Virus record (IMG/VR): IMGVR_UViG_3300048886_000193
Location: 1 to 39,820 of that record
Source: a virus
Taxonomy: Duplodnaviria > Caudoviricetes
Strand: one strand, 5' to 3'
Length of the DNA stretch: 39,820 nt
The position numbers and the translations under genes were made by a program. This document shows positions 1-39,820 of this stretch, in pieces. The notes under the pieces are model-generated. The model was not told where the DNA came from. It worked only from the letters and a program-made list of their open reading frames with translations, and did not search any database. Each line of letters begins with the position of its first letter. Position 1 is the first letter of the stretch.

Positions 1-205
1 TAAGGGTGGGGGATTCATCAAAGAATTCTCATAAGCTGCTCACTCACAAGACAACACGAAGGGAACACAAGGATGGGCGCGTAGAGTTCCGGTTCTCTGT
101 GGATGACGTGTTAATAAAACAGGCAATCCTGAAGGGTGAGATACTGGAGGTTCACTCTCGGTTCGATTACATAGATACTAAACCAACTGTCCCTGCTTGC
201 CCTAG
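1..205. repeat. Terminal direct repeat, left copy (205 bp)
   Basis: Identical to 39616-39820 except 128 C/T and 133 A/G. Confidence 0.97.
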
Positions 206-275
206 CTGTGGGTATGGCGGGTACTACGACGAAACAGCAAAGGAAATCGCAATGTTCAGAAAGGAAATGAAATGA
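1..275 (+). CDS. 3' part of a 121-aa hypothetical protein that starts at 39525 and wraps the circular junction; C-terminal CPSCG knuckle
   Basis: ATG at 39525 is in frame with GTG 39621 (= position 6); stop overlaps the next start (ATGA at 272-275). Confidence 0.85.
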   Translation, partial: RVGDSSKNSHKLLTHKTTRREHKDGRVEFRFSVDDVLIKQAILKGEILEVHSRFDYIDTKPTVPACPSCGYGGYYDETAKEIAMFRKEMK

Positions 276-658
276 AATACAATCCAAGTGAAGCATTAGA
301 AAAGGCAAGGAAAATACTAGCCAAGAAGGAGGAGCAACTTGAGTTAATGAAGCAGCTAATCAGGAGGCTGGAGATGGAGGCGGCTTGGCCTGAACTGATT
401 GGTAGAGAGGCGATTAAGCTAGTCGGAGTGGAAGACGATAAGTGGTGGCTGATGGACGTAGAGAGTGTGCTCTATGCTGGAAAGGGTCGGGTCAAGAGCG
501 ATAAGGAGTTAGTCAGGGTTAGCGTGGCACTATCGCCGGACTCAATGCTCCGAGAGTACATGAGCCACAAAAAGGACGACCTGTGCCGTGCTGCCAAGAA
601 GGAAACCTATAGAAGAAGGAACATAGAGAGAAGGAGAAAGGAGTTAGCCAATGAGTAA
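272..658 (+). CDS. Hypothetical protein (128 aa)
   Basis: ATGA coupling with the upstream gene; part of a tightly packed operon. Confidence 0.8.
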   Translation: MKYNPSEALEKARKILAKKEEQLELMKQLIRRLEMEAAWPELIGREAIKLVGVEDDKWWLMDVESVLYAGKGRVKSDKELVRVSVALSPDSMLREYMSHKKDDLCRAAKKETYRRRNIERRRKELANE

Positions 659-821
659 ACCTGAATCATTCTGGCCGTCCGATATGCGAGAACAGACAAA
701 GGATGACCGTGACCGTGAGCACTACATGGAGGCTCTGGCTGCGATGCCCAAGAAGGAACCCAAGCCAAAGAAATTTCTTAAATCAGGGCAATTGCGCGAA
801 GGAGAAAACACCACATTTTAA
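651..821 (+). CDS. Small hypothetical protein (56 aa, MSKPESFWPSD...), absent from the ORF track
   Basis: AAGGAG upstream of ATG 651; overlaps the previous stop; hand translation is open to TAA 819-821. Confidence 0.7.
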   Translation: MSKPESFWPSDMREQTKDDRDREHYMEALAAMPKKEPKPKKFLKSGQLREGENTTF

Positions 822-871
822 GAAACTTTCAGCCGTGTATCGGTGTATGAAAACCATTTTTAAGAAACTTT
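816..871. repeat. 14-bp direct repeat TTTTAAGAAACTTT (816-829, 858-871)
   Basis: Exact repeat with 42-bp period upstream of the DUF932 gene. Confidence 0.85.
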
Positions 872-915
872 GCCTGTCATAGTGGCGGGTAATTAACCAG
901 AGAAAGAAACCAATA

Positions 916-2073
916 ATGAAGAGAAAGATAAAGACCGAGAGTGGGCCTGATGCTTACAACGTCAGAACCAGAGTCGGTAAAATCAAAGACGAGAACGGTA
1001 GAACAGTGGGTGGCAGAAGAGGCATCTACAGTGAGGCTACTGGTGAACTCCTTGGCATCCACAGCCTGAACTATGGCCACGTACAGTATGCTGACATGAA
1101 GGAGGTTACTGACAACGCCATACTAATCAGTGATCTGGGTGTGGGAAAAGAGCAGATCGACTTCTCATCAACTCTATACCAGTCAAGTCAGTGCGGAGTA
1201 GAGACTGGTGGTGAGGTAATAGACAATGAGACTGGAGCAAGGAGTCCTATAACCCTAGAGGGTGCAATGGGAGGCAGAGCTACGATGAAGTGGCGTATCC
1301 CTACGTTCCAGCAGAAGGAGATAGTAACTGGAGATGCACTTAGCTTCTTCTTTGAGATTGACTCAAGCCATGACGGTGGTTGGGCCATCACGCAGAGGAC
1401 AGGCATCGAGAGAGTGGCTTGTCTTAACGGATGGGTCAAGGAGGACACAGTTAAGAAGTCCAAGTTCAAGCACACAAAGTACATCGACATACAGATGCTT
1501 GTTCAGAGGATCAATGAGTCACTGGATGTGTTCAAGGAAGGCGTCAGGCAATACGGCACTCTGTTTGTCGATATGAATGACACCGCAATCAACCACTACG
1601 AGGGGCTTAACATGATAACCAACATGGGCTTCCAGAAGAAAGATAAGGAGAACATCCTGTCACTATGGAAGCAACCCTACCAGTGGCGTGGATACACTGA
1701 CGACAGGAGGCCAGCACAGGCAGCATGGGACAGACCGGAGCCGGGATTCGACAGCATAGAGCTGGACGGGCAACGCTGGAAGAAGCCGCAGATAGGTTCC
1801 GCATACAGCAATGCCAAAGTCGGAGACCTGTTCAACTGCATCACGCAACACCTCACCCATACGTGCAAGAGCAGGTTGTATGCTGCACAGAAGGGGCGGA
1901 AGGCATTCAATGACCTGATTGCATTCGTCGGGCGCGACAGGTACAGCAAGGAATCATTGAGGCTGACCTGCGAAGCTCCACCCATAACCCGCAACAGGAC
2001 AAAGAAGGAAGTTAACCCTCTGGTTGTCACGCAGGACGCGATTGCCGAGGCGGAACAATTCCCTCTGTTCTAG
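916..2073 (+). CDS. DUF932/DUF945 family phage-plasmid protein
   Basis: DSSHDGG...IERVACLNG matches the family signature N/S-S-H-D-G...R-x-x-C-x-N-G; C-terminal DLFNCITQHLTH. Confidence 0.8.
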   Translation: MKRKIKTESGPDAYNVRTRVGKIKDENGRTVGGRRGIYSEATGELLGIHSLNYGHVQYADMKEVTDNAILISDLGVGKEQIDFSSTLYQSSQCGVETGGEVIDNETGARSPITLEGAMGGRATMKWRIPTFQQKEIVTGDALSFFFEIDSSHDGGWAITQRTGIERVACLNGWVKEDTVKKSKFKHTKYIDIQMLVQRINESLDVFKEGVRQYGTLFVDMNDTAINHYEGLNMITNMGFQKKDKENILSLWKQPYQWRGYTDDRRPAQAAWDRPEPGFDSIELDGQRWKKPQIGSAYSNAKVGDLFNCITQHLTHTCKSRLYAAQKGRKAFNDLIAFVGRDRYSKESLRLTCEAPPITRNRTKKEVNPLVVTQDAIAEAEQFPLF

Positions 2074-2087
2074 GATGAGAGAGAATA

Positions 2088-2181
2088 GGGGAGGCAGGGG
2101 GTTGTAGATACCATTTACCCTGCCTCCCCGCAGCCAAGGAGGCTAGACGACGAGGAGTCGCGAAAGAATCAATACGACTTC
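2088..2181 (+). other. Intergenic stem-loop cluster
   Basis: Perfect 12-bp stem GGGGAGGCAGGG/CCCTGCCTCCCC (2088-2099/2118-2129), then AGCC/GGCT and GGAGTCG/CGACTTC hairpins; no U-tract. Confidence 0.7.
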
Positions 2182-2208
2182 AGCGAGTATAATCAACAGA
2201 AACTTATT

Positions 2209-2472
2209 ATGCAAACTAACTGGGTACTCCCCTTGAACATCACAAGCAAGCCGTTTGAGACTAAGTTCATGGGAGAGATAGAAGAGATTCCAATGTTCAG
2301 TGTAGTCACAGCTATGGGTAACGCCGTTGGGCCGAGACTACTGAAAGGTACGCTGCCTCCGGAGATAGAGAACTGGGGGCCGTTTACATCCGAGGAAAAT
2401 GCCGAGCAGTTAAAGGCCAGACTGGAGCGGCATTTCAATGATTGGCCAAAGAAAAGGAGGAGATACAAATGA
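2209..2472 (+). CDS. Hypothetical protein (87 aa)
   Basis: ORF coupled by ATGA to the next gene. Confidence 0.75.
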   Translation: MQTNWVLPLNITSKPFETKFMGEIEEIPMFSVVTAMGNAVGPRLLKGTLPPEIENWGPFTSEENAEQLKARLERHFNDWPKKRRRYK

Positions 2473-2990
2473 AGAAACTAATAGTGGAATTAATTACGTC
2501 AATTAAACCCCTTTACATATTATCAATGATGCTGGGAATGTCGGCATCGGGACAACTACGCCACAGCAATGTGACTTGGGAGTTGGTTGAAGCCATCCGT
2601 CAGGTGGAAGCGTGTCCAAGGAAACAACACATAGGCAAGTGCTGCACCGGAGACTACGGAACGTCGAGAGGGCAGTGGCAGTTCAAGGCAATAGCTTGGA
2701 AGGATGTCAACATAACAAGGGCAAGGTACAAGCTACTTCAACACTCATACACTGATGTCTGGAAGGAGCACGTATCTCGCGCATATGCACATGACTACCT
2801 TGAGATATTGCGGGGCAGGTTCCTCGGCAGAAAGGGTAGGGAGCCTATGATATGTGAGCTATGGTGCGTTTGGAACTTGGGATTCGAGAACTACTTTGTT
2901 AAGTATGAAGGCGACATTACCAAGTGCCCACGATCAACAATAAAGAACGCGATGATACTGGAAGGTATTGTCAAAAGGGAAATGAGGTAA
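2469..2990 (+). CDS. Lysozyme-fold peptidoglycan hydrolase/lytic transglycosylase with hydrophobic N-terminus
   Basis: AIRQVE (candidate catalytic Glu)...GDYGTSRGQWQF...W-x-D...WNLG pattern of the lysozyme-like superfamily; start placed at the ATGA overlap at 2469. Confidence 0.7.
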   Translation: MKKLIVELITSIKPLYILSMMLGMSASGQLRHSNVTWELVEAIRQVEACPRKQHIGKCCTGDYGTSRGQWQFKAIAWKDVNITRARYKLLQHSYTDVWKEHVSRAYAHDYLEILRGRFLGRKGREPMICELWCVWNLGFENYFVKYEGDITKCPRSTIKNAMILEGIVKREMR

Positions 2991-2994
2991 GGGA

Positions 2995-3192
2995 ATGGGA
3001 GCAGTATTTGCCAACAGTATCAGGCACGGCATATTGGAGAGAAGCCCGTTCTGGGACAGGAAGAGGAGAGCATTAGAAACTCTGCATAAGATGTACTTGG
3101 AGGACATAGAAGAGGGATCACTGGATGAGTGTTGCCCGATGACATTCCCTGAGTTCGCACAGTCGGAGTTTGAAAACGTAAAGGAGAACTAA
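2995..3192 (+). CDS. Hypothetical protein (65 aa)
   Basis: ORF fills the operon gap; purine-rich RBS region. Confidence 0.7.
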   Translation: MGAVFANSIRHGILERSPFWDRKRRALETLHKMYLEDIEEGSLDECCPMTFPEFAQSEFENVKEN

Positions 3193-3193
3193 A

Positions 3194-3385
3194 ATGGATC
3201 AACTAATAAGCAGGAGCAAGACAAAGAAATATATAAAGGAAGTAGCCAAGAGGACGAGAGGAGGCAGGTTTACGAGAGTGGCCGAGAGCTTCATTGACGA
3301 GCTTGAGAGCGACTTCAGGGTTCGGATACACAACAAGATACACAGGCATCCATCCATAGGTAAGACCTTAATGGGTGAAGAGTAA
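3194..3385 (+). CDS. Putative bacterial-type histone-fold protein (63 aa)
   Basis: LISRSKTKKYIKE (alpha1), RV (L1), FIDELE (alpha2), GKTLM (L2); AAGGAG RBS. Confidence 0.7.
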   Translation: MDQLISRSKTKKYIKEVAKRTRGGRFTRVAESFIDELESDFRVRIHNKIHRHPSIGKTLMGEE

Positions 3386-3388
3386 TCA

Positions 3389-3418
3389 TTGACTCGTATA
3401 TACTGGTGTATGTATGAT
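3389..3418 (+). promoter_or_regulatory. Sigma70-type promoter TTGACT-N18-TATGAT
   Basis: Both hexamers match consensus at 5/6; predicted start about 3425. Confidence 0.65.
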
Positions 3419-3424
3419 CCCGCC

Positions 3425-3610
3425 GTGAGAGTTAAGAAGCTACCAAGCTACAAGGATGGTAAGACCATGAGGACGTACAGGTTTTCGGGTGCTACCATAG
3501 AGAGACTGCGAGAGCTGGCCAAGGGTACGGGAAAGACAATGACCCAAGTGCTAGAGGAACTGATTCACGCTGCGGAGGTTGATGATGAATTCGAGACAGA
3601 AGGGAGCTAG
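3425..3610 (+). CDS. Ribbon-helix-helix (CopG/Arc-like) DNA-binding protein
   Basis: MRTYRFS beta ribbon followed by TIERLRELAKGTGKTMTQVLEELI helices; the ORF-track TTG start at 3389 coincides with the -35 box. Confidence 0.75.
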   Translation: MRVKKLPSYKDGKTMRTYRFSGATIERLRELAKGTGKTMTQVLEELIHAAEVDDEFETEGS

Positions 3611-3926
3611 AGGAGAGCGAATGTGGAGGGACGTCCTGAGGTCTCACGGATACGAGGCAATCAGGGGGTGTCAAAATGCAGGGCGGGGAGCCGGAGGTCA
3701 GGAAGCACCCGATGTCATCTGCAACCTACCCATACACTTCGAGGTCAAGTTCGTGGAGAAACTAAATTTAGGCAACGCAATGGCTCAGGCTATCCGTGAC
3801 TGCGGAGACAGTATGCCAGCGGTTGCACATAAAAGATCACGGGAGGATTGGCTAATCACATTGAACGCCGATACCTTCCTCCAGATTCTAAGAGGCGATA
3901 TAGTCCTCAAGGAAACAGAGAAATGA
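3585..3926 (+). CDS. PD-(D/E)XK Holliday junction resolvase-like nuclease
   Basis: NSRQKGARGER...PDVI...FEVK; GGAGG RBS before ATG 3585. Confidence 0.8.
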   Translation: MNSRQKGARGERMWRDVLRSHGYEAIRGCQNAGRGAGGQEAPDVICNLPIHFEVKFVEKLNLGNAMAQAIRDCGDSMPAVAHKRSREDWLITLNADTFLQILRGDIVLKETEK

Positions 3927-4585
3927 AAGAAGAACAACAAGAAACCAGAGAGGGGTCAGTCGAGGTAGCAATACCTAATGATTGGCCATTACACAGTGAT
4001 AGTATAGCCGGAGTAGCAGGGGCATTGTCCAAGCTGCAAGGTGAACTACCACTCATCAAGCAAACAGGCTATAACCCACACTTCAAGAATAAGTTCTGCG
4101 AGGTGAGGGAGATAGTCAGAGCAACATACCCATTGCTGTCCAAGTACGGGCTTGCTCTAACTCAGCTAACGAAACCCCACAAGGGAACGCTATGGCTGGT
4201 GACTGTGCTCATGCACGAGAAGACAGGCGAATGGTTGAAGGGCTATTGGCCGATGGTTCCTGAGCGTAAGGGACAACAAGCACTGGGTAGTGAGCATACC
4301 TATGCCAGACGGAGGGGCTTAGAGAGCATCCTCGCGCTTGGGACAGGTGACAATGACGACGATGGTGAAATCACGGAGGGAAGGAGCAACTTCACTGCTG
4401 CCGACTCATTGATCCAGAGACTAGAGGAATTGATTGGAGACCACGAGGAGTCTGTCAACAACTTCCTAATAAACAATAACGTGATTAAGCAGAAGCAGAC
4501 ATTCAGGGATGTGGATGAGAAGACTGCTGCTGAAATCGTTAAGAGACCCAGCGACCTAATTGCAAAGGCTACCAACGGGAGTTAG
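3923..4585 (+). CDS. erf: ERF family single-strand annealing protein
   Basis: NPHFKNKF and GSEHTYARRRGL...DDDGE motifs; start at the ATGA overlap at 3923. Confidence 0.88.
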   Translation: MKEEQQETREGSVEVAIPNDWPLHSDSIAGVAGALSKLQGELPLIKQTGYNPHFKNKFCEVREIVRATYPLLSKYGLALTQLTKPHKGTLWLVTVLMHEKTGEWLKGYWPMVPERKGQQALGSEHTYARRRGLESILALGTGDNDDDGEITEGRSNFTAADSLIQRLEELIGDHEESVNNFLINNNVIKQKQTFRDVDEKTAAEIVKRPSDLIAKATNGS

Positions 4586-4590
4586 GCGCA

Positions 4591-4776
4591 ATGGGAAGGG
4601 GGTCGGTCAATAAGAAGGGGGACAACATTGATCGGCCCCCCACTATCAAGGAGTGCAAGGAGTTCAACAGGGCGTACAACAAATGGCACAGGAAAAGATA
4701 TGGGAATAATGACGACAAAGACATTCGGGAGCGAACCGGAGAAGAGGAATCTGGCAGAGACAAGGCATCATCCTGA
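4591..4776 (+). CDS. Small hypothetical protein (61 aa)
   Basis: Starts 5 nt after the erf stop; overlaps the next ORF. Confidence 0.55.
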   Translation: MGRGSVNKKGDNIDRPPTIKECKEFNRAYNKWHRKRYGNNDDKDIRERTGEEESGRDKASS

Positions 4777-4915
4777 TCTCTCACCTTCCTCATTTCCGGC
4801 CTTCAAAACGTGTCCATGCTACAAGTCCGGAAGCGGAGGCAATAGCGAGGCACTAGACAGGGGAAATAAACTGCACGAACAGCTACATGAAATACTAACA
4901 TCACATGAAATATGA
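4709..4915 (+). CDS. N-terminal part of a DUF2800/Cas4-like PD-(D/E)XK exonuclease
   Basis: HHPDLSPSS...CP...ALDRGNKLHE corresponds to the H-x-x-L-S-P-S...C-P...G-T-x-x-H N-terminus of this family; start could be 4700 or 4709. Confidence 0.7.
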   Translation: MTTKTFGSEPEKRNLAETRHHPDLSPSSFPAFKTCPCYKSGSGGNSEALDRGNKLHEQLHEILTSHEI

Positions 4916-5741
4916 CAAGGAGGCCGTCTTAGCTGCTGACTACATAAGGACAGTGGCGAACGGCAAGAAGATAGAGACGGAACAGGAGGTGACTCTCTAC
5001 AGGGACGACGAGGAGGTAACATTCGGAACCTTTGACGCCTACTGTGAGGGACACCTGTTCGACCTAAAGACAGGGAGAGAACGGAGAAACTATGTACCCC
5101 AGATGGCGGTCTATGTGGCTGCAATATGCCAGAGGGACAACATCGACAGGATAGAGGTTCACTTGTTCTATTCCGCGTTCAATAAGGTTGACAAGTTCAC
5201 ACTCACTAGGGAGGAGGCGGAAGAGTTATCCTACAAGATAATAGACTCCGTTAATGACCCTACAAGATCACCGTACACCAGCGAGTATTGTAACTGGTGC
5301 GCGAGGAAGGGAAGCTGCACTGCACTAAACACCATGTCCCTCACTATAGCTGAGAAGCTGGATATGGTAACGAAGTACGACATAGCTGCGATAGATGATC
5401 CAGTAATCATGGGCCAATACCGAGAGGTTGCGGATGCCGTTGAGTGCTGGGCCAAGGCAGTCAAGTCCAAGTGTGGCGACTTTAATGAGATTCAGGGATA
5501 CTCCAAGACTACTCGAAAGGGTAAGAAGACTATCACTGATATAACAGGGGCATTGATACACTCAGGTCTACCATCGGAGCAATTCGTTAAGGCTTGCACA
5601 ATATCGTACCCAAAGTTAAAGAAGCAATTTGCTGAACATGAAGGAGTCAGCGAAGAAGAAGCAGATAAGGAACTGACCCACCGTATCTCTTCAGTAACCA
5701 AGGAGGGTCATCCGGTTAGATACTGGAGAAAGGATAAATAA
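4905..5741 (+). CDS. Catalytic part of a DUF2800/Cas4-like PD-(D/E)XK exonuclease
   Basis: IETEQ...GTFD...FDLKTG...QMAVY...CNWC...C motifs. Confidence 0.82.
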   Translation: MKYDKEAVLAADYIRTVANGKKIETEQEVTLYRDDEEVTFGTFDAYCEGHLFDLKTGRERRNYVPQMAVYVAAICQRDNIDRIEVHLFYSAFNKVDKFTLTREEAEELSYKIIDSVNDPTRSPYTSEYCNWCARKGSCTALNTMSLTIAEKLDMVTKYDIAAIDDPVIMGQYREVADAVECWAKAVKSKCGDFNEIQGYSKTTRKGKKTITDITGALIHSGLPSEQFVKACTISYPKLKKQFAEHEGVSEEEADKELTHRISSVTKEGHPVRYWRKDK

Positions 5742-5746
5742 GCCAT

Positions 5747-6025
5747 ATGGCACAAACAAAACTAGCAAGCGGTGTTCTGATGAAGAATGATCGCAAAATT
5801 GATAACGACGACTCGGACGAGAACAAGAAACGCCCTGACTATACAGGCCCAGCGACGGTAATAACCGCTGGAGTTGAAGTTGAGGGTGAAGTGGCGTCTT
5901 GGATAAAGATAGCCACCAAGGATAGCGCAAGACTGAAGACTGGAGACAAGTATATGTCGTTCCAGATCAAAGAGAAATGGAAAGGCGATGTCCCTTCAGA
6001 AGAAATAGACCAGCCTAAGTTCTAA
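5747..6025 (+). CDS. DUF736-like putative single-stranded DNA-binding protein
   Basis: NDRK...RPDYTG...ASW...GDKYMS pattern and an acidic tail ending in F. Confidence 0.65.
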   Translation: MAQTKLASGVLMKNDRKIDNDDSDENKKRPDYTGPATVITAGVEVEGEVASWIKIATKDSARLKTGDKYMSFQIKEKWKGDVPSEEIDQPKF

Positions 6026-6027
6026 TC

Positions 6028-6492
6028 ATGGCGAGGGCTAAACATTGGGAGTCGTATGCTAAACACAAATGGGGAGACGAGGCTCCAAAGTTCTACCCCA
6101 CCAAGGATGAAAAGGGTGTCATAGATCGTGTGGTTAACGCCGCATCGGCTGTGTCCGGAGTTAGCCAAGGCTGCATAGTTGGCCGAAGCAGAGTGCCGGA
6201 TATATGTGACATCCGATTCATTGTGTATTACATAACCAAACAGAAGACGCCAAATTGCTCAATCGCAAAAGTAGGCAGACTGTTTGGGCGAGACCACGGT
6301 ACTATACTGAATGGTCTAAAGAAAGTCCGATCAAGACAACAGGGTAACGAAACAGCGTTCAGGGAGTTCAGAAAACTGCACGCTCGTATAGAGAGAAAGT
6401 ACGACGAGTATGAGAACAACCCCGAACGTATGGTACAGGAACTCGGTCTACATGATGGACGACAAGGAGATGATCTACCTACAGAAGCGTGA
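6028..6492 (+). CDS. Protein with a DnaA C-terminal (domain IV) DNA-binding domain
   Basis: GRSR...RFIVYY...SIAKVGRLFGRDHGTILNGLKKV matches the DnaA domain IV signature (RDHTTV). Confidence 0.85.
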   Translation: MARAKHWESYAKHKWGDEAPKFYPTKDEKGVIDRVVNAASAVSGVSQGCIVGRSRVPDICDIRFIVYYITKQKTPNCSIAKVGRLFGRDHGTILNGLKKVRSRQQGNETAFREFRKLHARIERKYDEYENNPERMVQELGLHDGRQGDDLPTEA

Positions 6493-7204
6493 CAGTGCTA
6501 GTTGCGCCGTATGGGAGTGGATCAAATCAGACTGCTGGAAGCGTACCCGACCTGACCTGAGGGAGTTATCCCCTATCGAGAAGGAAGGAGTTGCCGGAGA
6601 CCTCGGCATAGACGTTGAACGGTTCGATGCGATAGTCGATAGGCTTCGTAACGAGGTTCAATGGATGAACGCTAACGGCGAAATCAAGGGCTGGGACAAA
6701 TGGCAATCTGTCAACACCAAGGTGGAGGATGCCGCGAGAAAGAGAGTTGAGTATTGGAAGGCACGGACTGATGAGTACGATACGCCTGAACTACCTGACC
6801 CTCTGGACACGACGGAATTCAGAATAGCTTGGGAAGAGTACGAGAAGTACAGGAGACAGAACGGCTGGAAGAAGCTCAAGCCCATGTCAGTAAGCAAACT
6901 GTGGGGAGAGATAGTCTCATGGGGAGGCGTGGATCAAGGTATTGCCGCGATTAACCAGACGATAACTAAAGGTTGGCAGGGTATATTCCCGCCGAAGGAA
7001 GGTGTCGCTGGTAAGATGGAAGGCAAGAAAACATCCTACGCTGGTAAACTATGGGCACTTGAAACCCACAAGAAATCCTTACAGGACGAACTGAACCAAC
7101 TCAGAGAATGGGGAGGGGCAGAGAAGAAAGACGAAAGGATAGCAATATCACAGAAAATAAGGGAGATCGGGGGTAAGATTAAGAACCTCGACCCTGAAGT
7201 ATAG
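6410..7204 (+). CDS. Phage replication initiator-like protein
   Basis: N-terminal wHTH-like block ending IKGWDKWQ...AARKR; C-terminal AWEEY..YR...AINQTITKGWQGIF block; position after recombination genes. Confidence 0.65.
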   Translation: MRTTPNVWYRNSVYMMDDKEMIYLQKRDSASCAVWEWIKSDCWKRTRPDLRELSPIEKEGVAGDLGIDVERFDAIVDRLRNEVQWMNANGEIKGWDKWQSVNTKVEDAARKRVEYWKARTDEYDTPELPDPLDTTEFRIAWEEYEKYRRQNGWKKLKPMSVSKLWGEIVSWGGVDQGIAAINQTITKGWQGIFPPKEGVAGKMEGKKTSYAGKLWALETHKKSLQDELNQLREWGGAEKKDERIAISQKIREIGGKIKNLDPEV

Positions 7205-7216
7205 AAACTAAACAAC

Positions 7217-10200
7217 CTACCTGACAGGCTCTCGTAAGTAGTCTTGGATACTCTCACCACGGGCGCGTAGCTTCATGTAAATGTCGTTGGCTACGTCCTG
7301 AGTGATTATCTTTTTACTAGCGAGGTCTGTCAGGTAGACCTTTACTTGTGCCGGAGACCTACCTTGCATCTCTCTAATAATTACATTAGACCTCACGCTG
7401 ACAGGCGAATTCTTCAATCTCATCTCATCCGGCTCAAGACCCAACGCCTGTTCACGCAACCTTCGTATAATCAAATCATTCAGCAGCTTACTGGCATTGT
7501 TCTTGGGCGGCTGTATGTGCCTCACCTTATCCTGCAAGGACATCCCCTCTGTCATTTCCATGAACTCATCCACAGCCCTTCGCCTTATCAATCTCTCGGC
7601 AGCTTCCTGAGGCTGTTCATCATTCAGTATCTTATCCAAGTCCGTCTCTTCCAAGAATGTACTTCTGGCTAGTCTGGAGATAAGGCGGGTGGATGCTATT
7701 GCCCTTCCCATGCCACCTTCACCGACATCCTTGGGCGGAAGGAACTGCGTTATACCACCAGCCGTTAAGGTCTCGACAAGGTGCTTAATCCGCAGCGGGT
7801 CTAGTGCTGTTGTTGCGTTATGCAGCATCTTGTAGATGTCCGGAGTGGTGGCAAAGTATCTGTGTTCAGCGGGAGCCTTCTCGTAGGACGGCGGAACGAT
7901 TGGTTTGTGGCGGTAGAAGTTCCTGTTGGCAAGTATCTCCGGCAGCACCTTAGCGGCTGGGTTCATGCTGGACATTATGCTTTCCGCAGCCATCATCCCT
8001 TCCCCTTCAAGAACTCCCTCGACATTAACGGGCATAGTTGACTCGACCCAATAGCTGACCATCTCACCAACTGCATCTGGGTCTTTCTCGTACAGCCAGT
8101 CCAGCCCCTTCTCCAGTGTGTAAGAGAATAGACCAATGGATTCCCTGCGAGGTATGCGTATATAGTCTGCAACCATCTTGCCCTCTATGTAGGGATGCTT
8201 AAACTTCTCTCCCAGAGGTATATGGATGTAATGCTTCTTGTCCCTCTCGCTCAGTTCATCGTAGTCCTCCTCGCGATCCTTGTCCCTGCGATTCATAGAC
8301 CAAGCCATCATGGTAGGCAGGGCAGCGAAGGATGAAAGTTTCAGTGCCGTGGTGAGGGCTAGTTTCCTGTCCTGACCGTCCTTGCCGAACATCTTGAACA
8401 GTCTAGTCATGTCCCTCTCTACGCCCTGAACTCTGGCATTGAAGAACATAAAGAGGACATTAAGTGCCTCGTGCTCCGTGATTTTACCCTTCCGTATGAA
8501 GTCAGGTGAGCCAGCGTAGTTCCGAATCTCCACCGCAATGGCGTCCATCTTCTCTTCCAGCTCCTTCTGCAATGCAATCTTCTTGGGGCCAGCTTTGGCC
8601 TTGTCAACCTTATCAGCCAGCTCATCTATACCCTCAAATATCTTCATGCGTTGCAGCCCCACCATCTTGGCAGTTTGCTCCAGAACTTTTCCCGGTTGTG
8701 AGAGCTTTGCCGTGACCCATACCAGTGGATTTCTACGGCTCCCGCTATGTGCTGACAATGGGTCTTTAACTCCCGACACCTTCCCGAAGTATTCAGCTAT
8801 GGTTGATCCGGCTGCACCACTGTTAATAAATTCCTCATACAAGTCCTCGTACACTCCCGAACCAGTCTCTTTCTTTACCAGATTCCTGATTGAGTTGGGT
8901 GTAATGTTGGCCCACATGGACGCGGCAAAGGCTTTCCAGTATTGATGAGCCAGAACGATGGGGCCGAAGCCTTTATTCCTAGCCCTTAGCCCTGACTTGG
9001 ATGTGGTCAACAGGCGTATAGGATCAAGCAGGAAGAAGTTGCCAAGCTGGAAGAAGAAGTTGATTCCGGTAGCACCAAGCTTGAATATGTCTCCCAGTTG
9101 CTTGGCCACATTATAGGTATGCGACATACTGACAGGCTCGAAGTTGTTGAGAAGTTTGGCCACCTCCTTATCCAGCACGAGATACTTCACTTCACCGTTA
9201 TCATACATCTTGACCTTATCCCACCCCTTAGCTAAGGCAATTCTGTCAGCATCTTCAGGTGTGTCGGCCTTGAGGATAAAGTTTCCGTCCGGATCGAAGT
9301 CCATCCTGAAGTCGTCCAGCTTCCTCATGTAGACGTTACGGTCAGCCCTGAGTTGGTTGTAGTATAGCTTGAACCGTCCGGCATCCATCGGCGGTAGAAT
9401 CTTGAATGACTCAGCCTTGACTCCCTCGATGAACGCACCGAATGTATCCTCAGGGTTACGCTCAAAGTATTTAAGGACATAGAAGGGAACGTAGTAATCA
9501 GTGGAGGATTGAATCCTGTTGTATGTCTGAGGTGATATTACTCCGGCTTCGAGCTGGTCAAACAGGGAGGCTTGCATATGCTCGTTGTACTTCTCAGTTG
9601 CCTCTATGATCTTACCCTCAAACAGTATTCCATTGTGGGAGTCCCTTAGGGGTTTACCTGCGTCATCCACACCCTTCCATCGTAGCATCTCAGGATCATT
9701 TACCTCGTCCTTCAGCTCGTTCATTGCATCCATAGCGGCCTCTATGTGGGTGACATTCTCAAACCCTGCAACTTTCTTTGACTTAACAAGAAGGGACACA
9801 AGCTCTATCCTCTCCTCCTCCGTAAGCCCACCATCCTTCCTAGTGTCATCCATCTTATCCAGCAACTCTCGCAGTCTCTTTACATTGGTTGACTTGGCGT
9901 CACTGATTAAGCGATCCTTCGTCCTGAGTATTACGGATGCAGTGTTGAAGGTTTCCATTATCTCACTGCTCTGGCCGATGATTGACGTTATGTCGTCCTC
10001 CAGCTTCTGAGTCCTACGGTCAGCCTTCACCGTGCTGCCAGCCTGTAGCTCATTCATCTCACCTAGAGACAGCCTTGTCTTGCCAGCGATGTTGTTGACC
10101 TTGAATACCATCCTCTGAAACACATCTAGGAGGGCAGACTTGCTTACAAAATTCTCCTTGAACTTCTCATACAGTGTCATCCCAGCCCTTACTTCGCCCT

Positions 10201-13200
10201 TATTTCTCTCAGGTGCGCGGTGGGACTCCTTGAATGTGTCCAAGTTTACGAGTGGGTCTTTATCACTGACATCCAGTCTGGTATCACCCTCAGGTCTCTG
10301 TGCTAGTGCGAGATCAGATTCAGGGTAGGTGATCTCAAATAGATTGCCAGCATTGCGCGATAATTTTTTCTTCCATAGATTCTCTCTAGCTTGGCGTCCG
10401 GCTGGAACCGTATGCGGCATTTCTCTAAAACTAGGGGTTCCCTCCCCCCTCATCAGGTAAGTCCCAGCAGGTAGGGAGTCATAAAAGGCTCTGGTGAGTT
10501 TGCTAACTTCAGTATCAGGGCGGTGGGCCTCTGCTGGAAGTTCCATTATCTTCTGAGCGTCATCCATTACCTGCTCAAGAATTGTCATTTCCTTTTCGTT
10601 AAGGTTTAGTATGTCTGCCACCAACTTAAGGAGTGCCTCCCATACGCTTTGCTCTCCATATGGCAGCATCTTTGCCTCCTCATTAGGCAGTGGTCTAAGG
10701 GAGCTTACCAATGTGGAATCAAGTATCTCTCTGAATTCAGGATTGGAGAATGCCTCGGCAATGAATTCGTCAATGCTCGTTAGCCCATACCCCAATCCCG
10801 CAGGGTCAGCATTCACAAGACTCTCTGTAAGGTACACAAGTCCCGACGGTTGCTGCTCCGGAGGGCGATCCCTGATGCTGTTTATGACGGCCCTCCTAAG
10901 GTATTCGATGTTTGCTACCGCTTGCTCTGCTGTGGTTAGTTTGGTTTTCTTCGCCATGCGTACAAACAGCTCGTTCATACTGAGATCATCGCTCCGCTCA
11001 TGTGCCCAGAATGCTGGTGAGTCGGTTTTAACTTTGTCGATGGCGCGGGCCGTAGTTCCATGAGCTATTTCGTGAAGGTATATAGAGGCGTCCGTTGATG
11101 CCTGATGGCGAGATGTGATGTGAATGAAATCATCCGAAAGTCTGTAGAAGCCAAGGTGTTTCTTTCTCCTACTATCGTCTGACTTCCTGTGACGTATGGG
11201 GATAGGACTTTTGCTGTCCAGTCTAGTGCTCCTAAGCAGTTTCTTGGCCAACGCCACCACTTCCTCAGAACCTTTATCTATGATGATCTCCAATGCTTCG
11301 CGGGAATTTTTGGCTTTTTCAAGTTCAGGAATGTGCCCCAGCATACCTCTTCTTTCCGGCCCCATGATGTCTTCCCTCAACCCGTCAAACCAATCAGACC
11401 GCTCCTCATCAGTCATAACCGAGCCGTCAATGTTAACCCGCGTAGTCTCATCAAACTCAAAGACCTCGCTCGGCTTCATCAGGATGTTCTCAGTGTATTC
11501 AAGTACGTCTGGCATCTGCCTTATGGTTATCTTCTTAGTGCCGCGCTTCCCTCTGTAAGTCACATGGGTCAGGTCATATCCACCCCTAGTCTTCTCGTCT
11601 ATTGCCCAAGCGTTGAACGTCAGAATCTCTTCCAGCAGTGAACCGTCAGCAGCCTTGAGTCCGATAGCCCTTCTAATAGCCTCATATATTTCAGCAAGCA
11701 ATCCCGTCCAGCCTGATGTTACCTGCTTACCCTTGGTTCCCTTGATGCTGTTCAGGAATGATCTGGCCTCGTCGTTGAACATGGAGTGGGCCATGAACTC
11801 GTGATTGTTTGACAGGAAGTACGGGTCGATAAACTTGAAGGCGTCACCCCGTTTTCTGAATGCCCTCAATGCCCTGTTCCTTATGCGAGTAACCTCATCG
11901 TTGAACCTAGTATCGCGCACTAGCTTATCCGATGTAAGAGCGTGAAGATGTTCCTCAAGCAAGACCTTAAATGCCAAGAAGTTGTTCCCGCCCATTGCCG
12001 TTGGGTCAACTATGATCTGGTTATTAACATAGTCGTAGAACCCTCTCGGTGCTAACCTTGGGCCATCCTCGGATAACTGGGCTAGGAAAACCTGAGTGTC
12101 TGTTCTGTCGGATAGCTCCATTAAGGGGCGGAACCTATCTGCCCATCTCTTCTCTGAGGGGTTAAGGTCTGAGTAAAGCCTGTCGAATGCCTCGTAGAGA
12201 CCCATGTTGCCCTGCTTGTGGGACATCAACGGCTCTGTAAGGTCTGTGAGTTGAGTCTCCTGCTCAGGTGCTTGGGCAAATACTCCTGCTTGTTGTGCCG
12301 CTTCAGCAAATTCCTCCCTAGTCGAGAAGCCTTCCCTGTTCATCGTTAGGGTTTCATTGAAAGCAGATATTGTGTCGCGCATCAACTTTGAAGTAAACTT
12401 CTTACTGCCAACGAACTCCTTCTGCATCTTGTAGACGCCGCCCTTTTCTTCATTTGAGCTGTAAGTCCATCCGTCTACATCTGGGTTGAGTGGGAACTGC
12501 TTGCCCTCGCTTACCTCTGCATATAACTTGCGGATTTCCTGTATTGTCTCCCTCATCCTGAAGTTACGCAACTCACCGCTCTGAGCAGCAGCCATAGTGT
12601 CCAGCTTGAGTTGAAGCTTGCTTACAGTTTTTTCGTGTACCTTTTTCTTCGCCGTTAAAATACTGATTAGCTCCTTGAGGTTAGCTCTCTCCACTACAGG
12701 CTCCTCAAGTGCTGATAACTGCTTAATCAATCCTGCAACATCCCTGTCTGCGGCATCCTTCTCATCCGCATCCATTGCTCCCTGCCTCCTCTTTCTGGCC
12801 TCCCACAACTTTTCATTAACCTCTCTGTGAAGTTTTACACTCTCCGGCTTTGGCCTTGTTCTTCCCGTAGGCAACTCAACAACCTGATCTACGTCCTTGG
12901 GGAATACCCCTTCAGCTATCAGCATCTCCTTGTGGGCTTCGAGAAGGGAACTGTGGATGATCTTTGTCTTCGCGGTCATCGGCTCCACCCCAGCCTCGAC
13001 ATCCAATCTGGCTTCCCCTGCAAGAGCCTCAGGTGTAAAAAGTTTTGAAGCCTCTATTTGTGAGTGGGTCGCCTCAATGCGGGATATGATCTGGCTGTAC
13101 TTAGTGCCGTTTATCCTGTCAAGCTTCTTGGTTATCTTCTCTATCTGCTTCTTTGTCTTCCTTAGAGTGTTCCTCCACTGAGGTTCGTATTTCCTTTTAA

Positions 13201-16200
13201 TCGTTCCCGCCTCAAGAGCATGAGACCATTCAGGTATGATTATGTCAGTTATTATCCGCCTAGTTAGCTCGCTCTTCGTGCCCACCATCTCAGGGGTAAC
13301 GTCCACGTTCTCAGTGCCTATCATCCTTGTGTAAAGTGCCCTAGTGAATCGTTCTATAAATTTCCTTACCTTTACTTTGAGGTCTTCCCTCTCCGCAATG
13401 GATGATGGTGTATCACGGGATGAGTCAATGGCTTGGGCGTAAAGATTATCAACCGCTTCAGACACAACATCTAGGGTCTCCTTGTTAATGACCTCAACCG
13501 CATCATCAATCTGAACATCGGTCATGGCCATTTCCCCCGGCTCAGATGTCTCTACGCTGTGCCTGAACCTCCACCCACCGCCTCTCAGCTTCGACTTTAT
13601 GGAGGGGTCTTTCTGTGACTCAAGTATTTCCGACTCCTTCTGCGAACGGCGCATAATGTCGTAGAACTTATTCCTTAGGATAGCTTTTCCGGCAAACTTA
13701 CCTACTACCGATACAAAGTCCGGCCCTGATGGGTCTCTACCGTGCTCCCTGTGAAGATCAGCTTTCTTTCTTGCTTCATTCAGGGTGTGCAGAAACGCCT
13801 CCCATGCCGTATCAAGTGCCTTAGTCCCGCCAGCAGGGTGGCTCCCTATAAATGCAGCACCCAGTTTCGCAGCAATGCGCCTCCACGATTCAATGGGGCT
13901 GACTACTTCCTTGCGCTCCTTGGCTTGGTTGTAGACATCAACACCTTCTGGGTCTGCAAACATCCCGTAGTCATCCATTGAAAGCTCATCGGTCAGGGTA
14001 TTGTCAAAGAGAGGGTGCTGGTAGTCAATGGGTGCTCCCTCAATCCCGACTTCTTCCCTCAAGTCAGCTATTGCCTCATCAAGTTCCCCTATCTTATCCT
14101 GTAAAATCTTTGTATCCTTAGCCTCGGAACCCTTCACCCTCTTAGTGACAAGCTCCTTCCTTCTTGCTTCCAGTTTAGCCCTCTGAGCCTCAAGTTTTCT
14201 AAGGACTGCGGATGGCCCCTGCTCGGCAACTTCAACTGTGCTAATCTCCTCCGGTATGCCACTGAATATAGGCCCAGAGACAGGCTTGACACCAGCGGCC
14301 TTGTCCTTCTGAGCTGCCAGTAATTCCATTAACGCACTATCTGCCACCTCAACATCACTAAAATCAACTCCAGTCAGCTTCTCCAGCTCTTTGGTTATTA
14401 CTTTTCTCTGCTCCTTGGTGAGTGCCTCCTTGGCCATCCGGTCACCTTCGGGGTCTATACCAGTCTTTCCTTTCCTCCAGTCCAGATGCTTGGGAACTTC
14501 AGCCGCTTTGCCTTTAGCTTCTCCGACAACATCAAATTCCGGCTCCACCATCGCGCCAGTCTTCCACTCCTCAAGGGTCTTTGGCTCTTTAGGTTTAAAT
14601 CTGTCGGGGTCTGCATCCCTGATTACTTTCTGTTCAGCCTCACTCTTGGAGTCCCATGCTGCTTCAATCTTGGCGTTAACCCTGTCCACGCTCTCTAGGT
14701 AGGTTGCGTACAGTTCCTCTTCAGACTTAGGTTCCACGAATAGATCGCCCTGCAATGGAGACTCCGGCCTCTTGGCAAATGCTTCTCCACCCTCTTCGAC
14801 TGTCCCAGCACGACGCCGCTCAACCGATCTAAGGGTAACGGCGAACGCATTGATGAGTCTGGTTTCCTTTGCGGATAGATCAAGATTGTTGACCACATCC
14901 ATGAGTGACTCAGAGCCGCTTTTCCCACCATCGTGTGCGGCAAACTCCTCCTCGGCAACACCAAGTATCTCCTCTATCTTGTTGGCGGTTATGTTTTCCT
15001 TCAGTCCCTCGGTGTTCAGATACCGTAAATTATCCATTCCCTGAATAGTTCCGAACCACTCATCATCAATCCCTATGCCCTTGAGAACATTGACAGCATT
15101 CTGAGCCTCTCCCGCACCAGCCTTCTTCTCTCCCATTTCCTCCAGTTGTGCATCGGTGAGCAATTCGCCAGCCAGTGTGGGTGCTTTTGCCCTGTCCAGC
15201 GGCCTGATTACATTGCCCTCATCTGTAAGCCTTGCAGTTTCCTCAGGAGTAATTCCCTCTATGACCCTAACACCGCCGTCGCCTAAGGGCTTACCAAGCA
15301 TCTCCGTCTTAGCCCCCTCTTCGGTTTCTTTGCTTAGGTAGGTGTTTATCCTGTAGTCATTCTCGCCAACTATATGCAAGCCTCCAGCCTGTCTCTCACC
15401 CTTCTGTGTTCCCCTCTGTGCTAGACCTTCTGCGGTGGGGGCTTCGGGGCTGAGTGCTTCTTCATTGGCCCTGTTTATAGCCTTGAGTATAGACGCCTTA
15501 TCCTTGTCCGGCTTGCTTGCCCCCTCCTCGTTCTGAGGCCGCTTGCCAGTGTCGTTCATCGACTTGTAAAATTCATCTATCCGCCGCTTGTACTCTTCGC
15601 CCTGTTCCGGAGTGAGTCTCTTTTCAGCTACCTGTTGATCGACATCCATCTTCTGACCATCGGCTGGAACCTTATTCTTGAATCCTACTTCTATGCGGTC
15701 ATTGAGTGCCTTGGCGTGATCCGGAGACATATCCCTAGTAAGGTGAGCGGCTGTCATCTCGAACGGAGCCATACCCAACTCAGCAATGCCCTCAAGGAAT
15801 ACACCCTTCCAGTCATCTATCTTGCCATCCGCTAAAAGCTGTCCTGTAGCATCTCCACCCATGCCCATAGTCGCCTGAAATCCAAATGGGACAACCATAG
15901 GAGCGGCCTTCGCGGAACCCAGCAATCCCTGTTTAGCAGCCTGATTCAGCAGACCCGTCGCGGGTAGTCTCCTCGCCATTGTCCCAGCACCAGCAGCTAT
16001 TTTCGTGGCCGTAGTTGCAGCACGACCAGCCAAGCCAACAGATAGAGCATCAAAGACGCCAACAGGCAGACCATACTTGACAGCACTAGAGCGAGCTTTC
16101 TTAATTGTTTTAGGATCGTTGATGGCCTCATAAAGACGGTTAGGACTGCCCATCACTTCCGGCCCAACAGTGTTCTCCAAGACCTCGATGAACTTACCAG

Positions 16201-16879
16201 CGGCACTTAGGTTGTAGGAAGTCTTGCCCATTCCGGCAGCACCGCCCCATAGAGCACCACCACCTGCTGTGACACCTGCCAATGGGCCTCCGACAGCACC
16301 GAGAGCAGCACCAGTTCCAGCACCAGCAGCAGCACCTCCAGTAATCTTAGCCCAGCCATGATGCAGCAGTCCGGCCATTGACTCTACCGTGACCTCACCG
16401 ATGATCGCAGGAGTTTCCTTTATGCCCCAGAATTCACTCCAACTTTCCCTGAACCCGTTAGCTGACTGAAACTCCTTGAAGTGGTCGGATGTCTCAAGCT
16501 CCTGCATCTCCTTCCTGATACGGGCTATCTCAGCTACATCATCTCTCCCAAATTCAGTCTCAGGAGTTAGGGTGTCCATGACGATTTTGGCCATCTTGGA
16601 CTGTAGGACGCCGCGTCTTATCGGGTCTTTGAGGTATGTGCTCCCAAACGATCTTTCAGTAGCAGCCTTTTCCTGTACCGCCCTTACGGTGTGCCTGTCT
16701 ACGGGAGCCTTTGACCTGTCAACCTCAATCTCAGCCTCCCTCTTGTGCTTGGCAAGCTCTGGAAATCGGGCTTCGTAGGATGGGTAAGCTGCTAGAATAC
16801 CAAGAGCAACCTCCCTGTCAGTCCTTCCTTCTGTCTGATCGGGGAACTTCTTACGCCACTCATCTATAATATATTCCAT
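7217..16879 (-). CDS. Giant polyvalent virion/ejection protein (3220 aa) with two zincin-like domains and a C-terminal LPD38-like domain
   Basis: Gly/Ala hydrophobic N-terminal block; EEHLH...HEFMAH and HEIAH...DEFIAEAFSNPEF; C-terminal YIRIPR...NPAAK..EILANRNFY..PIV; last gene of the virion operon. Confidence 0.8.
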   Translation of the reverse strand: MEYIIDEWRKKFPDQTEGRTDREVALGILAAYPSYEARFPELAKHKREAEIEVDRSKAPVDRHTVRAVQEKAATERSFGSTYLKDPIRRGVLQSKMAKIVMDTLTPETEFGRDDVAEIARIRKEMQELETSDHFKEFQSANGFRESWSEFWGIKETPAIIGEVTVESMAGLLHHGWAKITGGAAAGAGTGAALGAVGGPLAGVTAGGGALWGGAAGMGKTSYNLSAAGKFIEVLENTVGPEVMGSPNRLYEAINDPKTIKKARSSAVKYGLPVGVFDALSVGLAGRAATTATKIAAGAGTMARRLPATGLLNQAAKQGLLGSAKAAPMVVPFGFQATMGMGGDATGQLLADGKIDDWKGVFLEGIAELGMAPFEMTAAHLTRDMSPDHAKALNDRIEVGFKNKVPADGQKMDVDQQVAEKRLTPEQGEEYKRRIDEFYKSMNDTGKRPQNEEGASKPDKDKASILKAINRANEEALSPEAPTAEGLAQRGTQKGERQAGGLHIVGENDYRINTYLSKETEEGAKTEMLGKPLGDGGVRVIEGITPEETARLTDEGNVIRPLDRAKAPTLAGELLTDAQLEEMGEKKAGAGEAQNAVNVLKGIGIDDEWFGTIQGMDNLRYLNTEGLKENITANKIEEILGVAEEEFAAHDGGKSGSESLMDVVNNLDLSAKETRLINAFAVTLRSVERRRAGTVEEGGEAFAKRPESPLQGDLFVEPKSEEELYATYLESVDRVNAKIEAAWDSKSEAEQKVIRDADPDRFKPKEPKTLEEWKTGAMVEPEFDVVGEAKGKAAEVPKHLDWRKGKTGIDPEGDRMAKEALTKEQRKVITKELEKLTGVDFSDVEVADSALMELLAAQKDKAAGVKPVSGPIFSGIPEEISTVEVAEQGPSAVLRKLEAQRAKLEARRKELVTKRVKGSEAKDTKILQDKIGELDEAIADLREEVGIEGAPIDYQHPLFDNTLTDELSMDDYGMFADPEGVDVYNQAKERKEVVSPIESWRRIAAKLGAAFIGSHPAGGTKALDTAWEAFLHTLNEARKKADLHREHGRDPSGPDFVSVVGKFAGKAILRNKFYDIMRRSQKESEILESQKDPSIKSKLRGGGWRFRHSVETSEPGEMAMTDVQIDDAVEVINKETLDVVSEAVDNLYAQAIDSSRDTPSSIAEREDLKVKVRKFIERFTRALYTRMIGTENVDVTPEMVGTKSELTRRIITDIIIPEWSHALEAGTIKRKYEPQWRNTLRKTKKQIEKITKKLDRINGTKYSQIISRIEATHSQIEASKLFTPEALAGEARLDVEAGVEPMTAKTKIIHSSLLEAHKEMLIAEGVFPKDVDQVVELPTGRTRPKPESVKLHREVNEKLWEARKRRQGAMDADEKDAADRDVAGLIKQLSALEEPVVERANLKELISILTAKKKVHEKTVSKLQLKLDTMAAAQSGELRNFRMRETIQEIRKLYAEVSEGKQFPLNPDVDGWTYSSNEEKGGVYKMQKEFVGSKKFTSKLMRDTISAFNETLTMNREGFSTREEFAEAAQQAGVFAQAPEQETQLTDLTEPLMSHKQGNMGLYEAFDRLYSDLNPSEKRWADRFRPLMELSDRTDTQVFLAQLSEDGPRLAPRGFYDYVNNQIIVDPTAMGGNNFLAFKVLLEEHLHALTSDKLVRDTRFNDEVTRIRNRALRAFRKRGDAFKFIDPYFLSNNHEFMAHSMFNDEARSFLNSIKGTKGKQVTSGWTGLLAEIYEAIRRAIGLKAADGSLLEEILTFNAWAIDEKTRGGYDLTHVTYRGKRGTKKITIRQMPDVLEYTENILMKPSEVFEFDETTRVNIDGSVMTDEERSDWFDGLREDIMGPERRGMLGHIPELEKAKNSREALEIIIDKGSEEVVALAKKLLRSTRLDSKSPIPIRHRKSDDSRRKKHLGFYRLSDDFIHITSRHQASTDASIYLHEIAHGTTARAIDKVKTDSPAFWAHERSDDLSMNELFVRMAKKTKLTTAEQAVANIEYLRRAVINSIRDRPPEQQPSGLVYLTESLVNADPAGLGYGLTSIDEFIAEAFSNPEFREILDSTLVSSLRPLPNEEAKMLPYGEQSVWEALLKLVADILNLNEKEMTILEQVMDDAQKIMELPAEAHRPDTEVSKLTRAFYDSLPAGTYLMRGEGTPSFREMPHTVPAGRQARENLWKKKLSRNAGNLFEITYPESDLALAQRPEGDTRLDVSDKDPLVNLDTFKESHRAPERNKGEVRAGMTLYEKFKENFVSKSALLDVFQRMVFKVNNIAGKTRLSLGEMNELQAGSTVKADRRTQKLEDDITSIIGQSSEIMETFNTASVILRTKDRLISDAKSTNVKRLRELLDKMDDTRKDGGLTEEERIELVSLLVKSKKVAGFENVTHIEAAMDAMNELKDEVNDPEMLRWKGVDDAGKPLRDSHNGILFEGKIIEATEKYNEHMQASLFDQLEAGVISPQTYNRIQSSTDYYVPFYVLKYFERNPEDTFGAFIEGVKAESFKILPPMDAGRFKLYYNQLRADRNVYMRKLDDFRMDFDPDGNFILKADTPEDADRIALAKGWDKVKMYDNGEVKYLVLDKEVAKLLNNFEPVSMSHTYNVAKQLGDIFKLGATGINFFFQLGNFFLLDPIRLLTTSKSGLRARNKGFGPIVLAHQYWKAFAASMWANITPNSIRNLVKKETGSGVYEDLYEEFINSGAAGSTIAEYFGKVSGVKDPLSAHSGSRRNPLVWVTAKLSQPGKVLEQTAKMVGLQRMKIFEGIDELADKVDKAKAGPKKIALQKELEEKMDAIAVEIRNYAGSPDFIRKGKITEHEALNVLFMFFNARVQGVERDMTRLFKMFGKDGQDRKLALTTALKLSSFAALPTMMAWSMNRRDKDREEDYDELSERDKKHYIHIPLGEKFKHPYIEGKMVADYIRIPRRESIGLFSYTLEKGLDWLYEKDPDAVGEMVSYWVESTMPVNVEGVLEGEGMMAAESIMSSMNPAAKVLPEILANRNFYRHKPIVPPSYEKAPAEHRYFATTPDIYKMLHNATTALDPLRIKHLVETLTAGGITQFLPPKDVGEGGMGRAIASTRLISRLARSTFLEETDLDKILNDEQPQEAAERLIRRRAVDEFMEMTEGMSLQDKVRHIQPPKNNASKLLNDLIIRRLREQALGLEPDEMRLKNSPVSVRSNVIIREMQGRSPAQVKVYLTDLASKKIITQDVANDIYMKLRARGESIQDYLREPVR

Positions 16880-19338
16880 TACTTGATGATACCGAGCTTA
16901 CGGGCTTCTTCCTCACTGATAGTCTTGCCCTTGAGCTTTCCAACGGTTGACAGCATCGTCCGGTCAGCCTCCATTTCGGGAATAGTTCCGCTTACATCAG
17001 TTATCTTAGACTTAAGCTGATCTCTCCTCTTGATGTAAGCAGTTCTCTCAGGGATGGTTAGTCTTCTTAATGCTTTGTCTCTCTTGCCTTTGCCGCTGCG
17101 ACCCACAGCAACAGACCTGCCATGCTTAAGCTCGTCCTCAATTATCTTCAGTTGGGACTTATAGGAGCTTAAATCCTTCTTGATGCTACCAATCCTAGAG
17201 TTTATCAATTTTTGCGGGTCTCTGTTAATTCCTCGGTCTTGAGTTGAATTATATTTGTACTTTCTCAGGAATGATTCCCTAATCGACGGGGTGAGACCTC
17301 CCTCTATATAAACAGTTCCAGATGATTTATCACGCGCATAGTCCACACCTTCCCTCATCATGGAATATGCCTTACGAGCATGAACTACACTAGCCTCGGA
17401 TTCTTTCTTTGCTGCCGTAGCCTTCTCAAACTTCTCAGCCCTGACAATCGCGCCCCTAGCTTCCTCTACCGCCATTCTCTCCTCCTTGAATCCATTGGGG
17501 TCTATAATTGGCCCGCGCCAGCCAGTTGCCTTCAGTTCTGCTCCGACCCTTTCGAGATTTTTCCTCGCCTCTTCTACAGTTGGCTCTAAAGGTTCTGGTG
17601 CTACAGGTGCGGGTGCTACTGGTTCTACGGGTGCTACTGGTGCTTCTGGCTCACCGAAACCATATTCTACTGGCTCCTTGAACGCCTCGACATCGGCTCC
17701 AAGTCCAGCAGCAGTTCTAGCATCCCACGCTGCACCTATCTCTGCCTGTGTCGGGCCTTGTCCAATCGCCCTGCCAAGTCCAGTGTACGGCCCCGGCCCC
17801 CATCCCGGCAGTGACGGCTCGCCAGCGGTATCATAAGCTGCGCCACCAGTGATTGAATCTAATAGGTGCTGCATGACTTCCGGATCGTGGACTGGTCGCG
17901 GTGGCGTAAGTAGGGGAGCTAATCCTGAGTGTTGGGTTCCCTCGGCAGTAGTAGTCTGCTTTGGAATCAACTTCCCCTCGGTGGCTGGAGTTGCTTCACC
18001 AAAATTGATTCCTCCCTTTGCTGCTACGGGTGGCACATAATACTGCCCGCTCTCAACTCTCACCTTAATATCTTTTTGCCTTAGAAGGTCTAGTTCTCTG
18101 TGCCTTTCATACTGCCTAATGGTCATGGTCGGATCGAGTTCGTAGTTGACCACAAGTGCACCAGTTTTTTCATTCGTCATAGGGACTTCTCTGCCGTCAA
18201 CATAAGTCGTGTGGAATGGCTTGGTAATGCTCTTCCTGTGAACTGCAATGCCCTCAAGAATCTTTTCATTAAGTGGGACATTGTTCTTAGAGGCATCGGC
18301 CATTATGTATTCTATAGCTAAGAACGCATCCCCCTGACCCATCTCCTGTGCCTGTTTATACTTGGCTTTCTTTTCCTCTGTTTGCCCAATAGATGCCATC
18401 CCGATAGCTCTTTGCATCTTATATGGCAGTTCCGCCTTGTACTTCTCGGAATTTTTGTATGTCTCCACGAATCCGCCCTTACCATTAAACCACGCACTAA
18501 GCGAACCTCTTGCATTAGTTAGTGCCGATGTCTGCTTGAAAGTTCCTCCGCTGGCCGGTATATCAGCAATCTTTAGAGCCATATTGGACAGCCACTCGTC
18601 ATGGGACACCCCTTCTGGCTTGCCTAATAATATTTCCTTCTTAATGCTGGATTCCAGTGTGCGAATGTTCTCCAACGCCGCAGTCTGCTTTTTTGCCGAG
18701 TCTATATCGAAATTGGTCTGCTTCAATAAGCGTTGCGCTTCGGACACCTCTGCCTGTGCTCTCATTAAGTTGGTGGCATTGTTGGAAGCATCATTGGCTA
18801 TATTCTGTGCTTGAACTTGTGCCCATACCTTCGCCTCCTCCTCCAACTTTGCAGCCGTAGCCGTTTCATTCCTAGTTTTAGCCTCTTGCTGCTTCAATCC
18901 CTGCTGCAATGCCCTCTTGTTATAATCTGGGATGCTTTGTTTCGCCTCTAGGATGTCTCGATCACTCTCGGCTAAAACCTGCTCCTGCTGCGCCTTGGCC
19001 TTGGTTTGCTCTGACTCCCACTTCAGCTTCCTAGCCCTAGACTTTACTGCCTTACCTTCCTCCTCTACAAAAGCCCCCTTAAGAGGTTTCCCCTTGTACA
19101 GCTCTCCCCTAGCCAACTTGTCAGCCTTGCCCTTCTTGTAGCCATATGCTGTAGAAAGGTCTTCCCCAAGCTCCTCTCTTTCCGTTCTCTCATCCCCAGT
19201 CTCTACGTCATAGAAACCGGCATCCCTCCTAGCCTTTAACTCGGCCTTCTCCTTCTCGGTCATCTTCGCACCATAGCCGCTACTTCTGCCAGTAGTAGAC
19301 CCGAAGTTCTGAGCAAACCCTTTTTCAAATCCTCCCAT
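16879..19338 (-). CDS. Putative internal virion/ejection protein (819 aa)
   Basis: Coiled-coil composition, Pro/Ala/Glu linker, synteny between pilot protein and giant protein. Confidence 0.65.
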   Translation of the reverse strand: MGGFEKGFAQNFGSTTGRSSGYGAKMTEKEKAELKARRDAGFYDVETGDERTEREELGEDLSTAYGYKKGKADKLARGELYKGKPLKGAFVEEEGKAVKSRARKLKWESEQTKAKAQQEQVLAESDRDILEAKQSIPDYNKRALQQGLKQQEAKTRNETATAAKLEEEAKVWAQVQAQNIANDASNNATNLMRAQAEVSEAQRLLKQTNFDIDSAKKQTAALENIRTLESSIKKEILLGKPEGVSHDEWLSNMALKIADIPASGGTFKQTSALTNARGSLSAWFNGKGGFVETYKNSEKYKAELPYKMQRAIGMASIGQTEEKKAKYKQAQEMGQGDAFLAIEYIMADASKNNVPLNEKILEGIAVHRKSITKPFHTTYVDGREVPMTNEKTGALVVNYELDPTMTIRQYERHRELDLLRQKDIKVRVESGQYYVPPVAAKGGINFGEATPATEGKLIPKQTTTAEGTQHSGLAPLLTPPRPVHDPEVMQHLLDSITGGAAYDTAGEPSLPGWGPGPYTGLGRAIGQGPTQAEIGAAWDARTAAGLGADVEAFKEPVEYGFGEPEAPVAPVEPVAPAPVAPEPLEPTVEEARKNLERVGAELKATGWRGPIIDPNGFKEERMAVEEARGAIVRAEKFEKATAAKKESEASVVHARKAYSMMREGVDYARDKSSGTVYIEGGLTPSIRESFLRKYKYNSTQDRGINRDPQKLINSRIGSIKKDLSSYKSQLKIIEDELKHGRSVAVGRSGKGKRDKALRRLTIPERTAYIKRRDQLKSKITDVSGTIPEMEADRTMLSTVGKLKGKTISEEEARKLGIIK

Positions 19339-19370
19339 AATTATGTTCTCCTATGTGCGGCGTCTGAATG

Positions 19371-20282
19371 TTAGGGCTTCGCCAGTATCCCCATACCCTG
19401 TCCCAAGGCCATCGTGCCCAACTTCGCCACACCACCGAGTATGGTTCCCATTGGATCGCTGCGATTGGCTAACTGTGCACTATACATACTTCCCTGAGTT
19501 CCAAATACGTTGGTTGCAAACTGTGCTCCCTGTGCCCCTGCGTTAGCGTTTAGCCCAAGTCCGGACATCTGCTGTGGCATGAACGGAGCCGCACCCTGCT
19601 GTGCCCCTGCAACCTGACCTAGCTGTCCCGTCTGTGGTAAACCTACATAAGAGCGAGCCATGTTCAATCTCTCACCGAGCAGTCTCCTGCCCATACCGTA
19701 CTGAGCCAGAGCTTCATCCATAGTTGGAGCAGTACCCAGCATCGCCCCTCCGCGTGCAGCAGTTGATCTCCTGAATGATTGCTCTGCGAACCTGATCTCA
19801 TCGTCAGACAGTGAGGTTCCCTTCTCAAGTTCCGCCAGTGTCACCTCGGCAAGTCTCTTCCTGACCTTGAATCCAACCGGATCGGACTCCTCAATGCGCT
19901 TAAGGGATTCGTCCATGAATGCAGTGCCGTACTTCTTCTGTATATCCAAAGCCGTCTGCGCCATAGACTCAGCACTTCTCCTCTGGCCTTCGAGTGACGT
20001 AACCTGCTGATCGAGGTCGCTTATCCCCCTGAAATCGTAATCAATCTTCCTGTCGCCTATGGACACCTGACCATGACCGCCCATCTTGGCCGCTGCCTCT
20101 ATAGCTTTTCTGGCTGGGAGACTCTCTATGTCTGCAATGACGCCCTCCCTGTTCGCTTCGGCGTAGTCGGGTGCTGGCGGGGGAGGAGGAGTGCCCTTGC
20201 ATACTGCGTCCTGTGCTGCCCACCAGTGGTTCCGATAGGCTTTGGTAATCTCCTGTGCTAATCTAAGGCAGTGCTGGTGCAT
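19371..20282 (-). CDS. Putative DNA-ejection/pilot protein (303 aa)
   Basis: KG-PPPPPAPDY N-terminal motif, Gly/Ala/Gln-rich body, hydrophobic Gly-rich C-terminus; podovirus synteny. Confidence 0.65.
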   Translation of the reverse strand: MHQHCLRLAQEITKAYRNHWWAAQDAVCKGTPPPPPAPDYAEANREGVIADIESLPARKAIEAAAKMGGHGQVSIGDRKIDYDFRGISDLDQQVTSLEGQRRSAESMAQTALDIQKKYGTAFMDESLKRIEESDPVGFKVRKRLAEVTLAELEKGTSLSDDEIRFAEQSFRRSTAARGGAMLGTAPTMDEALAQYGMGRRLLGERLNMARSYVGLPQTGQLGQVAGAQQGAAPFMPQQMSGLGLNANAGAQGAQFATNVFGTQGSMYSAQLANRSDPMGTILGGVAKLGTMALGQGMGILAKP

Positions 20283-20595
20283 TCTGTTCCTCCCATGATG
20301 TCATTGCGTTATCGTAAATGTTTCTAAGGTCGTCCCTGTCCAACTTCTCAAGATTCTCTACGCTAATAAATTTCCCGTAAAGGTCGTTCTTCCAGTATCC
20401 GGTAATGTAGACTTCAGCAATGTCCGGAGCATAATCACTAATGAATACAAACGACTTGCCAAGCGATCTGCCGTCAATGTTAAACGACTCACCCACATAC
20501 ACGCCATGAGGCACACGCTCTTCCATCAGGATGTTGGCTGTCGGAACCTTTTCCTGATACTGTCTGCCTTTAATTACTGGCCCTGATAAGTGCAT
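20263..20595 (-). CDS. Hypothetical protein (110 aa)
   Basis: Overlaps both neighbours in the late operon. Confidence 0.65.
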   Translation of the reverse strand: MHLSGPVIKGRQYQEKVPTANILMEERVPHGVYVGESFNIDGRSLGKSFVFISDYAPDIAEVYITGYWKNDLYGKFISVENLEKLDRDDLRNIYDNAMTSWEEQNAPALP

Positions 20596-21008
20596 AATAC
20601 TCTCTCCAATACCTCTGGTTTCAGTTGTTTCTTATTCCCATGTCGCAAACCGAAAAGCTTAAGCTCTCTCCAACCGGGAGTCCTTTCTTTAAGTTCATCG
20701 ATACACGTTGCCAACGCCCGCTTCGTCGAGCATATGACGTCTGAGATGTAGAAAGAGTCGCCTCTGGGGTTGCTGGGGAGCCAATGCCTATCCAAGTCGT
20801 CTTCATTGCACTGGAATCCCACTCCCATCCCGACCAGTACACCATCATCCTCGACGAGACAGAGACTTCCATTTTGTTGGTGGAACCTGAAGTATATCTC
20901 CAAGATATTGTCCGGCCATCCGTCGAAACACAGCCCTCTGGAGTCATTCCGCCTACAGAAGTCAATGACATCAGGAATTCTAAATCTTCGTTGGTCGTCA
21001 ATGTTCAT
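20574..21008 (-). CDS. Hypothetical protein, possibly GNAT-like fold
   Basis: LCLVEDDGVLVGMGV...FYISDVIC pattern; position after the nozzle gene. Confidence 0.5.
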   Translation of the reverse strand: MNIDDQRRFRIPDVIDFCRRNDSRGLCFDGWPDNILEIYFRFHQQNGSLCLVEDDGVLVGMGVGFQCNEDDLDRHWLPSNPRGDSFYISDVICSTKRALATCIDELKERTPGWRELKLFGLRHGNKKQLKPEVLERVLCTYQGQ

Positions 21009-22567
21009 TTCTCCAAGGCCATCGTGTTTATATATGCGCTCGCCTTAATAGACCTGACCGTTAATCTACCGGAAGACGCCTTGACTCTGAACTGTGCTTC
21101 CGAAAATTCCCCAAGTGTCGTTAAGTTGAACGCTCTCTGAAAAGCCCCCAGCGTTGGAAGGTCGAATGGCAGGTCTACAGGCAACTCAACTAAAGCGGCC
21201 TGAGTATTAACCATGCTTGCAAGTAGCTTATCCTGAATGCCAGCAGCCTCATCAAGTGATACAAATATCTCCGCGCAATCGCACCCCACGTTGCTACTTG
21301 CCAGCTCTATATCCGCATGATTCCCCAGCTTGGGCGACAGATAGTCTCCGAATACATGACCCCTGCTGAGTAACATGGATTCATAGTCATCGCCATCGTC
21401 CTGATAAGTAGACGGAACAACTGAGCCATCGGGAATATGATCCAGCCAAGTAAGAACCTTTCCAGTGCTATCCCCGAACACCATCTTTGGAAAATCACTG
21501 AAGGTTGAAACCCCGTATATCATGGGAGTCCATCCAGTCCAGTACCCAGACCAAGACTTTGTTATTAGGTTAAAGACAAATGTGTAATTCGGGGTGGTGG
21601 CGGAATCCAGAGGGACTGATAGTATGTACCTGTTATTCCAGACTTTTGCACAAGACTTGTGTGCGTACCCCCAGTTCACCCTCTCAATGAAGTCACCTAT
21701 GGGGGAGGAGATTGGCTCTGAGACGGATGATTGCGCCCCGCTTAGGATTGTTCGTATAGTCCTTACTCCATCTCTGGCTAGGAAGATAACATCCGCTCCG
21801 GCTTGGGCAATAGTCCTGTGAGACACACACCCAACTGAGTCATCAATCTTGTCGATCCTCCAACTGGAGCCGCTCGCCTCTGCTGGGTTGGTTGTGACCA
21901 TGTGGATGGAGCGGGTCTTGAACACTAGAAGGATAAAGTTGTACCAGCTTGCAATGCCCGTAATGGGATCGCCCTCACCGCCACCAATCCTTATCTTGAA
22001 AGCCGCTGGCCATGACCCTCCGTCCAGTAGATCGCTGGCAGCAAGTTCATCGTCGTAGTTCTCAGTGTTGGCCATGAAGAGACGGTTAGTGTGGTTGATG
22101 AGGTACTTGCCCCTCGGAGGATCAGTCGAGGTATGAAGTTCATCTGATACAGTCGTGCCGTCATACGAGTGGACGTTGCCAGAATCATCAGTCATGTAAG
22201 CCACATCAACTAGCTGCGCGAATTCTACATTGCTCCCCGCTGATGGTGAGTATCCGGACAGGGTTGACCAGCTCCCTCCAGTTGACTTGTAGAGTGTCCC
22301 GTCTGCTACGGCCAACAACTCCTCAGTGGCTGGTTTGTCGAAAAAGGTTAGCCCGTCTATCTGCTCAGAAATTGTTGCCCCCACTATCTCCGTGCCCCTT
22401 CTGGTTATGATGGAGCCAAACTTGTCAATGTCCATGTTCTTAGACTCTGAATACTGGGAGTCCTTGAGGAGATTAGACCTAACGCTACTCACCTGACCGC
22501 CGACAAAACTGCCAGTAAGGTCATATGCGAGCTGATCGTCCAGCCCATCGTTGTAGTGAACAGGCAT
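21005..22567 (-). CDS. Tail nozzle/stabilisation protein (P22 gp10 / T7 gp12-like)
   Basis: Beta-rich; NMD..G.I.TRRG, NRLF, GCVS..TI, FLARDGV motifs; synteny. Confidence 0.78.
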   Translation of the reverse strand: MPVHYNDGLDDQLAYDLTGSFVGGQVSSVRSNLLKDSQYSESKNMDIDKFGSIITRRGTEIVGATISEQIDGLTFFDKPATEELLAVADGTLYKSTGGSWSTLSGYSPSAGSNVEFAQLVDVAYMTDDSGNVHSYDGTTVSDELHTSTDPPRGKYLINHTNRLFMANTENYDDELAASDLLDGGSWPAAFKIRIGGGEGDPITGIASWYNFILLVFKTRSIHMVTTNPAEASGSSWRIDKIDDSVGCVSHRTIAQAGADVIFLARDGVRTIRTILSGAQSSVSEPISSPIGDFIERVNWGYAHKSCAKVWNNRYILSVPLDSATTPNYTFVFNLITKSWSGYWTGWTPMIYGVSTFSDFPKMVFGDSTGKVLTWLDHIPDGSVVPSTYQDDGDDYESMLLSRGHVFGDYLSPKLGNHADIELASSNVGCDCAEIFVSLDEAAGIQDKLLASMVNTQAALVELPVDLPFDLPTLGAFQRAFNLTTLGEFSEAQFRVKASSGRLTVRSIKASAYINTMALEK

Positions 22568-23211
22568 TATATAAGGCTATCGGCGTTCCAGTGAGCCTCC
22601 ACTATGGGGATTATTCTGGAGTTGGAAGCCGATTGATGTTTCTCCAAGTCCTTGGCTATGTTGAGTTGGTTCATTGCCTCCGTAAATTTAAGCTGCGCCT
22701 TCTGGTACTGCCGGATGTGTTCAAGCATATCTCCCTCTACCATGCCTAGCAGGACATTATCTATCCCGTTTATCTTTGGAGAATCCGTATCCCCCAGAGC
22801 AACAATCTTTAGCTTCCCAAGAATCAGGATGGTCTTCGCCACAGACGGCTTCCTGAGCAGTTTAATCCTAGCATCACCGTCTAACTTCGGCAGGATTATA
22901 AACTTTGCAACCTCTCCTGAGTCTCCGAACAGAGTTGGGTCTATCTGGAACACCGCAGAGTAGTCAACGGGCATGATCTCCTTGTCATCCCAAACGGCGG
23001 CAACAGGAAAGTCCAGCACCGTGTTCAATGTCACCGTTTCAGTATCAATGGATATTTCCTGCGAGTCTGTTGCAAGGGATTCCCTCCAGAGTGCAGCGTT
23101 CCATATCATGTCGTATCTTCGGTCAATGAATGACTTCAACATGGTGAGGCTGGCTTCATCTGACTTCTGAACCTTATCCGCTACGAATTGAGCTATTTCG
23201 TTTTTAGTCAT
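22567..23211 (-). CDS. Head-tail adaptor (tail tubular protein A-like)
   Basis: 214 aa with helical termini, immediately upstream of the nozzle gene. Confidence 0.65.
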   Translation of the reverse strand: MTKNEIAQFVADKVQKSDEASLTMLKSFIDRRYDMIWNAALWRESLATDSQEISIDTETVTLNTVLDFPVAAVWDDKEIMPVDYSAVFQIDPTLFGDSGEVAKFIILPKLDGDARIKLLRKPSVAKTILILGKLKIVALGDTDSPKINGIDNVLLGMVEGDMLEHIRQYQKAQLKFTEAMNQLNIAKDLEKHQSASNSRIIPIVEAHWNADSLI

Positions 23212-23213
23212 AT

Positions 23214-24311
23214 CTATCCCACAACTCGCACGGTTACAAATCCATCTGCTCCTGCGGTGGGAGCGGTTCCATTATCATACTGCTCCACTCCTCCTGCCCC
23301 CTTCGCGCCGACTGAAGCTATAGTTGGTATATAGTATGAAGCCGGATTAGGCGGTTGCTTGTTTAAGCTCAGGCCTGTGTCTCGCGCATTAAATGTTACT
23401 GTGCCGCACGCTGCTTGGGAGGACGCGTGAGTGTCAGCGTGCGCGTCACCGCTTCCCTCAGTGCCGCCGGTTGAAACAACGTAAGAGCCGAATGAAGATT
23501 GACCCCCAGATTCTCCGACACCAACGCCACCGCCTGAACCTACCGTCACTGTAACGGTTGACTCTGCTGAAATGTCCACCCAGTCAACTCCGTAACCACC
23601 GTGCCCACCAGCTTGTCCACGATTATTCGTAGAACCTGTGCCGCCAGCACCGCCGCCACCCACAACGGTCACCTGAACCCAAGTTGCACCGGCAGGTTTA
23701 GTCCATGTCCCATCCGCTGTGAAAGTTTCAGTCTCGAATACTGGATTATATGCCCAGCTTGGGTCTGCCCCCGCACCTCCGCTCTGGAGGAATTGACCAT
23801 CCGCCCCTGCCCCAAGTCGTGCAGCAGTTCCGCCTGAACCGAAGTAAAGTACATCACCCTGCGTACCAGCTTCCAATTTGGCGGGAGTCACTGCACCTGT
23901 CGCGAGTTTCGCTGCGGTCACACCGTCCGATGCACCCGTGGAATCAGCGAGCTTTGCTGTGGTAATGTTTGCGTCCAGAACCTTGGCGGTTGTCACCGCA
24001 TCATTGGCAATAGTTACTACTCCGGCGTTGGTAATGGTAACGTCGCCACTTACCGCCGTACTGGTCGCCACATTACCTGAGCTTCCGAGAAGAATAGTGC
24101 CAGATGTCAGGGAGGCCAGCTTAGTGAAGGTAATCCCAGCAGCGGCGTCAACCTTGGCATTTGTAACAGACCCGTCGTCCAGCTTGGCTGTGGTTATGAC
24201 ACCAGTGTTAATAGTGGCACTGCCTATCAGGGAATTCAGGTTGCTGTGATTTACAGTATAGTTTGCCCCGCTTGTGTCGGTGTAAGTATATCCAGCAGTA
24301 ATATCAGGCAT
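23214..24311 (-). CDS. Tail fibre/appendage protein with VT-x-AKL repeats and glycine-rich C-terminal domain
   Basis: Repeated (I/V)TxAK(L/V) units; FTADGTWTKPAG...VTVVGGGGAGG domain. Confidence 0.75.
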   Translation of the reverse strand: MPDITAGYTYTDTSGANYTVNHSNLNSLIGSATINTGVITTAKLDDGSVTNAKVDAAAGITFTKLASLTSGTILLGSSGNVATSTAVSGDVTITNAGVVTIANDAVTTAKVLDANITTAKLADSTGASDGVTAAKLATGAVTPAKLEAGTQGDVLYFGSGGTAARLGAGADGQFLQSGGAGADPSWAYNPVFETETFTADGTWTKPAGATWVQVTVVGGGGAGGTGSTNNRGQAGGHGGYGVDWVDISAESTVTVTVGSGGGVGVGESGGQSSFGSYVVSTGGTEGSGDAHADTHASSQAACGTVTFNARDTGLSLNKQPPNPASYYIPTIASVGAKGAGGVEQYDNGTAPTAGADGFVTVRVVG

Positions 24312-24314
24312 ATG

Positions 24315-24494
24315 TCATTCCTTTTTCTTTTTGGCAATCGCAGACCACACCACTCCAACAATGGTGATTAAGGCTCCGACAGCCATCTCAAGTTCAGTTT
24401 CTCCGATAACTCCCTTAGTCACCAATGCTCCACCTGCGGCAGTCAGAATGTGCCTGACGACACCGTTCAGTATTGTGTCTTTAGTTTTGTCCAT
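24315..24494 (-). CDS. Putative holin (59 aa, two TM segments, basic tail), absent from the ORF track
   Basis: Hand translation MDKTKDTILNGVVRHILTAAGGALVTKG...VGALITIVGVVWSAIAKKKKE. Confidence 0.75.
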   Translation of the reverse strand: MDKTKDTILNGVVRHILTAAGGALVTKGVIGETELEMAVGALITIVGVVWSAIAKKKKE

Positions 24495-24603
24495 ATTTTT
24501 TCCTCGCTCTCTTGTTTGCTCTCTTCCTCGCAGAACCTTTCATACCCTTCCTGCGGTTATAACTTTTCTTAGTCTCTCCTGTGTATTTTCTCTTCTCAGG
24601 CAT
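24481..24603 (-). CDS. Very basic 40-aa peptide, absent from the ORF track
   Basis: AGGAG RBS; MPEKRKYTGETKKSYNRRKGMKGSARKRANKRARKKYGQN fills the gap between two membrane-protein genes. Confidence 0.65.
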   Translation of the reverse strand: MPEKRKYTGETKKSYNRRKGMKGSARKRANKRARKKYGQN

Positions 24604-24608
24604 ATCTC

Positions 24609-24764
24609 CTAATCTCCATCTTTCAACAGCCTTGCTATTTTAACGGTAGTCCAGACGCAGGTAAGCAGCAGAAGGAGAACCTTTAACACCATCTCCAAGT
24701 CCGACAGGGACACTGCCGCCAACACTGAACCATTAACCCCGAATAGCTTAATATACTCAATCAT
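24609..24764 (-). CDS. Small membrane protein (51 aa), holin-like, absent from the ORF track
   Basis: MIEYIKLFGVNGSVLAAVSLSDLEMVLKVLLLLLTCVWTTVKIARLLKDGD; alternative start at 24770. Confidence 0.7.
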   Translation of the reverse strand: MIEYIKLFGVNGSVLAAVSLSDLEMVLKVLLLLLTCVWTTVKIARLLKDGD

Positions 24765-24790
24765 TTGCATCCACCCTACTCATCCTGAAA

Positions 24791-25150
24791 CTATTCACTG
24801 GGTTCCGGCGTTGGCTCCTCCCACACCCATGAGCGCGGCAACGGTTGTAACCGCTTCGCCTCAATCTGCTTGTCAAGAACCTCATGCCAGTTGTTTTCGG
24901 CAATGCATTTATCAGCAATCTCATTCTGCCACTTCTGGTCAGGGTCATCGCAGAGTGTCTTGAACTCGATGAAGTTCTCTGGGTCAACAATCAGCGCGAC
25001 TTTAGCGTCGATATGAGATGAGTAGCCGTCCTCCGCTTTGGCGGTACAAGAAACTACGAGGTGCGTAATTACGTTATCCTTCATCTCACCACCGACTTCC
25101 AAGCTCCGCACGAGGGGTGTAAGATTTCCTTTTGTATATGTGTTGGCCAT
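24791..25150 (-). CDS. Hypothetical protein, possible tail-fibre chaperone
   Basis: Downstream of a fibre gene; ends ...QIEAKR...W. Confidence 0.6.
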   Translation of the reverse strand: MANTYTKGNLTPLVRSLEVGGEMKDNVITHLVVSCTAKAEDGYSSHIDAKVALIVDPENFIEFKTLCDDPDQKWQNEIADKCIAENNWHEVLDKQIEAKRLQPLPRSWVWEEPTPEPSE

Positions 25151-25156
25151 AAATTG

Positions 25157-25423
25157 TTATGTGTTGTTGTTTCTTTTTGCCCTGCGGCGTTTCAGTAGCT
25201 CATCAGTTGCCTTACGGTGATTCGTTGAGCGGTGACGGCAACACCAGTGCAGGTCTTCATCACTCAACTCGGCAGCGTTAGTTCCATCACCATCATTGAA
25301 GGCTTGTCCATCCACGGACACCTTATGAAACTTCGCCAGATACTTTACCGCCTCTGCCAACTCATCCAGCGTGAGGTCGTCAGTGTCTTTGCCTTGCAGA
25401 ATGTTTTTAGTGTTAGCGTCCAT
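25157..25423 (-). CDS. Hypothetical protein (88 aa)
   Basis: Start placed at MDANTK, 5 nt after the fibre gene stop. Confidence 0.65.
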   Translation of the reverse strand: MDANTKNILQGKDTDDLTLDELAEAVKYLAKFHKVSVDGQAFNDGDGTNAAELSDEDLHWCCRHRSTNHRKATDELLKRRRAKRNNNT

Positions 25424-25428
25424 AAATT

Positions 25429-27462
25429 TTAGTAAGGGGTGTAGCTGCTGGTATACCATCCAGAGTTTCCAGAGTAATACTCACCGTCATTCAGTACCCA
25501 CTCGGTTCCGTTGTTAGTGATGGTCAGCAACTGTACGCCATATTGGTCAGTGGATGGGTATCCGTAGCAGGACACATTCCACGCGTTGGAGACGCCACCA
25601 CTGTCTGTTCCCTGATACCTATCGTAATTTGAAATAAAATAATCGGTGTTGGTTCCTGTTTTTATCCAGAAATAAGCACTCCCAGTCTCCCTAACATCAA
25701 ATGTGATGCGGCGTCCAATCGGACAGGCACTCGGCCTCGGTATGGTCATTAGTGAGTAGGCAGTTGCTGTCCCGGTTATATTCACCCGCACATACTTATC
25801 CATTCCGTTTTCAGTGATGGAGAGACTCTGGCTTTCGGATGTTATGGTAGACTCAACATCCATCGTGTCACCGTGCATCTTGATGTCACCGGATGTGCCT
25901 ATCTCAAATCTCTTCGTGTCGGGGCTACCCGTTGTCGCGTGATAGCCAATCATAAACTCACCATCCTCATGGCGTCCTACGCCCCAACCGTGGTTGCCGT
26001 CAGCAGAGTTCCTGTAGACGGTCATACATTTCCCGCCACCATTACTGGTAATAAACTCGCTCAGGTTGTGAGTTGTTGTCTGAATTGAAATTGGCCTTGA
26101 ATTGCTGCCTCCTGCCACAACTAACGGATACCCCGGCGCAGACGTCCCGATGCCGACTGAACCGGACGGCACATAGACATCAGCATTGAAGGTAGCGTTA
26201 CCTGCCTCAGACATATCCAGTGTCAGCGCATCTATCTGCGAGCCACCATCTGATCCTCGCAAGATGATGTCGCCATCTGAAACTTGAGCCTTGATTGCTG
26301 CGTTGTTGCCGTCCTTTGTAAATTTACAATAATCGACTCCGTCAGAAATAAAGCGTATATCCGCACCAGCAGCATCCAGCAGGATGTCTCCGCCAACGTC
26401 CAATGTGAACTCACCAGCATCAGAAATAGTTGATCCGTCTATGGTAATATCATCAACGGTAAGGCTGCCTGATGGCGCAGACGTCCCGATGCCGAGTCCC
26501 GTTCCGTCGAGCGTCATTGCGGGGGAATTATTCTGATAGAACGAAACATTGTGGTCGCCTTCAGTGCCGAGAATCAAACCTCCAGATGCTGTGCTTGCAG
26601 CAAAAACCGAAAGTGCGTCTGCTTGATAAACGCCAGTTGAGCTGTAGGAACCTGACTGGCAAGAAATAAGTCCGAGTGCGGTATCTGATGCAACCCTAAC
26701 TTGTGCTGAAGCACTGGTGCCCTCGTATTCGTTGGTTACCTGAGCAGCTGTTTCGTTGTTCACGTCCGTCCTTACCTCTAAATCCCGTGTTGGCAGTGAC
26801 TGATGCGTCCCGATACGGACTTTGCCGTCTTGCTTAATGGCAACTACCTCATCAGAGTCGTCAGACGTTATATAAAACTTGCTGCTTGCTCCGGTTCCTT
26901 CATTGTAAATCTTCCATTCGGTTGACCCTTGATTCTTGAAGTTGATACCTGAAGCACCACCAGAAGAGCCGCTATCAATATTAACAGAGCAACCACTGGC
27001 TCCATAAATATTCAGCATATCAAAGCTATACAATCCGCTTAAATCTGAGATTCCTATGCCGACTCTGCCTGAACCTGCGGTACGGTAAATATCATCCCCG
27101 TAGGATGGATCAGTTTCCACCGACCACAGCGATGAGCCGCCACCGCCAGATGTTAGGTCAGTCTCTGCAACATCATCTGAAATCCAGTAAGGCTTCCCAT
27201 CGGCTTTTGTGTAAAGTATTCCACCGTTTCCAGCAGCAGGGGCAGAGGGCGCGGCAACCTCACTGGATATGTGAATCCTTCCTGCAACTTCAAGCTGTTC
27301 GTCAGGGTCAGTGACTCCGATGCCGAGTCCCGTTGAATCAAAAACGAGGCTGCTGGTTCCTTCAATGGTGGAGGCATCCGTCCAGACGGCGACTTGATTG
27401 TCAGCGGGTGTACCAGATATTGACGTACCGCCTCCACCGCCTGTTGATTTACTTTGACTCAT
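25429..27462 (-). CDS. Tail fibre protein with repeated G-x-(V/L)-G-I-G modules
   Basis: Several GLGIG/VGIG units; Ser/Gly/Thr rich; start at the ATGA overlap at 27462. Confidence 0.8.
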   Translation of the reverse strand: MSQSKSTGGGGGTSISGTPADNQVAVWTDASTIEGTSSLVFDSTGLGIGVTDPDEQLEVAGRIHISSEVAAPSAPAAGNGGILYTKADGKPYWISDDVAETDLTSGGGGSSLWSVETDPSYGDDIYRTAGSGRVGIGISDLSGLYSFDMLNIYGASGCSVNIDSGSSGGASGINFKNQGSTEWKIYNEGTGASSKFYITSDDSDEVVAIKQDGKVRIGTHQSLPTRDLEVRTDVNNETAAQVTNEYEGTSASAQVRVASDTALGLISCQSGSYSSTGVYQADALSVFAASTASGGLILGTEGDHNVSFYQNNSPAMTLDGTGLGIGTSAPSGSLTVDDITIDGSTISDAGEFTLDVGGDILLDAAGADIRFISDGVDYCKFTKDGNNAAIKAQVSDGDIILRGSDGGSQIDALTLDMSEAGNATFNADVYVPSGSVGIGTSAPGYPLVVAGGSNSRPISIQTTTHNLSEFITSNGGGKCMTVYRNSADGNHGWGVGRHEDGEFMIGYHATTGSPDTKRFEIGTSGDIKMHGDTMDVESTITSESQSLSITENGMDKYVRVNITGTATAYSLMTIPRPSACPIGRRITFDVRETGSAYFWIKTGTNTDYFISNYDRYQGTDSGGVSNAWNVSCYGYPSTDQYGVQLLTITNNGTEWVLNDGEYYSGNSGWYTSSYTPY

Positions 27463-27803
27463 ATTATCACCGCCGTAAACCAACAGTCAGAAGCCCCTAA
27501 GGTAAGCGTCGTATCAGTGGTTGAGTTTGCTACATAAATCCCGTTCTCGAAGTTCATGCCCCTTACCGGAATCTCCATATAAAAGTTGTCCTCTGCGGCA
27601 ATGAATATTGGATGTATCGCTGGTGCAGTGCCGTTACTAACAGCAGTCTTGCTATCGAATACCATCACCCATTGTGCGCTTGTGTTTTTAGATGACCCAA
27701 GAAGTCCCAGCATTACACCGCCGCCCCTCCTGACTATTAGATCGTTGTCCCAAGTTGTGTTGGATACGGGACGCCCTACATCGTTAATATCTTCTCTAGG
27801 CAT
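27459..27803 (-). CDS. Putative small structural (head decoration-like) protein
   Basis: Beta-rich, GMNFENGIYV; lies between capsid and fibre genes. Confidence 0.55.
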   Translation of the reverse strand: MPREDINDVGRPVSNTTWDNDLIVRRGGGVMLGLLGSSKNTSAQWVMVFDSKTAVSNGTAPAIHPIFIAAEDNFYMEIPVRGMNFENGIYVANSTTDTTLTLGASDCWFTAVII

Positions 27804-28060
27804 TAGTTACTCCATGCGTTTTTAATTTGTTTCTTGCTGAATTCAGACTTCCACCTGCTGCCGCCCGAACACTCCTGCTTGTAGTATCCCTTCAGTACCC
27901 CCTCCTTCATGCTGGCTGGGTTGGAGGCTACTCCTGTTAGGGAAATTGGTTGGGGTGCGGTAATCCTCTTGAATCCGTTGGGGCACTTATCCTTATCCTT
28001 GGGGAGCTTCAACTCCTCTATTCTCTCCCCCTTGTCGTTCTCGTAAACGTATAGCGGCAT
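27803..28060 (-). CDS. FmdB-like protein with degenerate zinc ribbon
   Basis: MPLYVYE...CP...KR N-terminus lacking the first Cys pair. Confidence 0.5.
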   Translation of the reverse strand: MPLYVYENDKGERIEELKLPKDKDKCPNGFKRITAPQPISLTGVASNPASMKEGVLKGYYKQECSGGSRWKSEFSKKQIKNAWSN

Positions 28061-28100
28061 AAAAATTAAAGACCGAGGGAGTTTCTTAGGCTCCCCCAGT
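28061..28100 (-). terminator. Rho-independent terminator after the major capsid gene
   Basis: Minus strand ACTGGGGGAG-loop-CTCCCTCGGT (10 bp, 2 G-U) followed by CTTTAATTTTT. Confidence 0.7.
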
Positions 28101-28115
28101 TGTTAATAACTAGAC

Positions 28116-29129
28116 TTACGATCCACCGTGCGAGTAAGCAGACTTTGAGCGCAAGACGATGAACCAGTTTTCGTTCAACACCTTGGCACAGTAGTGTGCT
28201 TTCCAGCCGATTGTCGTGGTTTGGTTAAGCGGATCGCTCTTATCGGGAGTATCCGTAATAACTATCGACGGAGACTTCGGTGATTCACCAGCTAATGCCG
28301 GAACACCAAAGGCGTCACCACCCAAGACAATAGATGAGAACACATCGCCAGAAGCATTGTAGGTTCCCTTGTCTGCGGCTGATCCCTCGATATAAGGATT
28401 TGTGTCCTCGATTACCTTGACACCGTGGAACGATCCCACTTCGCCCTTAAACAAACCTTGAACAGCACTGTACTTATGGGCTTCGAGCCAGTCAGAGTTG
28501 TTCATTAGGTCGCGTGTTACCTGCGGTGAAGCAATCATCACATACTGCCCAGCAATTTGGGGAGCACGGTTAATCTTCAACTGGGTAACACTGTCCAATA
28601 GGTCGGTTGCGTCAATCTTACCGTTCGCATCCGTCAAGGCATCCAGCTCGGCAAACGTGGTTGCTCCACCGGAATACTTCTTGGTGCGACTGTCACTCTC
28701 GTCCGTGTCACCGGAATTAACCAGCTCGTTGCGGATGAGGTTGTCACAGTATAACGCAGCGTCCTCACCATTTGTTTTGATGGCTTGGGACATGATGTTT
28801 AGTAACGAGGTAGCGTTGAGTACGTCCGTTACAGCGATTACCTGACCGACTTGGTTCAGAGTCGCCTCGACGTACGCAAGCGTTAACTCACGATATGCGC
28901 TAGATGCCATCGCGGTTCCTTCAGTAAGGTCTACCACGCTGGCTGCTGATGGTTCATTAAAGCGGAAGAATCGGATAGTTTGAGCACCAGCATTCTTAGG
29001 TAGTGGTGCGGTCTTTCCAAACTCAGCTTTTCGTAAACCCTGTACCGCGTAATCTAACAACTGCTTACTGAAGTATGTTTGATACTCGTCTGCAATCGAC
29101 GCGGGGTTGGTTGTTGATAGTGTAGCCAT
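28116..29129 (-). CDS. Major capsid protein, N4-gp56 family (HK97 fold)
   Basis: LPKNAG.TIRF.R, LTEG, GEVG...GV, DPLNQ..TIGWK motifs; follows scaffold. Confidence 0.9.
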   Translation of the reverse strand: MATLSTTNPASIADEYQTYFSKQLLDYAVQGLRKAEFGKTAPLPKNAGAQTIRFFRFNEPSAASVVDLTEGTAMASSAYRELTLAYVEATLNQVGQVIAVTDVLNATSLLNIMSQAIKTNGEDAALYCDNLIRNELVNSGDTDESDSRTKKYSGGATTFAELDALTDANGKIDATDLLDSVTQLKINRAPQIAGQYVMIASPQVTRDLMNNSDWLEAHKYSAVQGLFKGEVGSFHGVKVIEDTNPYIEGSAADKGTYNASGDVFSSIVLGGDAFGVPALAGESPKSPSIVITDTPDKSDPLNQTTTIGWKAHYCAKVLNENWFIVLRSKSAYSHGGS

Positions 29130-29152
29130 AATTTAATATATGCACTTGTATA

Positions 29153-30121
29153 TCAGTAGCCCCCAGCAGCATCCACCTCCGCAGCCCTTCTTTGTAGGTT
29201 GGCGAACTGCTCCTCAGGAGTCATGTCTGCGAACCCTTTCGGGGCTTGTGGCGCACCTGTTGGGTCTGAACCACCGATAGATAGTTTAGACTTTAGACCA
29301 GCATTCTCATCACTGAGCGCACTAATCTGTTCCCGAAGCTCATTGGACTGTTCGGATGACATCTTCATTGCAACTATATCGGCTGCGTCAATGATGCCCC
29401 CAGAATATGTCGCGAGAACCGGACGTTCCTGTAGCAAACCATTAACCGCTTTTCGGAAAACAGAATCGGACTCACGTAACTCCGGATAAGAGTCAGCGGC
29501 CCTGTCAAAGTTGTCCGACCACTCTCGCTTGAATGAGTCATCCACCTTTGCCACCTGTTGCCCCCTAGCCTGTTCCTTAACTGACTCAGCTTGCCTCATA
29601 GCCTCTTCAGCTAATTTGTGCTCACCTTCCAGTTCAAAGCTCTTGGCTGCGGCTTCATAATCTGCTGCGGTACTTCCATCCTCATCAACAAACTCTTCAG
29701 GCTTGGCCTTTTCGTTCAGGATGCCTCTCAGCTCCTCAACTTCACGCCTCATTTCCTCAACCTCACCCTTCTTGGCGTTCAATTTCTTCCAAGAATCGTT
29801 CAGTCGCCCTTCAGACTTTGCCATTCGGCTGTCCGTAGCTTCACTTTCAGAAGAGCTGCTTTCGACTTCAGGAGGCCCAGCGGCCAGATCAGGGACAGGT
29901 TCTTCCAGCGGTGCTTCTTCTGCCTTTGGTTCGGCTTTCGGTTCCTCTTTTGGAGGTTCTTCCTGCTTCTTACCCGCCTCAGACGGGGATTCCTTCCGGC
30001 TTAAGATTTCCGCTGCTGGTACTTCTGCTGGGTTTTGCCCCTCATCGTACCCTGACAACTTGTCCTGTTCAGCAGCCATTTGTTGTAGCTGCTCCAATGT
30101 CGTAACATTCTCTTCACTCAT
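29153..30121 (-). CDS. Capsid scaffolding protein
   Basis: Acidic disordered N-terminus, coiled coil, C-terminal FADMTPEEQ; directly upstream of the capsid gene. Confidence 0.75.
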   Translation of the reverse strand: MSEENVTTLEQLQQMAAEQDKLSGYDEGQNPAEVPAAEILSRKESPSEAGKKQEEPPKEEPKAEPKAEEAPLEEPVPDLAAGPPEVESSSSESEATDSRMAKSEGRLNDSWKKLNAKKGEVEEMRREVEELRGILNEKAKPEEFVDEDGSTAADYEAAAKSFELEGEHKLAEEAMRQAESVKEQARGQQVAKVDDSFKREWSDNFDRAADSYPELRESDSVFRKAVNGLLQERPVLATYSGGIIDAADIVAMKMSSEQSNELREQISALSDENAGLKSKLSIGGSDPTGAPQAPKGFADMTPEEQFANLQRRAAEVDAAGGY

Positions 30122-30212
30122 TACTTTAGTGCATTTCATCAAGGCAACCCGCACACCTGCTGCCCTGTATGTATCTACTATTCAATCACGCCCCGATACA
30201 AAAACGTAAATG

Positions 30213-30536
30213 TTATTGGCGAATAAGTTCGGATAGATCAGGCTCGCCATCATCCTGACTCCCGTAAAGTTCGGAGTCGGCCAGACCTTCTAGGCTTGAC
30301 ACAGCTCCTCTAAAACCATTAGCAAAACCCGCTTCAAAGGCAAGGTCTTTTTTACTCTGAATACATCGCGAGTTGATCCGTAAGGTCATGTTCGTCAACG
30401 TACCCTTAAGCTTTATACCAGTATCAGACGCCAAAAACTGACTAAACCTCTTGGCATCATCTATCTCCCATGACGGCTCATCCACCCATTCGACTGATTT
30501 AGCGAACAGAAGCATGGCCTTTATCTTTCTAAGCAT
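30213..30536 (-). CDS. Hypothetical head-module protein (107 aa)
   Basis: Occupies the usual slot between portal and scaffold. Confidence 0.7.
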   Translation of the reverse strand: MLRKIKAMLLFAKSVEWVDEPSWEIDDAKRFSQFLASDTGIKLKGTLTNMTLRINSRCIQSKKDLAFEAGFANGFRGAVSSLEGLADSELYGSQDDGEPDLSELIRQ

Positions 30537-31126
30537 ATTGTATTTCCTTTACTCATGTTTTCTTTAACCCACATGGGCTTCAAATTACTAAAGTGCCAAC
30601 AAGCGTCAACTTCCTTGGGGTTGTCGTAGTCAAATGCGCTTATTGGGATATGGTGATCCACGACCCAGACCTTCCCATAATTCTGCCAAGTCATGCCCTT
30701 CTTGAACTGAACCTCCATGTGCCTGTTTAGATGTCCCTTGTCGCATCCTATGAAGTCCATCGTGTTCTTGCTCTTCCCTCTCATTATTGAGCTTAATCTG
30801 CTCCTAAGGTTCTTAACCATTCTGGCTCTGGAGTTGCCCTTGAAATATTCTCGCCTCTTTGCATTCAGTATTTCCCTGTACGTTTTGTAGTATTTTGCCT
30901 GTCGCTCGCGGCATTCTTTCCAGTTGGCATGATAGTGCTCCCTGCGAACATCCTTAAGATGCTCCCTATTCTTCAGGTAATATTCCCGCTGCTGCTTCCG
31001 TACCCTCTCTCTGTTTTCTTCATAATACTTTCTGTTCTTCCTAGATACTTTGGCCTTGTTCTTGAGGTAATACTCCTGACTCCGCGTTAGCTTGCCCTTC
31101 ACCACCAATGGCTCCTTGACGCTCAT
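30521..31126 (-). CDS. HNH-type homing endonuclease-like protein (start uncertain)
   Basis: YY-x-x-N-R/K-E repeats followed by GMTWQNYG.VW.VDH.IP...CWHFSNLKPMW..ENMSKGN. Confidence 0.8.
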   Translation of the reverse strand: MSVKEPLVVKGKLTRSQEYYLKNKAKVSRKNRKYYEENRERVRKQQREYYLKNREHLKDVRREHYHANWKECRERQAKYYKTYREILNAKRREYFKGNSRARMVKNLRSRLSSIMRGKSKNTMDFIGCDKGHLNRHMEVQFKKGMTWQNYGKVWVVDHHIPISAFDYDNPKEVDACWHFSNLKPMWVKENMSKGNTICLER

Positions 31127-32912
31127 CCAGTAATGACTGCGCTGATTCACCGAGTTGTTTCCTCAGTTGCTTTGCCGCATTTGCATCCACCTGTTCATAG
31201 GCTTTCAGCAATTCGTCAAGGCGCATCATTACTAGCTGTTGGGTTTGCTCTGACACTTCCTCGCCACTACTCATCTTATTATCCAAATACTGTATTAGCA
31301 CATTTATCCGTAGCTCAAATTGCTCGTTACCTCTGACCGGAACTGGGAAACCCGTCTCAATGATCGAAAGGTTGTTGGCCTCTTCAAGTGCCTCATGCTG
31401 TTGTCGCATCTGTGGGTCAAGGAACATTCTTCGCACCAAGCTTGGGTCGTCCAGCTCAAGTATAGAGCGATCCAGTTCTGCCTGATTGATAAACGGTGAT
31501 CCTGCGAACAACTGCTTGCGGGTCATTGCCTGTTGCAGCTTTAGCATTCGGTTCTGACTGTCCGGCCCACCCTTCGGCTCTATCACGTAATCACCCATAA
31601 AGGCGTCCGGCTTCAGGCTACCAGTGTCTTCCCTGTACCTATACTCCAAATCCGACTTCTTGTACTGAAGGTAAAGCTCCCACGACTGCCTATACAACAT
31701 ACCCAGAGACAGTCTGAACACCCTAGCTCTTAGGTCATTCGATTCGGCCATCAGCCCACTAATCGCATTGATCTCTGTTGCTGTCCTTCTGTCGCCCCTA
31801 TCCTTCATCGACTGAACACCAAAGTCCGGCATACCAATTCTCTGCTCGGCTATCAATCTGGTTGACTGAATCTCCTCATCCCAGCTAACCGGAGGTCTTG
31901 GCATTTGAACCGGAGCCAATCCGACTGGCAATATCTGTGCGGGGGAAAGTCTGATGTTGCTGCTGTTCGGTATATCCCTGTCAGTCTGGAACATCGGCCT
32001 GTTGAATAAAGTCATCGCGTCGTGCTTGTCATTCCACATCTTACAGATAGAAGCCTCGAACGGGCCAACGATTTCACACACCCCCCTCGGAGAATACCAA
32101 CCCTTATCCTTAACCTCATAGGAGAAGTCAACAAAGGGGTAGTTGCCGTGGTTATAGTCCAGCTCCATCGGTGGCCTTAAATCCATATCGGGAACCTCTG
32201 GGCAGAAAGACTTAACCGAAACCTTACCGTCCTTCTTCTCGTAGACCTCCCAGATCACAACCTTGCCCAAGTCGGAGTGATACGTTATTCCCTCTCTCCT
32301 GTACTTATTTATCTCACTCTCCTCGCTGTTGCCCGCCTTTGCCCGCTTGGACTGTAGCAACTCAGCATCCGCATCGGAATACATTGGGTTATCCCTAAAG
32401 GAGTCTAGGCTCATCTGCATTATGTGGACGATCCGTTCCGAGTCCTGAAGAGTCTTGGTGCGATCCGGAACCACTACCATGAGGGGATCAATCGAATCAT
32501 ACTGGACGGCCTTCTTCTCAGCGTCCCAAAAAACCTTCATCACCGCACGCCCACTCATCAGGCAATGATCCACCCAAGTCAGGGCTTCGTTGAGGAAGTT
32601 GGTCTTCTCCTTGATCTGGTAGTCAAACCAACGCTCGGCAGTAACAGTAAGCCCGTTGTCCTGCTGCCTCATCGGAGCAAAGGAAGCAATGGTATCCATC
32701 CCGACCACCTGCATAAAGTAAAACGGCTTAAGCCTCTCGATAACGGCATCGGCCAGCGGGAAGTGAAGATCGCTCGCATTGCTCCACGGCTTGTTCTTTC
32801 TCCTAAGCCCCTGATGGCGCATCTCATACCAGAGTGATTGACGTTGCTCCCATCGGGTTCTGTCCTGAACGTCCTTGATTATCTTTTCGTGTAATTCTGT
32901 TCTCTCACTCAT
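31041..32912 (-). CDS. Portal protein
   Basis: 623 aa downstream of terminase; G.AVMKV.W, YPFV, RTATEI motifs of P22/podovirus-type portals. Confidence 0.88.
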   Translation of the reverse strand: MSERTELHEKIIKDVQDRTRWEQRQSLWYEMRHQGLRRKNKPWSNASDLHFPLADAVIERLKPFYFMQVVGMDTIASFAPMRQQDNGLTVTAERWFDYQIKEKTNFLNEALTWVDHCLMSGRAVMKVFWDAEKKAVQYDSIDPLMVVVPDRTKTLQDSERIVHIMQMSLDSFRDNPMYSDADAELLQSKRAKAGNSEESEINKYRREGITYHSDLGKVVIWEVYEKKDGKVSVKSFCPEVPDMDLRPPMELDYNHGNYPFVDFSYEVKDKGWYSPRGVCEIVGPFEASICKMWNDKHDAMTLFNRPMFQTDRDIPNSSNIRLSPAQILPVGLAPVQMPRPPVSWDEEIQSTRLIAEQRIGMPDFGVQSMKDRGDRRTATEINAISGLMAESNDLRARVFRLSLGMLYRQSWELYLQYKKSDLEYRYREDTGSLKPDAFMGDYVIEPKGGPDSQNRMLKLQQAMTRKQLFAGSPFINQAELDRSILELDDPSLVRRMFLDPQMRQQHEALEEANNLSIIETGFPVPVRGNEQFELRINVLIQYLDNKMSSGEEVSEQTQQLVMMRLDELLKAYEQVDANAAKQLRKQLGESAQSLLDERQGAIGGEGQANAESGVLPQEQGQSI

Positions 32913-33132
32913 CGTCTATCCTTAGTTGGAATTCCAAGTCGTTTATTGTGTGCAGAGCCTCAGTGGCCCACCTTTTAACATTCGCCCCAGAATCTTTGAT
33001 GTCCTGAAACTCCTGTAACTTCATTAACCTTTTAACATTCCCCTCCGGCAATCGCGTTATAGGGAGGGGATTAAAGCTACCGCAACTCGTCGTCAATAAT
33101 ATCAGCAGTGCGCCTGTGAACTTCAGCAGCAT
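32905..33132 (-). CDS. Lipoprotein, putative o-spanin (75 aa)
   Basis: MLLKFTGALLILLTTS-C signal peptide and lipobox-like Cys; begins inside the upstream TM gene in another frame. Confidence 0.65.
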   Translation of the reverse strand: MLLKFTGALLILLTTSCGSFNPLPITRLPEGNVKRLMKLQEFQDIKDSGANVKRWATEALHTINDLEFQLRIDDE

Positions 33133-33238
33133 TTTGATCCTTCTTTTCCTTTTTAGTCGCAGCTCTGTTATTAAGCCACCAAAGCCAAATAGCAAGCCCA
33201 GAACCAGCCATTCCCAATATTCCTTCTATCCACCCCAT
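33077..33238 (-). CDS. Single-TM protein, putative i-spanin (53 aa), absent from the ORF track
   Basis: Hand translation MGWIEGILGMAGSGLAIWLWWLNNRAATKKEKKDQNAAEVHRRTADIIDDELR. Confidence 0.65.
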   Translation of the reverse strand: MGWIEGILGMAGSGLAIWLWWLNNRAATKKEKKDQNAAEVHRRTADIIDDELR

Positions 33239-33373
33239 AAGTCAATGTACGGACGCTTTGTTTCAAGACCCTTCAGAGAGTAGGGTTGTCACGGAATCTC
33301 TCCGCACACCATACGCGCCCGTACCCACCGAGTATCGTTAATTAGCTGTTCATCACTCAAACATAAAATTCAT

Positions 33374-33453
33374 TCTCCGAAGTCTCCATTTTCCTCCAAG
33401 ATACTCACACCAGAGTAGAGTATAATAGAATAGACTAGATTAGATTAGATTAT
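33374..33453. repeat. Phased CTCC x3 + ATACTCAC + (TAGAN)-type pentamer x8 element, copy A
   Basis: YCTCC at 33374, 33383, 33393; ACTCA at 33403; pentamers at 33411-33450. Confidence 0.85.
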
Positions 33454-33728
33454 CCTCTATACCCCATACGCCAAAGGAGCTTTGAGATATTTGATGCTGA
33501 GATGTCAACCCACTCCTCTTCGCTTGATTCCTTAATGCTTGGGTACTCAGCGTGAAGGCATTCATGGATAATAACCTCCATCCTGTACCTTCCCTTTATC
33601 TTAGGGCTTATTGTTATCGACTTCTCGTCTTCCTCCGAAGGATTATCAGAATCACAGCAAAGCCCGTCAATATCCTCAATCAGTATCTTAAACTTTCCAG
33701 TGCTGAAGTCGTGTGTTCGTATCGCCAT
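33450..33728 (-). CDS. Small zincin-like metallopeptidase
   Basis: EVIIHECLHA (HExxH) with downstream EEWV. Confidence 0.7.
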   Translation of the reverse strand: MAIRTHDFSTGKFKILIEDIDGLCCDSDNPSEEDEKSITISPKIKGRYRMEVIIHECLHAEYPSIKESSEEEWVDISASNISKLLWRMGYRG

Positions 33729-35233
33729 TATCCAGCCTCCATGCCTCCAACCCCATACTCCGAGGTGTAGGCATCCTCATTCTCCGGCCATATCAGATCA
33801 AACAGGCTCTTCCTACCGCGACGTACCGCCAAGTTGTTAATACCACCACAAGCCAAACATCCCACCAAAGCGTCAGCCCTGTCAGGAGAACTAATGCCGC
33901 GCTTCCTCATATCTTCCTTCCTCTCCAACATTAGCTTACCACTGCTATTAGTCTTACCCAATCTGGTCGTAAGCTGCTCAACAAGCATATCATCCTCCGG
34001 CAACCTGATCTCAGCCTTCTCTATCATCCTCGCAGACTCATACCACATCTCAGCACCCCTGTTGCCATAATGACGGGAATCATACGCCTTGGCTCCATTA
34101 TTAACCCTGTGCACCGTCCAACCGGATTCCATCAAGGCATCACACATCGGAATACCCAAGCCCCCAGCATCAGCATATATCTGGTCGGCTTCCAATCCGT
34201 ATTTACGATACTCCATAATAAACCTACCCACCGTCTCCATAGTGTTCCTCTCCTTCCAACACTTCATGGGCAGAACCTCGTTACCCTCCCTCACGCAAAG
34301 CACATTCTCGTCACCGCCAGCCGCAAAGTCGCAAAACGCAACCTTGCTGCCACCCTGCTTCGTCGGAGGATTGGCGTAGCAATACTGTAATGTGTTATAA
34401 GGCACCACAATATTCTCTGACCCTAAGTCCATAAACTCCCCGTAAATCATCGACCTCACTAAGGGATGCTCTATGCCCCACTTCTCCGTCTGCTCATCAA
34501 TCCAGTCCTTAGGTATGTGTGGGCAATCAAACGCCGTAACACTATGGGTGTCCCAGAAACTCGCCTCCTTGGTAAACGCCCTGTAAAAAGCACCTTGAGG
34601 GCCACCGGGACTTGACATAACCAGTAACCTACTAGGCTGACACCGCGCAATAGCCTCATAGATCGTGTCCGGAACCGTCTTAGCCTCATCAACCACCATC
34701 AAAAGGTTATCTGTCGGCCCCTGCCTATGCCAACCCTCGAACTTACCTGCATCATTCGTACTAAAACCAATCGCCCTAGACCCGTTAGCGTGCTCCAACT
34801 CATTGCTAGTGATCCTCCACCCGTCACCTAACATAGCTACATACTTCCTTAGCGAAGGCCATAGCTGATCCTCCACCTGACGCCACACCCCAGCAGTCGT
34901 AATCGTCAAGCTCTGAGGGAATCTCATCATATGCCACAGGATAGCCGCTGCTGCGACCACAGCCGTCTTCCCTGAGCCGTTCGCAGCCTTCATGGCCACT
35001 TTGCTCTCCTTGAAATTTAAGTCCCTTAGAACGCGAATTTGCCACTCATACGGCTTCATACCTAAGAATAGCTCAGGAAAGTTCTCCAAATAGGCAGCTC
35101 TCTGTACCAAAGCCGCCTTGGATAGCTTCTTATCGCCCTTCTTAGTGACGCTAGACCGTATTGTTTCCGCAGATTTCTTGGATACTTTAGCGGATTTAAG
35201 GGGTTTATTTAACTTGAGACCCGATTTTTTCAT
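33728..35233 (-). CDS. terL: Terminase large subunit
   Basis: Walker A AANGSGKT, Walker B LMVVDEA, nuclease motifs DFAAGGD and SPDRADAL; start placed at ATG 35233. Confidence 0.95.
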   Translation of the reverse strand: MKKSGLKLNKPLKSAKVSKKSAETIRSSVTKKGDKKLSKAALVQRAAYLENFPELFLGMKPYEWQIRVLRDLNFKESKVAMKAANGSGKTAVVAAAAILWHMMRFPQSLTITTAGVWRQVEDQLWPSLRKYVAMLGDGWRITSNELEHANGSRAIGFSTNDAGKFEGWHRQGPTDNLLMVVDEAKTVPDTIYEAIARCQPSRLLVMSSPGGPQGAFYRAFTKEASFWDTHSVTAFDCPHIPKDWIDEQTEKWGIEHPLVRSMIYGEFMDLGSENIVVPYNTLQYCYANPPTKQGGSKVAFCDFAAGGDENVLCVREGNEVLPMKCWKERNTMETVGRFIMEYRKYGLEADQIYADAGGLGIPMCDALMESGWTVHRVNNGAKAYDSRHYGNRGAEMWYESARMIEKAEIRLPEDDMLVEQLTTRLGKTNSSGKLMLERKEDMRKRGISSPDRADALVGCLACGGINNLAVRRGRKSLFDLIWPENEDAYTSEYGVGGMEAG

Positions 35234-35264
35234 GCTCCGATTTTGTGAGGGGGGTATATATATA

Positions 35265-35687
35265 CTATAGACGTTTGGGGGTGGGGTGGGTAGGGGTGGT
35301 CTCTTTGATTTTCTCTGGGGCCGATGCCAATGCTCTGAGCAATTCAGGTGATACCGTGCCCGTTTGGGTTTGTTTGATCTCCTGCCGTTCAGTTTTATTC
35401 CATTGAGCGTGTCGCCGTTCAAGGATTGCGATTGCGAGCTTGCCATCACGGGCTGCATTGTCGGTGGCGATCTGAAGTAGTCGGTGTTCGTGATCTGCAC
35501 TTGCCTTGTCCAAAGCTATTTTCAACGCGGGATACATACGCACCCATTTCTCGACCTGAGGCAGTGACAACTCCACGAACTTCGAGGCGGATACTAAACT
35601 CAGGCCATCTCGGATCGCATCGGTGAGGGCTTCGATCTTTTCGGCGGGAAGCGGTGGGAGCTTGGTGGGTTGTGTGATTTTCGGCAT
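35265..35687 (-). CDS. terS: Terminase small subunit
   Basis: HTH-like N-terminus and AILERR motif; directly upstream of terL. Confidence 0.75.
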   Translation of the reverse strand: MPKITQPTKLPPLPAEKIEALTDAIRDGLSLVSASKFVELSLPQVEKWVRMYPALKIALDKASADHEHRLLQIATDNAARDGKLAIAILERRHAQWNKTERQEIKQTQTGTVSPELLRALASAPEKIKETTPTHPTPKRL

Positions 35688-35724
35688 AACTTCAGATTAT
35701 TTTCTTATTTTTTCCCCGTTCGTA

Positions 35725-35753
35725 TTTATAGGTGAGGACAGAGAGCGAGTCAA
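35725..35753 (-). promoter_or_regulatory. Sigma70-type promoter TTGACT-N17-TATAAA for the packaging/late operon
   Basis: Minus-strand hexamers at 35753-35748 and 35730-35725, 37 nt upstream of terS. Confidence 0.7.
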
Positions 35754-35761
35754 TCGTTTTC

Positions 35762-36018
35762 CCTCGGCACAGTCCGGTTAACCAATCGGGCGGGGCGAAA
35801 GCAGCCTCCACGCATTGCGGGTCGAATCAATGACCATACTGAAGCGTGGCAGCACGTAGGTTTCCGTGAAAAATCTTGTTATGAAACCGGATTGCCTGTT
35901 AGCAGGTGGGCGCGTAATAGCGTTCGGCTTAGGCAGTTGGCAAGGGTGAATCAATAAACCTAGGGCGCAAGCCCGTTTGCCGATACTGCCGAGGCCATCC
36001 ACTAGAGCCATCATGAGC
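35762..36018 (+). ncRNA. Structured RNA, 5' domain (no family recognised)
   Basis: Closing stem CCTCGGCA/TGCCGAGG with at least six internal stems, many G-U pairs and a GCAA tetraloop. Confidence 0.7.
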
Positions 36019-36039
36019 ACAACCAAAAGGTAAAATATC

Positions 36040-36435
36040 ATGACGGAACTATTCACATTCGAAGAAAAAGTAGAAACCACTGAAACGGAAACAGTTAGCC
36101 AAGACAAGTTGACAGGGCCGCAAGTGACGGTCGTTTGCGAGAAGATCAGGAACTCAGATGATTACGATTCTGGGTTACTGCTCGCGATGGAAGTCACTGG
36201 CGACGTAACCAAGGCGCAAGCTATTAGATTAGCGACAGCCTTAGAGAAGTTACAGGAACGGCTCGAAAAGGAAGCGGCCACCAAGGCTGAGAATGAGGCA
36301 AAGCTGGCGGCATGGAATGAGCGCAAAAAGGAAGTGACTCGGTTCCATGTTAAGTTCGGCACACCTCAGGAGTATTCGGAGGAATTCCTAAACAGAATGA
36401 CAACGGATCAAGTGTTAAGCAGTAAATTAGTCTAA
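36040..36435 (+). CDS. Hypothetical protein (131 aa) enclosed by a 26-bp RNA stem
   Basis: AAAGG RBS; coiled-coil segment. Confidence 0.8.
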   Translation: MTELFTFEEKVETTETETVSQDKLTGPQVTVVCEKIRNSDDYDSGLLLAMEVTGDVTKAQAIRLATALEKLQERLEKEAATKAENEAKLAAWNERKKEVTRFHVKFGTPQEYSEEFLNRMTTDQVLSSKLV

Positions 36436-36442
36436 TCAATCC

Positions 36443-36563
36443 GCTCATGGTGGTTCTAGTGGGTGGCCAACGGTCACAAAACAATTTGCCAGTTGAAGGG
36501 TAAGAATAACTCAAGCCCTATGGCAAAGCTGCGCTGGATAGCGTGGAAACATAGCAAGTAGAG
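36443..36563 (+). ncRNA. Structured RNA, middle domain
   Basis: 3' arm of the 26-bp stem; TTTGCCA/TGGCAAA, AGGG/CCCT and GCGCT/AGCGT stems. Confidence 0.6.
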
Positions 36564-36573
36564 GGTACATAAA

Positions 36574-37371
36574 ATGGATACCAAAGTAAATGAAACCCCT
36601 AGTGTAGATGTAGAACCAGTGAAAACTGTTGGTCTATATGAGGAAGTCAAGAAGGACAGCAATGACGAGTGGTCGGGTTCAACGTGGACTGGATCGCTCG
36701 CTGCATTAAAGCCGGATCAGTTGGATCAATTATTTGATACCGACAACATCCACGCCGTAATGCAGGAAGTTATCAGGTTCGCATATGACGGCACGCCCGT
36801 TGATGAAAAGCTGATGGAATCAAATAATGCTGGCTGGATTCTGAATCCTACGGGTGCACAGGTCGAGGCCTTAAATATTGGGTCATTTGATCCGAAGGGC
36901 TTGAAGAGAGCCGCTAAGGCAATAGACTTGGAACACCGCAAGATCACCAAGGACAAGGACGGCAATGTCTCTGTCTGGCGTGAAGCTAAGGACTCAGACG
37001 GCAAGCCCATTATTGTCTGGAACTCTAAGACAAGTGAGACAGAGAATAAAATGGAATGGAGCAAGGACGGCAAGACGTTATTTTCCGCCAAGGATATGAC
37101 AAATTGCTATAACTTCGTGATCCATGCCAATGGGATGTTGAACTTGGAGCCTCAGTATGATGTTGAGCAGAGGAAGTTCGTCGCAGAAGGTGGACGTACC
37201 GTAACGCTCAAGAAGAACAAGAAGTCCATGACTCGTACACTTCAGAAGCCCACCAAGGGTAAGAAGAAGACTACGATCAAGGGCTACGAGTTCACAGCAG
37301 AAGAGCTGGAGAATCTAGTCGCCAATGCACAATCGCGTGGTGAGCTAGGGGAACAGCAAGATAATCAGTAA
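36574..37371 (+). CDS. Hypothetical protein (265 aa), acidic N-terminus and Lys-rich C-terminal part
   Basis: GAGG RBS; long ORF. Confidence 0.85.
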   Translation: MDTKVNETPSVDVEPVKTVGLYEEVKKDSNDEWSGSTWTGSLAALKPDQLDQLFDTDNIHAVMQEVIRFAYDGTPVDEKLMESNNAGWILNPTGAQVEALNIGSFDPKGLKRAAKAIDLEHRKITKDKDGNVSVWREAKDSDGKPIIVWNSKTSETENKMEWSKDGKTLFSAKDMTNCYNFVIHANGMLNLEPQYDVEQRKFVAEGGRTVTLKKNKKSMTRTLQKPTKGKKKTTIKGYEFTAEELENLVANAQSRGELGEQQDNQ

Positions 37372-37372
37372 A

Positions 37373-37545
37373 TTCTACGTGCTGGTTAAGTCATGATAGC
37401 GGGTGCAGATAAATACCTACCTGTATCCGTACAACAGCGGCGTCAGTAATGGCGATCCGCCGAGTAGGTACGCAGCCAGTAAAATGGTTGTAACGGGGTA
37501 ACGTGCCGGTTAGGGAACTACGCCCTAGCTAACGGAGTGATAGAC
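37373..37545 (+). ncRNA. Structured RNA, 3' domain with pseudoknot
   Basis: 10-bp stem 37399-37408/37421-37430 whose loop TACCTAC pairs with GTAGGTA at 37464-37470; three further hairpins. Confidence 0.7.
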
Positions 37546-37583
37546 GGGGAGTGGCTGAGAGAAATCTTGGCTGCTCCCCTTTT
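37546..37583 (+). terminator. Rho-independent terminator
   Basis: 15-bp stem with G-U pairs, GAAA loop, followed by TTTT. Confidence 0.8.
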
Positions 37584-37612
37584 CTAGTGTTCAAATTAAA
37601 TCAAGGAGCGGA

Positions 37613-37810
37613 ATGATAAACCAAAAACATAAACTAATTGGGGTGAGGAAGCTCAGTGACGGCAAGAACTACTTCGTCTCTGCTGACTCTGTGGGCAAAA
37701 TTTATCTCAAGAGAACCAAACTAAAGACGTGGGAACAGCTATACCCACAACACTATAAAACTAAAGAAGAATGGGAGGAAATAGAGAATGAAACCAATAA
37801 AAACAACTGA
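37613..37810 (+). CDS. Hypothetical protein (65 aa)
   Basis: AAGGAG RBS. Confidence 0.75.
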   Translation: MINQKHKLIGVRKLSDGKNYFVSADSVGKIYLKRTKLKTWEQLYPQHYKTKEEWEEIENETNKNN

Positions 37811-37895
37811 AATGGTGACTGGAATAATATCTGCAATAGGTTTTCTGGTCGTGGTAGCAGCGTTAATCTTAAGACTACTGGAGGTGATAGTATGA
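37788..37895 (+). CDS. 35-aa single-TM peptide, absent from the ORF track
   Basis: MKPIKTTEMVTGIISAIGFLVVVAALILRLLEVIV; GGAGG upstream; ATGA overlap with the next gene. Confidence 0.65.
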   Translation: MKPIKTTEMVTGIISAIGFLVVVAALILRLLEVIV

Positions 37896-38155
37896 AGCTT
37901 GGAGACTTATTGAACAGTCAGGACTATGACGATCACACTCAGAAATGGATACAGGCCACAGAAATAATGCTCGGAGCCATGAAGGAAGCAATAGAGGACG
38001 AGGGCATACCGCCGGAATGTGTGCAGTCAGTGCTGATAATGCTTCTATCTACATCCCTTAAGGAACAACATGGAGAAAAGTGGAGGATAGAACTATTAAG
38101 CCACCTAGAAATTGAATCCATTAACACAAAGGAGGAAGCAAATGCCAGAAACTAA
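37892..38155 (+). CDS. Hypothetical protein, paralogue 1
   Basis: GGAGGTG RBS; IPPE...WR motif shared with the next gene. Confidence 0.8.
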   Translation: MKLGDLLNSQDYDDHTQKWIQATEIMLGAMKEAIEDEGIPPECVQSVLIMLLSTSLKEQHGEKWRIELLSHLEIESINTKEEANARN

Positions 38156-38378
38156 TAAAGAGGAGACTCAAATACTGGTCTGCGTCAAGCTGATAAGTGA
38201 ATCATCGACTAAGGCTAGGGCCATGAAGATACCGCCAGAGGTTTACCTTAAGACTTCAATGATCTTCCTTGCCTCTGGTTTACACGCACTATTCAAGGAC
38301 GATTGGAGGGAAATGCTGGAGGAGGTAATAGAAGAGCATATAGATGAGATAGAAAGGACTAGCAATGCCCGAAACTGA
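38142..38378 (+). CDS. Hypothetical protein, paralogue 2
   Basis: GGAGG RBS before ATG 38142. Confidence 0.8.
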   Translation: MPETNKEETQILVCVKLISESSTKARAMKIPPEVYLKTSMIFLASGLHALFKDDWREMLEEVIEEHIDEIERTSNARN

Positions 38379-38688
38379 TCTACCTGAGAGGGACTGGAGG
38401 CTGGCCAAGCGGGTCAGGGAAGTGGAAGAGGAGGTTCAAATTCTAAAGAGGGAGGATCATTCACTCATACAGCTAAATCTACAATACACCAGAGGTATGC
38501 GTATGAATGTGCTGGAGTGGAGAAGGCTGGCAGATATGATAAAAAAGCAGGATAGGAGGCTGGATAGACTGGAGGAAATGATGTCCACCCTGCTAGATAT
38601 TGAGCCAGTTGATGATGTTGATGACCCAGATGCGGAGGAAATATCAAAGGGGCAAACCTTTATTGCGGGGTATGATGATACCGTATAA
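38365..38688 (+). CDS. Hypothetical coiled-coil protein (107 aa)
   Basis: AAGGA RBS; overlaps the previous stop. Confidence 0.75.
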   Translation: MPETDLPERDWRLAKRVREVEEEVQILKREDHSLIQLNLQYTRGMRMNVLEWRRLADMIKKQDRRLDRLEEMMSTLLDIEPVDDVDDPDAEEISKGQTFIAGYDDTV

Positions 38689-39189
38689 CCTGTTTCTCAA
38701 TACAAACTCTCCAGCTTTCTCCCAACATCTCCACAATACTCACGAGAGAATAGAATAGAATAGAATAGAGTAGAATAGAATAGATTATATACTATACACT
38801 CACAAGGATTAAGAAGCAGAGGAAGATGATCCATACCGCTATACCTATAAGCACAGATAGGGCATACTCGCAGCTATCCTTTAGGTTCATCGGGATTTCT
38901 TTAACTTCCAAGCAACAACACCCAAGGAGGCAGCGATAGCAACTTTACACAGAGTGTCTAACACGGCCATGCCCAAACCCATCCAGTTAATAAGTTCATA
39001 CAACATACTTGTTAGACGGTACAACCTGTGAATAAGTTAAACAAATCTTACACCTCCGTCGAAGCCCGCAACCTCCTTTCAAAACATAAGCAGCGGGTAT
39101 TCTAATTCGGCGGGGGATATTTTAACGATCAGCAATGGGTGACAAAATCTGTTGTCGATCACAAACAAGGAAAAACGGAGGAATAAACT
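38689..39189. other. Candidate replication origin region
   Basis: 500-bp gap with no ORF of 60 aa or more, containing the phased repeats and a consensus DnaA box (TTATTCACA, minus strand, 39027-39035). Confidence 0.5.
38708..38788. repeat. Phased CTCC x3 + ATACTCAC + (TAGAN)-type pentamer x8 element, copy B
   Basis: TCTCC at 38708, 38718, 38728; ACTCA at 38738; pentamers at 38746-38785. Confidence 0.9.
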
Positions 39190-39528
39190 ATGGTAAGAAA
39201 AAGAACATCGGAACAGATAAGGGATGATGCGGTAGCTGAGATGCCGGAATCATTCATGGAGAAATACGACAAGGGACAGGCCGAACACGGTGGAAACCTA
39301 GATGAAAATGTAACGTGGAAGGACATAGAGGACGAGGTGAAAGACTTGTGGTTCTACACTAAGAGCATGAGGTACAAGGTAGAGAAGGAGGTAGATTCAC
39401 TGACCATTGTCATAAGGGGGCTGCAATCTAGGGTGTTTGAGTTAAAGGAGGAGAACCATAGACTTAAGGTGGCTAATGAGGCAGCAGAGAAGGAAGTGAA
39501 AAAATGGGAGGAGCGTTCAAAGAGATGA
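39190..39528 (+). CDS. Hypothetical protein, possible MazG-like all-alpha NTP pyrophosphatase plus coiled coil
   Basis: KYDKGQAEHG...IEDEVKDLWFY acidic motif; GGAGG RBS. Confidence 0.5.
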   Translation: MVRKRTSEQIRDDAVAEMPESFMEKYDKGQAEHGGNLDENVTWKDIEDEVKDLWFYTKSMRYKVEKEVDSLTIVIRGLQSRVFELKEENHRLKVANEAAEKEVKKWEERSKR

Positions 39529-39820
39529 GATCATACCCAATATGGAACAAGGTACAGGCTTGCATATATAAGTCACCGAAGGACTGGGGAGCCAATAAGA
39601 ACTGTATAGTTGAGGTAAGGGTGGGGGATTCATCAAAGAATTCTCATAAGCTGCTCACTCACAAGACAACACGAAGGGAACACAAGGATGGGCGCGTAGA
39701 GTTCCGGTTCTCTGTGGATGACGTGTTAATAAAACAGGCAATTCTGAGGGGTGAGATACTGGAGGTTCACTCTCGGTTCGATTACATAGATACTAAACCA
39801 ACTGTCCCTGCTTGCCCTAG
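39525..39820 (+). CDS. 5' part of the junction-spanning 121-aa hypothetical protein (MRSYPIWNKVQACIYKS...)
   Basis: ATGA overlap at 39525; open through the window end and continues to 275. Confidence 0.85.
   Translation, partial: MRSYPIWNKVQACIYKSPKDWGANKNCIVEVRVGDSSKNSHKLLTHKTTRREHKDGRVEFRFSVDDVLIKQAILRGEILEVHSRFDYIDTKPTVPACP
39616..39820. repeat. Terminal direct repeat, right copy
   Basis: Matches 1-205 with mismatches at 39743 and 39748. Confidence 0.97.

What the first reader, a model, noticed from the sequence alone, without database searches (positions are those of the whole stretch)
35762..37583. Candidate new system: a ~1.8-kb structured RNA carrying two ORFs in its loops
Seen: all three non-coding segments (35762-36018, 36443-36563, 37373-37583) are densely paired, with G-U pairs that work only on the plus strand. 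They are linked by long-range helices across the ORFs, and the unit ends in a terminator. I recognised no family for either protein. Inference: one transcript folding into a ~600-nt RNA core with two mRNA inserts. It could be a large phage ncRNA/RNP (comparable in scale to GOLLD or ROOL), an unrecognised intron or ribozyme, or a scaffold that stabilises the first early mRNAs; the proteins may be its partners.
Basis: partly seen in the sequence, partly recalled or inferred. Interest (0 to 1): 0.9.

Follow-up and report, generated by a model that had tools for sequence, protein, structure and literature searches.

The report
Phage RNA folded around two genes
A small group of uncultured phages carries a previously uncatalogued folded RNA of about 400 bases whose helices close around one or two protein genes and are kept by compensating mutations, and it likely acts as a gate that lets transcription read on into the phage's replication genes.

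Summary
Eleven hand-picked lineages of one podovirus-like clade keep the unit terS | RNA-ORF1-RNA-ORF2-terminator.

Two long-range helices persist while their sequence turns over. P8 (23-29 bp) brackets ORF1 in 11 of 11 lineages. P4 (7-10 bp) ends beside the ORF2 ribosome site and beats shuffles in 10 of 11. The 5' domain covaries strongly (25 of 40 pairs change on both sides; 0 of 500 shuffles) and has conserved loops.

A third helix across both ORFs exists in only 6 of 11 and excludes a universal small hairpin, so it looks like a switch. Most of the 3' segment is optional. The conserved core is about 360-430 nt, not 600.

There is no Rfam match. ORF2 is a clade-restricted family with a confident model and no fold match.

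Best reading (about 35%): an RNA-plus-protein device controlling read-through of the terminator, like conAn or put. Rivals: an RNase III-matured multi-piece RNP (25%) and translational autoregulation (20%). No transcript data could be obtained.

The parts
35265..35687 (-). terminase small subunit gene, divergent neighbour in every homologous locus long enough to show it
   Evidence: phrog_4102 E 3.7e-12; synteny
35725..35753 (-). predicted sigma-70-type promoter facing terS (-35 box, 17-nt spacer, -10 box); no such promoter found for the plus-strand unit
   Evidence: pattern found in 11 of 13 loci examined; top PWM score in the window, 19.7 against 12.8 next, from a PWM that includes this site
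35759..36039 (+). segment 1: 5' structured domain (P1/P1a, P2/P2a, S1, P5, P6, P7) plus 5' strands of P4 and P8
   Evidence: alignments A5-A8; covariation; model R1 128.8 bits
35808..35849 (+). P2 helix with conserved internal loop and P2a hairpin
   Evidence: 99% of cells paired, 5 of 6 pairs change on both sides
35853..35868 (+). S1: 4-5 bp hairpin with a near-invariant 7-8 nt loop; the loop can pair with 35883-35888 (predicted pseudoknot S2)
   Evidence: present in 18 of 18 rows, 7 sequence types; S2 has no both-sided change
35875..35883 (+). P4 5' strand (pairs 36550-36558)
35932..35990 (+). P7 domain with conserved A-rich loop 35948-35957 and a side hairpin
   Evidence: folds in 11 of 11 lineages; alignment A8
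35993..36018 (+). P8 5' strand (26-bp helix bracketing ORF1)
36040..36435 (+). ORF1, 131 aa (76-131 aa and poorly conserved across lineages), in the loop of P8
   Evidence: 18 synonymous against 4 non-synonymous codon changes versus L185; alignment A4
36443..36468 (+). P8 3' strand, 7 nt after the ORF1 stop
36550..36558 (+). P4 3' strand, 15 nt before the ORF2 start codon
36574..37371 (+). ORF2, 265 aa, clade-restricted family, likely RNA partner
   Evidence: 15 clusters at E<=1e-30 among 1.84 billion proteins; model pLDDT 80; no fold match
37374..37384 (+). P3 strand: pairs 35850-35860 across both ORFs and excludes S1; 6 of 11 lineages
37399..37545 (+). optional structured insert, only in the window and its nearest relatives
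   Evidence: absent in L185; no other copies
37546..37583 (+). predicted intrinsic terminator; next co-oriented gene 29 nt later
   Evidence: terminator-like hairpin plus U-run in 16 of 16 loci

Best explanation
This is a conserved, covarying RNA structure of about 400 nt built around ORF1, and it likely works with the ORF2 protein as a cis-acting gate that decides whether RNA polymerase reads through the terminator after ORF2 into the phage's replication and recombination genes. Shown from sequence: the helices, their covariation, the conserved loops, the terminator, the co-oriented genes just behind it, and the mutual exclusion of S1 and P3. Inferred steps: (1) the unit is one transcript; (2) the 5' domain folds first, and P8 and P4 close only after ORF1 and the spacer are made, so the core is complete while polymerase crosses ORF2; (3) the core, stabilised by ORF2 protein, would contact the elongation complex as put and conAn2 RNAs are thought to; (4) without protein, the P3 strand made just after the ORF2 stop would strip S1 in the lineages that have it, and transcription would stop; once ORF2 accumulates, read-through would follow.
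For: The unit heads a co-oriented arm of about 11 kb holding RusA, ERF, exonuclease and DnaA-type HTH genes, reading across the window's ends. A strong terminator follows ORF2 in 16 of 16 loci; the next gene starts 15-34 nt after it in 11 of 16 (80-265 nt in 3, none found in 2), and the PWM finds no promoter there in the window. RNA core and ORF2 co-occur in all long-enough loci with terL >=79% identity and are both missing in relatives at <=63%. S1 is universal but weak (-3.0 to -6.7 kcal/mol), and P3 (-15.5 to -20.3) would displace it in 6 of 11 lineages, starting -2 to 10 nt from the ORF2 stop; this suits a transient, co-transcriptional role. Precedent: conAn systems sit at the start of an operon and pair a protein with a 260-600 nt RNA; the pLS20 RNA is flanked by a 20-bp inverted repeat (PMC8191782, abstract and passages).
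Against: No transcript, read-through or binding data. No plus-strand promoter was found for the unit itself, so the lack of one after the terminator is weak evidence. P3 is absent in 5 of 11 lineages that keep the same terminator. The terminator arm has no conserved pairing partner in the core (p 0.86), so a simple attenuator is excluded and only a polymerase-bound mechanism remains. In conAn the protein gene precedes the RNA; here both lie within or after it. A 23-29 bp uninterrupted P8 looks more like an RNase III substrate than an antiterminator needs. ORF2 is not basic overall (pI 5.2-8.7).
Confidence: 0.35

Rival explanations
1. A stand-alone phage non-coding RNA or RNP: the transcript ends at the terminator, RNase III cuts P8 and frees ORF1 like an intervening sequence, and a two-piece core held by the P8 stub and P4 acts in trans with ORF2.
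For: P8 is 23-29 contiguous bp in 11 of 11 lineages, close to the 28-bp RNase III-cut stem of the Coxiella IVS (PMC4990558 passages). ORF1 varies in length and sequence. 30 unpaired model columns are >=90% conserved, some of them helix strands left out of the model. Non-coding segments are better conserved than ORF1 between window and L001 (226/229, 122/125, 211/212 against 370/396). The 3' end is defined by a terminator.
Against: The universal S1 hairpin would be destroyed by P3 in the finished transcript of 6 of 11 lineages. It does not explain how the downstream genes are expressed. The core is smaller than GOLLD (many over 800 nt).
Confidence: 0.25
2. Translational autoregulation: ORF2 protein binds the S1/S2/P4 knot on its own mRNA and blocks its ribosome site, while ribosomes reaching the stop codons open P8 and P3, coupling the two ORFs.
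For: P4 ends 8-20 nt before the ORF2 start; P8 and P3 begin 7-16 and -2 to 10 nt after stop codons. All are within a ribosome footprint (own knowledge). Pseudoknot-dependent translation control by alternative folds is known (timP, PMC11228461 abstract and introduction).
Against: P1, P2, P5-P7 and their conserved loops are far more than an operator needs. S2 has no both-sided change.
Confidence: 0.2
3. Plain processing or stability stems that protect the first mRNAs, with no further function.
For: P8, P4 and P3 each join the flanks of an ORF. Similar gene-bracketing stems were noted in other phages by earlier, unchecked reports.
Against: It does not explain the multi-helix 5' domain with conserved loops or the S1/P3 exclusion.
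Confidence: 0.08
4. An unrecognised ribozyme or self-splicing intron that releases the ORFs.
For: The order S1 hairpin, A-rich linker, P4 strand, pseudoknot strand echoes pistol P1, P2 and pseudoknot (PMC6154101 passages; the linker is recalled).
Against: No Rfam hit at the gathering threshold in the window or 11 homologous loci, and only noise at E<=10. There is no P3-like helix or fixed-length junction before the P4 3' strand. No group I or II core motifs were seen by eye (recalled motifs). ORF2 has no nuclease or RT fold match.
Confidence: 0.06
5. The structure forms in single-stranded DNA (origin or packaging signal next to terS).
For: It lies at the strand-switch point beside terS.
Against: One-sided G-C/G-U changes and UUCG/GNRA-type loops; helices placed exactly at stop codons and ribosome sites; plus-strand bias under RNA energies.
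Confidence: 0.03

Closest known systems
conAn bipartite antitermination system (pLS20 and other Gram-positive conjugative elements)
   Same: Large RNA plus a poorly conserved protein at the start of a long operon, ahead of an intrinsic terminator; the pLS20 RNA is flanked by a 20-bp inverted repeat (PMC8191782 passages).
   Different: Here a phage; ORF1 lies inside the long helix and ORF2 after the core; no Pfam match of ORF2 to any family; antitermination not shown.
HK022 put RNA and lambda N/nut
   Same: RNA element in the first transcript of an arm, upstream of a terminator that precedes replication genes (put from PMC8191782 discussion; N/nut recalled).
   Different: put is much smaller and acts alone; no Rfam hit to any family; no boxA/boxB seen by eye (recalled motifs).
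ORF-bearing intervening sequences of 23S rRNA (Coxiella helix-45 IVS)
   Same: An ORF closed into a loop by a long near-perfect stem inside a larger structured RNA.
   Different: The host RNA is not rRNA; ORF1 is under purifying selection; cleavage untested.
GOLLD and ROOL large phage RNAs
   Same: Phage-encoded, multi-helix, covarying RNA of unknown function.
   Different: No Rfam match; about half the size of GOLLD; no tRNA in the window; a fixed protein-gene companion, whereas ROOL has no known protein partner.
Pistol ribozyme
   Same: Hairpin whose loop forms a predicted 6-bp pseudoknot beyond a second helix strand.
   Different: No Rfam hit; P3 and the fixed cleavage junction are missing; pseudoknot not supported by covariation.

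Membership tests
conAn | RNA plus protein at the start of an operon upstream of terminators | tested here: met
   (layout only)
conAn | protein homologous to ConAn1, gene upstream of the RNA | tested here: not met
   gene order differs; ORF2 family confined to 15 clusters; no direct comparison with ConAn1 was run
conAn / put | processive read-through of terminators in cis | not testable with these tools
   needs reporter or in vitro transcription
GOLLD / ROOL / OLE | match to the Rfam covariance model | tested here: not met
GOLLD / ROOL | often near tRNA islands | tested here: not met
   0 tRNA or tmRNA in the window
rRNA IVS | ORF closed by a long terminal stem | tested here: met
   P8 23-29 bp in 11 of 11
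rRNA IVS | located in rRNA | tested here: not met
   no rRNA match
rRNA IVS | excised by RNase III | not testable with these tools
   no RNA data
Pistol ribozyme | P1-loop pseudoknot of six pairs | tested here: inconclusive
   4-7 bp possible, register varies; 75.5% paired, no both-sided change
Pistol ribozyme | P3 stem and fixed-length cleavage junction between P3 and P2; Rfam model | tested here: not met
   variable hairpins precede the P4 3' strand; no hit
Group I / group II intron | catalytic core matching Rfam models | tested here: not met
Group I / group II intron | intron-encoded nuclease or maturase | tested here: inconclusive
   no Pfam family; best fold match Z 4.5 to an unrelated chain
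tmRNA (one- or two-piece) | tRNA-like domain and tag frame | tested here: not met
   ARAGORN 0 genes; Rfam none
Classical attenuator or riboswitch platform | conserved antiterminator pairing with a terminator arm | tested here: not met
   no fixed site in 10 lineages; 5'-end test p 0.86

The most novel reading that the evidence does not exclude
A new class of RNA device whose structure is assembled across its own genes: helices that close only when each ORF has been transcribed, and open when ribosomes reach the stop codons, let the RNA sense how far transcription and translation have gone. With a protein of new fold it switches the phage's replication arm on, or matures into a multi-piece RNP.
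Probability: 0.3. Interest if true: 0.88.

Novelty: new variant of a known kind. Interest (0 to 1): 0.72.

Why it matters
Only a handful of RNA-based processive antiterminators are described (put, EAR, conAn, per PMC8191782), and large phage RNAs such as GOLLD and ROOL still lack functions. Here a new covarying RNA comes with a fixed protein companion of unmatched fold, a defined terminator and natural variants with and without the switch strand, so it can be tested directly in vitro. It also shows that RNA searches limited to single intergenic regions (candidates of 29-151 nt in PMC10690425) would miss or fragment RNAs built across genes.

Tried and rejected
Rfam: nothing at the gathering threshold in the window or 11 homologous loci; only noise at E<=10. 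ARAGORN: none.

ORF2: nothing significant in Pfam or PHROGs, the ESM Atlas, annotated phages or PDB sequence. One search gave prion-protein rows at E>=0.012, treated as chance. Fold searches: best Z 4.5, no Foldseek hit at E<=0.001; this does not prove a new fold. ORF1: one homologue by search, Atlas blank.

A motif scan of viral contigs returned 119 loci, of which only 4 (L023, L047, L094, L100) were true homologues. Scans for the two optional inserts found no copy outside the clade. Model R1: 0 of 151 genomes and ORF2 0 of 401 genomes sampled from the phylum of G001; not found in those searched. Segment 1 has no blastn match in GenBank phages.

No RNA holder was listed; this is no evidence on expression, and no reads could be laid.

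Pairing of the P2 internal loop with the P5 loop was rejected by eye: it does not covary (alignment). A second, earlier partner for the outer end of P8 exists in the folds of most lineages but reaches p<0.05 in only 1 of 11 (126), so it is a lead only. A direct antiterminator pairing was rejected. No virion RNA polymerase motif or PDB match was found in the 3220-aa protein. The ORF1-ORF2 complex was not predicted (no job ran), so binding is open.

Literature searches listed nothing describing this RNA. In PMC10690425 four motif terms were absent from 6 searchable supplements, but files 1, 2 (alignments) and 4 could not be searched, so fragments may be catalogued there.

Full report
Setting. 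The window is a 39.8-kb virus record, 95% complete. It looks like a podovirus: terL 33728-35500, terS 35265-35687, SU10-type portal, major head protein and a 3220-aa LPD38 protein on the minus strand; RusA, ERF, exonuclease and a DnaA-type HTH on the plus strand. The finding is the first unit of the plus arm, back to back with terS. The only host hint is a terL relative at 52% identity in a Verrucomicrobiota MAG, which lacks the RNA.

Observation. Folding the 1.8 kb with the ORFs forced unpaired, and without constraint, both give the long helix around ORF1 and the 10-11 bp helix across both ORFs. Segments 1 and 3 are more stable than shuffles (z -2.5, -3.8); segment 2 alone is not (z -0.5). 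Both ORFs are under purifying selection: 18:4 and 15:9 synonymous to non-synonymous codon changes against L185.

Homologues. ORF2 and terL searches gave the same unit in phages whose terL is 79-97% identical. Relatives at 63% or less lack both RNA and ORF2. I chose 11 representatives by hand (window, L188, L176, L182, L180, L144, L133, L178, L198, L200, L203) and left near-duplicates and truncated loci out of the counts. L178/L198 and L180/L144 are sister groups, so there are fewer than 11 independent lineages, and L203 is cut at its 5' end. ORF2 identities to the window are 29-58% in alignment A3. ORF1 is 76-131 aa and barely alignable.

Long-range helices. I compared each lineage's strands with its own partner, with other lineages' partners and with shuffles. 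P8: 0 of 300 shuffles reach the observed energy in 11 of 11, the own partner ranks first in 9 of 11, permutation p 1e-5; it is 23-29 contiguous bp. P4: at most 14 of 300 shuffles in 10 of 11, L203 failing (142 of 300); own partner first in 8 of 11; p 1e-5. P3: present in 6 of 11 (window, L182, L133, L178, L198, L203; 0-4 of 300 shuffles) and absent in L188, L176, L180, L144, L200; p 0.005. For L176 and L200 that script took too long a 5' window; one search repeated the test with the right strand and still found no P3.

5' domain. On the MAFFT alignment A6 (17 rows), 86.6% of cells pair and 25 of 40 pairs change on both sides; 0 of 500 shuffles match this, and slid controls give 37-49%. The structure was drawn on one of the rows and rows are related, so these controls overstate significance. 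S1, a 4-5 bp hairpin with a near-invariant loop, is present in 18 of 18 rows in 7 sequence types. Its loop can pair just 3' of the P4 strand to make a pseudoknot, but those six pairs show no both-sided change and share a base with P4, so the pseudoknot is predicted only. P7 with an A-rich loop folds in 11 of 11. Segments 1+2 total about 360-430 nt (10 full rows) and fold better on the plus strand in 11 of 11.

Segment 3. Only the P3 strand (in some lineages) and the terminator recur. The window's 37399-37545 is missing from L185. A different element of about 125 nt sits after ORF2 in L176 and L174, is absent from L179 and L177, and sits before the core in L194 but not L199.

The switch. P3 uses the 5' strand and part of the loop of S1, so the two exclude each other. 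P3 is 10-17 kcal/mol stronger and starts within 10 nt of the ORF2 stop. A universal element that the finished transcript destroys in half the lineages suggests a role while the RNA is being made or translated (inference).

Terminator and promoters. A terminator-like hairpin with U-run follows ORF2 in 16 of 16 loci; the next co-oriented gene starts 15-34 nt later in 11 of 16. The one strong sigma-70-type site in the window faces terS and is conserved. I found no promoter for the plus unit or after the terminator, and no conserved pairing of the terminator arm with the core.

Proteins. ORF2 forms 15 clusters at 50% identity among 1.84 billion proteins (the sixteenth hit is a weak repeat match). 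With 12 sequences AlphaFold2 gives pLDDT 80 and pTM 0.68. Foldseek and VIA-align find nothing above noise. RNA binding is inferred from co-occurrence only.

Mechanism. I commit to a polymerase-directed RNA-protein gate at about 35%, on position, terminator, gene spacing, co-occurrence and the S1/P3 exclusion, with conAn as precedent (PMC8191782: abstract, outline and passages). An RNase III-matured RNP (25%) is favoured by the perfect P8 (PMC4990558 passages). Translational autoregulation (20%) is favoured by helices abutting start and stop codons (PMC11228461 abstract and introduction). No RNA run was listed, so none of these is tested. That the sequence encodes a selected RNA structure is much more certain, about 95% by my judgement.

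Comparison. It is not a member of any Rfam family, nor tmRNA. It is smaller than GOLLD (10.1101/2024.12.08.627333 passages) and only topologically reminiscent of pistol (PMC6154101 passages). Eight literature searches listed no description (listings and abstract starts only, apart from the six papers named). The alignment supplements of PMC10690425 (passages and 6 supplements seen) could not be searched and may hold fragments. Earlier unchecked notes of this scan report gene-bracketing stems in other phages but nothing like this sequence. Lambda N/nut, intron core motifs, tetraloop classes and ribosome footprints are recalled knowledge. Helix names P1-P8, S1 and S2 are my own labels.

Verdict. 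A real, new RNA family with a new protein family, confined to one small phage clade, with a testable but unproven mechanism. Interest 0.72.

Noticed in passing
L194:2271-2401; L176:3795-3925; L174:3795-3926: A structured element of about 125 nt, closed by a covarying 9-bp terminal helix, is found before the core in one lineage and after ORF2 in another and is absent from close relatives of both; it looks mobile. No Rfam hit; it has part of a hammerhead-like core word (recalled) but not the rest.
   Followed up: partly
window 37399-37545: The optional insert has a hairpin loop (about 37416-37422) complementary to about 37463-37469, a possible pseudoknot, and carries a strand like the P3 strand of lineages L182 and L195. 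No relatives outside the nearest genomes.
   Followed up: partly
L182:3750-3830: The terminator stem carries an extra branched insertion of about 50 nt that L195 and L201 lack.
   Followed up: no
window 35725-35753 (-): The only strong sigma-70-type promoter drives the packaging and structural arm, about 40 nt before terS, and its -10 box lacks the usual final T; how it is kept off early is unexplained.
   Followed up: partly
L004:3850-4545 (-) and kin: In this lineage the terS frame stays open upstream through the reverse strand of the RNA's 5' domain (209-231 aa), although the conserved terS start is internal; likely a by-product.
   Followed up: no
window 20263-20595 (-): A riboflavin-kinase-like gene (PF01687, E 2e-7) among structural genes.
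   Followed up: no
window 7217-16879 (-): 3220-aa polyvalent protein with an LPD38 domain, no PDB sequence match and no RNA polymerase motif found.
   Followed up: partly
window 38750-38790; L006:6510-6545: A short tandem run of a 5-nt purine-rich unit followed by an AT-rich stretch is conserved in relatives downstream of the unit; possible origin or binding array.
   Followed up: no
window 30521-31150 (-): Endonuclease VII/HNH-like gene between portal and scaffold-like genes.
   Followed up: no

What the first reader, a model, noticed from the sequence alone, without database searches (positions are those of the whole stretch)
35850..37384. Long-range pairing across 1.5 kb links the 5' and 3' RNA domains
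Seen: CAGCACGTAGG (35850-35860), mostly an unpaired junction in the 5' domain, is complementary to TCTACGTGCTG (37374-37384; 10 Watson-Crick plus 1 G-U), just after the second ORF's stop. The same 3' segment can alternatively pair 11 of 12 with TAGCAAGTAGAG (36552-36563), which overlaps that ORF's RBS. Inference: mutually exclusive pairings that could switch translation of the 265-aa protein.
Basis: partly seen in the sequence, partly recalled or inferred. Interest (0 to 1): 0.7.

Follow-up and report, generated by a model that had tools for sequence, protein, structure and literature searches.

The report
Phage early RNA loops out genes
The likely first early message of this phage and its close relatives carries matching sequence stretches, conserved by compensating changes, that are predicted to fold it into one large RNA with two genes looped out; the flagged 1.5-kb pairing is one such contact and would likely act as a switch that damps translation once the message is complete.

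Summary
Helix A (35850-35860 x 37374-37384) is present as described. A match this long is common by chance (56% of shuffles), but here it is kept with compensatory changes in 12 of 22 homologous loci (4 of 8 lineages), always starting 1-7 nt after the ORF2 stop.

The 5' arm is not an unpaired junction: it is stem S1 of a predicted pseudoknot (4/4 pairs in 22 of 22 loci), and S1 is helix A's real exclusive rival. The alternative pairing with 36552-36563 is broken in the closest relatives and absent elsewhere. That site instead pairs with the pseudoknot loop (helix B, one-per-lineage p=0.0002).

A 26-bp covarying stem encloses ORF1, and in some lineages the 3' UTR also covers ORF1's start codon. 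No Rfam family matches the RNA, and ORF2 has no family or fold match.

Best reading (0.42): a cis-acting structured early mRNA whose 3' end docks on the 5' domain and damps initiation, in the manner of the MS2 Min Jou interaction. Expression, direction of effect and function are untested.

The parts
35265..35687 (-). terminase small subunit, divergent from the unit (context)
   Evidence: PHROG 4102, E 3.7e-12
35721..35733 (+). conserved AT-rich block just upstream of the RNA domain; probable promoter element, untested
   Evidence: found at 120-143 nt from the GGTTTC anchor in 10 of 10 loci examined; the sigma-70 scan found no promoter here
35734..36039 (+). structured 5' RNA domain, about 305 nt (hairpins P1, P2, P3 35808-13 x 35844-49, P5 35894-907, P6, P7 with conserved AATCAATAA loop 35948-58)
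   Evidence: fold z -4.02 on +, +0.24 on -; 17 of 25 consensus pairs with compensatory change in 15 sequences
35850..35860 (+).
35853..35868 (+). pseudoknot stem S1 (CACG 35853-56 x CGTG 35865-68), exclusive with helix A
   Evidence: 4/4 pairs in 22 of 22 loci, 6 different left arms
35859..35888 (+). pseudoknot stem S2 (GGTTTC 35859-64 x GAAACC 35883-88)
   Evidence: 5-6 pair duplex in most loci, only one-sided changes, weak in L055/L069/L059/L063
35875..35883 (+). 5' arm of helix B, in pseudoknot loop 3
35993..36018 (+). 5' arm of 26-bp stem P8 enclosing ORF1
   Evidence: covariation; longest uninterrupted stem (arms within 1.5 kb) on either strand of the window, next is 16 bp
36036..36044 (+). 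5' arm of helix D, covering the ORF1 start codon
   Evidence: (I9)
36040..36435 (+). ORF1, 131 aa, unknown, fast-evolving
   Evidence: synonymous/non-synonymous codons 16/6 and 18/4 against L048 and L060; no Pfam match
36443..36468 (+). 3' arm of stem P8, starting 8 nt after the ORF1 stop
36550..36558 (+). 3' arm of helix B, ending 15 nt before the ORF2 ATG and abutting the SD-like AGAGGG 36560-65
36574..37371 (+). ORF2, 265 aa, closed family of unknown function
   Evidence: 15 clusters at 50% identity; no Pfam/PHROG match; AlphaFold2 pLDDT 81.5, best fold Z 4.3
37374..37384 (+). 3' arm of helix A, 3 nt after the ORF2 stop
37390..37398 (+). 3' arm of helix D
37399..37544 (+). dispensable structured insert of about 146 nt, absent from L060
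37546..37585 (+). intrinsic terminator-like hairpin ending the unit
   Evidence: a terminator-like hairpin follows ORF2 in the homologues whose sequence reaches that far (by eye)

Best explanation
The region is likely one early phage transcript whose non-coding parts are predicted to fold into a single RNA scaffold with ORF1 and ORF2 looped out, and the flagged helix A would likely be an accessory switch that closes the finished transcript and damps translation. Proposed steps: (1) the 5' domain folds a pseudoknot S1/S2 whose loop 3 pairs just upstream of the ORF2 ribosome-binding site (helix B), brought close by the 26-bp stem that loops out ORF1 (covariation shown; folding in vivo inferred). 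(2) When RNA polymerase passes the ORF2 stop, the new 3' segment displaces S1, which in nested folding models raises helix B; in some lineages the neighbouring segment also covers the ORF1 AUG (helix D) (complementarity shown, effect inferred). (3) Because the A arm starts 1-7 nt after the stop, a terminating ribosome would strip it off, coupling the switch to completed ORF2 translation (inferred from general knowledge of the ribosome footprint). The net result would be an early burst followed by a translation-sensitive damped state.
For: Helix A is in 12 of 22 loci at a fixed place after the stop. Its 5' arm, the local S1 arm and the distal arm differ together between lineages. S1 has 4/4 pairs in 22 of 22 loci. 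Helix B cognate against swapped partners: one-per-lineage p 0.0002; P8 p 0.0002; D median p 0.014. The B 3' arm ends 7-20 nt before the ORF2 ATG in all 22, whereas P8 leaves 16-30 nt free before the ORF1 ATG and starts 8-17 nt after its stop. With ORF bodies left out, adding the 3' UTR raises expected B pairs in 4 of the 8 A-bearing loci folded: L060 0.4 to 6.6, L057 0.6 to 8.7, L070 0.2 to 8.6, L078 2.9 to 6.2. The signal is strand-specific, and 39 of 260 P8-region pairs are G-U, pointing to RNA. In B. subtilis, pairing to the RBS from hundreds of nt away inhibits translation (PMC12697547, abstract and Discussion read).
Against: Helix A is missing in 10 of 22 loci (4 of 8 lineages, including L063, sister to the window's clade), and its all-lineage permutation p is only 0.068 median, 0.19 worst. 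In one search B does not rise with A in the other four A-bearing loci (window 8.0 to 5.9, L050 6.9 to 5.7, L008 and L073 about unchanged), and it rises without A in L055 (0.5 to 6.8). These models cannot represent the pseudoknot, so if S2 and B coexist, A may not alter B at all. Helix D got 0 expected pairs in all folds (it crosses P8) and has a stable local rival hairpin in L057. The whole-transcript MFE does not contain B. Many unpaired or one-sidedly paired positions are invariant (GCGG, CCGAAG, GTTTC, AATCAATAA-like loop), more than simple RBS occlusion needs. Neither transcription start nor direction of regulation is shown.
Confidence: 0.42

Rival explanations
1. The scaffold is a non-coding RNA with its own function (for example a particle with the ORF2 protein or a host-factor decoy). 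The ORFs are inserts in its loops, ORF1 would be cut out by RNase III at the 26-bp stem, and helix A only staples the 3' end on.
For: A large multi-helix domain with invariant loop motifs and a pseudoknot; P8 is a long, near-perfect duplex with a conserved base sequence in all 22 loci; ORF1 is almost free to vary while the scaffold is kept; RNA and ORF2 co-occur and both are confined to one phage clade.
Against: Both ORFs have open A-rich initiation regions, and ORF1 shows purifying selection. Three of the long-range arms sit at start or stop codons, which a free-standing RNA would not need. No ORF-less copy was found among the fetched loci.
Confidence: 0.28
2. Closed-loop enhancement: A, S2 and B stack so that the ORF2 stop lies next to the ORF2 start, as P8 does for ORF1, letting terminating ribosomes re-initiate on the same gene and raising output.
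For: A and B are nested and coexist in the folds. P8 brings the ORF1 stop within about 30 unpaired nt of its start in the window.
Against: The A arm lies inside the expected terminating-ribosome footprint. B reaches to 7-10 nt before the ATG in 7 of 22 loci, which would block rather than help. D covers an AUG.
Confidence: 0.12
3. The pairings serve only mRNA stability and processing (5' hairpin, RNase III-type stem, tucked-in 3' UTR), with no switching; S1 and A are redundant ways to keep the same bases paired.
For: Lineages without A keep S1, B and P8; T7 early RNA is processed by RNase III between genes (passage in PMC6121014).
Against: Keeping two exclusive partners matched to one changing arm is a cost that plain stability does not explain.
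Confidence: 0.11
4. One reading: the 3' segment toggles between the 5' domain and the ORF2 RBS region 36552-36563.
For: 11 of 12 pairs in the window; 3.4 of 12 expected pairs when ORF bodies are left out.
Against: Broken by two substitutions in L048 and L060; no signal across lineages, p 0.16; probability 0.00 in the whole-transcript fold. It is explained as a by-product of the resemblance between the B 3' arm plus SD and the A 5' arm.
Confidence: 0.04
5. The structures act in single-stranded DNA (packaging start next to terS, or replication).
For: The element sits directly beside terS.
Against: Folding signal only on +, frequent G-U pairs, cUUCGg-type loops in homologues, arms registered to start and stop codons.
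Confidence: 0.03

Closest known systems
MS2 Min Jou long-distance interaction (translational coupling of replicase to coat; passages of PMC11339067)
   Same: A short (7-nt in MS2, 7-10 nt here) long-distance helix next to an initiation region, opened by ribosome traffic.
   Different: This is a dsDNA-phage transcript. The distal arms lie in non-coding domains (a pseudoknot loop; the 3' UTR), not inside an upstream ORF. It has several nested and crossing contacts.
Long-range RBS pairing in bacterial mRNAs (PMC12697547; abstract and Discussion read)
   Same: Pairing over hundreds of nt that can inhibit initiation; the paper notes few natural cases are reported.
   Different: There the anti-SD-like sequences are mostly selected against. 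Here pairing is selected for, targets the flank of the SD or the AUG, and is built on a 300-nt scaffold.
RNase III processing stems (T7 early R1.1; rRNA intervening sequences; passages of PMC6121014)
   Same: A long duplex between or around genes of a likely early phage unit.
   Different: P8 is a long-range stem enclosing a whole ORF, not a local hairpin. Cleavage is untested and the host enzyme unknown.
GOLLD and ROOL large phage RNAs; HEARO RNA with ORF (passages of PMC12286853)
   Same: Large, pseudoknotted, phage-encoded structure (GOLLD, ROOL); an RNA tied to an ORF (HEARO).
   Different: No Rfam match, no tRNA nearby, two ORFs inside the transcript, and ORF2 has no HNH or other Pfam match.
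Flavivirus 5'-3' cyclisation (PMC6765113; search listing and title only)
   Same: 5'-3' base pairing that, by the paper's title, inhibits new translation initiation.
   Different: That is a eukaryotic RNA-virus genome; this is a bacterial-type mRNA of 1.85 kb.

Membership tests
Any Rfam 15 family (incl. GOLLD, ROOL, HEARO, riboswitches, ribozymes, tmRNA) | covariance-model score at the gathering threshold | tested here: not met
   0 matches in the window; best E 1.6 in 35600-37700; 0 at E<=1 in 9 further loci, one of them unrelated; ARAGORN 0
Min Jou-type translational coupling | long-distance helix adjoining a downstream initiation region | tested here: met
   helix B covaries and ends 7-20 nt before the ORF2 ATG
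Min Jou-type translational coupling | distal arm lies inside an upstream translated ORF | tested here: not met
   B 5' arm is in the non-coding 5' domain; A and D 3' arms are in the 3' UTR
Min Jou-type translational coupling | ribosome passage opens the helix and changes downstream expression | not testable with these tools
   needs a reporter assay
RNase III processing stem | near-perfect duplex of about two helical turns (criterion from own knowledge) | tested here: met
   26 bp in the window; 20-27 expected pairs in the 14 loci folded
RNase III processing stem | cleavage in vivo or in vitro | not testable with these tools
   no RNA data
H-type pseudoknot | two interleaved stems, each supported by covariation | tested here: inconclusive
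   S1 covaries strongly; S2 has an invariant 5' strand and only one-sided changes, weak in 4 loci
Pistol ribozyme (topological resemblance recalled from memory) | Rfam model match and conserved catalytic junctions | tested here: not met
   no Rfam match; junction between loop-3 helix and S2 is 0-5 nt and not conserved
Intron-like RNA with maturase or homing-endonuclease ORF | ORF encodes an RT, LAGLIDADG, GIY-YIG or HNH protein | tested here: inconclusive
   no Pfam/PHROG match; fold searches without a clear match, which does not exclude a family

The most novel reading that the evidence does not exclude
A new class of phage 'scaffold mRNA': a folded RNA of about 450 nt, interrupted by two looped-out genes, that senses completion of its own transcription and of ORF2 translation by a 1.5-kb strand invasion of a pseudoknot, and that may persist as a multi-piece RNA-protein particle with the novel-fold ORF2 protein after RNase III removes ORF1.
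Probability: 0.22. Interest if true: 0.88.

Novelty: new variant of a known kind. Interest (0 to 1): 0.66.

Why it matters
Natural, conserved long-range pairings in bacterial-type mRNAs have rarely been reported (Discussion of PMC12697547). This unit offers four of them, with natural compensatory variants across eight lineages and natural losses of helix A as built-in controls. That makes it a compact test of whether a bacterial mRNA can use its own 3' end as a timer or translation sensor. The RNA domain matches no Rfam family, and ORF2 is a small closed protein family without a recognisable fold, so both may be new parts of early host takeover in a phage clade whose nearest named terminases are from Akkermansia phages (35-39% identity; host not established).

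Tried and rejected

Known RNA families: none. Pistol, HDV-like, hammerhead and twister resemblances were considered from memory and dropped, because the junction motifs are not present.

ORF2 function: no Pfam or PHROG match. Foldseek gave no E<=0.001 in PDB or BFVD, VIA-align best Z 4.3, ESM Atlas no usable hit. None of this shows a new fold.

Host: no ORF2 relative in GTDB genome contigs.

Expression: no RNA run was listed; this is no evidence either way.

Wider spread: the nhmmer profile found no convincing copy in loci with 52-63% terL identity, best E 1.5. A pattern scan gave 5 known loci and one chance hit, L107.

Prior description: six searches aimed at such an element or its analogues (listings only) showed no description of it. 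In Fremin et al. 2023 (PMC10690425), four short motifs and two sample numbers were not found in the 3 supplement files that could be searched. Files 1, 2 and 4 and mmc1-3, which probably hold the alignments, could not be read, so a prior listing there is not excluded.

Errors: the per-pair probabilities for B and S2 were read one base out of register and are not used. One search timed out and was replaced. A pairing of the conserved mid-region CCAT/CCGT motif with the 5' domain was considered by eye and dropped as inconsistent.

Full report
Context. The window is a 39,820-base virus record, 95% complete by CheckV. Virion genes lie on the minus strand (major head, portal, terL, terS). An Erf-like annealing protein and an exonuclease lie on the plus strand. 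The flagged region is the first plus-strand unit, divergent from terS: about 305 nt of non-coding sequence, ORF1 (36040-36435), a 138-nt linker, ORF2 (36574-37371), a 3' region and a terminator-like hairpin at 37546-37579. That it is one early transcript is inferred from this layout; no transcription start was shown, and the sigma-70 scan found no promoter. The nearest named terminases are from Akkermansia phages at 35-39%, a weak hint of a Verrucomicrobiota host.

Observation. Both pairings are in the sequence as written. A perfect 10-bp inverted repeat at least 200 nt apart arises in 56% of 500 shuffles of this unit, so the match is not remarkable by itself. The position-restricted figure is 3 of 2000, chosen after the fact. 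The nested partition function of the whole unit gives helix A 0.77-1.00 per pair and the alternative 0.00.

Homologues. TerL, and then an ORF2 alignment, gave related loci. I analysed 22: the window, L008 and 20 of L048-L080. The other 13 of L048-L080 were left out as duplicates, near-duplicates of loci already used, or fragments lacking the 5' domain or a whole ORF2. L081-L105 (45-residue matches, E about 5e-4) were not used. The 22 include near-copies and fall into 8 lineages with ORF2 identities of about 30-41% to the window outside its own clade. The domain was not found in loci with 52-63% terL identity.

Helix A is present in 12 of 22 loci (window, L060, L048; L057, L070, L076; L008; L050, L053, L056, L073, L078), starting 1-7 nt after the stop, at -15.7 to -21.7 kcal/mol. 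In 8 of these 12 no other window of the unit pairs better. The arms differ between lineages and the partner follows, for example CAGCACGTAGG with TCTACGTGCTG, GGGCGTAAGG with CCTTACGCCT, and GGCGGGTAGG with CCTACTCGCC. It is absent in 10 of 22 (L063; L055, L069, L059; L051, L049, L052, L054, L067; L075). The swap test gives p 0.0012 on 15 rows ignoring kinship, but only 0.068 (median) with one row per lineage. Read off the ORF2 tree, presence needs at least two gains, or one gain and two losses. Helix A is therefore real but accessory.

What the 5' arm normally does. Anchored on the invariant TTTC, the four bases after it pair with four bases 7-8 nt upstream in 22 of 22 loci, with six different left arms. 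On the MAFFT alignment all four pairs show two-sided changes. Four of 15 rows are unpaired there; these appear to be the rows that MAFFT set one column off, which pair 4/4. The loop GGTTTC is complementary to GAAACC 35883-88, which would make an H-type pseudoknot; this second stem has only one-sided changes and is weak in four loci. S1 uses the same bases as helix A, so S1 is the conserved exclusive partner.

What the RBS-proximal site does. 36550-36558 is complementary to 35875-35883 in pseudoknot loop 3 (helix B). A duplex of 7-10 pairs between these two regions is found in all 22 loci with lineage-specific sequences. It is weak in absolute terms (-7.5 to -12.4 kcal/mol; weakest relative to background in L078, L053, L050) but strongly cognate-specific (p 0.0002). 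It ends 7-20 nt before the ORF2 ATG.

Other long-range helices. P8, 26 bp, encloses ORF1 in all 22 loci (-45.5 to -61.6 kcal/mol for the duplex region, p 0.0002). It leaves the ORF1 initiation region free and begins 8-17 nt after the stop. Helix D pairs the 3' UTR with the ORF1 start codon in 8 of 22 loci (window clade, L057 clade, L063, L075; -10.9 to -23.1 kcal/mol; median p 0.014, worst 0.069). The L051 and L055/L059 lineages have neither A nor D. The 5' domain folds at z -4.02 on plus and +0.24 on minus, and 17 of 25 consensus pairs show compensatory change.

Mechanism. Folding the non-coding parts as separate strands, as a stand-in for ribosome-covered ORFs, A and B coexist. These models exclude pseudoknots and ignore loop entropy of the ORFs, so they only show feasibility. 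I commit to a cis-acting switch (0.42): the completed 3' end invades S1, reinforces occlusion next to the ORF2 SD and, where D exists, covers the ORF1 AUG, while ribosomes terminating at ORF2 reopen it. Covariation of S1, A, B, P8 and D is shown. Transcription, folding in vivo, direction of effect and ribosome coupling are inferred.

Comparison. It works most like the MS2 Min Jou interaction (passages) but fails that system's placement of the distal arm inside an upstream ORF. P8 resembles RNase III substrates such as T7 R1.1 (passage); cleavage is untested. It is not a member of any Rfam family. ORF2 has 15 clusters at 50% identity, all at E below 1e-56 and none weaker, with no family or fold match. 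Literature listings showed no description of this element, but the Fremin 2023 alignments could not be searched. Earlier scan notes on other genomes describe long stems enclosing early phage genes. These are unchecked leads suggesting that P8-type stems may be common; the pseudoknot with A, B and D contacts is the distinctive part here.

Verdict. Observation partly confirmed, interpretation partly supported with a different rival helix. The larger finding is an undescribed, covarying scaffold around two early genes. New variant of a known kind; interest 0.66.

Noticed in passing
window 37399-37544: Structured insert of about 146 nt in the 3' UTR, absent from L060 (ORF2 97% identical), flanked by a TGATAG repeat, with a possible pseudoknot (hairpin-loop TACCTAC and downstream GTAGGTA). 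No Rfam match; a pattern scan of viral contigs found only the contig of L001.
   Followed up: partly
L049, L051, L065 just after the ORF2 stop: A different structured insert of about 125 nt, closed by its own stem and absent from near-identical L052/L054/L067: the 3' UTR repeatedly gains small folded elements.
   Followed up: partly
L057 3' UTR: The terminator hairpin carries a long extra stem in its loop compared with L070/L076.
   Followed up: no
window 35721-35733: AT-rich block conserved in 10 of 10 loci examined, 24-32 nt from the terS start on the other strand; could be a shared promoter for both directions or a packaging-related site.
   Followed up: partly
window 36485-36548: Extra hairpins in the ORF1-ORF2 linker; a small GCGC/GCGT hairpin just before helix B recurs in L063, L008 and the L050 lineage.
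   Followed up: no
window 7217-16879 (-): A 3220-aa protein with only a short match to an unknown-function PHROG.
   Followed up: no
window 38727-38795: Short tandem GAATA-type repeats in a non-coding stretch.
   Followed up: no
L107: Chance pattern match in a contig that reads like an RNA-phage replicase gene; unrelated to this element (by eye).
   Followed up: no
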